Shown one piece after another: positions 1 to 45,811 of a stretch of DNA of 45,811 nt. The notes beneath the pieces were generated by a model, which worked only from the letters and a program-made list of their open reading frames with translations, made no database searches and had not been told where the DNA came from. The DNA lies in contig DATFDV010000295.1 of assembly GCA_035251855.1 (NCBI GenBank), positions 1 through 45,811 on the forward strand. Reading direction: 5' to 3'. Every line of letters starts with the position of its first letter. Within the stretch, counting starts at the first letter, position 1. The translations under genes and the position numbers were made by a program. This DNA is from Burkholderiales bacterium (GTDB lineage Bacteria; Pseudomonadota; Gammaproteobacteria; Burkholderiales; SG8-39).

Positions 1-141
1 ATGATCGCCAGCGCTCGTCAACAGCGTGGTCGAAGTCTCGGCGTAGAGATCGGAGAGGGCGATCCGGCATTCATGCGACGGCGTGGTGTCCTGGTAGGAA
101 ACCCACGCTTTACCGTCGGCCATCAACATGGCCGATTCGAG
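1..141. repeat. Terminal direct repeat, identical to 45671-45811 (assembly overlap of a circular or circularly permuted molecule)
   Basis: Read directly. Both copies run atgatcgccagcgctcgtcaacagcg ... catcaacatggccgattcgag. Confidence 0.95.
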
Positions 142-894
142 GTTGTGCTGTTCGTACGGCCCCTGCCCGCTGCCTTCGTTCAATCGAGAATCCGCGCCGA
201 GCGAGAGGTGATCGACTGGCTCGAAACCGGACAGCGAGCCGTTCGCCACGACTTCGACCTGGATCGTACGCGGAATGGCATTGCCGAATTCCGTCAGCAG
301 CAAGTCGTTGAACTCGATCACCACGAGTCCCCGGTGCGCGGGCGCGTTGCCTGCGCCCACAACAGATTCTTCGAGCGCCGAGGGCACCTGCGTCTCGCCA
401 CCCAGCCGGATCGTGATTGCGGGGTCGGAGGCGAGCACCGAGGAGGCCGGGGAATCGTCGCCGGCGTCGCGCCACAGCTTGCCGTTCAGCCAAATCTTTC
501 TGACCCCGACCACGTTCTCGGTCTCGCACACGCCGATGCCGAAGCTCGCCGTGAAGTAGCGCGATACCTGCGTCTGTTCCTGCCCGCCGCCCTTGCCCAC
601 CTCCACCACGTTCACCACTTCATGCGTCACGATGTCGGTGGAGAAGATCACGTTGCCGCCGTAGGGCGCAGTGCCGAACGGGATCGGGATCATCGCGCCG
701 TAGGTCGAGACCGTGACCTTGGTCTCGGGGATCTGCGGCCCCAGGTCTACCGCAGGCAGATCGGGACGGAAGAGCATGCTCCCCAGGGTAGAGCCAGCGA
801 AATAGCCCCAGGTCGCAGCAGACACGCCCAGAAACGTGCCGCCGAGCGCGCCGCCCACCGCAGCGCCTGCAAGACCGAATGCCAGCACCGCCAC
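1..894 (-). CDS. Host-specificity / distal tail protein (RcGTA g15-like), N-terminal part; continues across the circular junction into 43136..45670 (about 1142 aa in total)
   Basis: Hand translation shows this minus frame open from 951 to base 1. It is missing from the ORF track because it has no stop in the window. GTG at 894-892 lies 6 nt after GGAGGA and next to the stop of the upstream gene. The N-terminus VAVLAFGLAGAAVGGALGG...GPQIPETKVTVSTYGAMIPIPFGTAPYGGNVIF matches the g15 family and reads without a stop into MLMADGKAW of ORF 43136..45799. Confidence 0.8.
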   Translation of the reverse strand, partial: MAVLAFGLAGAAVGGALGGTFLGVSAATWGYFAGSTLGSMLFRPDLPAVDLGPQIPETKVTVSTYGAMIPIPFGTAPYGGNVIFSTDIVTHEVVNVVEVGKGGGQEQTQVSRYFTASFGIGVCETENVVGVRKIWLNGKLWRDAGDDSPASSVLASDPAITIRLGGETQVPSALEESVVGAGNAPAHRGLVVIEFNDLLLTEFGNAIPRTIQVEVVANGSLSGFEPVDHLSLGADSRLNEGSGQGPYEQHNLESAMLMADGKAWVSYQDTTPSHECRIALSDLYAETSTTLLTSAGDH

Positions 895-896
895 CG

Positions 897-1328
897 TCAG
901 TCCTCCAGCCCGCGATAGCGGAAGCACCCCGACACCCGCGAGCGCCAGAACTCATCGAGCCGCGTCTCTACCACGCGCGCGATGTCCTTGCGGTTGAAGG
1001 CGTGCAGGAAAACGACCGGATCGATCCCGGTCACAATCCCCAGGTGCCGGCGGCGCACGTCGCTCCGAAACCACAGCAGGTCCGCCGGGCGCAGATCGCG
1101 GAAGGCGACGCAGTCGAGGTGCGTTTCGAGTTCGGTGCGCATGCGTGCTTCATCGGGCTGCGCGCCGTAGGGCGCAATCGCGATATCGGTGTAGAGGCCC
1201 AGGGCGCGCGGCACGCCCGCCACCACCCCCACGCAGTCGGTCGCCACCCCGCGCACGCCCTGCTGGTGCGCGAACGGCGTGCCGAGCCAGGCGCGGGCTT
1301 CGGCGACGAGTGCTGCGCGCGTGACCAT
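897..1328 (-). CDS. NlpC/P60-family cell-wall peptidase (RcGTA g14-like tail protein)
   Basis: 143 aa. WLGTPFAHQQ...GVATDCVGVV...H (Cys/His peptidase pattern). Position between the g13-like and g15-like genes. Confidence 0.75.
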   Translation of the reverse strand: MVTRAALVAEARAWLGTPFAHQQGVRGVATDCVGVVAGVPRALGLYTDIAIAPYGAQPDEARMRTELETHLDCVAFRDLRPADLLWFRSDVRRRHLGIVTGIDPVVFLHAFNRKDIARVVETRLDEFWRSRVSGCFRYRGLED

Positions 1329-2381
1329 CTAGAGCCCCCCGCTCAGCAGGTGCTGCGTGCCGGGCACGTGCGGCTCGCCGCGGAAGTTGTGGATGTTGTC
1401 GAAGCGCGTCACGCAGTCGAGATCGTGGCGGAAGCGGCAGCCAACCGTCATCGTGTAGTCGTCGCTCGCCGCGCAGGCGTAGGGCATGGGCTTTTGCAGC
1501 ACCATCGTCGTACCGGAAAGCGTCCAGGACTTGACCTGCTGCGACAGGCCGATATTGAGGCCAGAGATAAAGGTGATGGTGCCGCCGCCGAAAGTGTCGT
1601 CGGCTTCGGTGCGGGAGGTATCGACGAGCGTCATGCGATCGGCCGCGTCGGAAGTGAGCGAGCCTTCCACCGTCAACGCCTGGATCGCGGTCCACACCAC
1701 GGAGCCGTCGGCGGTCGTGTTGCCGATGACGGTGTCCCAGGAAGGCTCCGATCCGCCCGAGGTGCCGCCGGTCGTGCACTTGAAGTGCCGGTTGTTGTAG
1801 GCGCTGGGCTTCACTACCGAGCCCAGTCCCGCATCGCCCGCCGGACGCACGGTGTAGGCGGTGGTCGCGGCCCACGCCGGCGGGTCGAGGCGCACCTTGC
1901 AGCGCGCATCGCCCAGCTCCGCGCGACAGTCCGGGCTGAAGAGATCCCCGATCTGCTGCAGGAAGTGCTTGAGCAGCCCGTTCCACTCGGCGGTGAAGCC
2001 GGTGCGCCCGCGCTTCACGTCCCCCAGGTAGCCCTTGCCGAGCTTCTCAATCCCCTGCGTCACGTCGGCCCAGTTGACGCGGAAGACTTCGATCACGGCG
2101 CCGTTCCACAAGCCCGCCTCGAGGTCGGCTTCGGTGACGGCGACCGAATCGAACGCGCCGACCATCTCCATGTTGGGCACGCTGTAATCCGCCTTGAGCT
2201 GCTGGGCCCCGAACAGGAAGCCGGAGAGCGCCGCGTAGGTGACGCCCGAGACGACGAGATCGCGGTCGTGGTCGGTGAAGCCGTAGATGCCGCCGTCCGT
2301 GCGCGTAACCTTGGCGCACTTGGCGAGCGTCAGTTGCCGCGTGGCAAGGTGCGCGAGGTAGCCCGCGTCGACCGTCTTCAC
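1329..2381 (-). CDS. Tail hub protein, DUF2163/BR0599-like (RcGTA g13-like)
   Basis: 350 aa. N-terminus MKTVDAGYLAHLATRQLTLAKCAKVTRTDGGIYGFTDHDRDL and C-terminal CRFRHDLDCVTRFDNIHNFRGEPHVPG are typical of the family. Overlaps neighbours by 4 nt. Confidence 0.7.
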   Translation of the reverse strand: MKTVDAGYLAHLATRQLTLAKCAKVTRTDGGIYGFTDHDRDLVVSGVTYAALSGFLFGAQQLKADYSVPNMEMVGAFDSVAVTEADLEAGLWNGAVIEVFRVNWADVTQGIEKLGKGYLGDVKRGRTGFTAEWNGLLKHFLQQIGDLFSPDCRAELGDARCKVRLDPPAWAATTAYTVRPAGDAGLGSVVKPSAYNNRHFKCTTGGTSGGSEPSWDTVIGNTTADGSVVWTAIQALTVEGSLTSDAADRMTLVDTSRTEADDTFGGGTITFISGLNIGLSQQVKSWTLSGTTMVLQKPMPYACAASDDYTMTVGCRFRHDLDCVTRFDNIHNFRGEPHVPGTQHLLSGGL

Positions 2382-3304
2382 AGAATCTCTCTCGTCTCGC
2401 GCATGGGCAGGCTCTCGAACTGATAGAGCAGCCCGAGCGCCTTATTCTTGTTGACGATCTCCCAGCGAAAGGTCGAGATCAGGCACTGCACCGGCACGTC
2501 GAATTCCCCCGCCCAGGTGAGCGCGTCGGTCGCCTGCGGGTACTCGAACGCCGTGCCGCCGCTCGCCGTCAACCCGGCGGTCGAGGTCGCGAGCGTCCAG
2601 GTAAACGGCCCGGCGCCGGTCTTGTTGCTGATCGTGTGCGCGAGATTGTTGAGCGTTGCGGCCGCGGTGCCGGTGACGCCGGTCAAATACACCTTCTCGC
2701 CGATCGCGAGGCCGGCCATATCGGTCGCCGTCGTGAATACGTGCGTGGCGCCCGGCGTGTGGCCGGTGACGGACTCGCTGTCGTTGGCAACGAAGGTGAC
2801 GATGCCGGTAGAGGTCGCGAGCGCGCAGTTACCCGGCGCGCCGCCGAAGGTGACTGGCGAGGCGTTGCGGTAGATGGTGTTGGCGCCCGCGCGCGTGACG
2901 GGCTTCTGGATCGCACGATCCTTGGTCTGCCCCGAGGCGGTGTAGCGCTTGGCGAGCTGGTAGGTCGGCGTGCCGTTGCCCACGGCGGCCGCGACGAAAG
3001 TGCCGCTCTGGCCGGTCGCACCCAGGCGCCCGTTCGCTTGCGTTACCAGATAATCGGTGAGATCGGGATAGCGGAACCGGTTCTTGCGGCCCTGGGCGAC
3101 CGCGTAGAGAAAATCACGCACCGACTCGAACTGCGCCTGGCTGAGCGTCGCGTGCGCGAGATCGTAGGGCCGCAGCGCCTCCGACCAGACTGAATTCTGC
3201 ACCACCGCCCCGGAATCCACCTCCACCACCGAGTCGCTGAACTGGAGCGCGCCGCTCGTGCCGAAGGCGACCAACCGCGGGAACTGCGATTCGATGAACG
3301 CCAT
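2378..3304 (-). CDS. Distal tail protein, DUF2460-like (RcGTA g12-like)
   Basis: 308 aa. MAFIESQFPRLVAFGTSGALQFSDSVVEVDSG start typical of the family. Directly follows the tape measure gene. Confidence 0.65.
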   Translation of the reverse strand: MAFIESQFPRLVAFGTSGALQFSDSVVEVDSGAVVQNSVWSEALRPYDLAHATLSQAQFESVRDFLYAVAQGRKNRFRYPDLTDYLVTQANGRLGATGQSGTFVAAAVGNGTPTYQLAKRYTASGQTKDRAIQKPVTRAGANTIYRNASPVTFGGAPGNCALATSTGIVTFVANDSESVTGHTPGATHVFTTATDMAGLAIGEKVYLTGVTGTAAATLNNLAHTISNKTGAGPFTWTLATSTAGLTASGGTAFEYPQATDALTWAGEFDVPVQCLISTFRWEIVNKNKALGLLYQFESLPMRETREIL

Positions 3305-5313
3305 CAGCCGATCCGCTGCGCTCGGCGCACGGCCGACATGAGGCGGCCCGCGATCTGGCTCTCCGAGGCGCGGAAGCCGTTTACATCCTGCACGCCGTAG
3401 ACGTTGACGGAAATGTGATAGGTGCCGCTCATGGCACCTTTGTTCTGCACAGCCGTCATGATGCGCTCGCCTGGATGCACCTTGACGAGCATCTCGCGCG
3501 GCACGTACGGCATGCCGACCGCAGCACTCGCCCCAGCAGACGCAGTGAATCCAGAGAACGGCGACGGCGTCGAAGGAACAAGAAACTTGACGAGTCCACC
3601 CAGCCAGCCGCCAACCTCGCCCGTCTTGTCGAAATCGCCGAAGAGCTTTTTGCCGAGCTGCGCGGCGAGCACGTCCGCGACCATGCGGTCGATCGTGGCT
3701 TTAAAGCGGGTCCCCATATCGTCGAACTTTGCCTGCATGATGTCGAAGAAGCCGTCCGACATGGCGCCCTGCATCGAGCGCGCCGCCTGCTTCATGAATT
3801 CGCCCAGCTCGCCGGCGGTCTTCTCGCCTTTCGTCGAGAGCTTGTCGAAGTCGTCGTGCGCCCGCTGCACCGCGCGTGAATAGGTATCGAGGTCGATCGC
3901 ATTGGCGGCAAGCAACTGGCCAAAGCGGTCGATCGTGGTGCCCAGGCGCTCGATGGGCGTGCGCGTCTCCTCGAACACGCGCTGCCCTTCGTCCATGATC
4001 TGCTGCAGCTCCCGGGCGGCCTGGGCGCCGGCCTTGGTGGTGTCGCCGTAACTCTCCACGGTGCCGGTCAGCTTCCGCATCGCCCCCTCGTAGACCTCGG
4101 CCTCAAGGCGTGAATCGAAGAACAGGCTGTCCAGCACCTCGATCTGCTTGGCGAGCTCGCGTGCCTTGATGACATCGCTGCCCTGGATTGCGTTTGCGAC
4201 GGCCTGGCGCATCCGGGTCTCGTAGTCTTCGAAGCGGCCCGCCGACTCCTGGAGCTTGCGCCCGGTTTCTTCGACCGTGCGCTGGTAGTTGAGGAGCGGC
4301 TTGGCGGCGCCTTCCAGCCCGAACCGCTGGCGTTCGCCGGCGGTATCGGTGCCGCTGAGAGCCAGCGCCTCTTGTCTCTGGAGCGTGCGATAAAACTCCA
4401 GCCGACGTTTGAGCTGCTCGATATCCGCGTCCGAGCTGCCCGGCAGAACGCCGGTTGTGTTGAGAAACTTCTTGCGGTGCTCGACCGCCTTGTCCAATTC
4501 GGCGCTGATGTCACGAATCCGATCGGCCACGCCTTCGAAGGTGAGGCTGAAGCGCAGGCGCTCGAACACGTCCAGCTTGACGCGGTTCGCCTCGTTGGCG
4601 GCTTGCGCCAGTTTCAACAGCCCCGGCACGGCATCCAGGGCCAGTGCTTGTCCGAAATTCCGGGTCTCGTTCGCGAGCCTGGCGAAGGATTTCTGCAGCT
4701 CTTCGGCCTTCGCCGCCTGTTCTGCGGTGATACGGGTGGATATGCCCTGCTCGTTCGCCAGGTCTTTCAGGAACGGCAGCGCCTGCGCGCCGCTCTTGCC
4801 CAGGAGATCGAGCGCGAGCGCGGTTTTCCCCGCGCCATCGCCGTATTGATTGAGGCGCTCCGCGACGATCCGCAGCGCATCCGCGGGATCTTTGCGGCGC
4901 AACTCCTCCGCGTTGAGCCCGAGTGCGGCGAGCGCTTTCCCTGCGCCCTTGGCCTCGTCGTCGTTCGCGTGCAGCGCCTTCGAGAGCCGGATGAGCGTCG
5001 TCTCCGCGACTTCCATCTGGTGGCCGCCTATGCGCACCACCTGCTCGAGCCGGGAGAGCGCTTCGACCGAGGCGCCGGTCTTCTCCGACAGATCGTCGAG
5101 CTTTGCCGCCGCATCGACCAGATCCTTGAAGGCGGCGATCGCCCCCCCGAGGGAGGCGACCGAACCGAGCCCCGCCAGCGCGCCGCCCACGCGCGAGAAC
5201 GCGCGCTCCATCCGCTGGGCGTTGCGCTCCGCGATATGCGCGACCTTGCCGAGGTCGGTCTCGAAGCGCGCCAGGCGCGCGTTCAGATCGATGGTGAGGG
5301 AGGCGAATGCCAT
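3304..5313 (-). CDS. Tail tape measure protein
   Basis: 669 aa, alanine- and helix-rich. Located after the G/GT chaperone pair and before the distal tail genes. Confidence 0.85.
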   Translation of the reverse strand: MAFASLTIDLNARLARFETDLGKVAHIAERNAQRMERAFSRVGGALAGLGSVASLGGAIAAFKDLVDAAAKLDDLSEKTGASVEALSRLEQVVRIGGHQMEVAETTLIRLSKALHANDDEAKGAGKALAALGLNAEELRRKDPADALRIVAERLNQYGDGAGKTALALDLLGKSGAQALPFLKDLANEQGISTRITAEQAAKAEELQKSFARLANETRNFGQALALDAVPGLLKLAQAANEANRVKLDVFERLRFSLTFEGVADRIRDISAELDKAVEHRKKFLNTTGVLPGSSDADIEQLKRRLEFYRTLQRQEALALSGTDTAGERQRFGLEGAAKPLLNYQRTVEETGRKLQESAGRFEDYETRMRQAVANAIQGSDVIKARELAKQIEVLDSLFFDSRLEAEVYEGAMRKLTGTVESYGDTTKAGAQAARELQQIMDEGQRVFEETRTPIERLGTTIDRFGQLLAANAIDLDTYSRAVQRAHDDFDKLSTKGEKTAGELGEFMKQAARSMQGAMSDGFFDIMQAKFDDMGTRFKATIDRMVADVLAAQLGKKLFGDFDKTGEVGGWLGGLVKFLVPSTPSPFSGFTASAGASAAVGMPYVPREMLVKVHPGERIMTAVQNKGAMSGTYHISVNVYGVQDVNGFRASESQIAGRLMSAVRRAQRIG

Positions 5314-5334
5314 GATCGTTGTCTATTGCGTCGC

Positions 5335-5918
5335 TTATTGCAGCGGTTTGTCCCGGTTGCGGAGGTGCTCGCGGATCGCGGCGAGCCGCTCGGCGAGACC
5401 CAGCGGATCGTCCGCGTCGAGCAGCAGGCACACCGTCGGAAAGGCGGCCCAGTCGAGCCCGCCCATCAGATTCCAGGCGCGCACGGCGATCTGATTGGCG
5501 CCGGCCAGCACCGGCAATTGCGCCCCCTCGAGCCGCTCGCCGTCGCAGGCGTCGAGGAAGCCGGTCAGTTTTTTATGTCTTCGCCCTGCTCGGCGGCGTG
5601 CGCTTGAATCGCGGCATGGAGCGCTTCCGAGATCGGCTGCCAGTGCTCGGGCCGATCGGCGATCCACTCCGCGTAGAGCGTGGCGTCGAACGCGACCGGT
5701 TCCGAACCGCCGGAAGTGACGATGTCGGCTTCGGTGACGCCCTCCCAGCCCACGACGTGCTTCTGGATCACGTCGAGCCCGATCTCGACCGTGCTGCCGC
5801 GGCGCATGCGGATCAGCTCCATTTCGTTCGGCCGCCGCAGCTTGAAGCGCAGGCGCCCGGAGTCGGCCCAGCTCTCGCGCGCGGCGACCAGCCTTTTCAG
5901 CAGCTCACCTGGTTCCAT
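5335..5918 (-). CDS. Tail assembly chaperone, long -1 frameshift product (gpGT-like): frame of 5565..5918 shifts at 5568-5574 into the frame ending at 5335
   Basis: ORF 5335..5667 contains ...KKLTGFLDACDGERLEG, which starts exactly at the slippery site of the upstream ORF. Position is between the tail tube and tape measure genes. Confidence 0.7.
5565..5918 (-). CDS. Tail assembly chaperone (gpG-like, short product)
   Basis: 117 aa, acidic, ends ...EQGEDIKN*. Position is immediately after the major tail gene. Confidence 0.75.
   Translation of the reverse strand: MEPGELLKRLVAARESWADSGRLRFKLRRPNEMELIRMRRGSTVEIGLDVIQKHVVGWEGVTEADIVTSGGSEPVAFDATLYAEWIADRPEHWQPISEALHAAIQAHAAEQGEDIKN
5568..5574 (-). 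promoter_or_regulatory. Programmed -1 ribosomal frameshift heptamer A_AAA_AAC
   Basis: Minus strand reads GAC ATA AAA AAC TGA. The -1 frame reads CAT AAA AAA CTG ACC and stays open for about 78 more codons. Confidence 0.7.
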
Positions 5919-5934
5919 TGCTTTCCCTCAGCGG

Positions 5935-6585
5935 TTACGCGTACGCCATCCGGCGCTTGATCTGCACGATCGAGAAGCCCTGCGTCACGAGGTCCGCTAG
6001 CGGGATGTTCTCGGAGGGCAGCGACACGTAGCCGCGGAAGACGCGCGTCGAGTTGTCCGACATCGTGGCGCGGAAGCCGAGCGCCGTGCCAGAGCGCGAG
6101 GACGACTCGATCTTGATCATGCCGCTCGCGAAGACGTCCGAGAGCGCCTCGACCGCGACTTCCGGCGTCTCGTTCTGGCCGAGCACGAACGACTTGTCGG
6201 AGTCGATCAGCACGGTTGAGTCGAGCTTGTTGGGCGCGACGGTGCCGGCGTTGAGGCTGCGCGCCTTGCCGAGCGTGGACCAGGCGGTGATTTCCTTGGC
6301 GACGCTGCCGCCGCCGGAGGTGAAGGTGCCGAAGCCCGTGGTGTCGATGCCCTTGATCGACACGCTCACGCCCGAGACGCCGGTCGCCTTGGCGATCTGG
6401 CCCTCCAGCTCCACCATGCCGGTGATGCTCTCCAGCACGAAGATGTCGCCGTTCGCGATGCCGTGCGCCGAGGTGGCGAAGGTGATGACGCCCGGGTTCG
6501 CCTTGGAAATGGCGGTTATGCTCTTGCCCGAGGCGAGGGTTTTCTCGACTTCGACCCGGGTGTTGCGACCGATGAGTGTTGCCAT
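5935..6585 (-). CDS. Major tail (tube) protein
   Basis: 216 aa, beta-rich and Gly/Ser/Thr-rich. Canonical position upstream of the chaperones. Confidence 0.75.
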   Translation of the reverse strand: MATLIGRNTRVEVEKTLASGKSITAISKANPGVITFATSAHGIANGDIFVLESITGMVELEGQIAKATGVSGVSVSIKGIDTTGFGTFTSGGGSVAKEITAWSTLGKARSLNAGTVAPNKLDSTVLIDSDKSFVLGQNETPEVAVEALSDVFASGMIKIESSSRSGTALGFRATMSDNSTRVFRGYVSLPSENIPLADLVTQGFSIVQIKRRMAYA

Positions 6586-6613
6586 GGTAGTGGCCTCCTT
6601 TCAAGAAGACGTG

Positions 6614-6982
6614 TCAGAGTTCCCAGACTTCGAACAGCACGACCGCGGCGTAGCTCTGCGTCTCGGCATCGAAGCTGCCGTCGCGCGCGAGCGATACATA
6701 TCCGGCAGTCGCCATCGCAGTCACGCAGGCATCCGCCAACTGCTCCGCGGCCACCCTTGTGGCGGCCCAGCTCGTCACGTGGATCTGCACCTTGTTGCCG
6801 GCGAGCGTGTTGTCCAGCGTGTATTCCGGATCGGAGTCGCCGCGCTCGAAGACGATCAACGGCGGCGCCGCTTCCTGTGCGGCCTCGTCCGGGTAGATCT
6901 TCGCGGAAGCACCCGCGCCCACGATCGCCGTCACGGCGGCGGCCCCCACGAGCGCGTTATAGGTCAGCGTCTCGGCGCTCAT
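6614..6982 (-). CDS. DUF3168-like tail terminator/completion protein
   Basis: 122 aa. Position and general pattern (...IYPDEAAQEAAPPLIVFE...VQIHVTSWA...). Confidence 0.55.
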   Translation of the reverse strand: MSAETLTYNALVGAAAVTAIVGAGASAKIYPDEAAQEAAPPLIVFERGDSDPEYTLDNTLAGNKVQIHVTSWAATRVAAEQLADACVTAMATAGYVSLARDGSFDAETQSYAAVVLFEVWEL

Positions 6983-7548
6983 GGCTTACGCTGGTTCGCC
7001 TGGTCGATCCGAGTTTTGATCCGCGCCTGGAACACCGACAGCGCCTCGCCCTTGCCGCCCTCGAAGCCGTCGCGCATGAAGCGCAGGCCCGGGATCCGGC
7101 GCGCACTACCGCCCTTCACGCGCGCCTCGAGCCGCCCGGGCCGGGTGAAGCGCCCGCCGCCGACCCTGCGCCGGCCGACCGCGGTGAAGCCGAACTCCTG
7201 CCAAAACCAGTAGAACGGGTCGTTCGGGTTTTTAGCCCCCCGCCCGCCCGATGCCCGCAGCTTGGCCTTGCTCGCCCGCACCGCGACGAACACCCCCAGC
7301 GTGCCGTCGCGCCCGTTGTAGCGCTTGCTGGAAAAGACCTTGATGCTGCGCTTCAAGAGCCCCGGCGTGCGGTAGCGCGAGGGCGTCTTCAGTACCGGCG
7401 CCCGCTGCTTCGCCCGATTCACGATCGGCCGCGCGGCATCGCGCAGGGCGCCTCGCACCACGCGCTTGCGCATATCCTGCTTGAGCGCTTCCACCGCGAG
7501 CTTGAGGTCGGCCAGCCCCTCGATCCGCGTCGTGATGCCGTCGCTCAT
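6979..7548 (-). CDS. HK97 gp10-family head-tail protein
   Basis: Start trimmed to ATG 7548, which forms an ATGA overlap with the upstream stop. 189 aa; MSDGITTRIEGLADLKLAVEAL...RVVRGALRDAARPIVNRAKQRAPV resembles the gp10 family. Confidence 0.65.
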   Translation of the reverse strand: MSDGITTRIEGLADLKLAVEALKQDMRKRVVRGALRDAARPIVNRAKQRAPVLKTPSRYRTPGLLKRSIKVFSSKRYNGRDGTLGVFVAVRASKAKLRASGGRGAKNPNDPFYWFWQEFGFTAVGRRRVGGGRFTRPGRLEARVKGGSARRIPGLRFMRDGFEGGKGEALSVFQARIKTRIDQANQRKP

Positions 7549-7874
7549 GCCTCGATCACCCCTTCCGAGCAGTTGAGCGTCAACTCCACGTTTTCCAGGC
7601 GCCGGTCGATCGGCGGACCGATGATCGGGAAAATCCGCGTGCCGTACTTGACCCGCCACTCGGCCGCCACGTCCGCGCGGTGCCGGATGCGGATGCGCAC
7701 GGTCAGCTCCGGATGGATCTGCTGCGCCGCGAACAGCTCGCGCGCGGCAAGCGGCTCGATCGCGGCCCATACCTCCGCCTGGTCGGCCCAGGTGACGACT
7801 TCGCCCCCCATGGCGTCGCGCGTGACGCTCTTTTTCTGCAGCGTCACGAGCTTGTTCAGCTCCGAGGAGCGCAT
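7545..7874 (-). CDS. Head-tail joining (head closure) protein
   Basis: Start trimmed to ATG 7874 (ATGA overlap). 109 aa; MRSSELNKLVTLQKKSVTRDAMGGEVVTWADQAEVWAAIEPLAARE is typical of the family. Confidence 0.7.
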   Translation of the reverse strand: MRSSELNKLVTLQKKSVTRDAMGGEVVTWADQAEVWAAIEPLAARELFAAQQIHPELTVRIRIRHRADVAAEWRVKYGTRIFPIIGPPIDRRLENVELTLNCSEGVIEA

Positions 7875-8431
7875 CAGAAGCGATACAGGCAATAGGCGCG
7901 CATCAGGTTCTCCGCCGCCTGGATCAGCGTCGCCATCTGTTTTTCGTCGCGGTTGTGGTGCGCCTCGATGTGCAGCAGGCACGCATTCCTGATCTTCTCC
8001 GGCACCGCGGCGTGCAGCCCGTAGCCCGCGACGAAGCGGATCGTGACCGCGTTCATCTGGCTGCGGATCGAGGGCCAGGTCTTGCCGTAGGCTGGCGTCA
8101 CGCGCCCGGGCGAGGATTTCACGTCCACCAGATATTCGGACGAGGCGAGCGTCTGCTCCACGCCTTCGGTGTCCACGTACTTGATCGACGTGATCGAGGC
8201 GAGCGGCGGATAGGGGATCGCGATGCCCCAGCACGGAAAGGCGTCGAGAAAGTAGTCCCAGGTCTGCGTCACGAGCCGCCGGCCGGTGAAATCCTCCGCG
8301 TGCGCCGTCGCCGCGACGATGAGCGACTGAATCAACGCATCGAGCGCGGTCTCCGTTTCGCGCAGGTGCAGCTTCGCCTCCGCGAGGGTGACCGGCTCCT
8401 CGGCGGGCGCGGTGACGAGCTTGAGTGCCAT
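7874..8431 (-). CDS. gp6-like head-tail connector (adaptor) protein
   Basis: 185 aa. ...VTLAEAKLHLRETETALDALIQSLIVAATAHAEDFTGRRLVTQTW resembles the Phage_connect_1 family. Confidence 0.7.
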   Translation of the reverse strand: MALKLVTAPAEEPVTLAEAKLHLRETETALDALIQSLIVAATAHAEDFTGRRLVTQTWDYFLDAFPCWGIAIPYPPLASITSIKYVDTEGVEQTLASSEYLVDVKSSPGRVTPAYGKTWPSIRSQMNAVTIRFVAGYGLHAAVPEKIRNACLLHIEAHHNRDEKQMATLIQAAENLMRAYCLYRF

Positions 8432-8655
8432 CAGCCCTCCCCCGGCTCGCGTTCGTGCAGTTCGTATTCCTTGAGCACGGCGACCAACTGCCCAAGCTCG
8501 TCGACGCTCGGCGGCTGCGGGATGATCTCGGCTTTCACCAGCACCAATTCATTTATCTTGATCCGCAACTCAAACGCCCGGACGTTCGGCGGCAAGCCGA
8601 GCGCTTTCACCAGAGCCCGGACAAATTCGCAGTTCGCGCTCATTGCACCCATCAC
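8431..8655 (-). CDS. Hypothetical protein
   Basis: 74 aa. Translationally coupled on both sides. Confidence 0.5.
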   Translation of the reverse strand: MMGAMSANCEFVRALVKALGLPPNVRAFELRIKINELVLVKAEIIPQPPSVDELGQLVAVLKEYELHEREPGEG

Positions 8656-8948
8656 ATCGCCTTCGGACTCACCATGAACTCACCGTCCTCGACCGCCTGC
8701 ACCGCCCCGGTGCCGATGAAGCGGTAGTGCCACCAGCCGGCCTCGGTCACGCTGAGGTCGACGTGATAGTTGCCGGTCGAATCCTTGACCAGCGCCGCGT
8801 CGGTGAGATAGACGAGCGTCGTGGTCGTGCCCGAGGGCTTGGTGTACTTGAACGACACCGCCGTCGGATCGGTGGCGGTGCCGGCGTCGTTCTTGAATAC
8901 CGCCGTCACCCGCCGCAGATCGCCCACCTGGCACACGCCGATCGTCAT
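8652..8948 (-). CDS. Hypothetical beta-rich (Ig-like?) virion-module protein
   Basis: 98 aa. ...VTAVFKNDAGTATDPTAVSFKYTKPSGTTTTLVY...GNYHVDLSVTEAGWWHYRF. Confidence 0.55.
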   Translation of the reverse strand: MTIGVCQVGDLRRVTAVFKNDAGTATDPTAVSFKYTKPSGTTTTLVYLTDAALVKDSTGNYHVDLSVTEAGWWHYRFIGTGAVQAVEDGEFMVSPKAM

Positions 8949-8951
8949 CGT

Positions 8952-9851
8952 CTACCCCAGAGTGATGGAACCCAGCCCCGCATCCGCGACCGTCAGGTTC
9001 CCGCGCGCGGCGTCGGCGACGACCAACGTGCCAGGGGTCGTCGCGCCGCCAACAGACGGCACATGAAACTGCGCGCTGCTCACGAACAAGTCCGGCAACA
9101 GTGCATAGGTCGATGAAACCGACGGAGAGTAAAAGCTGTCTCCGTCCTCATACAGCGTTGCAGCAAGATCGTTGGTCGCCGCAACCGACGGACTGTAAAA
9201 CGTGTCTCCGTCGGTATAGAGCTCAGGTTCAAGAATCTGCGCTCCCACACTGACCGTGGGAGAGAAAAACGTGTCCGCATCAGCAAAGAGCGACGGAGCC
9301 AAATCCACCGCACCGGGGGCAACGGTCGCGGAAGGAAACACATCCGCATCGGTGTATAGCTCAGGCGTCAGACCGTAGCTCGCCGATACGGTCGCCGAAT
9401 GAAACGCCTGCGCGTCACTGAACAAATCCGGCGTCAAGGCATAAGTAGCGCTCGCCGTCGGAGAGAAGAAAGTATCTCCGTCCTCGTACAGAGCCGGGGA
9501 CAAACTGTAAGTCGCGCTGACCGTGGCATCGTAGAAGCTCGCCGCATTCGTGAAAAGCGACGGCTGCAGATCCTGCGGCCCGGCACTTTCCACCGTTGGA
9601 CTGTGGAAGGTGTCCGTGCTGTCGTCGAACAGTGCTGCCGTCAGCGCATAAGTAGCGCTTACCGTTGCATCGTGGAACGTGTCCGCATCTTCGTACAGCG
9701 ACGGCGTGAGTGCATAGGTCGCGCTGACCGTCGCCGCAAAAAACGTGTCGTCGTCAGTGTAAAGAGATGGCTCTAGATTGACCGCTACGACAGGCGGCGT
9801 CCCTTTCAGCGCAATCGGCTGGAAGGATTGCGACCTGCCAAGGCGAGCCAT
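8952..9851 (-). CDS. Ser/Thr-rich protein built from about 11 tandem ~22-aa repeats (L-x-P-x-L-[YF]-x-D-x-D-T-F-x-x-x-T-V-S-A-T-Y-A)
   Basis: 299 aa; the repeats are visible in the translation. ATG overlaps the stop of the upstream gene (TAATG). Confidence 0.7.
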   Translation of the reverse strand: MARLGRSQSFQPIALKGTPPVVAVNLEPSLYTDDDTFFAATVSATYALTPSLYEDADTFHDATVSATYALTAALFDDSTDTFHSPTVESAGPQDLQPSLFTNAASFYDATVSATYSLSPALYEDGDTFFSPTASATYALTPDLFSDAQAFHSATVSASYGLTPELYTDADVFPSATVAPGAVDLAPSLFADADTFFSPTVSVGAQILEPELYTDGDTFYSPSVAATNDLAATLYEDGDSFYSPSVSSTYALLPDLFVSSAQFHVPSVGGATTPGTLVVADAARGNLTVADAGLGSITLG

Positions 9852-11677
9852 TAGTATGAACTCGCTCTGCTGACAGCATGAGACACGTTATGCGTTGCGT
9901 TCGTGTGCTCGTAGTCGAACGCTATGCTGTTCGCGTAATTCGTTAGCAGCGTCTGGTTGCTGGCATCTCTCCAAGCGACCATAAAACGAGGCCCCGAGAG
10001 AGGCACCCACAACTGCCGCCAGTCTCCAAGACCTCCTGAGTACTGAACAGGTGACCCCCAACTGTCGCCGTGGTTAGTCGATTTCCTGTAATAGACGTGG
10101 GTCGCTACGCCCAGATCTTCGGTGCCGTCGTTTTTTCCGATGTAGACGGCGTAAAGATCGTCGGTAAGTAAGTCTATGAACAACCCCGAGTAATAGCAGT
10201 CGTCTACGTTGTCAGCGACGAACGCCTTAAGCTCGATATTCCCGGCGCCAATCGCCCTGACTTCGTAAACGTGGAAATCGCCGTTGGCGGTGTCGTACTC
10301 ACGATTTTTGGCCAGATACCCGTAGCCGGTCGTTTTGCTGATGGTGAATGAAAACGGGTACTGATAAGTGCCGTCCGTGGTGTTCGCCACGACAATCGTA
10401 GAATCCGGCCCCTCGGTGAAGGAATTACCTGAATCGTCGTATTCCTTGATCGTGACTTCGCTCGCGCTGCCATCCATATAGCCGAGCCACGCATCATTCG
10501 TGTCCGCAGTGGTTCCGGCCGGAGCAACAAGCACCAGATCAGTAGGCGATCCCGCGACCTCATAAGGATTGGTGCGGGCAGTCCAATTCACCCCGCCATC
10601 GGTTGATCTATAAAACCCGGTCTCATCCCCGCTGTCGCAGTCAAACGCACAGAGCAGATTGCCGCCTTTCATTTTTGCCCCGTTGACAAATCTTCCCGGG
10701 CCATCAGTGAAAGTTGCCCCAGCAAATACGACTCTCTGCGTTCCCAGCGTGTCGCCATTGGTGTCGAGCGTGCGAAAGAACACGTCATCGTTCGTGGTAT
10801 CGAAATACCACATGTAGATGAGTGTCCCGGAGTCATCCCCCGGTGTCCACTGGTCATACCAAACACCAGCCGCTACTACAGTCCCGATCAAAACCACTAC
10901 TACCGGATCGCCCCAAGTCTGCCCGCCGTCCGTGGTCTTGGTGTATTTGAAATCGAAGTCGTCATCAATGAAAAACTTGTATAAGATCGAGACGGTCGTA
11001 GCGACCAACCCCCTCCACACTCTCGCGGTTTGAGCTGCGACGATATGGTCGATAACAACGTCGCCGTTCGCCGTGAAGTCTGACGTGATAATTCGCGTGC
11101 CGGCAGACGATGAAGAACCAGTCCGAAACAAGATATCGCAAGTGGTCATCCCGCCCGCGCCCGTTCTCTCACATGCGATCTGAACGAACAGGTACTTATT
11201 GACGCAGGTAAAAGCGCCGGGATTTACCGTCAGCGTTGAATCGAAATCCGCAGACGTTGAAACGTCAGTTACTATCGATGCCTGCTGCTGTGCTGCGGTT
11301 ATCTCTGTATCAGCCCCTCCGTTGGCGTCCGCAAGGATGATGCGGAATCTAATCCTGACATCCTGTGTGTCTCCGACGCTAACCGCACGAACTACGAAGT
11401 GAAATTCCCAGTTACCGCTGGCAAACGACCCATTGAGCGGGAACGGACTTCTGAAAGCATCCTTGAGCGTTGCATCCAGAGTACCATCGGGAACAGTGGT
11501 TCCGGTAAAAGTTGACGCCGCTCTTTCAACGCCGCTGTTAAGTTCCGAGTGATTGGTAGATCCCGTGCCGACAGTCCAGCCGCTTGACGTTGTAGCCGCT
11601 GATTGTGCGGTCTCAGATAGCGCGGCCCAATTATTCTCGTTAAGCGAGTTGGTTAGATAGAAAGTTTTCGCGGCCAT
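9851..11677 (-). CDS. BNR/Asp-box repeat protein (sialidase-like beta-propeller C-terminal region)
   Basis: 608 aa. Three Asp-box motifs: TKTTDGGQTWG, RSTDGGVNWT, KSTNHGDSWG. Visibly lower GC than the flanks. Coupled to both neighbours (TAATG overlaps). Confidence 0.7.
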   Translation of the reverse strand: MAAKTFYLTNSLNENNWAALSETAQSAATTSSGWTVGTGSTNHSELNSGVERAASTFTGTTVPDGTLDATLKDAFRSPFPLNGSFASGNWEFHFVVRAVSVGDTQDVRIRFRIILADANGGADTEITAAQQQASIVTDVSTSADFDSTLTVNPGAFTCVNKYLFVQIACERTGAGGMTTCDILFRTGSSSSAGTRIITSDFTANGDVVIDHIVAAQTARVWRGLVATTVSILYKFFIDDDFDFKYTKTTDGGQTWGDPVVVVLIGTVVAAGVWYDQWTPGDDSGTLIYMWYFDTTNDDVFFRTLDTNGDTLGTQRVVFAGATFTDGPGRFVNGAKMKGGNLLCAFDCDSGDETGFYRSTDGGVNWTARTNPYEVAGSPTDLVLVAPAGTTADTNDAWLGYMDGSASEVTIKEYDDSGNSFTEGPDSTIVVANTTDGTYQYPFSFTISKTTGYGYLAKNREYDTANGDFHVYEVRAIGAGNIELKAFVADNVDDCYYSGLFIDLLTDDLYAVYIGKNDGTEDLGVATHVYYRKSTNHGDSWGSPVQYSGGLGDWRQLWVPLSGPRFMVAWRDASNQTLLTNYANSIAFDYEHTNATHNVSHAVSRASSY

Positions 11678-11865
11678 TATTCTTCTTCGTAGAACCGTTC
11701 AATGGGCGATCGAAATCCCTGAAACCAATAGCCCCACCTTCTCCAAAATGGCAGTTGATGCCACCACACCTCGTCCCATAACTGCGCGAGTTGCTGTTCC
11801 AGCAATTGCAGTCGCCGCTCTGGAGGGAGTTGAGGGCGCTCCTGAACCGGATGTCGCTCGGCCAT
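11677..11865 (-). CDS. Hypothetical Trp-rich small protein
   Basis: Start trimmed to ATG 11865 (TAATG overlap). 62 aa; ...LWDEVWWHQLPFWRRWGYWFQGF. Confidence 0.45.
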   Translation of the reverse strand: MAERHPVQERPQLPPERRLQLLEQQLAQLWDEVWWHQLPFWRRWGYWFQGFRSPIERFYEEE

Positions 11866-12335
11866 TAAATACGTTCTACGTCCATGGACGAACGCACATT
11901 GACCGTCGCAGGTGCCGTGCATCGAATCACCAGCCCCTCGGCCAAAGCCGTATCCGGCTCTTGACCGAGCGGAAACTGATAGGCGAACAGCCCTTTGTCC
12001 GGTGCCAGCAGAAACTCTTTGATTACGGTCAACGCCGTCGGCTCAGTCGTCCAGGTTTTCCCCGACGTAAACCCTGCCGTCAGCACCCGCCCATAAGTCT
12101 GACGCGGCGTTGTTGAAGTGGAATTTGTCCCCGGTGAATTGGTGGCAAATGTCGCGTAGCAAAATTCCACCAGCACCGGCACCGCGGAAGCCGTCACGCC
12201 ATCGAACGCGACCGCAAAACCTTTGCATTGGAGTCCAGAGTTCGCGTGCGCCTTGACGCCAATGATCGTTTTGGCAGTGGCAGCAGACAGCGCTACAGCA
12301 CCTTCGGTCGTGCAGGAGTACCCTGATGCGGACAT
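11865..12335 (-). CDS. Hypothetical protein (possible structural)
   Basis: 156 aa with natural composition, in the lower-GC block. Confidence 0.55.
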   Translation of the reverse strand: MSASGYSCTTEGAVALSAATAKTIIGVKAHANSGLQCKGFAVAFDGVTASAVPVLVEFCYATFATNSPGTNSTSTTPRQTYGRVLTAGFTSGKTWTTEPTALTVIKEFLLAPDKGLFAYQFPLGQEPDTALAEGLVIRCTAPATVNVRSSMDVERI

Positions 12336-12347
12336 CTGCTGCTCCTT

Positions 12348-12683
12348 TTAGTGCTTGATGCTCCGCAGGTCCATATGCGGAACTTCGATCTTTTGATGGA
12401 ACGGAAATACGTTGCGCCGATTGCCCAGCGCGTCGTAGTGCTGATCGAGCAGCAGGATGCGTACCTTCGCCACAAGCTGATCGAGCGCGTCCGCCGCGCC
12501 CTGCCGGGTTGAGTGCGACTGGCGAATCGCATTTACCAGCATATTGACTGCCGCCCCGACCACAGCCTCGTTCGGGAAGCCGTTGCACACGTTAGATAGC
12601 GCTCGGAATAGCTCCCGCTCGGCTTCCGGGCCGCTCTTGTGCAGCGGGTCTTTCTGGTTGCGTAGAGGATCGAGGCCGTTCAT
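12348..12683 (-). CDS. Hypothetical protein
   Basis: Start trimmed to ATG 12683 (ATGA overlap with the upstream stop). 111 aa. Confidence 0.5.
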   Translation of the reverse strand: MNGLDPLRNQKDPLHKSGPEAERELFRALSNVCNGFPNEAVVGAAVNMLVNAIRQSHSTRQGAADALDQLVAKVRILLLDQHYDALGNRRNVFPFHQKIEVPHMDLRSIKH

Positions 12684-13105
12684 AGAGTGAATATGCCTGA
12701 CGCATTCCACGTCACTGTGATGTCGCCTCCGTTCGGCGTGACAGGCAATCCCGTAACGCTGGTGTCGATGTAGGCGACCAGCCGCCACGTGGTATTAGCA
12801 CCCGAGTTGTGCCGGTAGATCCCCAGCGCTTCGACGCTCGCGCCACTTACTGCGGTGTAGGTGAGGTTCGCACCGTCGAACGTGCCGGCAGATACCGATC
12901 CAACCGTCGGGGCCGTGATGCGCTGATCGGTTCCGACAATGCCGGACAGGTCATTGTAGAAATCGTGCGCCGCGCTGTAGGTGTAGGTGCCCGTATCCAG
13001 CAGCGCGCAGAACGGCCCGTCGGTCGCATCGTCCACCGTCAGCGAGACGCTGGCCGACGCCGACATGAGAGCGGTCTTATAGATCGGATAGATTGCGTTT
13101 GCCAT
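12680..13105 (-). CDS. Hypothetical beta-rich protein (possible structural)
   Basis: 141 aa. MANAIYPIYKTALMSASASVSLTVDD...ITVTWNASGIFTL. Confidence 0.55.
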   Translation of the reverse strand: MANAIYPIYKTALMSASASVSLTVDDATDGPFCALLDTGTYTYSAAHDFYNDLSGIVGTDQRITAPTVGSVSAGTFDGANLTYTAVSGASVEALGIYRHNSGANTTWRLVAYIDTSVTGLPVTPNGGDITVTWNASGIFTL

Positions 13106-13116
13106 AGGTCTCTCCT

Positions 13117-14406
13117 TTACTTCGAATGGTCGTAGCGCGCTTCCATCTCGGCCGCACTCGGCAGCTTGTCGCGCGGCGTGCGGCGCACGATCGGCCGCTC
13201 GCCGGAATCGTCCACCGTGATGTGCTCCGCGTCGTAGCCGTAGAAGCGCTCCGCTTCGGGCACGTTGGCGTCGAGCAGCGTGGAGTTCTCGGCGACCTGA
13301 ATCATCATGCCGCGCGCCGAGGCGAAACCCAGCCAGAATTCCACGCAGCCGCGACCTTTCTCCCGCGAGTGGTGCCCGGCATAGGAGAAATCGATGCCAT
13401 AGAGCCCGAGACGCTTGACGCCCAAGAAGGAAGCGTGCGCGACCGCATAGGCGACGGTGGAGTTGAAGTAGGCATGGCCGAATTTCGCGATCAGATCCTC
13501 GATCGGAAACGGCACCGAGCCCGGGTATTTATCCGGATACGCCTTGCTGGTGTAGATGGGACCGGGATGTCCGCGCAGCAGCTCCAGCATGTGCTTGATG
13601 GTCTCGTTGCCGGCGGCGGCGCGGGCTTCCTGCACCATCAGGTCGTCCATGTGGAAAATGCGATCGCACCGGATGACCCCCGCCATGCAGTTGATCGCCC
13701 ACACCTCCTCATAGAGAGCGCGGGCGCCGCCGTGAACCCCCGCGGCCGCGACAAAGGTGGACTTGGAATCGCCCATGCCGACCAGCGCCACCGACTCCGG
13801 GACGCGGTCCATCGCGCGCGGAATCGGCGAGCGCACTGCTTCGATCAGGATAGTGCGGCCGTTTTCGCCGTAGACCACCGGCGCGGCGGTATCGGCTTGC
13901 GTGAAGCACTCGCGCGGACTGAAGCCGCGCTCGCGCAGCAGCGTTTCCAGCTCGACGCGGCGATAGTGCCGAAAATGGAACGCGATCTGCGGCCGGTACG
14001 GAAACACCGCTTCGTTCGGGACGCTGACGAAAAGGTGTTCGACGCACCCGCGCAGACGTTCGAGCACCTGGCCGGGATTGGGCACGTGCTCGATCGCCTC
14101 GAACACCACCGCAGCATCGTGAAAGCCCACCGCCATCTGCGCGGCATCGCCCACACCCCACACGATGGACGGATGGTCGAAGTGCTTGCGCGCGTGCGCG
14201 ATGGCCTCGGCGTTGACATCGAAGGCGGTGACGCGAAAGCCGGCATCCGCCAGAATCTTGGCGCCGTAGCCTACCCCGCACGCGACATCGACAACCGTCT
14301 TCGCCCCAAGCTGGCGGAGCCGGTCCGCGGCCCAGAGATAGCGGGCGGTGTGGTCGGCGCGGATGCCGTCAACGGTCTCGGCGACCTGTCGTTCTCCGGG
14401 CTGCAT
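13117..14406 (-). CDS. Fusion protein: N-terminal class I SAM-dependent methyltransferase plus a C-terminal DUF115/Maf-like (putative glycosyl/nonulosonate transferase-like) domain
   Basis: 429 aa. Motif I VVDVACGVGYG then AFDV. The C-terminal half has VALVGMGDS, EVWAINCMAGVIRCDRIFHMDD and NSTVAYAVAHASFLGVKRLGLYGIDFSY. The C-terminal domain assignment is from memory of the family pattern only. Confidence 0.65.
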   Translation of the reverse strand: MQPGERQVAETVDGIRADHTARYLWAADRLRQLGAKTVVDVACGVGYGAKILADAGFRVTAFDVNAEAIAHARKHFDHPSIVWGVGDAAQMAVGFHDAAVVFEAIEHVPNPGQVLERLRGCVEHLFVSVPNEAVFPYRPQIAFHFRHYRRVELETLLRERGFSPRECFTQADTAAPVVYGENGRTILIEAVRSPIPRAMDRVPESVALVGMGDSKSTFVAAAGVHGGARALYEEVWAINCMAGVIRCDRIFHMDDLMVQEARAAAGNETIKHMLELLRGHPGPIYTSKAYPDKYPGSVPFPIEDLIAKFGHAYFNSTVAYAVAHASFLGVKRLGLYGIDFSYAGHHSREKGRGCVEFWLGFASARGMMIQVAENSTLLDANVPEAERFYGYDAEHITVDDSGERPIVRRTPRDKLPSAAEMEARYDHSK

Positions 14407-14409
14407 GCG

Positions 14410-14646
14410 CTATTTCCCCTTGCCAGGCGCTGCACTTTTGGAGCCGGCCGCGGCCGTTTCCTCCGGCGGGCGCGTCGCGGTCTCGCGGCGAGCGGCCGCA
14501 ACCGGTGACGCTTTCACGGGATCGACGGCGACGGCGTAGCCGCCGGCAACGAGTGCCGCGCCCGTCTCGTTATCGACCGTGACGGTGTCACCTGGCCCAC
14601 CGCTCAATGTCGGGCCGGCGAGGATGGTTCTGAGTTTGACTTGCAT
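14410..14646 (-). CDS. Hypothetical small head-module protein
   Basis: Start trimmed to ATG 14646, preceded by AAGGAG. 78 aa; MQVKLRTILAGPTLSGGPGDTVTVDNETGAALVAGGYAVAV. Confidence 0.55.
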   Translation of the reverse strand: MQVKLRTILAGPTLSGGPGDTVTVDNETGAALVAGGYAVAVDPVKASPVAAARRETATRPPEETAAAGSKSAAPGKGK

Positions 14647-14656
14647 CGGAGACTCC

Positions 14657-15019
14657 TTAGCCGACCACGACGTGGATCGTGCCTTGCTTGGTATTGCCGC
14701 CAGCGACCACGTCAACCTTCACGCGCTCGCCCGCTACCACCACGTCGCGCACGACCCCGGTCACCACGCCGCCGGTGGCGGTGTGTGCCGGCTGCGTCGG
14801 CGCGTTGGTGAAATCCGCGGCGACATTCGCCTTGGAGAGGATGGCGGCCCCGGTCTCCGCGGCGGTGATGGTGAAGTCCGCGGTGCTCGCAAGCGCCACC
14901 GCCGCGGTCGCCTTGATGTAGCGGATGGCGGCGATGCGGCCGGTCACCGGCGGCGTGTAAGCGGTCGCCCCGCCGCCGGTGGCGGTGACGAAGGTGACGG
15001 TATGGCGTTCGGCGTACAT
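14657..15019 (-). CDS. Hypothetical beta-rich protein
   Basis: 120 aa, in the operon downstream of the capsid gene. Confidence 0.5.
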   Translation of the reverse strand: MYAERHTVTFVTATGGGATAYTPPVTGRIAAIRYIKATAAVALASTADFTITAAETGAAILSKANVAADFTNAPTQPAHTATGGVVTGVVRDVVVAGERVKVDVVAGGNTKQGTIHVVVG

Positions 15020-15026
15020 GGCCCGC

Positions 15027-15251
15027 TCAACCCGTCGCCAGAATGCCGACGTTGGTCAGCGCCGCGCGCATCGCCTCGATCTTCGCGGCAATGCCGGTGC
15101 TGAACGTGCCGGTCGCGGTGATCGCCGCGATCGCGGCCGCCTGCGAGAGCACGCCGCTCGAGGAGCACTTCTGGATCTTGCCACCGGCTTTCACGGCCAT
15201 GGCGTCGCCGCCCTGTACCATGAAGACTTTGGTGCCGTAGGTATTGCTCAT
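15027..15251 (-). CDS. Hypothetical small protein
   Basis: 74 aa. MSNTYGTKVFMVQGGDAMAVKAGGKIQK... Confidence 0.5.
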   Translation of the reverse strand: MSNTYGTKVFMVQGGDAMAVKAGGKIQKCSSSGVLSQAAAIAAITATGTFSTGIAAKIEAMRAALTNVGILATG

Positions 15252-15327
15252 GACCTGCCCTCCGCAAAGATCGGATCAAAAAAATGGGGCGAATCCGCCC
15301 CATTCCCAACGATGACGCTCGCGTGGA

Positions 15328-15756
15328 CTATGCGACCGGCGAGACGCGCGGCGAGTGCAGCACCGCGCTCGATCCGACGATGGTCGCCGCCGTGACGGTG
15401 GCCTTGTGGGTGAGCGAGACGTAGCGCTTGTTGCCCTTGTAGCCGATCTTCTTGCTGACGTTCTTGCTCACGCCGGAGACGTGCGGCGTGCCGGCGGCGA
15501 GGCCGGCATCGGCTTCGGTGCCCAGCAGGTCGGTATCAGCCACCGAAGCAAGCGAGCCGGTGGCGCTGCCCTCCTTGACGATGACGCTGAACACAGAATC
15601 CGTCGCCGTGCGGGTGCCGTAGTTGATGACGAACTCGACGCCGTGGTAGCCGTGGCGGTCGATCACCTTGCCGGCCTGGCCGGCCGCCGTCGTGTTGAGC
15701 GCAGCGGGCGCACGCACGACTTGAATCTTCGCGTTGTTGTGCAGATCCTGTTCCAT
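15328..15756 (-). CDS. Hypothetical protein (possible head decoration, by position only)
   Basis: 142 aa, immediately downstream of the major capsid gene. Confidence 0.5.
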   Translation of the reverse strand: MEQDLHNNAKIQVVRAPAALNTTAAGQAGKVIDRHGYHGVEFVINYGTRTATDSVFSVIVKEGSATGSLASVADTDLLGTEADAGLAAGTPHVSGVSKNVSKKIGYKGNKRYVSLTHKATVTAATIVGSSAVLHSPRVSPVA

Positions 15757-15834
15757 GACAGATATCTCCTTTCGGTTTCGGAAAAGATGCCGGGGCGAGA
15801 CCCTCCGCCCCGGCCTTGGTTGGGGTCGCGGGCG

Positions 15835-17190
15835 TTAGGCCAGCTTCACCCGCACGAACGCTTCGGCGAGCGTGGGCATGCCGTCGCTTTCCATGCGGCC
15901 GATGAAGCCGACCTGGTTGGTCTCGGCGTAGAGCTCCACGAGGCGCTGGAACTGCATGTCGAGCGCATCGCAGATCCAGTAATGCGAGAAGTCCGCGAAC
16001 ATGCCGACATAGAGTCCAGTGGTGAAGGTGTTGGGCACGTATTCGCTCATGCTGAGCGGACGCCCCAGGATGGTGTCTGGTTCGCCTTCGCGCACCGACT
16101 GCCTCCAGAGGTACTGGCCTTCGCCGTCCTTCAGCTTCGCGATCTGCTTCAGCGCGTCGCGGTGGAACAGCCATTCCGCGCGGCTCCAGTACTGGCCTTT
16201 CAGCGCGTACTTGGCGTTTATCAAGCCGTCGAAAGTCACCTGGGTCGTCAGGTTATCGGTGGACACGTCGCGCGAGGTCGGCACGCCCGAGGCGCTGGCG
16301 GTGAACAGGCCCAGCGGCTGGCCGGCGCCGTTGCCGGTCAGGAATGCCTTCTCGTGGGTGATGCCGAACTTGTAGGCGAGCCGCGAGGTCACCAGGCCCT
16401 CGACCCCGGACACGGTGCGGAGCAGCTTGTTTGAGACCTTGATGCGCTTCGCGACCGGCGCGGGCTTCAGCTCGCGGCGGCCGAACGCCATGGTGCTGTC
16501 TTCGCTGCCGGTGCCAAGCTCTGTGGTCCAGTCCGCATCGGCCGGGTCGGCATCGAGCGAAGGCGCGCCCATCGCCTGCGATGACGTGACCGTGAACTTG
16601 GTCGCCTTCATGCGAATGAAGGTCTCATCGTCCACCGCCTGAATCAGACGGTTGACGAATTCAAGCGGCGGCGCCATATAGCCGCCGGCCGGGTCGGAAC
16701 CCAACTGCAGGGCGCGGCGCTCGTCGGCATTCAACTCCGCGTAGCCGCTGCGCATGAAATGATCGAGGGCGCGCAGCACCACTTCCTTGTCACGCGCGCC
16801 CGGCAAGCCGCGTTCGGCTTCCCGTTCGGTCTCGCGGCGCTCGAGATCGCTCGCGGCGGCGGCACGCTCGGCCTCCTGGAGCTGCTCTTCGCGCTTGATC
16901 TGGTCGGCGACCTTACCCTGCTCGTCGATCAGCTTGTCGAACGCTTTCTGCTCATCGTCCGTCAGGGCGCGCTTATTGTCGGCCTCCGCCTTGTCGAGGA
17001 TTGCGCGCGCATCGGCCACGAGCTGGCCGCGCTTGTCGCGCAGCCCCTTCAGCGTGACGGCCGCCGCCGGCGCAAGAAGGATATCGACCACCATCCGCGG
17101 ATCCACATAAGCCGCCAGCACCTCGGGCGCCACCGTTGCGGCCAGCACGGCGATCACCACCACAGCGAACAGCAGGGCGTTCGATTTCAT
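15835..17190 (-). CDS. Major capsid protein, HK97 family
   Basis: Start trimmed to ATG 17190, preceded by GGAGGT. The track ORF extends into the protease gene. 451 aa with a coiled-coil delta-like region (...DDEQKAFDKLIDEQGKVADQIKREEQLQEAE) followed by the HK97-like body. Confidence 0.85.
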   Translation of the reverse strand: MKSNALLFAVVVIAVLAATVAPEVLAAYVDPRMVVDILLAPAAAVTLKGLRDKRGQLVADARAILDKAEADNKRALTDDEQKAFDKLIDEQGKVADQIKREEQLQEAERAAAASDLERRETEREAERGLPGARDKEVVLRALDHFMRSGYAELNADERRALQLGSDPAGGYMAPPLEFVNRLIQAVDDETFIRMKATKFTVTSSQAMGAPSLDADPADADWTTELGTGSEDSTMAFGRRELKPAPVAKRIKVSNKLLRTVSGVEGLVTSRLAYKFGITHEKAFLTGNGAGQPLGLFTASASGVPTSRDVSTDNLTTQVTFDGLINAKYALKGQYWSRAEWLFHRDALKQIAKLKDGEGQYLWRQSVREGEPDTILGRPLSMSEYVPNTFTTGLYVGMFADFSHYWICDALDMQFQRLVELYAETNQVGFIGRMESDGMPTLAEAFVRVKLA

Positions 17191-17282
17191 CGCGTTACCT
17201 CCATGAATGAGCCGGGGGGTGAACTTCGCCGCATCGGTCACGCCCCCGGCGTGCCGTGACGGTGGCGGCGAAACTGGGATGG

Positions 17283-17915
17283 TTATCGGGCTTCGGCCTC
17301 GAGCAGCGCGAGGCGGAGCCGCCGCTGGCGCGCGGCAATGATTGCCGCGGCGCGGCAATCGGCGGCGTTCTGCGTCTGCGTGCGCCGCGTCTCCAGGGTG
17401 CGCAGCGCGACGTCGGTGGTCGGGAAAGCGGGAAAGGTCACCGGCGAGACGTCGAAGAGCTCCACTTCGAGCAGCGTACGCAGCGGGATTTCCTCGCTTT
17501 CGTCCCATTCTTCCCGCATCATCTTGAAGCCGAAGCTCATCTGGGACACGTCGCCGCGGGCCACCGGTGCCAGCACCAGGTCGCGCACGAGCTGGGTGTC
17601 GGGCGGGCTGATGTCGATCGCGAGCCCGACGGCGTCTTCCGACAGGCGCAGCGTGCCGGCGCGGTTGCGGCCGAGCACCCAATCTTCGTCGTGGTTGAAA
17701 AGCGCGCGCACATCGTCCTCCGCGATCGCGCGGCGGAAGGCCCCGGGTGCTATGCGCTCGCGGAACCAGCGGCCGATCTTCACCGTCTGGTTGAACACGG
17801 CGGCATGCCCCATCAGCCGCGCGCCGCCCTCGGCGCGGGTTTCGACGCGCATGGCGTCGGCGGTGAAGGTGCGCCGCTCCAGGTCGGGCGCAGAAGCGCG
17901 GTTCTCGCGTGGCAT
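17283..17915 (-). CDS. HK97-family prohead protease
   Basis: 210 aa. ...LMGHAAVFNQ...ERIAPGAFRRAI...VRALFNHDEDWVLGR resembles the family. Confidence 0.8.
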   Translation of the reverse strand: MPRENRASAPDLERRTFTADAMRVETRAEGGARLMGHAAVFNQTVKIGRWFRERIAPGAFRRAIAEDDVRALFNHDEDWVLGRNRAGTLRLSEDAVGLAIDISPPDTQLVRDLVLAPVARGDVSQMSFGFKMMREEWDESEEIPLRTLLEVELFDVSPVTFPAFPTTDVALRTLETRRTQTQNAADCRAAAIIAARQRRLRLALLEAEAR

Positions 17916-17918
17916 GGT

Positions 17919-19232
17919 CTAGCCCTCCGTTCCAGTGCGTGCGGGTGGATCCATCATCGGGTCGTCGCCTGCGGGCGGCTCGGGATCCGGCGCCATGTCA
18001 GCCTTGCCGACCGGCGGCATGATCTCGCCCATCTCGTCGATCACGGTCATGTTGAGCGGCATACGCGCTAGCGAAAGCCCGGGCAGCGGATTCAGGTTTT
18101 CCTTCGCGCGCGCTTCGTTCGGCAGGAGCCACCCGGCGGCAATACCGCTGCGGTAGGCTTCATACCGGCTCTTCTGGTCGCCGCGGAGCAGCGCCGTGAC
18201 GTTGTGCTCGACGTAATGCGTTGCTTCCTCGCCTTCATTGAAGAGATCGCGCTCGACGCATTGCTCGTAGCGCGTGCTCCACGGCGTCAACGTGTGCACC
18301 ACGAAGCCGATCTGCCGCTGCTCGACGCCGGTGCCCCAGCTCGTGGTCTTGGTGGTCGAACCGATCATGTCGGGCGGCACGCGGTAGATGCGTGCGATAT
18401 CCTCGGTGGTCTTCTCCGAGAGTGCCACGTACTGGGCGTCCTCGAGGGTCATCCCGATCTGGTGCCACTTCATCCCCTCTTCGAGGATGGCGACCTTGCC
18501 GGTGTTGGCGAGACCGCTGTAGATCTCGTCCCACTGTTTTCTCAACTCCGGCAGCGCGTCGCCCAGGCGCGCCGGGTGCTCGATCACGCCCGAGAGCCGC
18601 GTGCCGTTGACGAAGGTGCGCCCGCCGTGCTCCTGGAGTGCCGCGGCAAAGCCCAGCGCTTCGCGGTGCAGCGCGATCGGCGAGACGCCGCGCAGTCCGT
18701 CGAAGCCCAGGCCTGCCAGGTGGAAGAGCTCGCCGCGCAGAAACACGCGCTTGCCACCCTCGGCCGGGAAGTAGGCATAGGCGACGTCCTGCTGCTGGCT
18801 GCGCCAGAACGGCCACACGCGGTCCGGGTGCAGCGGGATCAACTGGTCAACGCCGCGCCCGCCGGTGCCGACGATCTGGGCGTAGGCGTTGCCGCGCAGC
18901 AGGCAGTGCCCGATCATCATCTCGCGGAACTGCATGGCGGTCTGCCAGCGGTTCGGACGAGCATTGAGGATCGAATAGAGCCGGTGCGAACGGTCGATCT
19001 CGCGGCCGTCGTCCGCGCGCCGCCGGTAGACCGGCAGCGGCAGCATGGCGAGCGTCTCCGCGATCAGGCGCACGCAGGCGAAGACCGCGATCAGCTCGAG
19101 CGCCGTGTCGGGCGTGATGCGGTTGCCGAGCACGGTGTTGTTCGAGCCGAACCACGCCGCGAGCGCCGGATCGCGCGGGTGCAGCGGATCCACCGCCGTC
19201 GCCCGCGTTTCCAGCCTGGAGAGCCAGCCCAT
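17919..19232 (-). CDS. Portal protein, HK97 family
   Basis: 437 aa. Position and family-like sequence. Confidence 0.85.
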   Translation of the reverse strand: MGWLSRLETRATAVDPLHPRDPALAAWFGSNNTVLGNRITPDTALELIAVFACVRLIAETLAMLPLPVYRRRADDGREIDRSHRLYSILNARPNRWQTAMQFREMMIGHCLLRGNAYAQIVGTGGRGVDQLIPLHPDRVWPFWRSQQQDVAYAYFPAEGGKRVFLRGELFHLAGLGFDGLRGVSPIALHREALGFAAALQEHGGRTFVNGTRLSGVIEHPARLGDALPELRKQWDEIYSGLANTGKVAILEEGMKWHQIGMTLEDAQYVALSEKTTEDIARIYRVPPDMIGSTTKTTSWGTGVEQRQIGFVVHTLTPWSTRYEQCVERDLFNEGEEATHYVEHNVTALLRGDQKSRYEAYRSGIAAGWLLPNEARAKENLNPLPGLSLARMPLNMTVIDEMGEIMPPVGKADMAPDPEPPAGDDPMMDPPARTGTEG

Positions 19233-19266
19233 CAGTTCACGCTCCCGGTGCAGACGTCTGCACCCA

Positions 19267-19527
19267 TTATTTGTCCTTGGCCGGCGCCGTCGGGCGGCGC
19301 AGCACCACCAGCGCGATCAACAACGCGCCGCACACGATCCAGGCGAGCGCCGGGCGCTCGAGCCACAGGCCGTAGAACAGCGCGGCGAGGCCGGCGACGA
19401 ACACCACGTCCCGCAACTCCGGCGCCGCCAGGCGCGCGAGGGCAAGCCAGCGCGCGCGGCGCTCGGTGCGGCGCTGGCGGCGTGCCACCAGCTCGGCTTC
19501 GGTGTGCGCGCGCGGGCTACCCCACAC
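19267..19527 (-). CDS. Small membrane protein (2 predicted TM segments)
   Basis: 86 aa, GTG start. VVFVAGLAALFYGLWL and LAWIVCGALLIALVVL are hydrophobic stretches. Lies between TerL and portal. Confidence 0.45.
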   Translation of the reverse strand: MWGSPRAHTEAELVARRQRRTERRARWLALARLAAPELRDVVFVAGLAALFYGLWLERPALAWIVCGALLIALVVLRRPTAPAKDK

Positions 19528-21544
19528 TGACCAGCCCCCGCGTCTTGTAGACGCTTTCCTTGACCGGATTGGCGATGCGCCGCGCGAGCGTCATGAGGAG
19601 CCCGATCACGCCGTCGATCTTGTTCTCCGGTCGTTCCTTGTTCGGGTAGATGTTGTCCTTGCGGTCGCGGTGGCACACGACGTTCGATATCATCCACTCG
19701 AGCACCGGATCGCCGTCGTGGTGGAATTTGCCCTGCAGCACGAGCTCCTCGAGGAACTTCATCGGCTCCGAGAAGTTGAGCACCGTCGGGCGCATCTCCA
19801 CCATGGTGTAGCCGTCCTCGATCATCTCGCCGGCAAACTGCGTCAACTGCGCCGGATCGAACGCGATCTCGGTGAGGTTGTGCCGGCCGGCATCGCCAGG
19901 CACCTCCGGCCGCGCGCCACGAATCAGCGCCGCGCGCGCCGGGCCCGCCCGCTTCACCAGCGCCGCGGTGCCGATCAGATCCTCCCGCACCGCCTCGATG
20001 TCCACCACTTCGCCCGGCGTTTCGACGATCAGGCCATGCTCCGCCCAGCTCTTCAGGTGGTCGTTGCCCTTGAGGTTGAGCATGCGCGCCGGCGCGTAGT
20101 AGCGGCCGAACGCGTAGTAGTGCCCGCTCTTCTCGAACAGCTTGACCTTGGCGAACAGGTCGGTCTTGAACGCGGCGTCGAGTGCCGCGATGCAGTCCGC
20201 GCCCGTGAACTCGTCCTCGGCGAGCTCCGCGTCTTCGCAGCGGCGCCAGGCCGCCATGTCCATCCAGGCGACGTCGGCGTTCAACCACTGGTTGCAGCGC
20301 TTGGTGCGGAACTCGCTCTGCTCCGATGGCATCGATAGCGCCCGCCGGCACTGCGCCCGCAGGTCCGCGAGGAGGCCTGCGGCATACGCCGCGTTGTGCG
20401 TCGCGAGCAGCATCGGGTTCGCCTTCGCCCATACCGCTTCATCACCCCAGTCGTCGTCCGCGCGCTTGTCGCCGTACGAGTCGTCGAGCGTGTAGATCAG
20501 CCCGAAGTAGGTCTCGTCCTCCGCCGTGCCGCCCTTGATGGTGTAGCCCAGGCCGCCGTGCCGGTGCAACACGGCATTCAGGATCTTCACCAGGTAGCTG
20601 CGCTGCGCGTAGCACACGCCGCTGCGGTCGGTGCCGGCGGTGGTGATGCCGATTCCGAGCGGCTGCGAGCGCCCGCCGGTCGAGCTGTCGAGCACGTCAT
20701 AGAGGCCGCGATCCTTCTGCGCGTGCATCTCGTCCGAGATGAAGCAGCTCGTGTTGAGCCCGTCGAGCGAGCCATAGTCACGGGCCAGCGGGGTGAATTT
20801 GCCGCCGTTGCGCGTGCAATACATCCGGCTCTTGTTGAACGCGACGCCGAGCTGCTTGAATTCCGGCTGCCGCCGCACCATCTCGCACGCCACCTCTTCC
20901 CAGATGATCTTCGCCTGGTCTTTCTTGGTCGCGGCCGTGTAGACCTCGGGCCCCTCCTCCCCATCTATTGCGAGCATGCCGAGGGCGAGCGCCGCGAGCA
21001 GCGTCGATTTCGTGTTCTTGCGCGCCTCTTCGAGATAGGCCCGGCGAAAACGCCGCAGCCTGTTGTCCACCCGTAACCAGCCGAACAACACGGCGATAAA
21101 GAAGGCCTGCGCGTCCTCCAGCACGATCTTCGGGTAGACCAGACCCTCTTCGGTGCGCTCGGGCTTCGCCAGGTCGCCCTTCACGTGCGGCATCAGTTCG
21201 ACAAACTGGCACCAGCGGATCGCTTCCTCGCAATCGAAGTAAAACGGCCAGGCCTCGTCGCGTGCCGCCACGCGCGCAAGGTCATCGAGCTGGCGCTGGC
21301 ACGCGGCCTTCACCCACTTGCACGCCAGAATGTCGCCGGCGATCACGCGCCGCGCGTACGATTCCGCCCGCGCCACATAGTCGGCGCGGGCGGGCGCGTG
21401 GTCACGATCGCAGAGTGTTTTTGAGTTTCGGTCCAGCACGCAGTCCACGCCCGCGAGAGTCGGCGACACATCCTCCGTAGCGTTCGCCATGGCTTCGAAA
21501 GCCGGCTGAGTCGCGGCTACCTCGGAGCCGCTGTCTGGCGGCAT
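19517..21544 (-). CDS. terL: Terminase large subunit
   Basis: About 675 aa. ATG 21544 overlaps the TerS stop (TGATG). Terminase_1-like sequence, e.g. ...CFISDEMHAQKDRGLYDVLDSSTGGRSQPLGIGITTAG. Confidence 0.9.
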   Translation of the reverse strand: MPPDSGSEVAATQPAFEAMANATEDVSPTLAGVDCVLDRNSKTLCDRDHAPARADYVARAESYARRVIAGDILACKWVKAACQRQLDDLARVAARDEAWPFYFDCEEAIRWCQFVELMPHVKGDLAKPERTEEGLVYPKIVLEDAQAFFIAVLFGWLRVDNRLRRFRRAYLEEARKNTKSTLLAALALGMLAIDGEEGPEVYTAATKKDQAKIIWEEVACEMVRRQPEFKQLGVAFNKSRMYCTRNGGKFTPLARDYGSLDGLNTSCFISDEMHAQKDRGLYDVLDSSTGGRSQPLGIGITTAGTDRSGVCYAQRSYLVKILNAVLHRHGGLGYTIKGGTAEDETYFGLIYTLDDSYGDKRADDDWGDEAVWAKANPMLLATHNAAYAAGLLADLRAQCRRALSMPSEQSEFRTKRCNQWLNADVAWMDMAAWRRCEDAELAEDEFTGADCIAALDAAFKTDLFAKVKLFEKSGHYYAFGRYYAPARMLNLKGNDHLKSWAEHGLIVETPGEVVDIEAVREDLIGTAALVKRAGPARAALIRGARPEVPGDAGRHNLTEIAFDPAQLTQFAGEMIEDGYTMVEMRPTVLNFSEPMKFLEELVLQGKFHHDGDPVLEWMISNVVCHRDRKDNIYPNKERPENKIDGVIGLLMTLARRIANPVKESVYKTRGLVSVG

Positions 21545-22095
21545 CAACGCACCAGGCTCGCGAGCGTCGGCTTCGCCGGCGGCGCCTCTTTCTCGCCTCC
21601 CTTGTCATCGCCCGGCTCCATCCCGGGCAGAAACGGATAGTTATCCGACGGGGTCACGCGCGATCGCGCGCTCGGCGCCAGGCCGAACGCCGCCACCGCC
21701 TTCTCATAGCGTTCTTGCGACTTGACCGAGATCTGCAGGTAGACCGACTGCATGCGGTAGCCCGAGGGCGCCTTCTCGATCAGCCCGGCTTCGCCCGACT
21801 CGTCACTGCGGTTCGCCGCGAGGATCTTCTTCTCAGCCCACACCCAGCGCGCGTACTCCTGGCAGCCCATCGCCAGCATGCCGCGATCGAGCAGCGAGAT
21901 CAGGCCGTAGCGGTGGAGCTCCTGGACGAGACGATTCCACTCGCGCCGGGCGTCCGGCCACAGCACCTTCGGGCAATCCGGGATCTCGACCTCGGGCTTG
22001 AATTCCCCGAGGAGCTGCGCGATCGGCTTTTTGCTCGGGTTTCCCTTGAGCAAATGCACGTTCGCGGGCAATGGTTTCGGCCCACGCTGACCCAT
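21544..22095 (-). CDS. terS: Terminase small subunit, P27 family
   Basis: 183 aa. MGQRGPKPLPANVHLLKGNPSKKP is the typical P27-family N-terminus. Confidence 0.85.
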   Translation of the reverse strand: MGQRGPKPLPANVHLLKGNPSKKPIAQLLGEFKPEVEIPDCPKVLWPDARREWNRLVQELHRYGLISLLDRGMLAMGCQEYARWVWAEKKILAANRSDESGEAGLIEKAPSGYRMQSVYLQISVKSQERYEKAVAAFGLAPSARSRVTPSDNYPFLPGMEPGDDKGGEKEAPPAKPTLASLVR

Positions 22096-22187
22096 AGATC
22101 ACCTTTGGAAAATACCCCCGGGTCGAATACCCCCCACCCATTTCCTCCGACCGCAAAAATTTGATTGCGAGCACGGTCTACCGCGCG

Positions 22188-22577
22188 TCAGTCCTGAAGA
22201 TTTGACCCACCCTCCCGTGCGTTGCCGAAGCCACCGTCTTCGGTGGCGGTCTTCGTGCTGTGGCACGGATTGCAAAGCGGCTGATGGTTCGACGGCTTCC
22301 AGAAGAGCGGATCGGCCGGCCCTCTCACGGGCACGATGTGATCGACACATTGCGTGGGCTCGAGGAGCCCGCGTTGCTCACACCGACGGCAGAGCGGATG
22401 CTCGCGCTTATAGTTCTCGACGTAGCGCTGCCAGCGAGCGCCGTAGCCGCGCTGCGTCGAGGAGCCGCGCCGCTGATCATGCGCCCTCTGTGCTACGTAG
22501 CGATGCTTTTCACAGCGTCCATCACTCAACACGCCGCAGCCTGGATAGGTGCATGGTCGCTTCGCTGCGCTGGGCAT
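22188..22577 (-). CDS. HNH endonuclease (terminase-associated)
   Basis: Start trimmed to ATG 22577. 129 aa; CxxC...CVDHIVP...NHQPLCNPCH is an HNH/zinc motif. Directly upstream of TerS. Confidence 0.8.
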   Translation of the reverse strand: MPSAAKRPCTYPGCGVLSDGRCEKHRYVAQRAHDQRRGSSTQRGYGARWQRYVENYKREHPLCRRCEQRGLLEPTQCVDHIVPVRGPADPLFWKPSNHQPLCNPCHSTKTATEDGGFGNAREGGSNLQD

Positions 22578-22584
22578 GGGCAAT

Positions 22585-22613
22585 AAAAAACCCGAGGCGT
22601 CGCCGCTCTCGGG
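22585..22613 (-). terminator. Intrinsic terminator (minus strand) between the late promoter and the HNH/terminase operon
   Basis: Minus strand reads AACCCGAG-agcggcgac-CTCGGGTT followed by TTTTTT (8-bp stem, 9-nt loop, T-run). Confidence 0.7.
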
Positions 22614-22652
22614 TTGAATCGCCGGGGGATACTTCACACCAGCGTAGCGCGA

Positions 22653-22681
22653 ATTCTGGGCCGAGCGCCGATAAATGTCAA
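22653..22681 (-). promoter_or_regulatory. Sigma70-like late promoter candidate (TTGACA-17-CAGAAT, minus strand)
   Basis: Minus strand reads gcTTGACAtttatcggcgctcggccCAGAATtcg. The -35 overlaps the stop of the Q-like gene. About 35 nt upstream of the terminator. Confidence 0.5.
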
Positions 22682-23145
22682 GCAACAATGCAACGACGCA
22701 GCGGCGGCCGACCGCGGGTACGCTCGACGGTCTTGAGCGGAACGCCGGCCGCCGCGTCATTGAACAGGGCCAGCAGCATCACATGCGCTGCCTCGCGCCG
22801 GTCACGAAACGAATTCGGCTTAATCCCCAGCGCCGCCGCCTTCTGCTCCGATGATCCAGACACGGCGTATTCCTCGATCATCGTATCGCGCAGGTGCTCG
22901 GGCAGCGCATTGATGCAGAGCCACGTCTCGCGCGCCTCCTCGATATCGACCGGGCAGGCATCCATGGCGTTCCGCTGGCGATCGTGATCCTGAACCAGGC
23001 GCCGGGTGATGATCTTGTGCCACCAACTACACACATGCTTCGGCCGCGGATCGCTGCCGCCGCGGGCGAGCCAGCGCACGTAGGTGTGCCAGCGGTTGCA
23101 CCGCATAATCACATAGAGCATGCCAAGCGATCCGCCCAGGCTCAT
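22678..23145 (-). CDS. Putative late-gene regulator, Q-antiterminator-like
   Basis: Start trimmed to ATG 23145, preceded by GAGGGGAAGG. 155 aa; ...YVRWLARGG...DIEEARETWLCINALPEHLRDTMIEEYAVSGSSEQKAAALGIKPNSFRDRREAAHVMLLALF resembles Q (PF06530-like) proteins. The position upstream of a promoter plus terminator supports the call. Confidence 0.5.
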   Translation of the reverse strand: MSLGGSLGMLYVIMRCNRWHTYVRWLARGGSDPRPKHVCSWWHKIITRRLVQDHDRQRNAMDACPVDIEEARETWLCINALPEHLRDTMIEEYAVSGSSEQKAAALGIKPNSFRDRREAAHVMLLALFNDAAAGVPLKTVERTRGRPPLRRCIVA

Positions 23146-23348
23146 CGCCTTCCCCTCATCAACTGTTTCACGTGAAGCCGCCGCGCCTGCGTGTAATAGC
23201 GGTCGCGCGGGACTCGGACGCACTGCGGTGCACACGTGCGCACACGGCTCGCGCGCAACGTGTCCCGCTGCAGCCGCGCCACCAGCGCATCGCCGATCTC
23301 CGCCGGGTCGCCGTAGAGCCACGCCTCGACCACCGGCGGCCACTTCAT
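23142..23348 (-). CDS. Hypothetical protein
   Basis: 68 aa. ATGA overlaps at both ends. Confidence 0.5.
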   Translation of the reverse strand: MKWPPVVEAWLYGDPAEIGDALVARLQRDTLRASRVRTCAPQCVRVPRDRYYTQARRLHVKQLMRGRR

Positions 23349-23539
23349 GGCGCGTGCCCTTCGATCAGCGCCCGGCGCGCCTGATCGGACAGCAGCCCCT
23401 CGCAGTCCATGATGAGCGGCAACGGGAAAAGCGGCAGCGTGTTCTCATCGCGCCACGGCCCCTGCGCCGCGCGGCCCACGCTGAGGAAAATCCGGGCGGC
23501 GGCGCGCCGTGCCCGCTTCTCGGCAGGGGTCGGCTTCAT
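23345..23539 (-). CDS. Hypothetical protein
   Basis: Start trimmed to ATG 23539. 64 aa. Confidence 0.45.
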   Translation of the reverse strand: MKPTPAEKRARRAAARIFLSVGRAAQGPWRDENTLPLFPLPLIMDCEGLLSDQARRALIEGHAP

Positions 23540-23547
23540 GGCGCACC

Positions 23548-23679
23548 TGCGAGGGATGCGAGCCATGCGAGGGATGTTTTCGGGCGCTGTACAGTATTTG
23601 TAAGCACTTTCTTCTCTTTTTTATGACATTTTCGCGCGTAGAGTACAAAAGATGGTACGCATCCCTCGCATCCCTCGCA
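23548..23679. repeat. Four copies of TGCGAGGGATG (two direct at 23548-23558 and 23566-23576; two inverted at 23660-23670 and 23669-23679) flanking an ~80-bp AT-rich core
   Basis: Read directly. The core is the most AT-rich stretch in this part of the genome (ttttcgggcgctgtacagtatttgtaagcactttcttctcttttttatgacattttcgcgcgtagagtacaaaagatggtac). Confidence 0.7.
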
Positions 23680-23681
23680 GG

Positions 23682-25304
23682 TCAGCCGGCATCGACCACC
23701 CTCCACAGGGCGACGTGTTCGCGCGTCTCGCCGGCCCGCTGGAACATCCGCCCTTCGACGATCCGCCCATCCTTCGACCGCAGCCAGTAGGCGAGCTTCT
23801 TGCGCGAGAGCGCCCCGCCCTTATCCTGCGCCACCGTCTCCAGCGCCTCGCGCAACACCGCATTGCCGTCGAGGATCGCGAGCTCGCACGCGCGCCGCGC
23901 CGAGGTCGGCTCCGCGCCGAACGTGTCGCGCCACGCCGCCAGCATCTGCAGGTGCTCCTGGCGTTCGGGATCTTCGGCTGCAATTAAGGCATACGAGTCA
24001 CAGGGATCCGGCAGGCCGAGCCACATCAGCGGCTCGCGGCAAAAGCGCGACCACTGCTCGAAACGCCCCCAGGGCCGGAAGATGCTCGAGCGCTCGCCGC
24101 CCGTCAGATAGCCGCGCATCACCGTGAGCCCCGCCGTCACCAGCTCCGCGCGCCGGCGCGAGAAAACCTCGCGCAGATCCACGGCGAACTCGCGCTCCTC
24201 GGGTTTCTCGTGCTTCGGGTCGATCCGGCACAACAGGGCACGGGTGCGCAGATCGCCTTGGATCACCAGCCGGTTGCCGGTCGCGAGCCACAGCGTGGTC
24301 GTCGGCACGTTCAGCATCTCGCTTTTTCCCAGCACGCGCCCCTGGTGCGTCTCGCTCGTCAGGATCGAGCACAGCCAGGCCCCGCCGAGCGGTCGCTCCA
24401 CGTTATCGATCAGCACCACCGGGTCGCCGTCCATCAGCACCGCGAGCGCGATCTTCTCCGCTTCCTCGTCCTTGGCCGGATATTGCATCGCCGCCGCGGC
24501 GACGCCCGTCGCGAGGATCGCCACGCAGTCTGCGAGCAGCGTTTTGCCCGATCCGGGCGTGGGCGCCGTGATCGCCCCCATCGGCGCCGAAGGCAGCGAG
24601 CGGCGCGCGAGCGCGGTCAGCATCAGCGCCACCGCCACCGACGCATCCGAATGCGCGACGAAGGGCAGCGAGTCGATCGCCGCCAGCAGCGTGTCGAGCG
24701 CGAGCTTCGCCTGGCGCAGCGTCGGCTTGTCCGGCACCGTCGGAAACTCCAGCCCGCACGGGTCGTACCACGTCGCCGTATCGGCGTCGTAGCCAGGTGT
24801 CTGTAGCAACGTCCCATCGGGTCGCAGGGTCGGCGCGCTGATCGCGCCCAGCAGGCGCGGCAGCTTCCAGTGGCCGCTGCGCGCGAGGTAGGTCTGCGCC
24901 ACCACTTCCGGCGCGTTCATCGCCCGCCACTTCTCGGTGCGCCCGTCGAGCTTTTCCCAGCGCGCCGCACGCGTCATCTGCTCCACCAGATACGGCGGAT
25001 TCACCGTCGAGATCCCCAGCCCGCCCGTGGGCCGGCGGAACGTGCGCACACTCATCGCCTGGCGCCGCACCACGCGCACCACGAACGGCCCGCGCTGGAA
25101 CAGAATGTCGTGCTGGCACTGCATCAGCGCCGCCTCCGCTTCATCCACCATGCGCGGCAACTCGCCCGGCGACCACTGAATGACCGGGCGCCCGCCCGTG
25201 GGGTCGAGCCCGGTGGCGGCGTGGAAATCGGCGGCGAGCGCATCAGACCCCTTCCGGGACGGCTTCGCAGACGGCGTCGACCCAGTCTTGTCTTCTTCGC
25301 TCAT
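23682..25304 (-). CDS. P-loop NTPase, putative replicative (SF3/primase-associated type) helicase
   Basis: 540 aa. Walker A APTPGSGKT and Walker B-like VVLIDNVE. In the early leftward operon. Confidence 0.65.
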   Translation of the reverse strand: MSEEDKTGSTPSAKPSRKGSDALAADFHAATGLDPTGGRPVIQWSPGELPRMVDEAEAALMQCQHDILFQRGPFVVRVVRRQAMSVRTFRRPTGGLGISTVNPPYLVEQMTRAARWEKLDGRTEKWRAMNAPEVVAQTYLARSGHWKLPRLLGAISAPTLRPDGTLLQTPGYDADTATWYDPCGLEFPTVPDKPTLRQAKLALDTLLAAIDSLPFVAHSDASVAVALMLTALARRSLPSAPMGAITAPTPGSGKTLLADCVAILATGVAAAAMQYPAKDEEAEKIALAVLMDGDPVVLIDNVERPLGGAWLCSILTSETHQGRVLGKSEMLNVPTTTLWLATGNRLVIQGDLRTRALLCRIDPKHEKPEEREFAVDLREVFSRRRAELVTAGLTVMRGYLTGGERSSIFRPWGRFEQWSRFCREPLMWLGLPDPCDSYALIAAEDPERQEHLQMLAAWRDTFGAEPTSARRACELAILDGNAVLREALETVAQDKGGALSRKKLAYWLRSKDGRIVEGRMFQRAGETREHVALWRVVDAG

Positions 25305-25767
25305 TGACCTGTTCGATTTCTGCGGACCACCAGCGCGGCCAGCCGTGGTTGTGCTCCGGATCGTTCACGTGGCGGAAGTTGCGCTGGCACAGCGCCAGCC
25401 GGCTCGCCGAGGGCGGCAGCTCGTCGCCCTCCACGTGCACGTGGATATCCGCCGCCCAGCGCCCGATCTCGCCGATCAAATCGAAAATCTTGTCCGCCGG
25501 CATGACCGAGGCCGCCGGCTGATCGAACAGCGCGACCTCGAGGCCCGTCACGCAACGAAAGTCGTAGATCCCGGGCGCGTATTCGGCGGGCTTGAGGCAG
25601 AGCTTCGGATGGCAGGCGCCGGCGCACTGCCACAGGCACAACGGCTCCTCGAACCACTTCTCGCCGTAGATGACGTGCACCACCAGCGGGTGATCGCCCG
25701 CGCGCCGCGCGTTCATCAGCGCCTTGCCGTAGGCGGGGAGCTTGAGGCGGGTCCGGCCAGGGCTCAC
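25243..25767 (-). CDS. Hypothetical protein (replication module)
   Basis: GTG 25767 forms a GTGA overlap with the upstream stop. 174 aa. Overlaps the predicted helicase start by 62 nt, so one of the two boundaries is uncertain. Confidence 0.45.
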   Translation of the reverse strand: MSPGRTRLKLPAYGKALMNARRAGDHPLVVHVIYGEKWFEEPLCLWQCAGACHPKLCLKPAEYAPGIYDFRCVTGLEVALFDQPAASVMPADKIFDLIGEIGRWAADIHVHVEGDELPPSASRLALCQRNFRHVNDPEHNHGWPRWWSAEIEQVNERRRQDWVDAVCEAVPEGV

Positions 25768-26036
25768 AAATCCCCCTTGATCCGCTCTGCCGCCGGCGCG
25801 CCGCGCTTCTCGGCCACGCCTTTCAGGTATTCCTGCTGGCGCGCCGAGCCCATGGCGCGCACGTGGCGCACTTCGCACTGGTGGCGGTATTCCTCAGTGA
25901 AGGTCGGGCCGGTGATCACCGGCGGCGCACAGCCGCCCGCCTCCACCAGATCGAGGCTCGGCGCGAGCGGCTCGGCGAGCTTCTCGTAGAAATCGAGCGC
26001 GGCGTTCACCTGGCGCGGTGTCGGATGGCGGCTCAC
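25764..26036 (-). CDS. Hypothetical protein
   Basis: 90 aa. ...EEYRHQCEVRHVRAMGSARQQEYLKGVAEKRGAPAAERIKGDL. Confidence 0.5.
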   Translation of the reverse strand: MSRHPTPRQVNAALDFYEKLAEPLAPSLDLVEAGGCAPPVITGPTFTEEYRHQCEVRHVRAMGSARQQEYLKGVAEKRGAPAAERIKGDL

Positions 26037-26097
26037 CCCTCACCTCCCGGCTCCTCTCCCGAGCGGAGAGGAAAGATTTCATGCGCTTCGCGAATGG

Positions 26098-26247
26098 TCA
26101 CAAGGCCCTCAACGCGAGGCCCAGGTTCGCGAGCGTGCAGCCCATGGCGAAGAGCGCCAACCCGTCGTCGCCGCGCACGAAGCGTTCGATCGCGACCAGG
26201 GCGTAGATGATCGCGATCAGGATGAGGAGCTGCGCGCTCATCTTCAT
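26098..26247 (-). CDS. Small 2-TM membrane protein (49 aa, below the track cutoff)
   Basis: Hand translation gives MKMSAQLLILIAIIYALVAIERFVRGDDGLALFAMGCTLANLGLALRAL*. ATG 26247 forms an ATGA overlap with the stop of the upstream gene. Confidence 0.45.
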   Translation of the reverse strand: MKMSAQLLILIAIIYALVAIERFVRGDDGLALFAMGCTLANLGLALRAL

Positions 26248-26711
26248 CTCCGGCCGCCCCAGCCCGCGAGGCCGCGGCCGATCGTGCGCCAGCCGGCCAC
26301 CTTGAACTCGCCGGCGGCCACTTCATCGGGCGCAGCGCTGGCGCCGCGGGGCGCCGCCACCGGGCGGTAGTGGTGTTTCACCCGCGGCCCGGGCGCGCGC
26401 GCGAGCGGCGGCGTGCCAGGCAAGGCCACCACCTTGCAATGCGGATGGCAATCGAAGATGCCGGCGTCGCGCGCCGTGCCGATGACGACGACCGAGCCCA
26501 ACTCGATCATCGGATTCAGGTAGAACGCGACCAGCCGGTATTCGAGATTGAGGCGCTGCGAGATCGCCTTGAGCGTGAGCGGCCCGGCGTCGAGCGCCGC
26601 CCGGATCTCGTCGCGGCGCTGCGGCCACAGCTTCGTCCGCCGGCCGCGCCGCGAATGCTCCCGCGCCCGGAGCGTTACCTCACCGGGTAGATGCCCTGCC
26701 CCGCCCCGCAT
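26244..26711 (-). CDS. Hypothetical protein (possible winged-helix DNA-binding)
   Basis: 155 aa. ATG preceded by GGGAGGGAGAG. Confidence 0.5.
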   Translation of the reverse strand: MRGGAGHLPGEVTLRAREHSRRGRRTKLWPQRRDEIRAALDAGPLTLKAISQRLNLEYRLVAFYLNPMIELGSVVVIGTARDAGIFDCHPHCKVVALPGTPPLARAPGPRVKHHYRPVAAPRGASAAPDEVAAGEFKVAGWRTIGRGLAGWGGRR

Positions 26712-26889
26712 CTCTCCCTCCCGTGAGACACTTCAAGTGCTCCACCATCGCCCGATAGTGAAAATGATTGCGGCGAGCCCCCGCCCGCCGCCATTCGATG
26801 AAAGCCCGATGCGCCGCCGCAATGCGTGGCTGACAGCGCGCCACCGGCGCGTCGGGAAAGAGATCGTTGGTGACGACGTCGCGGGTCAT
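26680..26889 (-). CDS. Hypothetical protein
   Basis: 69 aa. No clear RBS. In the operon direction. Confidence 0.3.
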   Translation of the reverse strand: MTRDVVTNDLFPDAPVARCQPRIAAAHRAFIEWRRAGARRNHFHYRAMVEHLKCLTGGRDAGRGRASTR

Positions 26890-26965
26890 GTGCGAGGCCG
26901 GGCCACGGAGGCCACCGTGCTAGAGTTGGCGTTGTCGAGACGATCAACCTTCACGCGGAGGCTCC

Positions 26966-27220
26966 ATGGAAAACGACGATGACAAACCATTCACCCTCGA
27001 GGGCTTCAGCGAAGACATCACATACGCGCTAGCGGCGCTCACAGCTAGCATCGGAAGGAGTCTCCCGCGCGGCGAATCGCAGCAGCTATCATTTCTGCTG
27101 TCTCGCGCCGCGAAGCGCGCACCGGGCGACAGGCTCGTTGCGCAGACGCTGCTACAGAGCTTCGCAAAGATCGCGCGAAAATCATCCCGCCGAGGGAAAT
27201 ACAGATCGCGCAAGCAATAA
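26966..27220 (+). CDS. Hypothetical protein, opposite in orientation to the surrounding operon
   Basis: 84 aa. GGAGG lies 4 nt before the ATG. Composition is more natural than the antisense ORF 26944..27249. Confidence 0.45.
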   Translation: MENDDDKPFTLEGFSEDITYALAALTASIGRSLPRGESQQLSFLLSRAAKRAPGDRLVAQTLLQSFAKIARKSSRRGKYRSRKQ

Positions 27221-27226
27221 GACGCC

Positions 27227-27397
27227 TCATCGCCGCCCCCGCAGCCCATACACCCGCGCCGGATTCTTCCCGGTGCGCTTCTTCACCCGGCGCGCGAGCG
27301 CCGTCTTGACGAGCCGCGTGGCGGCCTCTTCCTCGCTCACACCGTCGCGCTCGGCTATCTGACGCACCAAGTCACGCTCCCTGCCGCTCAACGGCAC
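27227..27397 (-). CDS. Small putative HTH protein (start uncertain; the track ORF extends to 27493 from a TTG)
   Basis: ...LSGRERDLVRQIAERDGVSEEEAATRLVKTALARRVKK. GTG at 27397 would leave the upstream repeat array non-coding. Confidence 0.35.
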   Translation of the reverse strand: MPLSGRERDLVRQIAERDGVSEEEAATRLVKTALARRVKKRTGKNPARVYGLRGRR

Positions 27398-27403
27398 ATT
27401 TGG

Positions 27404-27467
27404 AGGCCCCTTAAAAGGTCCCTCAATAGGTCCCTTTTTAGGTCCCAAAAAGGTCCTTTTGAGGCCC
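27404..27467. repeat. Six phased direct repeats of AGGYCC at 11-12 bp spacing, separated by A/T tracts (iteron-like array)
   Basis: AGGCCC at 27404, AGGTCC at 27416, 27428, 27440 and 27451, AGGCCC at 27462. Spacers are ttaaa / ctcaat / cttttt / caaaa / tttg. Confidence 0.75.
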
Positions 27468-27647
27468 TTCGTTTTGCGGCGTGCTTGCCGCAATATCGAG
27501 CCTCGCCTGCTCCAGCAGCATCTCGCGCAGCATCGTTGCCATCTGCTGGCCGGTATAGTTCACCCACGCGGTGATCAGGTCGTGCTCCGTATCGTTCAAC
27601 CGGAGCCGCACAACATGCTGTCGAATGAGAGAAGGATCACCGTACAT
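27438..27647 (-). CDS. Ribbon-helix-helix-like small DNA-binding protein
   Basis: Start trimmed to ATG 27647. 69 aa; MYGDPSLIRQHVVRLRLNDTEHDLITAWVNYTGQQMATMLREMLLEQ (beta strand followed by two helices). Confidence 0.5.
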   Translation of the reverse strand: MYGDPSLIRQHVVRLRLNDTEHDLITAWVNYTGQQMATMLREMLLEQARLDIAASTPQNEGPQKDLFGT

Positions 27648-27672
27648 ATGACACCTCGCGAAGGGAGGCACC

Positions 27673-28014
27673 ATGGAAGCGAACGCCAAGCGACTGCTGA
27701 TAGTGATCCGCTTCGGAGACGAAACGCCGGTCAAAGTACGCGCGCCAAAAGCGGCGCCGGCGATCCTTGCCGTGATCCAGAGGTGCTCCGGTGGCGAGCA
27801 TCAGCTTGCCTTCACCTCGCGCGACGGCTCGGTCTTTGGCTATCTCCTCAAAACCACCAGGCCACTCGGGGCGCTGCGCGCCGAACTCTACGGCGAAACC
27901 GGCGCCGGCACCGCGGCACTGCTCAACGAAGACCACTTCTTTGCGGTCGAGCTGGGCGCGGATTTCGATGGCCGCGGCTTCAGTCGAGCATGGACTTGGC
28001 TTCAGCATCACTGA
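27673..28014 (+). CDS. Hypothetical protein, opposite in orientation to the surrounding operon
   Basis: 113 aa. GGGAGG RBS. By hand count GC3 exceeds GC1. Composition is more natural than the antisense ORF 27637..28011. Confidence 0.6.
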   Translation: MEANAKRLLIVIRFGDETPVKVRAPKAAPAILAVIQRCSGGEHQLAFTSRDGSVFGYLLKTTRPLGALRAELYGETGAGTAALLNEDHFFAVELGADFDGRGFSRAWTWLQHH

Positions 28015-28125
28015 GCCCGAATCCTTTCAGCATCATCAGCGTGTGGCGGCGCTGGATCATTGCAAGCACCCTGACGAGCCACAGGCAGGGCGAGGTGCAC
28101 ACCAGCCAGTCGAGTACGCGAGCGA

Positions 28126-28215
28126 TCACGCGCACCCCCGGCCGGTGTGGTTCTCGGGATCGTTGAGCAGGATCTTGACGACGTGCTCGCGAATAAGGGA
28201 GGGATCGGCATACAT
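28126..28215 (-). pseudogene. Truncated duplicate of the 5' end of the RHH gene (29-codon remnant)
   Basis: Hand translation gives MYADPSLIREHVVKILLNDPENHTGRGCA*, compared with MYGDPSLIRQHVVRLRLNDTEHD at 27647. Confidence 0.5.
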
Positions 28216-28234
28216 GGTTGGTTCTCGTTATCAG

Positions 28235-28432
28235 TCAAGCCGCTGCTTCGGCACGATTGCGAAAGTAGGCGGCGAGTTTCTGGATGATGCTCACCCCCGG
28301 ATCAGCTATTTCGCGGGTGGCGATTTTCTGAAGCGTCCGATAAGGAACGCCTGACTCGCGCGCCACCTTGGGAAGCTGCCCCTTGGAGAGCTGGAGCTGC
28401 TGGAGGACAAAATCGTAGATGTTGGTTTCCAC
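28235..28432 (-). CDS. Cro-like HTH regulator, first gene of the leftward early operon
   Basis: 65 aa, GTG start. ...LPKVARESGVPYRTLQKIATRE is an HTH. Sits immediately downstream of the operator-bearing promoter. Confidence 0.65.
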   Translation of the reverse strand: METNIYDFVLQQLQLSKGQLPKVARESGVPYRTLQKIATREIADPGVSIIQKLAAYFRNRAEAAA

Positions 28433-28439
28433 ACCATAG

Positions 28440-28480
28440 ATTCTACCCGATTTCGGGTTTTCGTCAACCCGGTATCGGGT
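28440..28480 (-). promoter_or_regulatory. Leftward early promoter (TTGACG-16-TAGAAT) with two 14-bp palindromic operators (28445-28458 and 28467-28480)
   Basis: Minus strand reads ACCCGATACCGGGTTGACGaaaACCCGAAATCGGGTAGAAT. One operator abuts the -35 and the other fills the spacer. Confidence 0.65.
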
Positions 28481-28507
28481 AAGAAAAGCCGCTACGCTCT
28501 TAACATC

Positions 28508-28891
28508 ATGGCGCCAAAGGAAAAACGGGAGCCGCGAGCACTCTCGCAGGTTAAGATTATTCTGCGCGACAACTTCCGCGCTTTACTTGATCGCGACTAC
28601 CCGCGCGATCAATACAAGAACGGACGAGGCCAGTTGCAGGCGTTCATCAGGGACCACAAGCGCGCGGGGTGGAGCGCTACCAACCTATCCAAATTGCAGC
28701 GGGTGCGCGATGAGGGCAGCACCAATCTCGATACGGTGGCAAACTTGGCGATGACCTATCATTTTGAGGCTTACCAATTATTCGTTAGAAATCTGGAGGT
28801 CAATGATCCGCAACAGGCTGTACGGTCAGAAGTAGTTCGTATGATCGACCAACTCGAAAAGGCGAGGAGAGGCCAACGTGAAACTGACTGA
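28508..28891 (+). CDS. XRE-family HTH protein, candidate immunity repressor
   Basis: 127 aa. ...GWSATNLSKLQRVRDEGSTNLDTVANLAMTYHFEAYQLF is HTH-like. Divergent from the cro-like gene across the operator region. Confidence 0.55.
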   Translation: MAPKEKREPRALSQVKIILRDNFRALLDRDYPRDQYKNGRGQLQAFIRDHKRAGWSATNLSKLQRVRDEGSTNLDTVANLAMTYHFEAYQLFVRNLEVNDPQQAVRSEVVRMIDQLEKARRGQRETD

Positions 28892-29090
28892 TAGAGAAAA
28901 GCGCGAGCTCGATTTGCTCCGCGCTCTAGACACAAAGCAACGAGATAAGTTGCTCGAGCAGATGGAGCGCCAGGTATTGGCGAACCGCATCACTGAGCGC
29001 GTTGCCGGGCGCAAGCTTCGCATCGTTGATGACAAGAAGATCGAGCGCGCCTTCGGCGCGCCGCGATGGAAGCATCGGGGAAAGCCATGA
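28878..29090 (+). CDS. Hypothetical charged/coiled-coil small protein
   Basis: 70 aa, GTG start. Coupled to the next gene by an ATGA overlap. Confidence 0.45.
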   Translation: MKLTDREKRELDLLRALDTKQRDKLLEQMERQVLANRITERVAGRKLRIVDDKKIERAFGAPRWKHRGKP

Positions 29091-29614
29091 AGAACCTGCT
29101 ATGGTTGACTCTTCTGCCAGCAATCGCGCTGGCACAAGAGATCGAGGTCAAAGGCGTGCCGTTCGGCGCCTCCGAAGCCACCATCCAGAAAACGGTGAAA
29201 GGGGCAGGTTGCGGTACACCTCCTCGTGGATCACGGGGCGATCGCTGGTGCCACGTGGTGCAAGGCGGCACTTATGCTGGCGCGCCGGCCCAAATCTTTT
29301 TCACCCTCTACAACGACTCAATGCAATCAGCTCATATCTTGTTTTCCCCCTCCGATTACGATGCCATAGTCGACGCGCTGGCAATTCGACACGGCCCAGC
29401 ACACCGGACGGACGTTGAGAAATTGACCACACGGATCGGGGCAGTCTACGAAAATACCATCACCCGCTGGAAAATCGTAGATGTTCTAATCACCGCGCGC
29501 CGCTACAGCTACAGCATCGACAAAGGCAGCGTCACCCTCGAAACCACCGCTGGTCGCGTAGAGGAAGCCATTCGCGCGCGCAAAGTGGCCCCTGAGCGCG
29601 CCAAGGACCTGTAG
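29087..29614 (+). CDS. Secreted protein (signal peptide MKNLLWLTLLPAIALA/QE), lysogeny-cassette cargo
   Basis: Start trimmed to ATG 29087. 175 aa. Classical n-h-c signal peptide with an ALA-Q cleavage site. Lower GC than the flanks. Confidence 0.6.
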   Translation: MKNLLWLTLLPAIALAQEIEVKGVPFGASEATIQKTVKGAGCGTPPRGSRGDRWCHVVQGGTYAGAPAQIFFTLYNDSMQSAHILFSPSDYDAIVDALAIRHGPAHRTDVEKLTTRIGAVYENTITRWKIVDVLITARRYSYSIDKGSVTLETTAGRVEEAIRARKVAPERAKDL

Positions 29615-29685
29615 CCCGAAATTTTCGGGACACACGCCAATTACCCGATTTCGGGTTGACAACTACCCGATTTAGGGTTTAGCAT
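29615..29685 (+). promoter_or_regulatory. Rightward early promoter (TTGACA-18-TAGCAT) with operators at 29643-29656 and 29665-29678, plus a related palindrome CCCGAAATTTTCGGG at 29615-29629
   Basis: Plus strand reads ACCCGATTTCGGGTTGACAactACCCGATTTAGGGTtTAGCAT. Same architecture as 28440-28480 in the opposite orientation. Confidence 0.65.
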
Positions 29686-29727
29686 CCCTTCCCGTCACCC
29701 ACGGGAGGGAAGATGCAGCACTCAGCA

Positions 29728-29961
29728 CTACCCGGCATCGTCGCCGGCACGCTGACCGGATACAGCCTCGGCCAGCTCCTGCACGGTAGTGCCCAAGAAT
29801 TCGATCGCGCCCATAGGCGAGATCGTGTCCCCGTTCCCGAGAAATTTCACCTGAGTCGCCAGGCGGTCGATCGCCGTAGCGATCGCGCCGAGCTGCTCCG
29901 CGTGCACGTCGGCGAGCCGGCTGATCGCGAGCGCAAGCGCGTCATTGGAGTCTGCTGCCAT
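29728..29961 (-). CDS. Hypothetical helical protein (the call against the same-phase antisense ORF 29713..29967 is uncertain)
   Basis: 77 aa, Ala/Leu-rich with natural composition. Hand count gives GC3 about 79% against about 69% for the plus ORF. The plus ORF, however, has a GGGAGGG RBS just downstream of the rightward promoter. Confidence 0.4.
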   Translation of the reverse strand: MAADSNDALALAISRLADVHAEQLGAIATAIDRLATQVKFLGNGDTISPMGAIEFLGTTVQELAEAVSGQRAGDDAG

Positions 29962-30154
29962 GGCTGATCCCCTTTCCGTTGGCCAGCGCGTGCTCTATCG
30001 CAGGCTGGGCGAAAAAGCATACCGCGAGAGCACCGTGCGCACCATCATCGCGCCGCCCGCTGAACTCGCCTCACCCCTCGGCATCCGCGTCGTGCTCGAG
30101 ACCGGCGAGATCGCGCGCACCGAGAACGTCATCCCTGCGGGGCCCACCACATGA
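29960..30154 (+). CDS. Hypothetical protein
   Basis: 64 aa from ATG 29960 (the track starts at TTG 29945). ATGA-coupled to the next gene. Confidence 0.5.
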   Translation: MADPLSVGQRVLYRRLGEKAYRESTVRTIIAPPAELASPLGIRVVLETGEIARTENVIPAGPTT

Positions 30155-30393
30155 CCACAGCACTCATCCACCGGCTCAACGCCGACGTCGTCGAATTCGT
30201 CGGCCGCTGTGGCGACGCGAAATTCCAGGCGGTCGAGATCAAGATCGAGGGCGTCGAGAGCGCCTACATGATGACGCTCGCGCTGCCCGCGTCCACCTGC
30301 CGCGGCCTCGCCGGGCGCGTCAACCCCGAGGCGGTCTATCGCGCGATCTGTCGCGCCATCAATGATTCCGGTGTGGGGATCGCGCTCCCGTGA
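30151..30393 (+). CDS. Hypothetical protein
   Basis: 80 aa, translationally coupled. Confidence 0.5.
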   Translation: MTTALIHRLNADVVEFVGRCGDAKFQAVEIKIEGVESAYMMTLALPASTCRGLAGRVNPEAVYRAICRAINDSGVGIALP

Positions 30394-30434
30394 TCCCGCA
30401 CGCCGCCGACACACCAGCAGAGAAGGAATCCATC

Positions 30435-30872
30435 ATGAACCCCGCCACCACAGAAAAACTCGAAGCGTCCGCCCCCGCACTGCGCTCCATCTCCCTTCCG
30501 CCGATCGGCGCCGCCTGGCACGGCGGCCTCTACGCCGGCATCGCGCGCGGCGCGGACGGCGCGCCCGACTACCACCTGATCCTCGGGCCCGAAGCGCCGA
30601 AGGCGCTCACCTGGGACGCCGCCTGCCAGTGGGCCGTCGCGCTCGACTTTGCCGGGCACCGCGATTTCACGCTCCCCGCGCGCCGCGAGCAATCGCTCCT
30701 CTTCGCCCATCTGCGCGAGGAATTCCAGGAGACGTGGTACTGGTCGGACGAGCCCTACGCTGGCGACGAGGCCTACGCCTGGGTCCAGGTCTTCGGCTTC
30801 GGTACCCAGTACGGCTACCGCCGCAAGTCGGACCACTACCGGGCCCGCGCCGTCCGCAGAGTGCCGCTTTAG
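30435..30872 (+). CDS. DGR target protein 1 (remote), DUF1566/C-type-lectin-like C-terminus carrying VR1
   Basis: Start trimmed to ATG 30435, preceded by AGAAGGAA. 145 aa; GGLYAGIA...LILGPE N-terminal motif is shared with targets 2 and 3. Ends ...WYWSDEPYAGDEAYAWVQVFGFGTQYGYRRKSDHYRARAVRRVPL. Confidence 0.8.
   Translation: MNPATTEKLEASAPALRSISLPPIGAAWHGGLYAGIARGADGAPDYHLILGPEAPKALTWDAACQWAVALDFAGHRDFTLPARREQSLLFAHLREEFQETWYWSDEPYAGDEAYAWVQVFGFGTQYGYRRKSDHYRARAVRRVPL
30752..30860 (+). repeat. DGR variable repeat VR1 (109 nt; 14 substitutions at TR adenines plus one extra codon)
   Basis: Hand alignment to TR 35744-35849. Confidence 0.8.
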
Positions 30873-30910
30873 TCATTCAACCATTCAGCCATTTTTTTCG
30901 GGAGACATCC

Positions 30911-31153
30911 ATGATTCCCGGCGCCGCCAGAATCACCCAGCGCGACACGGTCTACCGCATCGAGGACCCGCTCACCGGCCTGTGCATCCGTCTGCATTCG
31001 GTGCCGGTCGCAGGCGCCGCCGCGCCGCGCATCGTGCCCGAATTGCAACCCGCGAAGCTCTCCACCTGGTTCGCGACCCACGCGCAGGCCGCCGAGGCCT
31101 TCGCGCGCTTCCTCGGCGTTGCACCCTACGACATTGTCAGGAGCGATGCGTGA
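30911..31153 (+). CDS. Hypothetical protein
   Basis: 80 aa. ATG 30911 preceded by GGGAGA. Confidence 0.5.
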   Translation: MIPGAARITQRDTVYRIEDPLTGLCIRLHSVPVAGAAAPRIVPELQPAKLSTWFATHAQAAEAFARFLGVAPYDIVRSDA

Positions 31154-31389
31154 AGCGCAATCCATTCATCGCCGCCGCCATGGCAGCCGCGGTTATCGCG
31201 TCGATGCCGTTCGAGCGCATGGCACGCGCGCGGCGGGCGGAGAATCGGCGCCGCGTTCGCGAACGCGGCAAGACTGGCGTGACCTATAAACCGAACGGCG
31301 AGCGCGAGTGCGCCCGCCGTGTGCGGCAGATCGCCAAAGGCCAGCTCACCGAATCGAACGGTCTCGTGCGCGAGCAGAGGAACGCATGA
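31150..31389 (+). CDS. Hypothetical basic protein with an N-terminal hydrophobic segment
   Basis: 79 aa. GTGA overlap at the start and ATGA overlap at the end. Confidence 0.45.
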   Translation: MKRNPFIAAAMAAAVIASMPFERMARARRAENRRRVRERGKTGVTYKPNGERECARRVRQIAKGQLTESNGLVREQRNA

Positions 31390-31664
31390 ACGACCGCCCG
31401 CTCTGGCTCCCCGGCATCGCTGCCGCGCTCGCGCTGCTCATCCTCTCCGGCTGGCTCGACGGGCGCGCGAAGGACGAGCGCCTGGCCGAACTGATCGCCG
31501 CCCAGCGCCACGCCGCGCCGCTCACGGCCTGCCCGCCGCCGGCGCCCGGGATGACCGACACCATCGTCCTGGTGGTCGAATCCCGCGCCGACGCCGAGCC
31601 CCTCGTCACCGGCTGCTCGCGCATCGCCGAGCGCCGCCACATCGAACGCTGGCGGCCGTGGTGA
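31386..31664 (+). CDS. Hypothetical membrane-anchored protein
   Basis: 92 aa. MNDRPLWLPGIAAALALLILSGW is a TM-like segment. Confidence 0.5.
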   Translation: MNDRPLWLPGIAAALALLILSGWLDGRAKDERLAELIAAQRHAAPLTACPPPAPGMTDTIVLVVESRADAEPLVTGCSRIAERRHIERWRPW

Positions 31665-31873
31665 ACGGCAATCTCTACCAGAAGATCGAGCGCGACAACG
31701 CGCTCGGCGCGTGCGTGCACAACCTCCACAACGTCATCGCCTTGCTGCGCGCCGTGCGCCACTACGACGGCATCCATCAATTCAATCTCGAGCTGCCCTC
31801 AGAGCAGCAACTCATCGACGCCATCCACCGGTGCGCGTCCATCCACAAGCAGACTCTGGAGCCCACCCGATGA
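31658..31873 (+). CDS. Hypothetical protein
   Basis: 71 aa, GTG start overlapping the upstream stop. ATGA-coupled to the next gene. Confidence 0.45.
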   Translation: MVNGNLYQKIERDNALGACVHNLHNVIALLRAVRHYDGIHQFNLELPSEQQLIDAIHRCASIHKQTLEPTR

Positions 31874-32343
31874 ACAAATCCGCCAAGATCCGCGAGTACA
31901 TCACCGCCCACCCCCGCTGCGACGCGAGCGCCGTGTCCGGCGCGACCGGCATCGACCTCAAATTCGTGCAAACGATCTGCGCCCAGCGGGTCAAGGCGGG
32001 CGAGTTCGTTGCCACCACCGATGGGCTCCATTCCGTCCGCCCGGGCTACGTGGCGCACGCCCGCCGCAAGCCCGCGCCGAAAAAGCGCCGCGTCCTGGCC
32101 GGCGAACGGCGCGCGAAGAAAGCGAAACCGGCCAAGCAGCGCACGCTGCGCGATGTGAAGGTGCCGAAGGCAAAGGGCAACGGCCCTCTGCGCGAGGCCG
32201 TGCTGGCGAATTACCGCCAGGCCAGCGCCGCGCTGCGCACCGCGATCGTCGCCGGCGTCACCGGCTACAACGAGGAGCCGATCCTCAAGCTCGCGCTCGA
32301 CGCGCACGCCCGGGCCGAAGCGCTGCTCGAGGCGGCCGCGTAG
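31870..32343 (+). CDS. Hypothetical DNA-binding-like protein (winged-helix N-terminus, Lys/Arg-rich middle)
   Basis: 157 aa from ATG 31870. Confidence 0.5.
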   Translation: MNKSAKIREYITAHPRCDASAVSGATGIDLKFVQTICAQRVKAGEFVATTDGLHSVRPGYVAHARRKPAPKKRRVLAGERRAKKAKPAKQRTLRDVKVPKAKGNGPLREAVLANYRQASAALRTAIVAGVTGYNEEPILKLALDAHARAEALLEAAA

Positions 32344-32382
32344 GCGCTGTCTTTTCATCCCCCGCCATCCCCGGAGGTAATC

Positions 32383-34137
32383 ATGTCTGCCGTCCTTGAA
32401 CGCCCCGCCGTCGAGCTGCTCGACGCCCGCACCGAACTGCTGCCGCTCGACTCGATCGTGCCGAGCACCACCCACACCCAGACGCTGCGCCGCCAGCGTT
32501 ACGACCCGGAGAAGCTGCTCGAGCTGGCTGCGAGCATCAAGACCAGCGGCCTGCTGCAACCGATCCTGGTGCGGCCGTGGTCCGGTAGCCACGTCACCAA
32601 CAGCAAGGGCGCCACCCCGAAATACGAGCTCGTCGCCGGCGAGCGCCGCTACCTCGCCGCCCAGCGCGCCGGCTACGCCCACATCGCCGCCCACATCCGC
32701 GATCTCACCGACGCCCAGGTGATCGAGGCCCAGCTCGTCGAGAACCTGCAGCGCGACGACCTGCAGGCGCTGGAGGAGGCCGAGGGCTACAAGGAGTTGA
32801 TGACGCTGAAGGGCATCGACGCCGACGAGGTCGCGCACTTGATCGGCAAGAGCCGCAGCTACGTCTACGCCCGCCGCAAGCTGCTCGATCTCTGCCCCGC
32901 CGCGCGCGAGGCGCTGCAGGCCGGCAAGCTCGACGCCAGCAAGGCGCTGCTGCTCGCGCGGATCAAAGGCGAGAAACTGCAGGCGAAAGCGCTCAAGCTC
33001 GTCACCGAGCAGGGCGACTGGTATTCCTATCGGCGGCTGGTGGAGAAACTGCGCGAGGACTTCATGATCCCGATCGGCAGCGCGCCGTTCACGATCGACC
33101 AGGACGGGCTCATGACCAGGAAAGGGCTGACGCTACCGGCGTGCATCGACTGCCCGCAGTTCAGCCGCAACGATGCCGAGCTGCTGCGGGAGATCGACCA
33201 TGCAGACGTCTGCACCGACCGCGCCTGCTTCGAGCAGAAGTGCGGCGCGGTCTACGCCCTACGCCGCGCCGACGCCGAAGCAGCCGGACGCGCCATTCTC
33301 ACCGGCGATGAGGCCGCAGCCATCATTCCCGGCCAATACGACGGCGGCATCAAGAACGGCTATGTCGCCCTCGACGAGCCCTGCGCCGACGTTGACTTCC
33401 CCGAGCCCGAGCCGAAGCAGGAGAAGGACGAGAGCGACGATGCCTTCCAGGTTCGCTCGGACGCGTGGTACGATCGTATGGGTGCCTGGACGCCACCGAC
33501 GTACCGCCAGGCCATGGGCGGCGAAGTGCCGCCGGAGACGGTGCTTGCGCAAGCGAAGAACGGCCGTCTGGTCGAGCTGGCGCCGGTCAAGGCAGCCAGG
33601 AAAGCGCTTACCCAGGCCGGCATCAAGCTCGAGCACTGGCGCTGGAACGCCAAGCAACAGGACGCCAAAAGCGCGGAGGATCGGGCGGAAAACCAGGAGC
33701 GCCAGACGGCAGAGCGGGCGCGCGAACTCGAACGGCAGCGGGTCGAGGAGGCGTTCCGGCTGCGTCTTTTCCGCGAGATCCACGCCAGGTGGAAAGGGCC
33801 GCTCAAGCGCCCCGACCTCGATCGCATCTATGAGCATATGCTCGAATCGGGCTGCAACTGGGACCCGATCGAAGCCGTCCACGACGGCACGCCCAAGCCG
33901 GCCAAGCTGAAGGACGACGAGCTCCTGCGCCTGATCGTCGAGATCAGCGTCGCGCACGAGGTGGATGCCTACGAGAAGCCGTCCGGTCTGCTCGAGCTCG
34001 CCCAGCGTTTCAAGATCGACGCCAAGAAAATCCGCAGCGAGGTCGTCGCCGAGCTCAAGCCCGTGAGCGTGCCGGCGCAGTCCGACGCCAAGAAGCCCGG
34101 AAAGAAAAAAGCGGCGAAGAAGACGGCGAAAAAGTAA
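32383..34137 (+). CDS. ParB/Srx N-terminal-domain protein with a long C-terminal extension
   Basis: 584 aa. ...SGLLQPILVRP...YELVAGERRYLAAQRAG... is a ParB box-like motif. Lys-rich tail. Confidence 0.7.
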   Translation: MSAVLERPAVELLDARTELLPLDSIVPSTTHTQTLRRQRYDPEKLLELAASIKTSGLLQPILVRPWSGSHVTNSKGATPKYELVAGERRYLAAQRAGYAHIAAHIRDLTDAQVIEAQLVENLQRDDLQALEEAEGYKELMTLKGIDADEVAHLIGKSRSYVYARRKLLDLCPAAREALQAGKLDASKALLLARIKGEKLQAKALKLVTEQGDWYSYRRLVEKLREDFMIPIGSAPFTIDQDGLMTRKGLTLPACIDCPQFSRNDAELLREIDHADVCTDRACFEQKCGAVYALRRADAEAAGRAILTGDEAAAIIPGQYDGGIKNGYVALDEPCADVDFPEPEPKQEKDESDDAFQVRSDAWYDRMGAWTPPTYRQAMGGEVPPETVLAQAKNGRLVELAPVKAARKALTQAGIKLEHWRWNAKQQDAKSAEDRAENQERQTAERARELERQRVEEAFRLRLFREIHARWKGPLKRPDLDRIYEHMLESGCNWDPIEAVHDGTPKPAKLKDDELLRLIVEISVAHEVDAYEKPSGLLELAQRFKIDAKKIRSEVVAELKPVSVPAQSDAKKPGKKKAAKKTAKK

Positions 34138-34159
34138 CCCCACCACATCTGGAGACCCC

Positions 34160-34669
34160 ATGAAAAAGCACACCGCAGCAGAAGTGATCCCCACCGTCGC
34201 CGGCACACCGTTCGCCGGCGGCTTCTATGTCGGCCGTTTCTTCCTCGGCAGCGACGCTTACGCACTCGTGGTCGCCCCCAAGACCGAAGCGAGCGAGCTT
34301 TCCGGCCCATGGAGTAAGGCAGAGAAGAAGGTAGCCGGCGCGCGCTCGTACAACGACGGCGTCGCCAACACCGCCGCCATGGTGAAAGCCGGCAGCGCGC
34401 TCGCCAAGTCGATCCGCGCGCTCGATATCGGCGGCTTCGACGACTGGTACCTGCCGAGCCGGCTGGAGTCCCTGCTGCTCTTCGGCGAGCTCCAGGGCCT
34501 CAAGAGCTTCAAGGCCAACGCCTTCGAGCGCGACTGGTATTGGACCTCTACGCCCTACGCTGGCGACGAGGCCTACGCCTGGATCCAGACCTTCAACTAC
34601 GGTGACCAGAACGACACCCTCAAGTCGTACCACTACCGGGCCCGCGCCGTCCGCAGAGTGAAAATTTAG
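34160..34669 (+). CDS. DGR target protein 2, DUF1566/C-type-lectin-like C-terminus carrying VR2
   Basis: 169 aa. ...DWYLPSRLESLLLF...WYWTSTPYAGDEAYAWIQTFNYGDQNDTLKSYHYRARAVRRVKI. Confidence 0.85.
   Translation: MKKHTAAEVIPTVAGTPFAGGFYVGRFFLGSDAYALVVAPKTEASELSGPWSKAEKKVAGARSYNDGVANTAAMVKAGSALAKSIRALDIGGFDDWYLPSRLESLLLFGELQGLKSFKANAFERDWYWTSTPYAGDEAYAWIQTFNYGDQNDTLKSYHYRARAVRRVKI
34550..34657 (+). repeat. DGR variable repeat VR2 (108 nt; 7 differences from TR, all at TR adenines)
   Basis: Hand alignment codon by codon. Confidence 0.9.
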
Positions 34670-34704
34670 CGATTCAACCATTCAGTCATTTTTAGGGGAT
34701 TCGC

Positions 34705-35184
34705 ATGAACCATGAATTCGTCTCGCTGCCCGCGGCCGATGTGCTGCGCGCGGTGTCCGCACAGACGCTCGCCCGGGAGCTGTTCGAGCGCATCAGCAAC
34801 GGCCGCGCCGCACCCATCGGCGCCCAGCGCGCCCTGCCCGCGATCGGCGGCGACTTCGAGGGCGGCATATACGCCGGCCTCACCCTCGTCGACAACACGC
34901 CCTTCGCCCTGGTGCTGCTCCCGGGCGAGGCCGAAGAGATCAACTGGAAGGACGCGCGCGCGTGGGCCGAAAAGCAGGGCGGCATGTTGCCCTCGCGCAT
35001 CGATGCGCTGATGCTGTTCGAGAACCTGAAGGACAGCTTCAAGCCGGAATGGCACTGGACCGGCACGCCCTCCGCTGGCGACGAGGCCTACGCCTGGATC
35101 CAGCTCTTCTACGACGGTACCCAGCTCACCAACCCCAAGTCGAGCCACTGCCGGGCCCGCGCCGTCCGCAGAGTAGCGATTTGA
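34705..35184 (+). CDS. DGR target protein 3, DUF1566/C-type-lectin-like C-terminus carrying VR3
   Basis: 159 aa. ...GGMLPSRIDALMLF...WHWTGTPSAGDEAYAWIQLFYDGTQLTNPKSSHCRARAVRRVAI. Confidence 0.85.
   Translation: MNHEFVSLPAADVLRAVSAQTLARELFERISNGRAAPIGAQRALPAIGGDFEGGIYAGLTLVDNTPFALVLLPGEAEEINWKDARAWAEKQGGMLPSRIDALMLFENLKDSFKPEWHWTGTPSAGDEAYAWIQLFYDGTQLTNPKSSHCRARAVRRVAI
35065..35172 (+). repeat. DGR variable repeat VR3 (108 nt; 12 differences from TR, all at TR adenines)
   Basis: Hand alignment codon by codon. Confidence 0.9.
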
Positions 35185-35221
35185 CCATTCAGTAATTCAG
35201 CTATTTAGGTCTTTTCTCAGC

Positions 35222-35578
35222 ATGGCGCTTCACTCCAGCCTGCCGATCTACAAGGCGGTCTACGACCTGCTCTGCCTCGTCACCGAGGTGACGCGCAACA
35301 TGCCGCGCGATTACAAGCACTCGATCGGCGCGCGTGTCCGCGATGAGTGCGTCTCGCTCACGGTGCTCGTCTTCCGCGCGAACTGCGCCCGGGAGAAGGC
35401 ACCGCACATAGAGGAGCTGCTCGAGCGCCTGCAGGTGGCCGAGTTGCTGGTGCGGCTATCCTGCGATCTGCGCTGCATTTCGATCGAGCAATACGCGCGC
35501 GTCGTGGCCCTCACCACCAGCGTCGGCAAGCAGGCCACCGGCTGGCGTAAGCACTTCACCCCTTCGCCTGCTGCATGA
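35222..35578 (+). CDS. avd: DGR accessory variability determinant (Avd; four-helix-bundle family)
   Basis: 118 aa. MALHSSLPIYKAVYDLLCLVTEVTRNMPRDYKHSIGARVRDE... resembles Avd and 23S-rRNA-IVS-family proteins. Position is immediately upstream of TR and RT. Confidence 0.8.
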   Translation: MALHSSLPIYKAVYDLLCLVTEVTRNMPRDYKHSIGARVRDECVSLTVLVFRANCAREKAPHIEELLERLQVAELLVRLSCDLRCISIEQYARVVALTTSVGKQATGWRKHFTPSPAA

Positions 35579-36945
35579 CCGTCAAGGCGATCATGCCCGT
35601 GCGAAATTATCATCTGGTCGCGCCGCTGCCTCACGAGGGCACCGCCATACGCACCACGGATACCGCCGGCACCTATCCGGGCCGGTCCGGCGCAGTTTCC
35701 CGGCTGAGTGATCGGCCGGGCGACGTCGATCGCGCGAACGGACGCCCTACGCTGGCGACGAGGCCTACGCCTGGATCCAGAACTTCAACAACGGTAACCA
35801 GAACAACAACCACAAGTCGAACCACTACCGGGCCCGCGCCGTCCGCAGATGATCGCCATGCTGAGCTTTCCTTCGCGGCGCTGGCCGCCGCCTACTTCGA
35901 CTGCCGCCGCACCAAGCGCACCAGCGCCTCGGCGCTTGCCTTCGAGATCGATCTCGAGCGCAACCTCGCCGAGCTCCACGCCGAGCTCGCCGCCGCCGTC
36001 TACCGGCCCGGGCGCTCGATCTGCTTCGTCATCACCCGGCCCAAGCCGCGCGAAGTGTGGGCCGCCGCGTTCCGCGACCGCATCGTGCATCACCTGCTCT
36101 ACAACGCGATCGGGCAACGCTTCGAGCGATCGTTCATCGCCGACTCATGCGCCTGCATCCCGGGACGCGGCACGCTGTATGCCGTCGAGCGACTGGAGCA
36201 CAAGGTGCGCTCCATCACGCAGAACTGGTCGCGGCCGGCGTGGTACCTGAAGTGCGACATTGCCAACTTCTTCGTCGCGATCGACAAGCGCATCCTGTGG
36301 CGGCGACTCGCAGCCCGGATCCCGGAGCCCGCCTGGCGCGCGCTCGCCCACCTGGTGTTATTCCACGATCCGCGTGCCGACGTCGAGCTGCGCAGCCCGA
36401 CTGCGCGCTTCGCGCTGATCCCGCCGCACAAGAGCCTGTTCAGCCAGCCCGCACACCTCGGGCTCCCGATCGGCAATCTATCCAGCCAGTTTTTCGCCAA
36501 CGTCTACCTCGACGCGCTCGACCAGCACGTCAAGCACGGGCTGCGTGCGCGGCATTACATACGCTACGTTGACGACTTCCTGCTGCTGCACGAATCGCCG
36601 CAGCAGTTGAACGCCTGGCACGCCGAGATCGCCGCCTTCCTGCCAGCGCGGCTCAACGTCCAGCTCAACCCGGCGAAGACCATCCTGCAGCCGGTCTCCC
36701 GCGGAATCGACTTCGTCGGCCAGGTGGTGAAGCCATGGCGCCGCACGCTGCGCCGTCGCACCTTCAACGAAGCGCTCGCCCGCGTCGCCGCCGCCGATCC
36801 TGCCGACGTCCGGACATCCGCCAATAGCTACTTCGGCCTGCTGCGCCAGGCCACCGCCAGCCACCACGACCGTGCCCGGCTCGCGAACCTCGTGCGCCGG
36901 CGCGGGCATGCCGTCAATCGCGCGCTCACGAAGGCCTACGCATGA
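35575..36945 (+). CDS. DGR reverse transcriptase (true start uncertain; the only in-frame ATG/GTG/TTG codons are at 35575 and 35593, upstream of the TR)
   Basis: DGR-RT motifs LPIGNLSSQFFANVYL and YIRYVDDFLLL. The conserved N-terminal region begins around 35862 (LSFAALAAAYFDCRRTKR). ATG 35575 forms an ATGA overlap with the avd stop. Confidence 0.85.
   Translation: MTVKAIMPVRNYHLVAPLPHEGTAIRTTDTAGTYPGRSGAVSRLSDRPGDVDRANGRPTLATRPTPGSRTSTTVTRTTTTSRTTTGPAPSADDRHAELSFAALAAAYFDCRRTKRTSASALAFEIDLERNLAELHAELAAAVYRPGRSICFVITRPKPREVWAAAFRDRIVHHLLYNAIGQRFERSFIADSCACIPGRGTLYAVERLEHKVRSITQNWSRPAWYLKCDIANFFVAIDKRILWRRLAARIPEPAWRALAHLVLFHDPRADVELRSPTARFALIPPHKSLFSQPAHLGLPIGNLSSQFFANVYLDALDQHVKHGLRARHYIRYVDDFLLLHESPQQLNAWHAEIAAFLPARLNVQLNPAKTILQPVSRGIDFVGQVVKPWRRTLRRRTFNEALARVAAADPADVRTSANSYFGLLRQATASHHDRARLANLVRRRGHAVNRALTKAYA
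35742..35849 (+). repeat. DGR template repeat (TR), AAC-rich
   Basis: In the VR frame it reads TPYAGDEAYAWIQNFNNGNQNNNHKSNHYRARAVRR*. It is the invariant, A-rich partner of VR1-3. Confidence 0.9.
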
Positions 36946-37952
36946 ACAAGACCGCCATCGAGTGGACCGACGCCACCTGGAACCCGGTCACTGGCTGCCA
37001 CAAGGTGAGCCAGGGCTGCCACCACTGCTACGCCGAGCGTATCTGGCGGCGCACCTATCCCGATCGCCCCTTCACCGACGTGCGCTGCCATCCCGAGCGC
37101 CTCGACCAGCCGCTGCGCTGGACGAAACCAAAGCGCATCTTCGTCAACTCGATGAGCGATCTCTTCCACGAGGACGTGCCGGACGAGTTCGTCGCCGATG
37201 TGTTCGCTTACATGGCCTACTCCAGACAGCACCAGTTCCAGGTGCTCACGAAGCGGCCGCAGCGCATGCTGTCGCTGCTCACCAGCGCGGCCTTTGCAGA
37301 TCTTTACGACACTTCCGCAGCGTTAGCTCACGATGATGCCTGCGACATCCTCGGCCGCCGCGGCGAGTTTGATCCGAATAGGCGTCTCACCACCGACATA
37401 CGTGCGATGGACGAATCGCTCCCGCGTCCGAACGTCTGGCTCGGCGTCAGCGTCGAGGATCAGGCGACCGCTGACGAGCGGATCCCGCTGCTGCTACAGA
37501 CGCCGGCGGCGGTGCGCTTCATCAGCGCCGAGCCGCTGCTCGGGCCGATCGACATCTATCTACCACATGCAAACTGGGCGACGCATCCCGACAACAACGA
37601 GGACCACGCCACCGTAATCGACTGGTGCATCGCCGGCGGCGAGAGCGGCCCGAAGGCGCGGCCGTCACATCCTGACTGGTTCCGGTCACTGCGCGACCAG
37701 TGCGCCGCGGCCGGCGTGCCGTTTTTCTTCAAGCAGTGGGGACGTTACCTGCCCGGCGAGCTCAAACGAGGCGATCCGATTCTCCGCTGGCAGAACGGCG
37801 CTAAGCAGTATTACAACGACGACGACGACATCCGCTTCAATGACTGCTGGTTGACAAACGACGAGCGCGGCCTTTGCGTCGCCGTGCCGTGCTCCAAGAA
37901 GCAGGCCGGCCGCCTTCTCGACGGCCGCGAGCATTCGGAGTATCCGGCGTGA
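36942..37952 (+). CDS. Phage Gp37/Gp68 family protein (DUF5131)
   Basis: 336 aa. MNKTAIEWTDATWNPVTGCHKVSQGCHHCYAE is the hallmark N-terminus. ATGA overlap with the RT stop. Confidence 0.8.
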   Translation: MNKTAIEWTDATWNPVTGCHKVSQGCHHCYAERIWRRTYPDRPFTDVRCHPERLDQPLRWTKPKRIFVNSMSDLFHEDVPDEFVADVFAYMAYSRQHQFQVLTKRPQRMLSLLTSAAFADLYDTSAALAHDDACDILGRRGEFDPNRRLTTDIRAMDESLPRPNVWLGVSVEDQATADERIPLLLQTPAAVRFISAEPLLGPIDIYLPHANWATHPDNNEDHATVIDWCIAGGESGPKARPSHPDWFRSLRDQCAAAGVPFFFKQWGRYLPGELKRGDPILRWQNGAKQYYNDDDDIRFNDCWLTNDERGLCVAVPCSKKQAGRLLDGREHSEYPA

Positions 37953-38137
37953 AGGACACGCTGCCCACCAAGCGCCAGGTCATCGAAGAACTCCGCAAGG
38001 AGATCGACGCCTGGCGCTCGTCATACCGCAACCACAAGACCGACGAGATCGACGACCCGGTCGCCCTCCATGCGATCCGCTGCCTCGAGGTCGCGCTGCT
38101 CATCGTGCGCGAGCACTTCCCGCGGAGGAAGCGGTGA
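37949..38137 (+). CDS. Hypothetical protein
   Basis: 62 aa from GTG 37949 (GTGA overlap). Confidence 0.45.
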   Translation: MKDTLPTKRQVIEELRKEIDAWRSSYRNHKTDEIDDPVALHAIRCLEVALLIVREHFPRRKR

Positions 38138-38334
38138 GCGTCTGCCTCTCACCGGTCGAACTGACGGCGCTGACCGGAAAGGTTCGCCCACACGCCCAGG
38201 CGCGGGTGCTCGACGCGCTCGTCATTCCGTACCGCAAGCGCCCCGACAACTCGCTTATCGTTTTCCGCTACCATGTCACGCCTGATGCGCCCCCGCAAGA
38301 AAGATCGGCATCTCCCGTCCTGCATCTACCATAG
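38134..38334 (+). CDS. DUF4224-like small protein (excisionase-position gene)
   Basis: 66 aa. ...LSPVELTALTGKVRPHAQARVLDALVIPYRKRPDNSLIV. Directly upstream of, and overlapping, int. Confidence 0.55.
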   Translation: MSVCLSPVELTALTGKVRPHAQARVLDALVIPYRKRPDNSLIVFRYHVTPDAPPQERSASPVLHLP

Positions 38335-39271
38335 GCACGGCGCGTACTACCTGGTGAAGCACGGCCGCTGGCAGCGGCTCGGGACGGATCTGCCGTCAGT
38401 GCTCGCCGAATACGGCCGGCGCATGGCGCCGCAATCGCAAAGCCCCATCGGGAAGCTGATCGACAAGGCGATCGCGCACGCGAGCCCGTCACTGGCCCCC
38501 AGCAGCGCGCGCCAGTATCGAGAGGTCGCGGAGCGCCTGAAATTGATCCTGGTGGAGTTCCAGCCCGACCAGGTGAGGGCGAAGCACATCGCCGCGATCA
38601 AGATCGCGATGGCGAAGACGCCGAACATGGCGAACCGCGTGCTGTCGGTTGCGCGGCTCATTTTCGGGCTGTGGGTCGAATGGCAACTGATTGACAGCAA
38701 CCCCTGCGTCGGCGTCCGTCCGTACAAGGAAAAGGGCCGCGACCGCTACATCACGGCCGCCGAGCGCGTCGCGATCCGAGAAAAGGCCGGGCCCAGACTG
38801 CAGGTCATCATGGACCTGCAATACCTGACCGGCCAGCGCATCAGCGACGTGCTGAAACTGCGGCTCGATCAACTGACCGACGCCGGCATCGTGTTTCAGC
38901 AGCAGAAGACGAAAGCCAGGCTGAGCGTGGAATGGACGCCCGAACTGCGGGCGGTGGTGGAGCGCGCGAAGGCGCTGTATGGGAAAGTGCGGCCGCTGAA
39001 GACGCTGCTATGCAACCGCCGCGGCAAGGCGCCGGACTATTCGACCGTGCACCTGCAATGGATGACGGCCTGCCGGGCGGCAGGCGTGGAGGACGCGCGA
39101 CCGAACGACCTTCGCGCCGAGGCGATCACCGACGTCGACGAGGCGGGCGGCGACTCGACCGGACTGGCCGGACATACCAGCAGGGCGATGACCCGGCGCT
39201 ACATCCGCAACCGCAAGCCGAAAGTGGTGCAGGGGCCGCGAGTATTGGACGTGTCCAATAAAACGGCCTAA
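38273..39271 (+). CDS. int: Tyrosine integrase
   Basis: 332 aa. N-terminus ...RPRKKDRHLPSCIYHRHGAYYLVKHGRW. C-terminus ...LAGHTSRAMTRRYIR resembles the catalytic region. Confidence 0.9.
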   Translation: MSRLMRPRKKDRHLPSCIYHRHGAYYLVKHGRWQRLGTDLPSVLAEYGRRMAPQSQSPIGKLIDKAIAHASPSLAPSSARQYREVAERLKLILVEFQPDQVRAKHIAAIKIAMAKTPNMANRVLSVARLIFGLWVEWQLIDSNPCVGVRPYKEKGRDRYITAAERVAIREKAGPRLQVIMDLQYLTGQRISDVLKLRLDQLTDAGIVFQQQKTKARLSVEWTPELRAVVERAKALYGKVRPLKTLLCNRRGKAPDYSTVHLQWMTACRAAGVEDARPNDLRAEAITDVDEAGGDSTGLAGHTSRAMTRRYIRNRKPKVVQGPRVLDVSNKTA

Positions 39272-39443
39272 AAACCCTTATGAATCAACACACGCCGATG
39301 ATGCAGCAGTAGCTGAAACTCGCGGTATCAGAGCGTTGATGCCAATGGGGAAAAGCAAATGCGTGGTCCAATACTCGGTGCTGACTTACACGATCGCAAC
39401 TCGCTGAATGATATCGAGGTGTCCGCAGGTATTGGACGCCTTG
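39239..39443. promoter_or_regulatory. Candidate attP region with four copies of the TATTGGAC / GTCCAATA motif
   Basis: CGAGTATTGGAC at 39239-39250 is the exact reverse complement of GTCCAATACTCG at 39366-39377. GTCCAATA also occurs at 39253-39260 and GGTATTGGAC at 28-37 of the 394xx line (39428-39437). Non-coding gap between int and the lysis genes. Confidence 0.45.
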
Positions 39444-39809
39444 CTATCGCGTCTTGAGCGCTGGGATCCGGCTACAGCCCTCGATGACGGTCTCCAGCTC
39501 TGATTCGTAGCGCTGGCGCTCGATACGATCGCCCCAGAGCGCGTGGGTACGCTTGTACTGGTCGAGCGCCAGCAGTTCGGCGTCCGTGAGCAGCGGCGGG
39601 CGCTGCGGCCGATCCTCGACGCACGGCACCGGCACCGGCACCTTGACCTCCTTCGGGATCTCGACCGTGGAGGCGCAGCCGCCGAGCCCCAACACCATGA
39701 TCGCGGTCAGCAGCAGCACGAAGCAGATAGCGCGGAACACCTCCCAGCGAAAATCGATCTCCTTCACGGCCGCGCCCTTCCCTCGATCTCGCGCCAGGCG
39801 CGGCCGCAA
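39444..39809 (-). CDS. o-spanin (outer-membrane lipoprotein; start uncertain)
   Basis: Lipobox ...IMVLGLGGC followed by Pro-rich PVPVPCVEDRPQRPP. Its 5' end overlaps the i-spanin 3' end (overlapped architecture). Confidence 0.65.
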   Translation of the reverse strand: MRPRLARDRGKGAAVKEIDFRWEVFRAICFVLLLTAIMVLGLGGCASTVEIPKEVKVPVPVPCVEDRPQRPPLLTDAELLALDQYKRTHALWGDRIERQRYESELETVIEGCSRIPALKTR

Positions 39810-40156
39810 TCGGCGCCGGTAGGCGTGGGGTTCGCCAGGATGGCCTTGATCTCGGCGAGCTCGGGATCCCGCTTGCGGCCTTCCGCGCGGATGGCGGTCA
39901 GCGTCCGCCGGGCCTCAGCGATGATGGCCTTGCCGGTCTTGTCGAGCGCGTCGACGCCGGCGTTCTGGCGCTCGAGCGCATCGGACAGCACCTTGGCCTG
40001 TGCCCGCGCCGTCACCAGCTCCACCTTGCAGTCGAGGCGGAAGGTGCGCTCGAGGAGCGCCCAGGCGGTGAGCGCCGCGCACAGCACGCCCATGCCCACC
40101 AGCACCCAGCCCAGCGGCGAGAGGGCCGGCAGGGCGATAAAACCGCGTTGGTTCAT
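39764..40156 (-). CDS. i-spanin (N-terminal TM plus coiled coil)
   Basis: Start trimmed to ATG 40156, preceded by GAGGGAG. 130 aa. Confidence 0.65.
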   Translation of the reverse strand: MNQRGFIALPALSPLGWVLVGMGVLCAALTAWALLERTFRLDCKVELVTARAQAKVLSDALERQNAGVDALDKTGKAIIAEARRTLTAIRAEGRKRDPELAEIKAILANPTPTGADCGRAWREIEGRARP

Positions 40157-40274
40157 GTGGTCTCCCTCAATGGAGCGAGCGGGCGGGACACGACTTCCCG
40201 CGTGGTGCAGCGTCACGCGCCCCATCCCAGCGCGCCGTCTGCCGCCTGTGCATCTCGGCCACCGCTCGCATGAT

Positions 40275-40691
40275 CTACGGCAGGCTCAGGATCTCGAGCC
40301 ACACTTCGCCGCCGTCCTGGAGCGCCGCCTGGAGCTTGGCGAAAAGCGGCTCGAAGGCAAAGCGCGACTCCATGACGCGGCCGCCGTCCGGATCGCGCGC
40401 GCGGCCGGGCAGGATGCAGCCCTCGGTGTCGCCGGTCGAGTTGCCGGGATGGATGCGGATGCCCTCGAAGCCCGGCACCTCGAGCAGCAGGGGCAGCGGC
40501 CGGTTAAAGCGCGGCGAGTGCGTGATGACGACCCGGTAGCGCCCCTCGGGGATCGCAGTCGCGCCGTAGACCTTCTTGCCGTCCGGGCGCACCTGATCCT
40601 CGCAGGTGTAGCACTCGTAGGCGCCGTCGAGATAGAGCTGGCCCAGGGTAAAGCGGTCGGTACGGACGTCGCGCACGAGTTTCGCTTCCAT
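40275..40691 (-). CDS. DUF5675-like protein, putative peptidoglycan-degrading lysis enzyme
   Basis: Start trimmed to ATG 40691 (TAATG overlap). 138 aa; ...TLGQLYLDGAYECYTCED...GRYRVVITHSPRFNRPLPLLLEVPGFEGIRIHPGNSTGDTEGCILPG. Sits between holin-like and spanin genes. Family assignment is from memory. Confidence 0.5.
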   Translation of the reverse strand: MEAKLVRDVRTDRFTLGQLYLDGAYECYTCEDQVRPDGKKVYGATAIPEGRYRVVITHSPRFNRPLPLLLEVPGFEGIRIHPGNSTGDTEGCILPGRARDPDGGRVMESRFAFEPLFAKLQAALQDGGEVWLEILSLP

Positions 40692-40957
40692 TATCGCGAC
40701 TCCCTGCGCCACAGTCTCGGATCGAACACGAGCACGCACGCGGTGAAGATGACGATGGTGTCGTATCCCACCCACTCCATAACGTAAAGCGGAGACACAG
40801 CAACAGCGAACGCGGAGATACCAAGGCCAATGTAGGACGCGCCGAGCGGCCAAGAGTGAATGCGCTTGCGCTTCATGCGGTTTAACACGCAGCCGCAGCG
40901 CACTACGATTGCCAGTGCGAACCCGGAAATAATCAAATCACGTATCACGTCGCTCAC
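40691..40957 (-). CDS. Small membrane protein (holin/antiholin candidate)
   Basis: 88 aa with 2-3 hydrophobic segments. Confidence 0.5.
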   Translation of the reverse strand: MSDVIRDLIISGFALAIVVRCGCVLNRMKRKRIHSWPLGASYIGLGISAFAVAVSPLYVMEWVGYDTIVIFTACVLVFDPRLWRRESR

Positions 40958-41337
40958 GTGTCGTCCTTTTCGAGTCCCAGCCTGGCGCGGAATAGCTCCC
41001 GCCCATCGCGGAAGAGCAGTGTTCCGACAAAGTGCGCCGACACCCCAATAAGAAACGCCACGGGTCGAGGATTCACCAGGCCCAGGTCTGTATATTTTTC
41101 GAGAACGCCGACGCCGAAAGGCGTCACATAGGCAGCGGTGACGGTGCCGATGACGAGCGCCACGTACCAGCGTTTAGTCGGCGGCATGAACCACAGAGCG
41201 ATCAGCGCCCCGGCGAAGCCAGCCATCAGAACGCTGAACTCCACGCCAAAGGTCTGCATCGTCCAGCTCAACTGCGAGACGACGGCCGATGCCGCAGAGC
41301 CGACCGCAGCACCGTTTTTCACCATCAATGCCTCCAT
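40954..41337 (-). CDS. Holin candidate (multi-TM)
   Basis: 127 aa with 3-4 hydrophobic segments and a charged C-terminus. Confidence 0.5.
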   Translation of the reverse strand: MEALMVKNGAAVGSAASAVVSQLSWTMQTFGVEFSVLMAGFAGALIALWFMPPTKRWYVALVIGTVTAAYVTPFGVGVLEKYTDLGLVNPRPVAFLIGVSAHFVGTLLFRDGRELFRARLGLEKDDT

Positions 41338-41399
41338 GATTTGCGCCTCATCGCCGCACCTTCACTGACTCTTTGTCGTTCCAGCGCGGGTTGTGCTGG

Positions 41400-41702
41400 C
41401 TACAGCTTTACGATCAAGACTACCCCCAAGAAAACCGAACACGCCACGGCCGGCAGCCCCGCGTCCAGATACCGATCGCGCGTCCATCCGGTGAATCCCT
41501 CCCACCATTTGAGCGCTTCAACCGACATGAGGCGATCACGCGCGATTTGGTTCTCACGTTGGGCGTGCTCGCGCGAGACGAACCACGCGACGCCAAAGCA
41601 GGCGCCGGCAAACGCACCCCACAGCGCAAGCCACGAGGCCGCAAACAAAACGCCCTGCATCAGCAGGGCGTAGAGGGCGTGGCGGAGGTTGGTCGCGTTC
41701 AT
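41400..41702 (-). CDS. Membrane protein
   Basis: 100 aa with about 3 hydrophobic segments. Confidence 0.45.
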   Translation of the reverse strand: MNATNLRHALYALLMQGVLFAASWLALWGAFAGACFGVAWFVSREHAQRENQIARDRLMSVEALKWWEGFTGWTRDRYLDAGLPAVACSVFLGVVLIVKL

Positions 41703-41968
41703 GGACGTTGCTCGCGTTCGCGTTGCGCCGCTACGAAAGCAGCAATACGTTCTGGCGTGTGAACTTCCGCGCAGCGCGCTCTTACCCTGCCGATGTCCTC
41801 CGGGATAACCTGGTCTACACCCATCGATTGCAGATGGGCGTTGACGAGCGCCATTTGGAGATCGGGATCGACGCCCGGCGCAATGGTCGTCCTGTGATAG
41901 CCCCCATCGCTCTTGATAATCCGCACGTGGACAGTGCCGTCAACGTCATACAATCGATCGATCATCAT
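41699..41968 (-). CDS. Hypothetical protein
   Basis: 89 aa, coupled to both neighbours. Confidence 0.45.
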   Translation of the reverse strand: MMIDRLYDVDGTVHVRIIKSDGGYHRTTIAPGVDPDLQMALVNAHLQSMGVDQVIPEDIGRVRARCAEVHTPERIAAFVAAQREREQRP

Positions 41969-43125
41969 GCGCTCGCAGGGTATTTGAGGGAAAAGTGCAG
42001 TGTTACGCTGCCGGCGGTTGGCATGTCGGCCGCGACGACCAATGACGCCGCCTGAGCGGAGCCAGATGCTTGCAATAGTGCTTCTGTTGTATTGGGGTCA
42101 ACGCGCGCCGAGATATCTGTGTAGTTCGCCTTGGTTATCCCTGACCATCTCCCAGACCCATGATGTATATTATTGGTGTCTGTGTTGGACGTAAACGGAA
42201 ACCCCTGCACCTTGGCGCTGCCGGAGGCAGTTGTGTGTGTGAACGTAGAAGTATTAATGACGAAATTTACGCGAACCTCTCTCCCTATTTTTGTGTAGCT
42301 ACCAACTTGCACAGAATAGGCAATGCTCAAATTGCCAGCAGTCACAAAGGTAAAGGTAGGCGTCCACGTTCCCTCCTCGTAATCATCAAGCGTGTTGGGA
42401 TCGGACGAGGGGTTCTGCGTCGCCGGGAACTTGATCTGGCCAGCGCTCGCGTGCGACAAGTCGAGGAGCCCAGCGAGCGCCAGCGCCGTCAGGAACGAGA
42501 TCACGTCCACCGTGTTGGTGCCGTCCCACATGACTTGCGCCGACTTGCCCTGCGTGACGACGACACCGGTGCCGCTCGAAGTCTTGACCGTCAGCGTGAA
42601 CGCGCCGCTCGTCGAGTTGACGATGATCCAGCGGCGCTTGATCTGCGGCAGCACCAGGCCGCGATTGCCGGTCAACGTGCCGGTGCAGATGATGATCTCC
42701 GGGCGCGCCTCGTCGGAAGTGAGCGTCAGATCGCCGGAGCCCGCAATCGACTTCGACAGCAGCCCCGGCGGCTGTTCCGCGTAGTGGCGGTGATCCTCGA
42801 ACGAAGTAATCCCGCTTGCGCTGGTGACGACCTTGTAGAGCCGGACCTTATCCGCCGACCAGCCGGTCGTGTTCTTGCTCACCACGCCCGCAGCGGTGCG
42901 CTCGACGTAGTTGGTCTGGCTCGCGGTGAGTGCAATCGTGCCGTCCGCGATCGTGGTGGACACGCCATCGACCGGCAGGAAGCCGCCGTAATAAGCAAGC
43001 GTCAGGCCAGTGGTGCCGGTCAAATCGATGCCGAAGAGCCCGGCGGTCGCCACCGCCGAAAAAAGCTCGTTCACGAGATCCATCTGTCCGGCCTGCTGGA
43101 CGCTTATCTGCCGCAACGTCGTCAT
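41965..43125 (-). CDS. Tail fibre / receptor-binding protein with a DUF2793-like N-terminus
   Basis: 386 aa. N-terminus ...QMDLVNELFSAVATAGLFGI...LAYYGGF. The C-terminal third (about 41965-42450) is clearly more A/T-rich. Follows the g15-like gene. Confidence 0.6.
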   Translation of the reverse strand: MTTLRQISVQQAGQMDLVNELFSAVATAGLFGIDLTGTTGLTLAYYGGFLPVDGVSTTIADGTIALTASQTNYVERTAAGVVSKNTTGWSADKVRLYKVVTSASGITSFEDHRHYAEQPPGLLSKSIAGSGDLTLTSDEARPEIIICTGTLTGNRGLVLPQIKRRWIIVNSTSGAFTLTVKTSSGTGVVVTQGKSAQVMWDGTNTVDVISFLTALALAGLLDLSHASAGQIKFPATQNPSSDPNTLDDYEEGTWTPTFTFVTAGNLSIAYSVQVGSYTKIGREVRVNFVINTSTFTHTTASGSAKVQGFPFTSNTDTNNIHHGSGRWSGITKANYTDISARVDPNTTEALLQASGSAQAASLVVAADMPTAGSVTLHFSLKYPASA

Positions 43126-43135
43126 CGTCCTCCCC

Positions 43136-45811
43136 TCACGCCACCGTCACCGAGGCCGTCGTCGGATAGCCCAGCCCGTATTCACCCGAGACCTGCGCTA
43201 CGTCGAAGTCCACCGTCGTCAGCACGCCGCCAAAATCAGTCGTCTGATCCGCCGCCGAGTAATCGACCTGCGGCTCGTCGGATTCGAGCGTGCGCACAAT
43301 GTCCGCGCCGTCGTAGATGTTCCACGTGTAGCGCTCGAACGCTTCGCCGAGCGGCGCATCCGATCCGGTGCGCCACAGGTTCTTCAAGCGCGTGCGGCGC
43401 ACGCATTTGAGCCTCAGATCGCCGGACGCCGAGATGCGCCCGGCAGCCGCATGCCACGGCGCGAGCGGGCGCTTGCGGCGCGCGGTATTGACGAACGAGC
43501 GCGTCACCGCCGAATCGATGGACTGGTTGATCGTCACCGCCTTGTAGCGGCGCGCGACATCCACGTCGGCGAAGGATTGCTCGATCGAACGCAGCTCGCC
43601 CGTCAACGCGACCACCGTCTCGCCCACCACGTGGCCGCTCATGTAGGGTTCCGTGCCGTTTCGCCCGCGCAGCAGCCCCGAGAGGTCGTAGACGCCGGTC
43701 GAGATCAAGGTCGCGGTTCGCGCATAGACCAGCTCGTTGCCGATCAGGTAGCCGGTCGCGGTGCCCGCCAGGATCTGCTCCCGCGTGTAGCTCGCGAGCA
43801 CGCCGGCGCCGACGTAGACGCGCACGACATTGGCCTCGTCGAATAGCTCGTTCCCTTCCAGCGCCGAAAACGTCGCGAGCGCCGTCACCGCGCGCCCAAA
43901 GATCGCGGGCACGACCACCGTGCCGTTGGGCACCGCGGCCCAGCTCACGCCCGCATCGTCGCTCTGGTAGAGCTGCCCGCCCGGCCACTCGGCGGTGACG
44001 CCCTTCATGGCAAGCACGAAGCCCGGATCGTCGTCGGCATCGCGCAGGAGGTGCGTGTCCAGCAGCTCGAACTCCGACGGCCCCTTGAGCGGAATGGTCT
44101 GCGGCGGCTGCCCATCGGCGCCGGCGCCGGGCGCGGCCTGCGTCCACACCGCGGCCAGATCCCGGACCGCTTTCCACACGATGACGCCGTCGGCGCCTTC
44201 ATGCCGGTCGAGAAAGCGCACGCGGCGCGTGACGTCGTTGGCCGTGACATTCGCGATATCGGTCGGTTCGTAGCGCGTGTAATCGAGCCCGGTCGTCAGG
44301 TCGAAGGCGCCTTCGGCCGCCACCAGGAACTCGAACTTGGCCTTGTCCGCGATCTGCCGCGCACGATCGTCCGACATGACGATCGGCAGATTGAGGTTCA
44401 CTTCCTGCATGCCGCCGGCGCCGGCGCGGTCACTCGACTGCTTGCCCACCTGGTAGTCGGCTGCCGGGTTCATGTAGGTGACATGCACCATGCGCGGATA
44501 GTCGAGCGCGCCCGAGGCGGTGGTGGTGAGCGGGTCGGGCGGTTCGTCCGATGCTCCGAGGACGCGAGCGCCGAGATCGGCCTGCGGGATCGTGACGGCT
44601 GCCGCCCCGCCGCGGCGCACGAACTTGATCTTGTAGTCGCTCTCGGTCACATCGAAGAAACCAGCAAGCGCCAGCGGCTCGACCAGCTCACGGATCGTGC
44701 CCTGGCGCGTCACCGGATAGCCGTCGAAGGTGAGCGCCGAGAGATCGGTGACCTCGAGATCGCCGGCAACGAGCGGCGAGCGCGTGGCGAGCGCCGTGAT
44801 GATGGTGGCAGCCGAGGGCGGCGTCGCGACCACGCGCCGGGCAGGCTCGATCAGTTGCAGCATCGAGGGCGCGCCGAAGACATCGCCGTCTTCGGTCACC
44901 ACTGGTGCTACGCCGTTGAAAACGCTGCCCCCGCACACGAGATTCACCGTGCCCTGCGTGCCGGTGTCGAGCTCGGTCATGGTGCCGGTCTCGACCTTCC
45001 AGAAGCGGCGCGTCGTGGCCGAGCGCTGGACGTAGAGGTTGCCGTAATCGTCCATCACCATGCCGGTCACGAGCCCGTAGTCGGTCGCCCCCATCCCCGT
45101 GGAGAGCACCACGTAATCGAGCAGTGCGCCCGCCTGGTCGTATTTATGGATACGCGCGGCCTCGTTCGCGCCGCCGGACTGGATGTAGAGATTGCCGTCC
45201 GTGCCCACCAGGCCGCGGGATGGCATGTTCGCGAAGGTCACCAGATGCACGTAGGCGTGCGTTTCGAGATCCACGTATCCGAAGCCGTGGTTCGCGGCGC
45301 CGCGCCGTGACACGTATAGACGGCCTGCGATGCGCCCGCCGTCCCAGAAGATCGATGTGTAATCTGCGCCGGTCGAGATCTGTTCTTTGGTCGCCGTAGT
45401 GCCGGCGAAGGTGAACGAATGCTGCCGGTAGAGAGAACCGCCGATCTGCACACCGCCGACCGCGGCTTGATCGTGATACTCGACGTAGAGTTCGAGCGTG
45501 TCGTCTTCTCCGTCCGGGTCGTATTCGAAGATGCGGCCAAACTGGTTGGTCCCGAAGCCAGACATCGTCGCCGACTGATCGACGCCCGACTGCTGCAGGC
45601 GGTGCAGCACCGCGCCGCCGGAAGCCTTCCACCATACGGCGCCGTTACGGCCGAGTCCCTGCAAATAGAAATGATCGCCAGCGCTCGTCAACAGCGTGGT
45701 CGAAGTCTCGGCGTAGAGATCGGAGAGGGCGATCCGGCATTCATGCGACGGCGTGGTGTCCTGGTAGGAAACCCACGCTTTACCGTCGGCCATCAACATG
45801 GCCGATTCGAG
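43136..45811 (-). CDS. Host-specificity / distal tail protein (RcGTA g15-like), C-terminal part; 45671-45811 duplicates 1-141 and the ORF continues upstream at 142..894
   Basis: The frame is open to the end of the window and continuous with the minus frame of 1..894. Confidence 0.8.
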   Translation of the reverse strand, partial: LESAMLMADGKAWVSYQDTTPSHECRIALSDLYAETSTTLLTSAGDHFYLQGLGRNGAVWWKASGGAVLHRLQQSGVDQSATMSGFGTNQFGRIFEYDPDGEDDTLELYVEYHDQAAVGGVQIGGSLYRQHSFTFAGTTATKEQISTGADYTSIFWDGGRIAGRLYVSRRGAANHGFGYVDLETHAYVHLVTFANMPSRGLVGTDGNLYIQSGGANEAARIHKYDQAGALLDYVVLSTGMGATDYGLVTGMVMDDYGNLYVQRSATTRRFWKVETGTMTELDTGTQGTVNLVCGGSVFNGVAPVVTEDGDVFGAPSMLQLIEPARRVVATPPSAATIITALATRSPLVAGDLEVTDLSALTFDGYPVTRQGTIRELVEPLALAGFFDVTESDYKIKFVRRGGAAAVTIPQADLGARVLGASDEPPDPLTTTASGALDYPRMVHVTYMNPAADYQVGKQSSDRAGAGGMQEVNLNLPIVMSDDRARQIADKAKFEFLVAAEGAFDLTTGLDYTRYEPTDIANVTANDVTRRVRFLDRHEGADGVIVWKAVRDLAAVWTQAAPGAGADGQPPQTIPLKGPSEFELLDTHLLRDADDDPGFVLAMKGVTAEWPGGQLYQSDDAGVSWAAVPNGTVVVPAIFGRAVTALATFSALEGNELFDEANVVRVYVGAGVLASYTREQILAGTATGYLIGNELVYARTATLISTGVYDLSGLLRGRNGTEPYMSGHVVGETVVALTGELRSIEQSFADVDVARRYKAVTINQSIDSAVTRSFVNTARRKRPLAPWHAAAGRISASGDLRLKCVRRTRLKNLWRTGSDAPLGEAFERYTWNIYDGADIVRTLESDEPQVDYSAADQTTDFGGVLTTVDFDVAQVSGEYGLGYPTTASVTVA
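45671..45811. repeat. Terminal direct repeat, second copy (identical to 1-141)
   Basis: Read directly. Confidence 0.95.

What the first reader, a model, noticed from the sequence alone, without database searches (positions are those of the whole stretch)
8431..15756. About 7.4 kb block of 13 co-oriented, translationally coupled genes inserted between the capsid gene and the head-tail connector genes
In HK97-type phages the connector genes usually follow the capsid gene within one or two small ORFs. Here 13 ORFs intervene, with no recognisable head or tail function for most of them. They include a methyltransferase/Maf-like fusion, a BNR/Asp-box protein, a Ser/Thr-rich tandem-repeat protein and several beta-rich proteins. 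Most junctions are ATGA, TAATG or GTGA overlaps, so the block is expressed with the late structural operon. The sub-block at about 9.85-12.7 kb is visibly more A/T-rich than the rest, which indicates mosaic acquisition. One hypothesis is that this is a virion surface decoration or glycan-modification module.
Basis: partly seen in the sequence, partly recalled or inferred. Interest (0 to 1): 0.7.

Follow-up and report, generated by a model that had tools for sequence, protein, structure and literature searches.

The report
Capsid-accessory enzyme cassette plus inserted fibre module
The 7.4 kb between the capsid and neck genes of this complete temperate phage holds a widespread but unstudied pair (a small capsid-accessory protein and a methyltransferase fused to a sugar-transferase-like domain) plus a horizontally acquired set of fibre-like genes, which makes enzymatic modification of the phage surface a testable idea rather than a shown fact.

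Summary
Thirteen tightly packed minus-strand ORFs (8431-15756) lie between the HK97-type capsid gene and the gp6-like connector gene, and GC3 falls from 0.83-0.94 to 0.55-0.75 in part of the block.

The block is not one insertion. It has three parts.

1. MCP -> b01 -> b04 -> connector is a conserved head-gene order. b01 is a 142-aa predicted jelly-roll. b04 is a SAM methyltransferase fused to an MptE-like/GT42-like domain. This order appears in 21 of 22 genome loci from at least seven phyla and in 42 of 66 viral contigs. b01 and b04 are about 50% identical across these loci, while the capsid protein is only about 27% identical.

2. b05-b10 (8952-13105) is lower-GC cargo. It starts exactly at the b04 stop codon, where a 79%-identical relative diverges. 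It encodes a homologue of the mycobacteriophage Bxb1 "tail wing arm", a modular Asp-box propeller protein, and an 11 x 22-aa repeat protein. The b05...b10 pairing recurs in 50 of 81 viral contigs.

3. The rest are small ORFs, one of them DUF7302.

"Maf-like" is supported only at superfamily level. The propeller family has no invariant arginine, so it is not a canonical sialidase. Virion glycan modification is plausible but unproven.

The parts
15789..15814 (-). Terminator-like or attenuator hairpin between the MCP stop (15835) and the b01 start (15756)
   Evidence: 10-bp stem with 9 G-C pairs, followed by a T-rich tail.
15328..15756 (-). b01: 142-aa capsid-adjacent accessory protein with a predicted jelly-roll fold (cement- or decoration-like)
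   Evidence: phrog_5707, E = 1e-21. AF2 model pLDDT 84.8. Foldseek hits are jelly-rolls, including the BPP-1 cement protein 3j4u_H (TM 0.45, 20% identity). It lies directly after the MCP in phage Cd, in ppBeUSDA76-1 and in 72 of 80 IMG/VR loci.
15027..15251 (-). b01b: 74-aa small ORF
   Evidence: GC3 0.88. Conserved in L010, and 39% identical to phage Cd gp35, which follows the b01 homologue there.
14657..15019 (-). b02: 120-aa beta-rich protein, no family match
   Evidence: 70% identical in L010 and 45% in L003. No Pfam, PHROG or NCBIfam hit.
14410..14646 (-). b03: 78-aa DUF7302 protein
   Evidence: PF23976, E = 5e-6. phrog_748, annotated 'head-tail connector protein', E = 1e-5.
13822..14406 (-). 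b04 N-terminal domain: class I SAM-dependent methyltransferase (residues 1 to about 195)
   Evidence: PF13489 E = 1e-12 and PF08241 E = 4e-11. The motif D40-x-x-C43-G44-x-G46-Y47-G48 and D63 are nearly invariant in 40 homologues.
13117..13821 (-). b04 C-terminal domain: MptE-like / GT42-like Rossmann-type domain (residues about 196-429)
   Evidence: PF01973 matches 32 of 40 homologues, best E = 2.4e-6. AF2 pLDDT 86. Foldseek hits: SteA, CstII and CstI sialyltransferases, MptE HPPK (probability 0.96-1.0, TM 0.37-0.47). The domain occurs alone in 12 genome loci. There are 329 cluster representatives at E <= 1e-30.
13120..13121 (.). Mosaic breakpoint
   Evidence: The blastn alignment of L010 92-6228 to window 19272-13121 (78.6% identity) stops at the b04 stop codon. 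No similarity is detected downstream of it.
12680..13105 (-). b05: 141-aa homologue of the mycobacteriophage Bxb1 gp31 'tail wing arm' (phrog_644)
   Evidence: PDB 9d93, E = 1.1e-5. phrog_644, E = 5e-18. 182 phage records match, annotated as minor tail protein. 125 IMG/VR loci encode a relative; the 80 kept are 55-87% identical.
12348..12683 (-). b06: 111-aa helical protein, frequent partner of b05
   Evidence: Follows b05 in 20 of 81 loci. ATGA overlap with b05. No family hit.
11865..12335 (-). b07: 156-aa beta-rich protein
   Evidence: 65-81% identical in 6 viral contigs. It lies next to a b05-like gene after the MCP in L105, and directly after the tape measure gene in L106. No PDB, Pfam or PHROG match.
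11677..11865 (-). b08: about 62-aa Trp-rich protein (the ORF extends to 11922), obligate upstream partner of the b09 N-domain
   Evidence: 42-67% identical and directly upstream of b09-N homologues in L017, L021 and L022.
9851..11677 (-). b09: 608-aa modular protein. It has a conserved N-terminal domain (1-204) and a BNR/Asp-box beta-propeller (about 206-587)
   Evidence: The N-domain is 45-69% identical to the N-termini of about 50 proteins of 337-1040 aa. The propeller is 41-49% identical to proteins in which it is N-terminal. BNR_2 matches 7 of 11 homologues. There are three Asp-boxes. No invariant Arg.
8952..9851 (-). b10: 299-aa protein with 11 copies of an approximately 22-aa repeat (L.P.LY.D.DTF..ATVSATYA)
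   Evidence: Repeat map and 24% Ser+Thr. b10-type repeats lie 1-4 kb from b05 in 50 of 81 viral loci and in cyanophage Pam2 gene 68.
8652..8948 (-). b11: 98-aa beta-rich protein with native GC3 (0.91)
   Evidence: phrog_17896 (unknown function), E = 6e-5. 39% identical to an ORF near b07 in L104.
8431..8655 (-). b12: 74-aa ORF with a GTG start, overlapping both neighbours
   Evidence: No family hit.
7874..8431 (-). gp6-like head-tail connector/adaptor (lower boundary of the block)
   Evidence: PF05135, E = 4e-7. phrog_442, E = 2e-27.

Best explanation
The interval is the head-accessory stretch of the late operon of a complete, circular 45.7-kb temperate HK97-type siphophage. It is a composite of three parts.

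(1) A conserved head cassette, shown by comparative genomics. The order is MCP, then b01 (a small jelly-roll capsid-accessory protein), then b04 (a SAM methyltransferase fused to an MptE-like/GT42-like domain), then the gp6-like connector. I infer that b04 is a late-expressed enzyme that post-translationally modifies an exposed capsid protein. The most likely target is its constant neighbour b01, otherwise the MCP. The proposed chemistry is transfer of a nucleotide-activated (possibly CMP-activated) sugar by the C-domain and methylation by the N-domain. This would give the capsid a chemically modified surface.

(2) A 4.2-kb lower-GC cargo, b05-b10, recombined in exactly at the b04 stop codon. 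I infer that it encodes an accessory virion appendage made of an 'arm' adaptor (b05, a Bxb1 gp31 homologue), a helper (b06), b07, the b08/b09 pair (a conserved N-terminal anchor carrying a swappable Asp-box propeller that probably binds or cleaves a glycan), and a repeat fibre (b10).

(3) Small head and neck ORFs: b01b, b02, b03 (DUF7302), b11 and b12.

All of these are read through from the MCP gene past an attenuating hairpin.
For: Gene order and junctions.

The cassette:
- A b01 homologue (35-55% identical) lies immediately upstream of a b04 or b04-C homologue (38-52% identical) and downstream of an MCP that is only 23-32% identical. This holds in 21 of 22 genome loci from Alpha- and Betaproteobacteria, Armatimonadota, Planctomycetota, Acidobacteriota, Bacteroidota and Desulfuromonadales.
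- In the reverse direction, 42 of 66 IMG/VR loci with a b01 homologue carry the C-domain within 3 kb downstream. Of these, 24 also have the MT domain, and the connector usually comes next.
- The C-domain is the constant partner. It stands alone in 12 genome loci.
- The MT and the MptE-like protein are separate adjacent genes in L002.

Fold and family of the b04 C-domain. It has 47 invariant positions, mostly polar or Gly, including H57, D59, D144, H151, E154, R157, C159 and E161.

b01 jelly-roll fold and the BPP-1 cement-protein hit.

Glycan-enzyme neighbours in the same interval of related phages:
- Sulfotransfer_2, E = 1.5e-26.
- GT9, TylF and CmcI.
- MT plus radical SAM.

The cargo:
- Breakpoint and GC3 values.
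- b05 matches Bxb1 gp31, E = 1.1e-5. gp31 is a virion protein of a non-essential tail-tip wing (PMC12646305).
- b05...b10 co-occur in 50 of 81 loci.
- b08/b09-N pairing and b09 modularity.

Phage-encoded virion glycosylation has a precedent in mycobacteriophages (cited in PMC12582341).
Against: - No direct evidence exists that any product is modified or is in the virion.
- The window's own C-domain does not reach Pfam significance. All PF01973 hits are weak.
- Foldseek E-values are only 2e-3 to 2e-2 and TM-scores are below 0.5. The fold class also includes a pyrophosphokinase (MptE) and a non-enzymatic regulator (SteA).
- No Maf structure appears among the hits.
- No nucleotide-sugar biosynthesis gene was seen in the parts of the genome that were annotated.
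- 24 of 66 b01 loci lack the enzyme, as do cultured phages Cd and ppBeUSDA76-1. So b01 does not need b04.
- In L011 and L121 an MptE-like gene sits after the connector or head-closure gene, not next to b01.
- The b01 profile is not significantly similar to Bbp16 (hhalign E = 0.55).
- b05 homologues in cultured phages lie in tail-fibre clusters. The attachment site of the appendage here is unknown.
Confidence: 0.45

Rival explanations
1. b05-b10 are ordinary side or tail-tip fibres (a Bxb1-like 'wing') that happen to be encoded in the head-neck interval. They have nothing to do with the capsid or with b04.
For: - b05 matches the Bxb1 tail wing arm.
- Its homologues in Corndog-like phages, Octadecabacter virus BD1 and cyanophage Pam2 lie in tail-fibre clusters.
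- b07 follows the tape measure gene in L106.
- b09 has the conserved-N, variable-C architecture typical of receptor-binding proteins.
Against: - No homologue of the Bxb1 gp30 'wing base' (a D-Ala-D-Ala carboxypeptidase) is present in the block.
- In 10 of 12 viral loci where a head or neck marker of this lineage is detectable, the b05/b10 module lies within about 3 kb of the MCP or connector.
- In podophage-like contigs it sits between the capsid and adaptor genes.
Confidence: 0.3
2. b04 is not a glycosyltransferase. Its MptE-like domain is a kinase or pyrophosphokinase-type module, or a purely nucleotide-binding or regulatory module as in SteA, with a role in head assembly or maturation or in small-molecule metabolism. 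The methyltransferase acts on a protein residue or on a metabolite.
For: - PF01973 is named after a pyrophosphokinase.
- The best Foldseek hit is SteA, and M. jannaschii HPPK (8sd5) scores as well as CstII.
- The only sequence-level link to a sialyltransferase is a 35-residue motif at E = 0.7.
- The CstII carboxylate-binding Arg aligns with Thr in the b04 family (my reading of the alignment).
Against: - The gene is fixed between a capsid accessory gene and the connector gene in dozens of unrelated phages.
- Carbohydrate-modifying enzymes recur in the same position in relatives.
- The G-x-D-F-x-Y motif resembles the CMP-binding segment of CstII.
Confidence: 0.15
3. The enzymes and propeller are morons acting on the host cell rather than on the virion. 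Possible roles are lysogenic conversion, superinfection exclusion, or modification of flagellin, LPS or capsule. They would merely be parked in a permissive recombination hot spot.
For: - The MCP-connector interval is demonstrably a hot spot with variable cargo.
- GC3 indicates recent acquisition.
- Maf-type enzymes normally modify flagellin (background knowledge).
Against: - No promoter-like site was found, and the genes are packed in the late operon.
- The b04-b01 linkage is far tighter than expected for a moron.
- b05 has a structurally verified virion homologue.
- No membrane or secretion signal was noted in b04.
Confidence: 0.1

Closest known systems
Phage-encoded virion glycosylation in mycobacteriophages (Che8, Corndog, Myrna; Freeman et al. 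2023, cited in PMC12582341)
   Same: Sugar-modifying enzymes encoded by the phage itself, including methyltransferases, are proposed here (and shown there) to decorate capsid and tail proteins.
   Different: Those systems use conventional glycosyltransferases in actinophages. Here the candidate is an MptE-like/GT42-like domain fused to a class I MT, fixed next to a jelly-roll capsid accessory gene in phages of Gram-negative and other diderm hosts. No modification has been shown. I could not read the primary paper.
Maf flagellin nonulosonic-acid glycosyltransferases (PF01973 family) and GT42 sialyltransferases CstI/CstII
   Same: The same Pfam superfamily signal and the same Rossmann-type fold class. 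A shared Y-F-N...G-I-D-F-(x)-Y segment. Maf enzymes act on exposed Ser/Thr of a polymeric surface protein, which is the action proposed here.
   Different: The b04 domain has only about 230 residues, without the Maf N- and C-terminal domains. No Maf structure was among the hits. Scores lie below the Pfam gathering threshold. The acceptor and the donor are unknown.
Bordetella phage BPP-1 cement protein (Bbp16, PDB 3j4u chain H)
   Same: A jelly-roll protein of about 140 aa encoded directly after the MCP gene. Foldseek TM 0.45, with the highest identity in the hit list (20%).
   Different: No Pfam Bbp16 hit, and hhalign E = 0.55 against a Bbp16 member. Generic jelly-rolls (Eph, MAM, CBM22) score higher.
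Mycobacteriophage Bxb1 tail wing (gp30 base, gp31 arm, gp33 brush)
   Same: b05 is a sequence homologue of gp31 (E = 1.1e-5, about 100 residues). The wing is a non-essential accessory appendage.
   Different: No gp30 homologue is present here. The partners (b06-b10) are different proteins. The module sits in the head-neck interval rather than at the end of the tail genes.
BNR/Asp-box beta-propellers (GH33 sialidases, GH74, Ycf48)
   Same: Three Asp-box motifs (S/T-x-D-G-G-x-T-W) and BNR_2 profile hits in homologues.
   Different: There is no invariant or near-invariant arginine, so the sialidase Arg triad is not conserved. PDB matches are confined to the Asp-box motifs.

Membership tests
Class I SAM-dependent methyltransferase (b04 N-domain) | Rossmann MT profile match above threshold, with a glycine-rich SAM motif I and an acidic residue after beta-2 | tested here: met
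   PF13489 48.6 bits (cut-off 27) and PF08241 43.7 bits (cut-off 21.2). D40, C43, G44, G46, G48 and D63 are at least 90% conserved.
Maf flagellin glycosyltransferase / PF01973 MptE-like (b04 C-domain) | Significant PF01973 profile match | tested here: inconclusive
   The window protein has no hit at E <= 0.01. 32 of 40 homologues hit at E <= 0.1, best 2.4e-6. The family cut-off is 34.6 bits. Bit scores for these 32 hits were not returned, so it is unknown whether any reaches that cut-off.
Maf flagellin glycosyltransferase / PF01973 MptE-like (b04 C-domain) | Multi-domain Maf architecture (central transferase domain flanked by N- and C-terminal helical domains, about 600 aa or more) and structural similarity to a solved Maf | tested here: not met
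   The domain is about 230 aa and occurs alone as proteins of about 230-260 aa. No Maf entry appears among the 8 profile hits or the 50 Foldseek hits listed. The architecture of Maf itself is taken from memory.
Maf flagellin glycosyltransferase / PF01973 MptE-like (b04 C-domain) | Genomic linkage to a flagellin acceptor and to CMP-nonulosonate biosynthesis genes | tested here: not met
   The gene is flanked by phage head genes in all loci examined. No such genes were found among the window ORFs that were scanned. Not every ORF of the genome was scanned.
GT42 sialyltransferase (CstII-like) | Fold similarity plus the CMP-binding segment and a catalytic His | tested here: inconclusive
   Foldseek probability 0.96-0.98, TM 0.41-0.47, E = 4e-3. 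A 35-residue motif match at E = 0.7. Invariant His is present (H252, H346), but its equivalence to CstII His188 was not established.
BPP-1-type jelly-roll cement protein (Bbp16, PF21190) for b01 | Sequence or profile membership | tested here: not met
   No Pfam hit. hhalign against a Bbp16 member gives E = 0.55.
BPP-1-type jelly-roll cement protein (Bbp16, PF21190) for b01 | Jelly-roll fold, about 140 aa, gene directly after the MCP gene | tested here: met
   AF2 model with seven predicted beta-strands. 3j4u_H TM 0.45. Position after the MCP in 72 of 80 loci.
BPP-1-type jelly-roll cement protein (Bbp16, PF21190) for b01 | Binds the capsid exterior | not testable with these tools
   Needs virion proteomics or cryo-EM.
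Bxb1 tail wing module (b05) | Sequence homology to gp31, the wing arm | tested here: met
   PDB 9d93 chain Ra, E = 1.1e-5, residues 39-138 aligned to 5-103.
Bxb1 tail wing module (b05) | An adjacent wing-base protein (gp30-like D-Ala-D-Ala carboxypeptidase) to which the arm docks | tested here: not met
   No peptidase profile in any block protein. It is present next to the b05 homologue in the Corndog-like phage Blessica.
GH33 sialidase (b09 C-domain) | Asp-box repeats in a six-bladed propeller | tested here: met
   Three Asp-box motifs are invariant (K24/T26/G29/W32; S135/G139/W142; S310/W317). BNR_2 matches 7 of 11 homologues. The number of blades was not tested.
GH33 sialidase (b09 C-domain) | Conserved arginine triad (RIP motif) and Tyr/Glu nucleophile pair | tested here: not met
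   No arginine appears among the invariant or >=90% conserved columns of the 11-sequence alignment.
   Only b03 (DUF7302/phrog_748), b01 (phrog_5707, unknown function) and b05 (phrog_644, unknown function) match any family. b01b (NCBIfam only), b02, b06, b07, b08, b10 and b12 match none, and b11 only a PHROG of unknown function.

The most novel reading that the evidence does not exclude
The b01 + MptE-like/GT42-like (+/- methyltransferase) pair is a previously unrecognised, cross-phylum capsid-surface modification system of HK97-type phages. In this reading a Maf/sialyltransferase-like enzyme O-glycosylates a jelly-roll cement protein, possibly with a CMP-activated acidic sugar such as Kdo or a nonulosonic acid that diderm hosts supply. 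The fused MT then methylates the product. In this phage a horizontally acquired appendage with an Asp-box propeller would add a second glycan-directed function to the particle.
Probability: 0.25. Interest if true: 0.8.

Novelty: new variant of a known kind. Interest (0 to 1): 0.6.

Why it matters
Enzymatic modification of phage particles is known from only a few systems, yet it affects immune recognition, stability and host interaction.

Here a single enzyme family is locked next to a capsid accessory gene in phages of at least seven bacterial phyla. The family has 329 sequence-cluster representatives at E <= 1e-30 and 1790 at E <= 1e-10. It has never been studied and is absent from cultured-phage databases except for two partial matches (E 5e-19 and 2e-6).

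If it modifies the capsid, it would extend virion glycosylation or methylation to a large fraction of temperate phages of soil and aquatic bacteria. It would also give a simple two-gene system (b01 + b04) to test.

The b05-b10 module shows that a structural element first seen on a mycobacteriophage tail tip belongs to a very widespread, mobile appendage cassette.

If the reading is false, the region is still a clear example of a recombination hot spot between capsid and connector genes.

Tried and rejected
- Megablast of 7800-17300 against 50,697 phage records gave no match.
- tblastn of b09 against phages gave none. b04 gave only two partial hits, and b10 hit only cyanophage Pam2.
- A single-sequence scan of IMG/VR for b04 found nothing. 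The alignment-based genome scan succeeded.
- PDB sequence searches were empty or uninformative for b09 as a single sequence, b01 as a profile, b07 and b10.
- NCBIfam gave nothing for any block protein except generic MT hits.
- The b01 profile was not significantly similar to Bbp16, so b01 is not filed as a Bbp16 member.
- Tandem Repeats Finder found no DNA repeat in b10; the repeats are degenerate and visible only at protein level.
- I tested whether the phage's diversity-generating retroelement targets the block. It does not: its repeats lie at 30.7-35.9 kb.
- A canonical sialidase was rejected for b09 because no arginine is conserved.
- 'One 7.4-kb insertion' was rejected because b01 and b04 are part of a conserved head-gene order.
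- The primary papers on virion glycosylation and on the Bxb1 structure are not in the library. They are cited only through papers that cite them.

Full report
**1. What is in the sequence**

The window is a complete circular phage genome. Bases 1-141 repeat exactly at 45671-45811. The tail genes run off the start of the window and continue at its end: the baseplate hub at 1329-2381 and the Phage-tail_3/Rcc01698_C host-specificity protein at 43136-45799, both on the minus strand.

The late genes are on the minus strand, in this order:
- small and large terminase;
- portal 17919-19232;
- S78 protease 17283-17915;
- HK97-type MCP 15835-17190;
- the block;
- gp6-like connector 7874-8431 (PF05135, phrog_442);
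- head closure 7545-7874 (PF05521);
- HK97 gp10-like 6979-7548;
- tail completion, major tail, chaperones and tape measure.

Thirteen ORFs fill 8431-15756. Six of the 13 junctions are 1- or 4-nt overlaps and five are gaps of 3-12 nt. No sigma-70-like promoter occurs in 5500-18000. A strong hairpin (15789-15814) follows the MCP gene.

GC3 is 0.83-0.94 in b01, b01b, b02, b04, b11 and the flanking head and neck genes (b03 0.73, b12 0.79). It is 0.75, 0.74, 0.62, 0.55, 0.61 and 0.68 in b05-b10.

**2. The block is not one insertion: MCP-b01-b04-connector is a conserved order**

b01 (142 aa, phrog_5707) lies directly after the MCP gene in Azospirillum phage Cd and in Bradyrhizobium phage ppBeUSDA76-1. 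In ppBeUSDA76-1 the connector follows immediately.

b04 (429 aa) has hundreds of full-length homologues at 45-50% identity.

A scan of one genome per species returned 22 loci with the full protein or its C-terminal half. In 21 of them the gene is preceded by a b01 homologue (35-55% identical), which is itself preceded by an MCP only 23-32% identical to the window's. The 22nd contig is too short to tell. Hosts include Rhodoplanes, Mesorhizobium, Azorhizobium, Variovorax, Sterolibacterium, Armatimonadota, Phycisphaerales, Terriglobia, Flavobacteriaceae and Desulfuromonadales.

Starting instead from b01, 66 IMG/VR loci have at least 900 nt downstream of the b01 gene. Of these, 42 carry the b04 C-domain within 3 kb, usually abutting, and 24 of those also have the MT domain. 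The connector gene typically comes next.

The accessory protein and the enzyme are thus much better conserved than the capsid protein they accompany, and they travel together. In the window, b01b, b02 and b03 sit between them. All three are also present in the 80-86%-identical relative L010.

**3. What b04 and b01 are**

The b04 N-domain is a class I SAM methyltransferase with intact motifs.

The b04 C-domain (about residues 196-429):
- It gives no Pfam hit in the window protein itself. PF01973 (MptE-like, the family that contains Maf) matches 32 of 40 homologues, best E = 2.4e-6.
- A C-domain profile finds only Campylobacter CstII/CstI sialyltransferases in the PDB, at E about 0.7, through a Y-F-N...G-I-D-F motif.
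- An AlphaFold2 model (pLDDT 86) matches SteA, CstII/CstI and archaeal MptE HPPK. Foldseek probabilities are high (0.96-1.0), but E-values are modest (2e-3 to 2e-2) and TM-scores are 0.37-0.47.
- Forty-seven columns are invariant in 22 sequences, many of them His, Asp, Glu, Arg or Cys. This pattern points to an enzyme.
- The domain exists alone in 12 genome loci. In L002 the MT and the MptE-like protein are adjacent separate genes.
- The family has 329 cluster representatives at E <= 1e-30 and 1790 at E <= 1e-10 among 1.84 billion.

'Maf-like' is therefore right only at superfamily level. The Maf architecture and a match to a Maf structure are both missing.

The b01 model (pLDDT 84.8) is a jelly-roll. 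The listed Foldseek hits include the 140-aa cement protein of Bordetella phage BPP-1 (3j4u_H, TM 0.45, 20% identity, the highest in the list). Generic jelly-rolls score higher, and profile comparison with a Bbp16 member is not significant. I read b01 as a capsid-accessory (cement- or decoration-like) protein. This rests on fold and position and is an inference.

**4. The lower-GC cargo b05-b10**

A single 6.2-kb blastn alignment (78.6% identity) between L010 and the window ends at 13121, the b04 stop codon. Beyond it the two genomes share nothing detectable. This breakpoint coincides with the GC3 drop.

- **b05** (phrog_644) matches PDB 9d93 'Tail wing arm, gp31' of mycobacteriophage Bxb1 (E = 1.1e-5). 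In Bxb1, gp30 (base), gp31 (arm) and gp33 (brush) form a non-essential tail-tip wing (PMC12646305). b05 relatives are encoded at 125 IMG/VR loci, and the 80 kept are 55-87% identical.
- **b05, b06 and b10 together.** Of 81 viral loci with b05, 50 also encode a b10-type repeat protein 1-4 kb away, and 20 have b06 directly after b05. Cyanophage Pam2 has the same b05...b10 pairing.
- **b09** is a two-module protein. Residues 1-204 are 45-69% identical to the N-termini of about 50 proteins of 337-1040 aa. Such genes were preceded by a b08-like small gene in all three contexts examined (L017, L021, L022, the last two podophage-like). Residues 206-587 form a BNR/Asp-box propeller that is N-terminal in other proteins. 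BNR_2 matches 7 of 11 homologues, and three Asp-boxes are invariant. No arginine is conserved, so a canonical sialidase is unlikely.
- **b10** has 11 copies of an approximately 22-aa unit and is 24% Ser+Thr.
- **b07** recurs in six viral contigs. In one it follows an MCP and a b05-like gene, and in another it follows the tape measure gene.

I infer an accessory appendage made of an adaptor, a helper, a modular glycan-directed head domain and a repeat fibre.

Its attachment site is open. Cultured-phage homologues are in tail-fibre clusters. However, in 10 of 12 viral loci with recognisable head or neck markers the module lies within about 3 kb of the MCP or connector. In podophage-like contigs it sits between the capsid and adaptor genes.

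**5. Context that bears on the glycan hypothesis**

The MCP-connector interval varies from 0.85 to 4.5 kb in phages with 48-59% identical MCPs. In relatives the same position carries:
- in L002, a Sulfotransfer_2 enzyme (E = 1.5e-26), an MT and an MptE-like protein;
- in L001, a Laminin_G_3 lectin-fold protein;
- in L121, GT9, TylF and CmcI-type sugar O-methyltransferases just upstream of a b05-b10 module, and an MptE-like gene after head closure;
- in L114, an MT and a radical SAM/SPASM enzyme.

This recurrent company makes carbohydrate chemistry on virion proteins the most economical reading. It also has a precedent in mycobacteriophages (cited in PMC12582341). It remains an inference, because no donor pathway, acceptor site or modified product has been observed.

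**6. Verdict**

The finding is real and interesting, but it should be re-described as follows:
- a conserved, uncharacterised capsid-accessory and enzyme cassette (b01 + b04);
- a mobile appendage module (b05-b10) inserted at a hot spot;
- small head and neck ORFs.

The 'single inserted block', 'Maf' and, by implication, 'sialidase' elements are not.

Novelty: a new variant of a known kind, namely phage-encoded virion modification and accessory fibres.

Confidence in the composite explanation is 0.45, and in the specific glycosylation chemistry about 0.25.

Noticed in passing
window 1-141 and 45671-45811: An exact 141-nt terminal direct repeat. The contig is a circular assembly, so the window is a complete genome of about 45,670 bp. 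The tail genes wrap from the window start to 43136-45799.
   Followed up: partly
window 30735-30896, 34522-34693, 35037-35208, 35714-35885; RT at 35575-36945 (+): A diversity-generating retroelement. It has a reverse transcriptase (RVT_1, E = 3e-16) and a four-copy repeat family. The copy at 35714-35885 is AAC-rich. By my visual reading of the sequences printed, it differs from the 34522 copy at adenines. This would make it one template repeat with up to three variable repeats, which is an unusually high number of targets. None lies in the block.
   Followed up: partly
window 15789-15814 (-): A strong GC-rich hairpin with a T-rich tail lies immediately after the major capsid gene. It is probably an attenuator that sets the MCP-to-downstream stoichiometry.
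   Followed up: no
L011 2873-3592; L121 9412-9984: MptE-like domain proteins also occur after the gp6-like connector or head-closure gene. In L011 the protein is 73% identical to the b04 C-domain. So the enzyme is not always adjacent to b01.
   Followed up: partly
window 9851-11677 (b09) versus database gene call P0121: The public gene call for this ORF starts at residue 224 (385 aa). It drops an N-terminal domain that is 45-69% identical to about 50 other proteins, so the call is probably truncated.
   Followed up: yes
window 11677-11922 (b08): A small Trp-rich protein (LWDEVWWHQLPFWRRWGYWFQGF) was found with the b09 N-domain in all three unrelated contigs examined (L017, and podophage-like L021 and L022). 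Its role is unknown. It could be a chaperone, a membrane-active peptide or an anchor.
   Followed up: partly
window 36942-37952 (+), 32383-34137 (+), 38273-39271 (+): DUF5131 (phage Gp37/Gp68-like), a ParB-like protein and a tyrosine integrase. These are consistent with a temperate lifestyle. No tRNA genes were found.
   Followed up: no
L023 and L024 (Rhodoplanes elegans NZ_NHSK01000074.1, 35-56 kb and 98-119 kb): Two loci on one scaffold gave identical tblastn coordinates and identities for the terminase, portal, MCP, b01 and b04 matches. This suggests a duplicated prophage, or two closely related prophages, in one genome.
   Followed up: no

Follow-up and report, generated by a model that had tools for sequence, protein, structure and literature searches.

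The stretch of DNA analysed here (the window, 45,811 nt) was recovered from a rhizosphere metagenome. The features that we describe all lie on its minus strand, in a phage structural operon, and are collected in Table 1. In the head-to-neck section of this operon an open reading frame starts with ATG, stops with TAA and encodes a protein of 429 aa. The GC fractions at its three codon positions (0.69/0.45/0.83) show the typical coding pattern for a 66% GC genome. The gene is tightly packed between its neighbors, with 3 nt separating it from the upstream stop codon and 11 nt from the next start codon. A preliminary description of this locus, made from the sequence alone, had already proposed the open reading frame as a late gene within the structural operon, and both points are confirmed. 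All the motifs quoted there are also found in the protein: VVDVACGVGYG at aa 38-48, VALVGMGDS at aa 206-214, EVWAIN..CDRIFHMDD at aa 234-255 and NSTVAYAVAHASFLGVKRLGLYGIDFSY at aa 315-342. The major capsid protein marks the head module upstream of a pair formed by a cement-like protein and the enzyme. The likely start of the major capsid gene is at 17190, while the open reading frame as listed extends to 17682. Three small genes lie between the gene of the cement-like protein and that of the enzyme. This arrangement varies: the same small genes are present at two other loci and missing from most. Among the open reading frames scanned in the window, no genes were found for sugar biosynthesis, flagellin or nonulosonic-acid biosynthesis.

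Table 1. Positions of the genes, domains, motifs and candidate sites in the window.
Feature	Position	Strand	Evidence or remark
Gene of the bifunctional protein, methyltransferase domain (MT) plus MptE-like/GT42-like domain (CD)	13117..14406	(-)	Open reading frame, coding GC3, >637 full-length homologues, AF2 model
Class I SAM-dependent methyltransferase domain (MT), aa 1-195	13822..14406	(-)	Pfam Methyltransf_23/11/25/12 above gathering scores
SAM motif I, VVDVACGVGYG	14263-14295	(-)	Within MT
C-terminal domain (CD), aa 196-429, MptE-like/DUF115 and GT42 sialyltransferase-like fold	13120..13821	(-)	Foldseek, hhalign, sub-threshold PF01973
CD motif G-x-G-x-S	13765-13791	(-)	
CD motif FHMDD	13642-13656	(-)	
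CD motif YFNST..LG..L.LYGIDFSY	13381-13470	(-)	
Three small late genes (74 aa; 120 aa; 101 aa with DUF7302/connector-like matches)	14410..15251	(-)	
142-aa protein, phrog_5707, probable capsid cement/decoration protein	15328..15756	(-)	Co-occurrence, hhalign
Candidate acceptor site S71 of the 142-aa protein	15544-15546	(-)	
Candidate acceptor loop, aa 89-95 of the 142-aa protein	15472-15492	(-)	Subfamily-specific
HK97-type major capsid protein	15835..17190	(-)	phrog_10 major head protein, E=1e-72
Accessory cassette (wing-arm-like 141-aa, 608-aa Asp-box and 299-aa repeat proteins)	8952..13105	(-)	GC 54-57%

The N-terminal domain (MT) is recognised by several Pfam methyltransferase families within aa 19-163, with 48.6 bits for Methyltransf_23 (gathering score 27), 43.7 bits for Methyltransf_11 (21.2) and 42.1 bits for Methyltransf_25 (27), and its PDB profile matches reach 1e-11. 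The AF2 model of the full 429-aa protein has a pLDDT of 91, and Foldseek matches it to methyltransferases (3cc8, 3l8d, UbiG) with E=4e-10. The MT part of the model consists of alternating beta and alpha elements, as in the Rossmann-like class I fold. The acidic residue after strand 2 is Asp63 in the motif AFDVN, and the residues E5, R6, V8, D40, G44, G46 and G48 are invariant or near-invariant in the alignment of homologues. The Pfam scores and the Foldseek matches bear out the earlier assignment of an N-terminal class I methyltransferase. By family, the relatives of MT are small-molecule and sugar methyltransferases (UbiG, NodS, CcbJ, Hen1) and not DNA methyltransferases. In another phage, a relative of MT with 39% identity adjoins a DegT-type sugar aminotransferase and an open reading frame annotated as 'glycosyltransferase tibC', for which our analysis gave no Pfam match. 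The PHROGs and NCBIfam matches of the 429-aa protein cover the methyltransferase part only.

The C-terminal domain (CD) belongs to the MptE-like/DUF115 and GT42 sialyltransferase fold as a remote and divergent member. In the window protein it has no Pfam match, even when the C-terminal half is searched alone at E<=10, and for this half PDB sequence searches, with the single protein or with a profile, returned noise only. Among 63 homologues, 43 match PF01973 (MptE-like; formerly DUF115 or MAF_flag10) at 16-28 bits, below the gathering score of 34.6, and these matches are short, covering ~29 residues at profile positions 142-170 only. When the full-length model was used to search for folds, methyltransferases swamped all other matches, and CD was therefore modelled alone (pLDDT 88, pTM 0.88). 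A Foldseek comparison of this model with the PDB gives SteA (probability 1.0), Cst-I (0.97), Cst-II (0.96), ST8SiaIII (0.94) and MptE (8sd5, 0.92), with weak E-values of 2e-3 to 3e-2. The TM-scores are 0.41-0.46 against the PDB and 0.38-0.46 overall, so the likeness is at the superfamily level. To be noted, the members of the fold that are not glycosyltransferases, SteA and the ATP pyrophosphokinase MptE, score level with the sialyltransferases. Among the viral proteins of BFVD, CD matches a DUF115 protein (6.5e-5) and MptE-like proteins (2.8e-4 and 3e-2). The DUF115/Maf reading of this half in the preliminary description stands as far as a remote shared fold is concerned, whereas membership of PF01973 at the Pfam level does not hold. 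A Maf-type identity is not supported either: the 429-aa model consists of MT and a 234-aa core with no additional Maf-like helical or TPR domain, and the gene has no flagellar or nonulosonate context.

A local hhalign comparison of the CD family with Cst-II shows that the GxGPS and YFN..AYA..LG.K.I.L.G.DF.Y motifs are collinear; only the local modes were informative, and the global mode gave a meaningless alignment. The family consensus VAILGLGPS is placed on VIIAGNGPS of Cst-II, and YFNsT..AYAVAyA..LGvkkI.LfG.DFtY is placed on YFNQRITSGVYMCAVAIALGYKEIYLSGIDFY. The GT42 donor-site motifs GNGPS and (T/S)SG...GxDFY are matched by the family consensus in this way, and at the first of them the window protein carries GMGDS against GLGPS in the consensus. 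The region in which Maf proteins resemble Cst-II is the donor site (bioRxiv 10.1101/2020.06.03.131540), and the aligned motifs of CD fall there. Y342 of the window protein aligns with Tyr156 of Cst-II. Chiu et al. in 2004 are said to have assigned Tyr156 and Tyr162 of Cst-II to phosphate binding and His188 as the catalytic base. Past Y342 the model has a loop of low confidence (pLDDT<50, aa 343-349) with an invariant H346, and His188 has no reliable alignment there. In total, 38 columns of CD are invariant and rich in D, H, E, R, N, C, S and T; the polar putative active site is conserved.

The CD family has members in at least 359 IMG/VR contigs and comprises 3915 cluster representatives, and more than 637 full-length homologues of the 429-aa protein are found. 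It has no functional annotation today, and the public annotation reads "methyltransferase" only. A phage-wide tblastn search of GenBank phages revealed no full-length homologue; the sole matches are one to a methyltransferase only and a weak one to CD only, in a Microcystis phage. Our literature search on DUF115/MptE-like proteins in phages, on 8CJZ and on MptE structures found nothing relevant. An enzyme of this kind had been called unusual for a phage, which is overstated, since hundreds of viral contigs carry the family and virion glycosylation has been reported in mycobacteriophages. MT and CD are fused in 43 of 80 IMG/VR loci. At three loci CD is fused to a different class I methyltransferase, at two the order is reversed (CD-MT), and in ~40% of loci CD occurs without any methyltransferase. 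MT is an optional add-on that was joined to CD several times independently. All contexts of the CD family examined are phage head modules, in which the gene always lies between head and neck genes with small intergenic gaps, not in a moron position. Prophage copies are common, and CD likewise occurs on contigs in which no lysogeny genes can be recognised. All 41 genome loci with CD belong to diderm lineages. Two further candidates were considered and rejected. A 189-aa open reading frame upstream of a stand-alone CD, taken as a possible split methyltransferase, is a gp6-like connector, and the proteins downstream of the enzyme, taken as possible conserved partners, are not homologous between loci.

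The conserved partner of CD is the 142-aa protein, whose gene comes directly after that of the major capsid protein at every locus. An hhalign comparison of its family with the cement proteins of epsilon15 (gp8), BPP-1 and Carin1 gives a probability of 80.5% and E=1.3e-5 over 90 columns. A PDB profile search with the 142-aa protein finds 8cjz_B at E=2.3 only, yet over the full length. From this remote homology it is probably a cement protein of the epsilon15/BPP-1 type. The members of this family fall into a basic, Ser/Thr-rich subfamily and an acidic one, and strict two-way co-occurrence is observed between CD and the basic subfamily. A basic cement protein is encoded upstream of CD in 77 of 77 loci sampled by CD, and CD is encoded downstream of it in 73 of 73 loci sampled by the cement protein. 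The pair is also present in 33 of 36 prophage loci, from at least eight phyla. Neither CD nor MT is found in any of 80 loci with the acidic subfamily. The mean net charge is +3.2±2.0 in the basic subfamily versus -6.0±2.1 in the acidic one, and the Ser+Thr content is 19.8% versus 14.3%. In particular, the basic subfamily has T70-S71 where the acidic one has A-A, and a 7-aa Ser/Thr loop (A-A-T-R-T-S-G) is present only together with CD. The major capsid protein, which served as control, does not shift. No column of the cement protein, Lys and Arg included, correlates with the presence of MT, which is consistent with MT acting on a group that CD transfers. The two cement subfamilies are two clades; a single ancestral acquisition followed by linkage could therefore account for the perfect association, and something else could lie behind the charge shift.

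The role of this enzyme is read most economically as the modification of a virion protein. We consider it quite possible, although short of an even chance, that a two-domain late cytoplasmic enzyme modifies the capsid surface of its own phage by adding an anionic group to the cement protein, which is then methylated. CD would bind a nucleotide-activated donor supplied by the host, most likely a CMP-activated ulosonic acid; CMP-Kdo, for example, is made by all diderm hosts. Maf enzymes can use CMP-Kdo in E. coli (bioRxiv 10.1101/2020.06.03.131540; PMC11339370). The anionic group would be moved to Ser or Thr of the 142-aa protein, with the conserved T70-S71 and the subfamily-specific loop as candidate acceptor sites. 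The fused methyltransferase would then methylate the transferred group as an optional tailoring activity. As a net effect, the charge and chemistry of the capsid surface would come from the modification and not from acidic side chains. We infer the transferase activity, the donor, the acceptor with its sites, the target of MT and the biological benefit. The constant pairing of CD with the basic cement protein points to chemical modification of the head surface in many phages of Gram-negative bacteria. A fuller version, which we put forward more tentatively, is a widespread and unrecognised system of diderm phages in which a minimal Maf/GT42-like transferase would place ulosonic-acid glycans (e.g., Kdo), sometimes methylated, on the basic cement protein.

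An unlikely alternative is that an MptE-like CD transfers a phosphoryl or pyrophosphoryl group to the cement protein or to a small molecule, with MT capping the phosphate or the product. The Pfam fold is named after MptE, MptE itself is among the fold matches of CD, the conserved acidic cluster FHMDD is a potential Mg2+ site, and an added phosphate would also explain fewer acidic residues in the cement protein. However, the motifs of CD that align best belong to the CMP-sugar site in Cst-II and the relatives of MT adjoin sugar-modifying genes, and we know of no protein pyrophosphorylation by an MptE-like fold.

Conversion of the host envelope appears improbable. The enzyme would in this case modify LPS, capsule or another surface glycan, leading to superinfection exclusion or preventing re-adsorption to lysed cells. 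GT42 enzymes indeed work on lipooligosaccharide, prophage copies are common, and MT resembles sugar and small-molecule methyltransferases. Against this, the gene is always found among head and neck genes with tiny gaps and not in a moron position, it is tied strictly and in both directions to one subfamily of a capsid-linked protein, and it is also present where no lysogeny genes are recognisable. We likewise see little prospect for a non-catalytic CD, which would serve as a chaperone or assembly factor for the basic cement protein and leave MT as the sole enzyme, e.g., a protein Lys/Arg methyltransferase. The strict pairing would fit such a role, and SteA, the top fold match, is described as a regulator and not as an enzyme. 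But the 38 invariant columns of CD are mostly polar, of catalytic type and located at the donor-site positions of Cst-II, CD stands without any methyltransferase in ~40% of loci, and the presence of MT does not track Lys/Arg or other columns of the cement protein.

The preliminary description had proposed a Maf-like nonulosonic-acid transferase that glycosylates a repeat protein encoded nearby, linked with a sialidase-like BNR protein, and this model is now very improbable. Both neighbors exist and share one late operon with the enzyme. The 299-aa repeat protein (8952-9851) has ten repeats of 22-23 aa and 23.7% Ser+Thr; the repeats exist at the protein level only, as Tandem Repeats Finder detects no DNA repeat in its gene. 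The 608-aa BNR protein (9851-11677) contains three Asp-boxes, but it has no FRIP motif and no match to a sialidase Pfam family. Both belong to the low-GC accessory cassette, in which the 141-aa protein matches 'tail wing arm gp31' (PDB 9d93) with E=1e-5. The two end genes of the cassette are common to cyanophage Pam2, where the phage-wide tblastn search gave no CD match; the 608-aa protein and a 156-aa protein have no counterpart in Pam2. Cassette homologues were found beside the enzyme in none of 80 IMG/VR loci, a count that stands apart from the 41 genome loci. The cassette lies outside the conserved enzyme system. Thus, neither the repeat protein as substrate nor the sialidase link is borne out, and the enzyme has no Maf acceptor-binding domains. 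Modification of phage DNA or nucleotides before packaging, by MT together with a nucleotide-binding domain, is hardly credible: DNA methyltransferases are frequent in phages and the gene is expressed at the time of packaging, but MT matches small-molecule and sugar families, the protein has no target-recognition domain, and the gene is associated with one subfamily of a capsid protein and not with replication genes.

If modification of the cement protein is true, post-translational capsid decoration would no longer be confined to a few actinobacteriophages but would include a large set of phages and prophages with Proteobacteria, Planctomycetes, Bacteroidota, Acidobacteria and others as hosts. 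Phages of Gram-negative bacteria would then carry O-glycosylated virion proteins, with a negative surface that comes from a glycan coat. Within the MptE/Maf/GT42 fold the enzyme would represent a new and minimal branch that modifies proteins, and it would give a function to thousands of proteins labelled 'class I SAM-dependent methyltransferase' or 'hypothetical'. A compact enzyme-acceptor pair (~230 aa and ~140 aa) would also be available for the display of sugars on protein nanoparticles; Maf enzymes have already been explored for glyco-engineering (PMC11339370).

A comparison with known systems shows several partial likenesses. The Maf flagellin nonulosonic-acid glycosyltransferases, which have a PF01973/DUF115 core, share the fold superfamily of CD. 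A further likeness is a predicted one: as with Maf, an acidic ulosonic sugar would be O-linked to Ser/Thr of a structural protein that polymerises and is exposed at the surface. Flagellin glycans often carry additional methyl groups, and Maf proteins are ~600-650 aa long. To bind the acceptor, they have helical or TPR domains on both the N- and the C-terminal side of their core, or need a GlfM partner (bioRxiv 10.1101/2020.06.03.131540). In contrast, the phage enzyme has the 234-aa core only, does not reach the PF01973 gathering score, is not accompanied by flagellar or nonulosonate genes and has a methyltransferase directly fused, and its predicted acceptor is a capsid cement protein. The GT42 enzymes Cst-I and Cst-II of Campylobacter jejuni (PDB 1ro7, 2p2v) are similar to CD in size (~230-260 aa) as well as in fold and in the collinear motifs of the CMP-sugar site. 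However, the identity is ~15%, CD has no match to PF06002, and His188 and the lid are unaligned. Three features of the CD family are absent from the Cst enzymes: an invariant FHMDD, H..E.GR.C.E and a beta-hairpin with RYDH at the C-terminus. The Cst enzymes sialylate lipooligosaccharide, while the predicted acceptor of CD is a protein. MptE, the archaeal 6-hydroxymethyl-7,8-dihydropterin pyrophosphokinase, and SteA also have the fold of CD (Foldseek 0.92-1.0). MptE acts on ATP and a pterin in cofactor biosynthesis and SteA is a cell-division regulator, and for neither is there a link to phages, capsids or methyltransferases.

On the acceptor side, the cement proteins of epsilon15 (gp8), Bordetella phage BPP-1 and Cobetia phage Carin1 (PDB 8cjz_B) resemble the 142-aa protein in their length of 130-150 aa and in the position of their genes directly after the major capsid gene. 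The 142-aa protein differs from them by its very low identity (18%), its basic and Ser/Thr-rich composition and its unique 7-aa loop, and the known cement proteins have no accompanying enzyme. Virion glycosylation in mycobacteriophages is found on the tail tube as well. Phage-encoded glycosyltransferases are reported to glycosylate the virions of Che8, Rita and other mycobacteriophages (Freeman et al. 2023, cited in PMC11256854). As far as that report is relayed there, it offers a functional analogy, with capsid proteins decorated by glycans from host precursors, and describes conventional glycosyltransferases that act on the major capsid protein. The hosts of these phages are monoderm-type Actinobacteria. 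The phage family described here differs by its MptE/GT42-like fold, its predicted dedicated acceptor, the cement protein, and its diderm hosts.

The gene for the enzyme is tightly packed in a long late operon on the minus strand, 3 nt from the stop codon of the upstream gene and 11 nt from the next start codon, which is preceded by AGGAG. Its codon-position GC (0.69/0.45/0.83) is as in real genes of a genome with 66% GC, and all sequence motifs quoted in the preliminary description are found in its 429-residue product. The separation of the genes for the 142-aa protein (a probable cement protein) and the enzyme by three small genes is also seen in two sampled loci (L064 and L077). The first and last 141 nt of the window are identical (1-141 and 45671-45811); the contig is therefore either circular or has terminal redundancy, and its unit length is 45,670 bp. 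Tail genes run across the window ends, and the phage is probably temperate. The window also carries a diversity-generating retroelement, in which all template/variable differences in a 63-nt core fall at template adenines.

Features of the window and of three sampled loci; genes of the late operon were assigned with PHROGs and Pfam
Feature	Position	Strand	Remark
Large terminase	19517-21547	-	
Portal	17919-19232	-	
S78/HK97 protease	17283-17915	-	
HK97-type major capsid protein	15835-17190	-	
142-aa protein	15328-15756	-	phrog_5707
Three small ORFs		-	between 142-aa protein and enzyme genes
Enzyme, 429 aa	13117-14406	-	before the low-GC cassette
Low-GC accessory cassette	8952-13105 (8.9-13.1 kb)		between head and neck genes; GC 54-57%
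146-aa ORF	12348-12788		109-nt overlap with 3' part of gene 12680-13105
Head-tail adaptor	7874-8431	-	neck and tail genes beyond
DUF2460 protein	2378-3304		tail
gp84-like hub	1329-2381		tail
Rcc01698-like protein	43136-45799		tail
Diversity-generating retroelement	30390-36945		
Reverse transcriptase (RVT_1)	35575-36945		true start probably later
Template repeat	~35743-35885		ahead of reverse transcriptase
Variable repeat	~30751-30896		3' end of ORF 30390-30872
Variable repeat	~34551-34693		3' end of ORF 34160-34669
Variable repeat	~35066-35208		3' end of ORF 34705-35184
ORF	35222-35578		may be the accessory Avd protein
ParB-like protein, 584 aa	32383-34137		
DUF5131 (phage Gp37/Gp68-type)	36942-37952		
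Tyrosine integrase	38273-39271		
Locus L001, P0100	2873-3592		stand-alone CD, 73% identical to that of the window; no methyltransferase nearby
Locus L006, Microcystis phage Mvi-Yong1342-1	6680-7483		stand-alone CD, 29% identity
Locus L007, Manatee Spring podovirus (MW202713.1)	2165-6581		region with stand-alone MT relative (39% identity) and its neighbours

The N-terminal domain (MT) is a class I SAM-methyltransferase, as first proposed. Residues 19-163 match several Pfam families of this class above their gathering scores, and a profile of 63 homologues matches solved methyltransferases at 1e-11. A Foldseek search with the full-length AlphaFold model (pLDDT 91) finds small-molecule, sugar and RNA-ribose methyltransferases (UbiG, NodS, CcbJ, Hen1) at E=4e-10. 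No DNA-methyltransferase family was detected for this domain by Pfam, profile or Foldseek. In the Manatee Spring podovirus, the MT relative is encoded close to a DegT/DnrJ/EryC1-type sugar aminotransferase, immediately upstream of the terminase; a further neighbour is an ORF that carries the annotation 'glycosyltransferase tibC' but has no Pfam match. This group may be a different phage-encoded glycan-modification cluster.

The C-terminal domain (CD, residues 196-429) has no match of its own in Pfam, PHROG, NCBIfam or PDB sequences. It had been described as DUF115/Maf-like, which holds only as a remote fold relationship. Of 63 full-length homologues, 43 match PF01973 weakly (16-28 bits, the cut-off being 34.6; best E=2.4e-6), and these matches span only about 29 residues at the profile end. 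The separately modelled CD (pLDDT 88, pTM 0.88) retrieves SteA, the GT42 sialyltransferases Cst-II and Cst-I, human ST8SiaIII and the archaeal pyrophosphokinase MptE (8sd5) from the PDB with high Foldseek probability, at weak E-values of 2e-3 to 3e-2 and TM scores of 0.41-0.46. BFVD matches are a 'DUF115 domain-containing protein' (6.5e-5) and 'MptE-like' phage proteins (2.8e-4 and 3e-2). In a profile-sequence alignment with Cst-II (the sequence verified as identical to PDB 1ro7), two motifs are collinear: the family consensus VAILGLGPS falls on VIIAGNGPS, and YFNsT..AYAVAyA..LGvkkI.LfG.DFtY on YFNQRITSGVYMCAVAIALGYKEIYLSGIDFY. Maf_flag10 (PF01973) and Cst-II are themselves described as similar to each other in the donor-binding region (bioRxiv 10.1101/2020.06.03.131540). 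These three independent lines, from profiles, predicted structure and motif alignment, place CD in the MptE-like/DUF115 and GT42 fold as a remote relative. It is not a Pfam-level DUF115 member, and it is not a Maf protein because the flanking acceptor-binding domains needed by Maf are absent. CD contains 38 invariant columns, mostly polar, including N239, D248, D254, Q259, R262, T286, S287, N315, T317, D339, H346, E349, R352, C354, E356, D379, D392 and H427, a pattern that points to an enzyme. The window protein retains every one of the family-invariant residues; its first motif reads GMGDS rather than GLGPS, at a position that is variable in the family.

The enzyme family is large. A word-indexed search gave more than 637 matches, nearly all of them full-length fusions with no name more specific than 'class I SAM-dependent methyltransferase'. 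When the CD profile was run as an exhaustive HMM search, 3915 cluster representatives matched at E<=1e-3, of which 350 also at E<=1e-30. At least 359 IMG/VR loci carry the family; GenBank phages contain no full-length homologue. In every context examined the gene lies in the phage head module. The MT-CD fusion occurs in 43 of 80 IMG/VR loci; in three loci (L011, L039, L047) the methyltransferase fused ahead of CD is another class I enzyme, two representative proteins (P0127, P0143) show the reversed order CD-MT, and the remaining loci have CD alone. Thus, MT is optional and has been joined to CD repeatedly. Fusions that arose independently and in either order are a classical sign that both activities belong to one pathway; they also show CD to be the core activity. 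To be noted, the Microcystis phage copy is annotated 'type 11 methyltransferase' without having a methyltransferase domain, a label apparently transferred from the fusions.

The conserved partner of the enzyme is the 142-aa protein encoded after the major capsid gene. When loci were sampled by CD, its homologue was directly upstream in 77 of 80 (IMG/VR), the three exceptions being contigs that start at the enzyme gene. When sampled by the 142-aa protein, CD followed downstream in all 73 loci with enough sequence. In prophages of species-representative genomes the pair is present in 33 of 36 loci with room upstream, spanning Alpha-, Beta- and Gammaproteobacteria, Desulfuromonadales, Planctomycetota, Flavobacteriaceae, Armatimonadota and Terriglobia; these pattern-based scans can miss divergent members, for example those of monoderm hosts.

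The 142-aa protein belongs to no Pfam family. Its single match in a PDB-sequence profile search, to the 'capsid decoration protein' 8cjz chain B, runs collinearly over the full length, yet at a non-significant E=2.3. This chain, the cement protein of Cobetia phage Carin1, shares 52% identity with gp8, a structural protein of Salmonella phage epsilon15 that its record relates to the BPP-1 cementing protein. Like the 142-aa protein, these cement proteins (130-152 aa) have their genes right behind that of the major capsid protein. When 133 family sequences were compared with eight cement proteins, profile against profile, the probability was 80.5% (E=1.3e-5, 90 columns). Based on size, gene position and this match, we regard the 142-aa protein, with moderate confidence, as a probable external capsid cement/decoration protein.

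A second subfamily of this protein, including Azospirillum phage Cd gp34, Rhizobium phage RHph_X2_25 and Bradyrhizobium phage ppBeUSDA76-1, has neither CD nor MT within 3.5 kb in any of 80 loci. The members with CD (n=65) and without CD (n=68) differ in net charge (+3.2 ± 2.0 vs -6.0 ± 2.1), Ser+Thr (19.8% vs 14.3%) and Asp (4.2% vs 8.3%). Positions 70-71 are T-S (94%, 98%) with CD and A-A (78%, 88%) without; a 7-residue loop (aa 89-95, consensus A-A-T-R-T-S-G) is present in the former and absent in all of the latter, whose acidic patches (DADA, DDD) are replaced by T/S/K in the former. The window's protein has A70-S71 and the loop AGTPHVSG. As a control, the major capsid proteins of both sets were compared; their charge is not shifted (-7.0 vs -6.1) and no difference is fixed. 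Among CD-positive members, having or lacking MT does not correlate with any column or composition change of the 142-aa protein. The subfamilies form two clades, and their perfect association with CD may rest on few evolutionary events. Against this, gains and losses of MT were frequent, but CD has never been lost, even where identity falls to about 45% and over many phyla; this speaks for selection on the CD/cement pair.

A repeat protein of the low-GC cassette had been suggested as a possible substrate, with a sialidase-like BNR protein encoded in the same operon. This is not supported, since searches found homologues of the 299-aa repeat protein and the 608-aa Asp-box protein in none of 80 enzyme-encoding IMG/VR loci and the cassette is of low GC. 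The 608-aa protein does have three Asp-boxes, but neither a sialidase family match nor a FRIP motif, and GenBank phages lack a homologue of it. The cassette opens with the gene for a 141-aa protein that resembles 'tail wing arm gp31' of PDB 9d93 (E=1e-5) and is 55% identical to gene 64 of cyanophage Pam2; the 299-aa protein, with ten repeats of 22-23 aa, is 31% identical to part of Pam2 gene 68. Homologues of the first and last cassette genes lie about 3.4 kb apart in Pam2. As an accessory fibre module, the cassette is particular to this phage; it is probably a side-fibre ('wing') module gained by horizontal transfer. The 146-aa ORF in it, a putative gene with a putative start, has an ambiguous codon-position GC pattern.

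The enzyme is a conserved two-domain late protein with a nucleotide-binding transferase-type fold and a conserved polar site. It pairs strictly with the basic variant, rich in Ser/Thr, of what is probably a capsid-surface protein. We propose that CD would take an anionic group from a nucleotide-activated donor made by the host and attach it to Ser/Thr residues of the cement protein. The group would stand in for the negative charge carried as Asp in the enzyme-free subfamily, and MT would tailor it. A CMP-ulosonic acid would be the most likely donor, because the closest sequence motifs are those of a CMP-sugar site. It is also in line with this that the scanned ORFs of the window showed no gene for donor biosynthesis, and that all 41 genome matches are in diderm lineages, which make CMP-Kdo. 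Further support comes from the sugar-gene neighbours of the MT relative and from Maf enzymes, shown to accept CMP-Kdo in E. coli (bioRxiv 10.1101/2020.06.03.131540; PMC11339370). Phosphoryl instead of glycosyl transfer by CD is a live rival: in the fold searches, whose E-values are weak, the scores of SteA and of the ATP pyrophosphokinase MptE equal those of the sialyltransferases, and phosphoryl transfer would account equally well for the charge pattern of the cement protein.

The proposed modification has two nearest functional analogues. Maf flagellin O-glycosylation shares the fold superfamily, targets a protein-polymer surface and adds acidic sugars; Maf has flanking acceptor-binding domains that the enzyme lacks (bioRxiv 10.1101/2020.06.03.131540), and the enzyme qualifies as a member of neither Maf nor Pfam PF01973. 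Mycobacteriophage capsids are coated by phage-encoded enzymes (Freeman et al. 2023, via PMC11256854), which are reported to be glycosyltransferases; their fold is other than that of CD. For neither system is a dedicated cement protein, the acceptor predicted here, described. The enzyme and cement pair is predicted to represent a phage virion post-translational modification by an unannotated enzyme family.

Follow-up and report, generated by a model that had tools for sequence, protein, structure and literature searches.

Organization of the locus

The analysed stretch of DNA, referred to below as the window, is 45,811 nt long and, since it begins and ends with the same 141 nt, represents a unique circular genome of 45,670 bp. 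Its tail module consists of GTA-like siphovirus genes. All components of a diversity-generating retroelement (DGR) are present (Table 1). A sequence-only reading had proposed an avd gene, a template repeat (TR), a reverse transcriptase (RT) and three variable repeats (VRs), and recomputation of the repeats, domain searches and the match of the RT bear this out. The target genes of the VRs are placed in the early/lysogeny gene cluster (ParB to integrase), apart from the tail genes; one of them, target gene 1, is remote and precedes the DGR core by about 4 kb. Megablast of positions 30300-38000 against GenBank phages revealed no close relative, only short matches to a DUF5131 gene. A 608-aa ORF in the window has no match in PHROGs and is probably uncalled as a gene.

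Table 1. Features of the retroelement and of its target genes, in window coordinates
Feature	Position	Strand	Description
Target gene 1	30435-30872	+	145 aa from ATG 30435; 160 aa if GTG 30390
VR1	30752-30860	+	109 nt; aligned from TR 35744 onward
Array after VR1	30867-30898	+	four 8-nt units CTTTAGTC ATTCAACC ATTCAGCC ATTTTTTT
Target gene 2	34160-34669	+	169 aa; stand-alone DUF1566/C-type-lectin-fold protein; Pfam Lcl_C 46 bits
VR2	34550-34657	+	108 nt; 7 substitutions vs TR
Array after VR2	34664-34695	+	AT-rich 8-nt units ATTTAGCG ATTCAACC ATTCAGTC ATTTTTAG
Target gene 3	34705-35184	+	159 aa; paralogue of targets 1 and 2
VR3	35065-35172	+	108 nt; 12 substitutions vs TR
Array after VR3	35179-35210	+	AT-rich 8-nt units ATTTGACC ATTCAGTA ATTCAGCT ATTTAGGT
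avd	35222-35578	+	118 aa; Pfam bAvd 53.5 bits, cut-off 40
RT-15 RNA	35562-35744	+	RF03018; 171.6 bits vs gathering 82, E 1e-41
CAUCUG	35611-35616	+	conserved unpaired in RT-15; predicted partner TR 3' end CAGAUG, 35846-35851
RT ORF	35575-36945	+	456 aa from ATG 35575; Pfam RVT_1
TR	35742-35849	+	108 nt; 31 adenines; 8 AAC codons in VR frame

More than 100 prophages of Burkholderiales and Pseudomonas have this layout, with a remote target, a pair of adjacent targets, avd, TR and RT. Among 122 loci with RT identity of at least 60%, taken here as the clade, most contain two VRs and 24 contain a remote third; the 251 VRs carry 3419 substitutions, 96% of them at TR adenines.

Target genes

The three VRs lie in three paralogous genes, so that three targets in one phage genome, as had been claimed, were indeed found, and every VR terminates 9-12 nt upstream of the stop codon of its gene. 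The three genes share flanking sequence and are true paralogues. The product of target gene 1, on the start of which two gene callers disagree, is a small stand-alone DUF1566/Lcl_C protein (Pfam Lcl_C 38.1 bits, cut-off 34.9). Target 3 aligns with target 2 at 46% identity, and its Lcl_C match (23 bits, below the cut-off) covers the C-terminal 44 residues only. The C-type-lectin fold, for which structure prediction had been suggested as a check, is supported by the Lcl_C domain and by the AlphaFold model of target 2 (pLDDT 92.5). The top PDB match of this model is the Legionella Lcl C-terminal domain (8q4e, E 4.6e-5), the next matches are C-type lectin-like domains with weak E-values, and the matches in BFVD are DUF1566 domains; at the level of sequence, a search of target 2 against the PDB gave a single weak match, also 8q4e (E 0.37). 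On inspection of the translations of the three targets, neither a signal peptide nor a lipobox was evident.

Divergence of the variable repeats from the template

Adenine-only divergence had been reported for VR2 and VR3, with 7 and 12 differences from the TR, and realignment reproduced both counts, with zero non-adenine mismatches inside the TR/VR homology. All 7 mismatches of VR2 (chance 9e-5) and all 12 of VR3 (chance 5e-8) are at TR adenines. The peptides that had been read from the TR, VR2 and VR3 are correct on recomputation, and the changes fall, as described, mostly in the AAC codons of the TR, recoding residues in the C-terminal part of the fold. The identification of VR1 as a further TR copy also stands, with 14 of 14 substitutions at TR adenines (p = 1.4e-9); what had gone unmentioned is a 3-nt insertion relative to the TR, one extra codon within the AAC AAC AAC run. 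VR1 has therefore not been overwritten since this indel arose, unless it was made by RT slippage. For the three VRs pooled, 33 of 33 substitutions are at TR adenines (joint probability about 1e-20).

The TR and each VR end, 3' of their variable part, in the same 22-nt GC-rich sequence, CCGGGCCCGCGCCGTCCGCAGA, which occurs in exactly four copies in the window. In the TR this IMH-like segment occupies 35828-35849, and it is identical across the TR and the three VRs. The only further match to the GC-rich end, at 40002 with 3 mismatches, lacks the 8-nt repeat array described below and was dismissed as a fourth VR.

Avd and reverse transcriptase

The 118-aa ORF directly upstream of the RT, previously called Avd-like, scores above the Pfam bAvd cut-off; in NCBIfam its sole match is DivGenRetAVD, at 61 bits, below the cut-off of 80, and a search of the Avd sequence against the PDB gave no match. 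For the RT, the best relative of solved structure is the Bordetella phage BPP-1 bRT (8ub7, E 1.9e-35), compared with E 4e-8 for a group II intron maturase and 2e-4 for a retron-type RT. Both RT motifs quoted in the sequence-only reading are present in the translation. The DGR RT signature is [I/V/L]GxxxSQ (PMC7826257); in the window, IGNLSSQ and YVDD are intact, and residues corresponding to R74 and I181 of bRT are likewise conserved. Assignment to other RT classes had been named as a possible refutation, and the comparison upheld the DGR side: group II (TIGR04416, 84 bits vs cut-off 300), retron (retron St85, 36 bits vs cut-off 235) and Drt/AbiA (NCBIfam scores far below the cut-offs) were all rejected. 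In the Rfam scan, group II intron or retron RNA families were not detected.

Reading frame of the reverse transcriptase through the template

The ORF at 35575-36945 does encode the RT, as stated earlier, but its first ~275 nt (35575-35849) also hold RT-15 and the TR; the frame traverses the 3' part of RT-15 and the entire TR. Conserved RT sequence starts at about 35866, with RT-homologous coding located some 10-20 nt 3' of the TR. An ATG within the TR is found in 82 of 112 relatives, whereas the window has ACG at that site (35791), and between 35600 and 35900 no in-frame ATG, GTG or TTG exists, so that a start directly after the TR was rejected. Expression should therefore need an upstream start, buried in the 5' hairpin of RT-15, and the RT is probably translated from ATG 35575 or from ATG 35593, the latter preceded by AAGG, via RT-15 and the TR. 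In the relatives that do not have the in-TR ATG, the RT frame is held open to an upstream ATG in 30 of 30 cases, and 12 of the 14 distinct indel lengths in the stretch from RT-15 to the RT are divisible by three. The TR thus doubles as coding sequence of its own RT. The passage of the RT frame across the TR is a clade feature which looks undescribed. The 332-aa NCBI annotation (P0126, start MDLERN) cuts an N-terminal part that aligns with bRT residues 19-45.

RT-15 RNA and its predicted pairing with the template

RT-15, the only Rfam family found (RT-10 was not), reaches from the stop codon of avd as far as the TR 5' edge, and the match spans the full model (positions 1-192). All 19 clade members tested have it at this position, and its internal helices covary strongly. 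The conserved CAUCUG is separated by 1 nt from the outer-helix strand UCGCGC (35618-35623) on its 3' side; the partner of this strand, GCGCGA (35732-35737), ends 4 nt short of the TR start at 35742. The long-range pairing of CAUCUG with CAGAUG at the TR 3' end is predicted from RNAalifold on 42 clade members and from pair counts; compensatory changes are clear in two cases (L006 and L042), with otherwise invariant complementarity. For the same 42 members, RNAalifold predicted no consensus structure downstream of the TR. This pairing probably primes cDNA synthesis. If the pairing strands are upstream of the TR, the downstream side would be freed, and the RT frame could therefore start inside the TR or cross it.

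RT-15 was described without a function; only RT-10 was linked to a DGR, and it was speculated that other RT motifs could be parts of retrons or DGRs (Weinberg et al., 2017, PMC5737381). In a literature search of incomplete coverage, no link of RT-15 to DGRs was found. RT-15 may be a permuted equivalent of the BPP-1 spacer RNA. The observations across the clade assign this orphan motif a definite place and a testable role.

Sequence downstream of the variable repeats

The TR and VR sequences part directly after the 22-nt GC-rich end, and what follows the VRs, and not the TR, is an AT-rich array of four 8-nt repeats. Within the window the array is restricted to the three VR flanks; the number of matches expected by chance is 0. 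The first unit of the VR1 array contains the stop codon, and the GC content of this array is 31% vs 65% for the window. The array is kept in 221 distinct clade VR flanks and is absent after the TRs. Because the GC-rich 3' end is the same in the TR and the VRs, it is probably the AT-rich downstream array that marks a VR as recipient. Neither a GC-rich inverted repeat nor a stable hairpin occurs within 55 nt after any VR (z +0.8 to +1.35). A GC-rich inverted repeat after the VR is found in only 34% of DGRs (Wu et al., 2018) and is therefore not a defining feature of these elements. A description of 8-nt repeats after DGR VRs was not found in the literature, the coverage of the search being incomplete; both this array and the position of RT-15 between avd and the TR look like undescribed features of the clade. 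Taken as one joint reading, a clade in which the accessory RNA is circularly permuted with respect to BPP-1 and the 8-nt array serves as target mark is a tentative proposal, to which we assign somewhat less than even odds. If it is true, the RNA architecture seen by cryo-EM for BPP-1 can also form when the partner strand lies on the opposite side of the template, and a different kind of target-site marker exists.

Recent rewriting of VR2

The same circular 45.67-kb genome is represented by a second record (ENA ERZ27257130:k141_2566773), with a different start and on the opposite strand. Over ~45.2 kb the two records differ at 13 positions, of which 10 are inside VR2 and 3 are SNPs elsewhere. 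All 10 VR2 differences are at TR-adenine sites, a ~1400-fold local excess, and VR1 and VR3 are identical between the records. VR2 has been rewritten recently, with the remaining 45.7-kb genome almost unchanged, and the element has therefore been recently active; as VR1 and VR3 are unchanged, current activity is shown for VR2 only. Clade relatives with identical RT genes give the same picture: their differences are confined to VRs, and 70 of 72 are at TR-adenine sites (19/19, 14/14, 20/20 and 17/19 in the four comparisons).

Proposed mechanism and alternative explanations

The window is best read as the genome of a temperate tailed phage with a functional DGR of the avd-TR-RT type, for which we estimate a probability of about 0.93. 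The mechanism is modelled on the BPP-1 paradigm. It assumes that an RNA spanning RT-15 and the TR is transcribed and that a complex of RT and Avd turns the TR into cDNA, placing random bases opposite adenines. Synthesis would be primed by CAUCUG of RT-15 paired with CAGAUG at the TR 3' end and stopped by the outer helix of RT-15, next to the priming pairing. The cDNA would then take the place of a VR in the 3'-terminal part of a target gene.

An alternative in which the repeats are the C-termini of ordinary paralogues, set apart by point mutation or by gene conversion, next to an RT of the retron, group II, Abi or DRT class, would fit three targets that are true paralogues with shared flanks, and in PADLOC and NCBIfam the RT domain does give weak matches to models for DRT, retron and group II. 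However, those models score far below their cut-offs, bRT is matched at E 1.9e-35 next to an adjacent avd gene, the TR copy does not terminate a paralogous gene, and 33 of 33 substitutions on 31 TR adenines (joint ~1e-20) leave this explanation with practically no weight. The sequence-only reading had also listed tests that could refute it, and every one that was run favoured a DGR.

A functional element has also to be distinguished from a relic, in which the adenine-only pattern would record past activity of a DGR that is now dead, e.g., through loss of the RT start in the TR. The ACG at 35791 in place of the ATG of most relatives, the VR1 codon missing from the TR and the identity of VR1 and VR3 in both records are consistent with a relic, but the RT catalytic motifs are intact, all 30 relatives without the in-TR ATG keep the frame to an upstream one (with 12 of 14 indel lengths in multiples of three), and VR2 differs at 10 TR-adenine sites against just 3 other SNPs in ~45 kb, so we regard a dead element as highly improbable. 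The VR2 difference might itself be an effect of assembly, if both records were built from the same reads and each consensus took a single route through a mixed population or was chimeric. In favour of this, the records share a length of 45,811 nt and a terminal overlap of 141 nt, as is typical when one assembler setting is used. They differ, however, in start, strand and 3 further SNPs, and are therefore not the same contig; we consider this explanation unlikely. Even if it is true, such a mixture would represent within-population VR2 variation at TR-adenine sites, as an active DGR makes.

Relation to known systems

The functional DGR proposed here adds a fresh example of a known system, as multi-target cassettes, DUF1566 targets and AAC codon indels are already documented. 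Its order, avd-TR-RT, is architecture B1 of Wu et al., and DUF1566 targets fit category 'd' or the CLec2 VR class (Wu et al., 2018). The value of the window element is that of an unusually clean case, in which substitutions are restricted to adenines and two records can be compared directly. For DGR specialists, what was observed across the clade could be of more weight than the window DGR itself.

With BPP-1 (mtd-avd-TR-brt) the window shares Avd, an [I/V/L]GxxxSQ RT, adenine-specific mutagenesis, a VR at the C-terminus of a C-type-lectin-fold protein and a GC-rich 3' end in the TR and VR. The predicted RNA geometry is also the same, with a short duplex at the TR 3' end adjoining a duplex that uses a segment 5' of the TR. 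The structured RNA of BPP-1 (spacer, Rfam RT-10), however, is downstream of the TR and contains the priming and stop-duplex strands, whereas in the window both are predicted upstream, in RT-15, and the RT ORF overlaps the TR. In BPP-1 the IMH differs from IMH*, and efficient homing requires a GC-rich inverted repeat downstream of the VR; the window has a GC-rich segment that is the same in the TR and VRs, and an AT-rich 8-nt array instead of the inverted repeat. The single target of BPP-1 is the tail-fibre protein Mtd, compared with three small non-tail targets here.

The Legionella pneumophila LdtA DGR resembles the window in having its VR in a DUF1566-type C-terminal lectin-fold domain, but LdtA is a surface lipoprotein, whereas the window targets are phage genes of the early/lysogeny cluster. 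Rather than receptor-binding proteins of the tail, these targets are most likely ligand binders that act inside the cell or are not part of the virion. If they are intracellular products of an early operon, the DGR may therefore serve host takeover or anti-defence and not receptor binding, which is a further and weaker reading. The puzzle raised is what a phage gains from hypermutating three small non-tail lectin-fold proteins beside genes for ParB, recombination and integration.

A published phage with the three-target layout is Burkholderia phage Magia (MT701587; Microbiol Resour Announc 2021, PMC7883833), the RT of which is 70.7% identical to that of the window. Both have the same order of remote target, two adjacent lectin-fold targets, avd, RT-15, TR and RT, and are alike in the TR core, the GC-rich 3' end, the AT-rich repeats after each VR and the location of the DGR in the early/recombination-integrase region of a temperate phage. 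Outside the DGR core nucleotide similarity is absent. Magia is described as a myophage, in contrast to the siphovirus tail of the window, and between the remote target and the core it encodes RecT, a nuclease and an ATPase where the window has ParB. It also has an in-frame ATG within the TR, at the site of the ACG in the window. The Magia paper names only two targets, genes 47 and 57 (PMC7883833); a third VR was found here in gene 46.

Template and variable repeats

The element is a functional diversity-generating retroelement (DGR) with three targets and with direct evidence of recent rewriting in one of them. Four copies of one sequence were recovered in the window by a repeat search and ungapped comparison: a template repeat (TR) and three variable repeats (VR1–VR3), the latter located in frame at the 3′ ends of three paralogous ORFs, named targets 1, 2, and 3. 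The sequence-only reading had reported three VRs, VR1 among them, with seven (VR2) and twelve (VR3) differences from the TR, all at adenines. The recomputed comparison bears this out and extends it to the substitutions in VR1; after realignment, not a single substitution lies off a TR adenine in any of the three VRs, and the peptides formerly read from TR, VR2, and VR3 are correct. With random placement over the repeat, the all-adenine outcome has a chance probability of 9e-5 for VR2, 5e-8 for VR3, and 1.4e-9 for VR1. Changes in at least one VR affect 21 of the 31 TR adenines. The final 22 nt, CCGGGCCCGCGCCGTCCGCAGA, are unchanged in the TR and VR1–VR3 and occur nowhere else in the window. VR1 has one codon more than the TR, within an AAC AAC AAC run, which implies that the present TR has not been copied over VR1 since the indel arose; comparable indels opposite AAC codons are known from other DGRs.

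Features of the DGR and the phage genome, with positions in the window
Feature	Position	Strand	Description
TR	35742-35849	+	108 nt; 31 A, 41 C, 25 G, 11 T
VR1	30752-30860	+	alignment starts at TR 35744; 14 substitutions, 14/14 at TR adenines
VR2	34550-34657	+	7 mismatches vs TR, 7/7 at TR adenines
VR3	35065-35172	+	12 mismatches vs TR, 12/12 at TR adenines
8-nt array, VR1	30867-30898	+	four tandem AT-rich units ATTYRNYN
8-nt array, VR2	34664-34695	+	four tandem AT-rich units ATTYRNYN
8-nt array, VR3	35179-35210	+	four tandem AT-rich units ATTYRNYN
Target 1 ORF	30390/30435-30872		carries VR1
Target 2 ORF	34160-34669		carries VR2
Target 3 ORF	34705-35184		carries VR3
avd	35222-35578		Pfam bAvd
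RT-15 RNA	35562-35744		Rfam RF03018
RT ORF	35575-36945		Pfam RVT_1
RT, public annotation P0126	35947-36945		332 aa
DUF5131 gene	36942-37952		phage Gp37/Gp68-type
37-nt elements	28444-28480; 29642-29678		two copies, 78% identical
ORF upstream of target 1	29066-29614		signal-peptide-like N-terminus
Methyltransferase-domain protein gene	13117-14406	-	429 aa, SAM-dependent
Terminal identity	1-141; 45671-45811		141 nt

Recent activity

The protein cluster of target 2 contains a second 169-aa member, in which the differences are confined to the VR. This protein originates from an ENA metagenome contig (ERZ27257130:k141_2566773) of the same length as the window, which is the reverse complement of the window with another start point on the circle. 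Over the about 45.2 of 45.67 kb compared, 13 positions distinguish the two records. VR2 (34583-34628) accounts for ten of these, and all ten are aligned to TR adenines; the remaining three are isolated SNPs (23355, 25238, and 34845), the last of them at a third-codon position of target gene 3 that leaves the protein unchanged. The density of differences is about 0.09 per nt in VR2 vs 7e-5 elsewhere, and the TR, VR1, and VR3 show no difference. VR2 has been rewritten recently, and the comparison of the two records is evidence of activity for VR2, not for VR1 or VR3. Of the VR heterogeneity at TR-adenine sites that the sequence-only reading proposed to look for, the part concerning VR2 was found, in records rather than reads, and VR1 and VR3 proved identical.

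Protein components and related systems

The reverse transcriptase (RT) ORF matches Pfam RVT_1 and the ORF directly upstream matches Pfam bAvd, both above the gathering score; for the latter protein, the DGR Avd model is the sole NCBIfam match. Among solved structures, the best match of the RT is the DGR enzyme of Bordetella phage, bRT (8ub7, E 1.9e-35), compared with E 4e-8 for a group II maturase and about 2e-4 for retron-type RTs. The DGR signature [I/V/L]GxxxSQ is present as IGNLSSQ, as is YVDD, and the RT has equivalents of bRT R74 (KPR) and I181 (PIG), residues that promote adenine mutagenesis. Assignment of the RT to the group II, retron, Drt, or AbiA classes was rejected, the NCBIfam models all scoring far under their cut-offs. 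The DGR-type RT and the Avd-like ORF recognized from sequence are confirmed, and the interpretation of the locus as a DGR stands together with the observation.

Scans with the RT protein gave 122 loci of at least 60% RT identity, from Burkholderiales and Pseudomonas genomes and IMG/VR contigs, in which the region upstream of each RT was compared by script with the rest of the locus. This clade contains 251 VRs with 3419 substitutions, 96% of them at TR adenines; seven VRs align to their own TR with small gaps. Loci as a rule have two VRs, lying about 0.7 and 1.4 kb 5′ of the TR, and a remote third VR is present in 24 loci. In pairs of relatives with identical RT genes, VRs differ at 14-20 positions, with 70/72 differences at TR-adenine sites.

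Among GenBank phages, Burkholderia phage Magia is the nearest (RT identity 70.7%). Its announcement reported a potential DGR with two short targets (PMC7883833), whereas three VRs were found here, in the same order as in the window. In the published Magia annotation, the DGR targets are genes 47 and 57, and gene 46 is listed as hypothetical; the third VR (7257-7347 of the Magia locus, L001) is located at the end of CPT_Magia_046, and each of its 11 substitutions falls at a TR adenine. By the classification of Wu et al. (2018), the DGR of the window has architecture B1 (avd-TR-RT) with DUF1566-type targets, and the same survey already describes cassettes with several targets, short targets consisting of DUF1566 alone, and genes nested between a target and the core. 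Since the Magia DGR is published and these features are described, the DGR of the window is a fresh case of a known kind, and it belongs to a widespread, previously noticed prophage clade.

Fold and location of the targets

Pfam Lcl_C (DUF1566) scores above the gathering score in two targets, and the match of the third is below the cut-off. The AlphaFold model of target 2, built from a 50-sequence alignment (pLDDT 92.5), has a single significant PDB match, the C-terminal domain of Legionella Lcl (E 4.6e-5, TM 0.67 on the target), followed by a long run of C-type lectin-like domains with weak E-values, which agrees with the C-type lectin fold that the sequence-only reading proposed to test for. 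Among predicted viral structures, the model matches DUF1566 domains, some stand-alone and some ending long fibre-like proteins. The DGR and the three targets form one co-directional cluster (about 28.5-39.3 kb) with the integrase at its end, and the structural genes are on the opposite strand. Because of this arrangement, the targets are placed outside the tail module. By inspection, a signal-peptide-like N-terminus appears to be missing from all three targets. Such an N-terminus (MKNLLWLTLLPAIALAQE...) is seen in an ORF with no Pfam matches, located in the same early cluster, upstream of target 1. The 37-nt elements contain near-palindromic ACCCGA-NN-TCGGGT half-sites; they lie where the early gene cluster begins and may be operator-like sites.

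Repeats flanking the VRs

The GC-rich end is equal in the TR and VRs, so recipients must be marked by something further downstream, a point also made for DGRs with such shared ends by Wu et al. (2018). The 8-nt arrays start six nucleotides after each VR and have a GC content of 31% vs 65% for the genome. Within the window, the pattern is found in the three VR flanks only, against a chance expectation of 0. Across 221 distinct VR flanks from the clade, ATT reappears at 8-nt intervals, conserved at 70-90%; this periodicity is absent from 104 TR flanks of the clade. In the reference DGR of Bordetella phage BPP-1, a cruciform follows the VR, whereas the flanks in the window contain the AT-rich array and form no hairpin. 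In each array, the stop codon is overlapped by the first unit, and the remaining units are non-coding and extend to the ribosome-binding site of the next gene. We propose that the array replaces the BPP-1 cruciform as the target marker. Alternatively, it could be a conserved signal of the paralogous genes that acts in translation or transcription. The repeat as a putative target marker and the non-tail targets are worth specialist follow-up.

RT-15 RNA and its possible role

RT-15 is the sole Rfam match in the window (171.6 bits vs a gathering score of 82) and begins at the avd stop codon and reaches the first TR bases. It occupies the same position in 19/19 clade members tested and in three more distant relatives. 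In the paper describing RT-1 to RT-19, RT-15 is given no function, and only RT-10 is tied to a DGR, as the TR-brt spacer in BPP-1 (Weinberg et al., 2017; PMC5737381). The RT-15 helices covary strongly in an alignment of 42 clade members, with 96% of cells paired vs 26-42% when partners are slid by 1-3 columns. For the same alignment, RNAalifold predicts an extra long-range helix that joins AUCUG, conserved and unpaired in RT-15, to CAGAU at the 3′ extremity of the TR, and no conserved structure downstream of the TR. In the window, CAUCUG (35611-35616) would pair with CAGAUG (35846-35851), and one nucleotide on, an outer pairing would join UCGCGC (35618-35623) with GCGCGA (35732-35737), the latter 4 nt upstream of the TR. 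The core 5 bp of the long-range helix are nearly invariant across the clade, two members have double compensatory changes (CUCUG/CAGAG in locus L006 and AUCCG/CGGAU in locus L042), and the sixth pair shows weak covariation.

In the BPP-1 ribonucleoprotein, spacer (Sp) nucleotides 47-56 pair with TR 117-129, ending at the priming nucleotide, and 2 nt later Sp 59-70 forms the ‘cPRT Stop’ by pairing with the avd segment that immediately precedes the TR. The geometry of the RT-15/TR pairing, known here from prediction, matches this arrangement, although the shared strand follows the TR in BPP-1 and precedes it in the window. Because the geometry matches and the strand lies on the opposite side, RT-15 is proposed to be a permuted functional equivalent of the BPP-1 spacer. 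In such a permuted RNA, G35845 would be the first templated base of the cDNA, in keeping with the observation that A35847 and A35849 never vary, and the RNA-cDNA junction would be expected at or beside G35616/G35617. The placement of RT-15, with a possible permuted RNA, is worth specialist attention.

Start of the RT and coding overlap

The homology of the RT starts about 15 nt after the TR, and the alignment with bRT implies more N-terminal residues, encoded inside the TR. No in-frame ATG, GTG, or TTG is present between 35600 and 35900. Of the 112 distinct relatives, an in-frame ATG occurs within the TR in 82, and 33 of these have a stop codon further upstream in the TR. In the other 30, as in the window (ACG at 35791), the TR has no in-frame ATG, and all 30 preserve an uninterrupted frame across the TR back to an upstream ATG. 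Measured from an RT-15 anchor, the spacing to the RT frame is divisible by three in 28 of these 30 (12/14 distinct lengths), compared with 6/42 members with a stop in the TR. This supports translation of the RT across the 3′ portion of RT-15 and the TR, for which the candidate starts would be ATG 35575 (overlapping the avd stop as ATGA) or ATG 35593 (after AAGG). The RT ORF delimited in the sequence-only reading is reasonable, and the frame conservation favours an upstream start. The public annotation P0126 begins at an ATC codon (MDLERN...) and omits conserved N-terminal sequence aligned with bRT residues 19-45; it looks too short. The coding overlap, with the TR within the RT gene, also merits follow-up by specialists.

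Phage genome

The terminal 141-nt identity, a hallmark of circular contigs built by an assembler with k=141, makes the assembly circular-looking, with 45,670 unique bases. The window ends interrupt a 1142-aa tail gene (Phage-tail_3/Rcc01698_C), which the rotated ENA record contains in full. Small and large terminase, portal, S78 protease, and capsid are encoded, together with a GTA-like siphovirus tail module, a primase/polymerase-like protein, ParB, and a tyrosine integrase. The window is a complete temperate phage genome. The methyltransferase-domain protein is located amid the head and tail genes (gene calls of L165). The DUF5131 gene overlaps the RT stop codon (ATGA) and strongly matches the PADLOC candidate defence models PDC-M41B and PDC-M30B (E about 1e-77); since Magia has different genes at this position, it probably lies outside the DGR.
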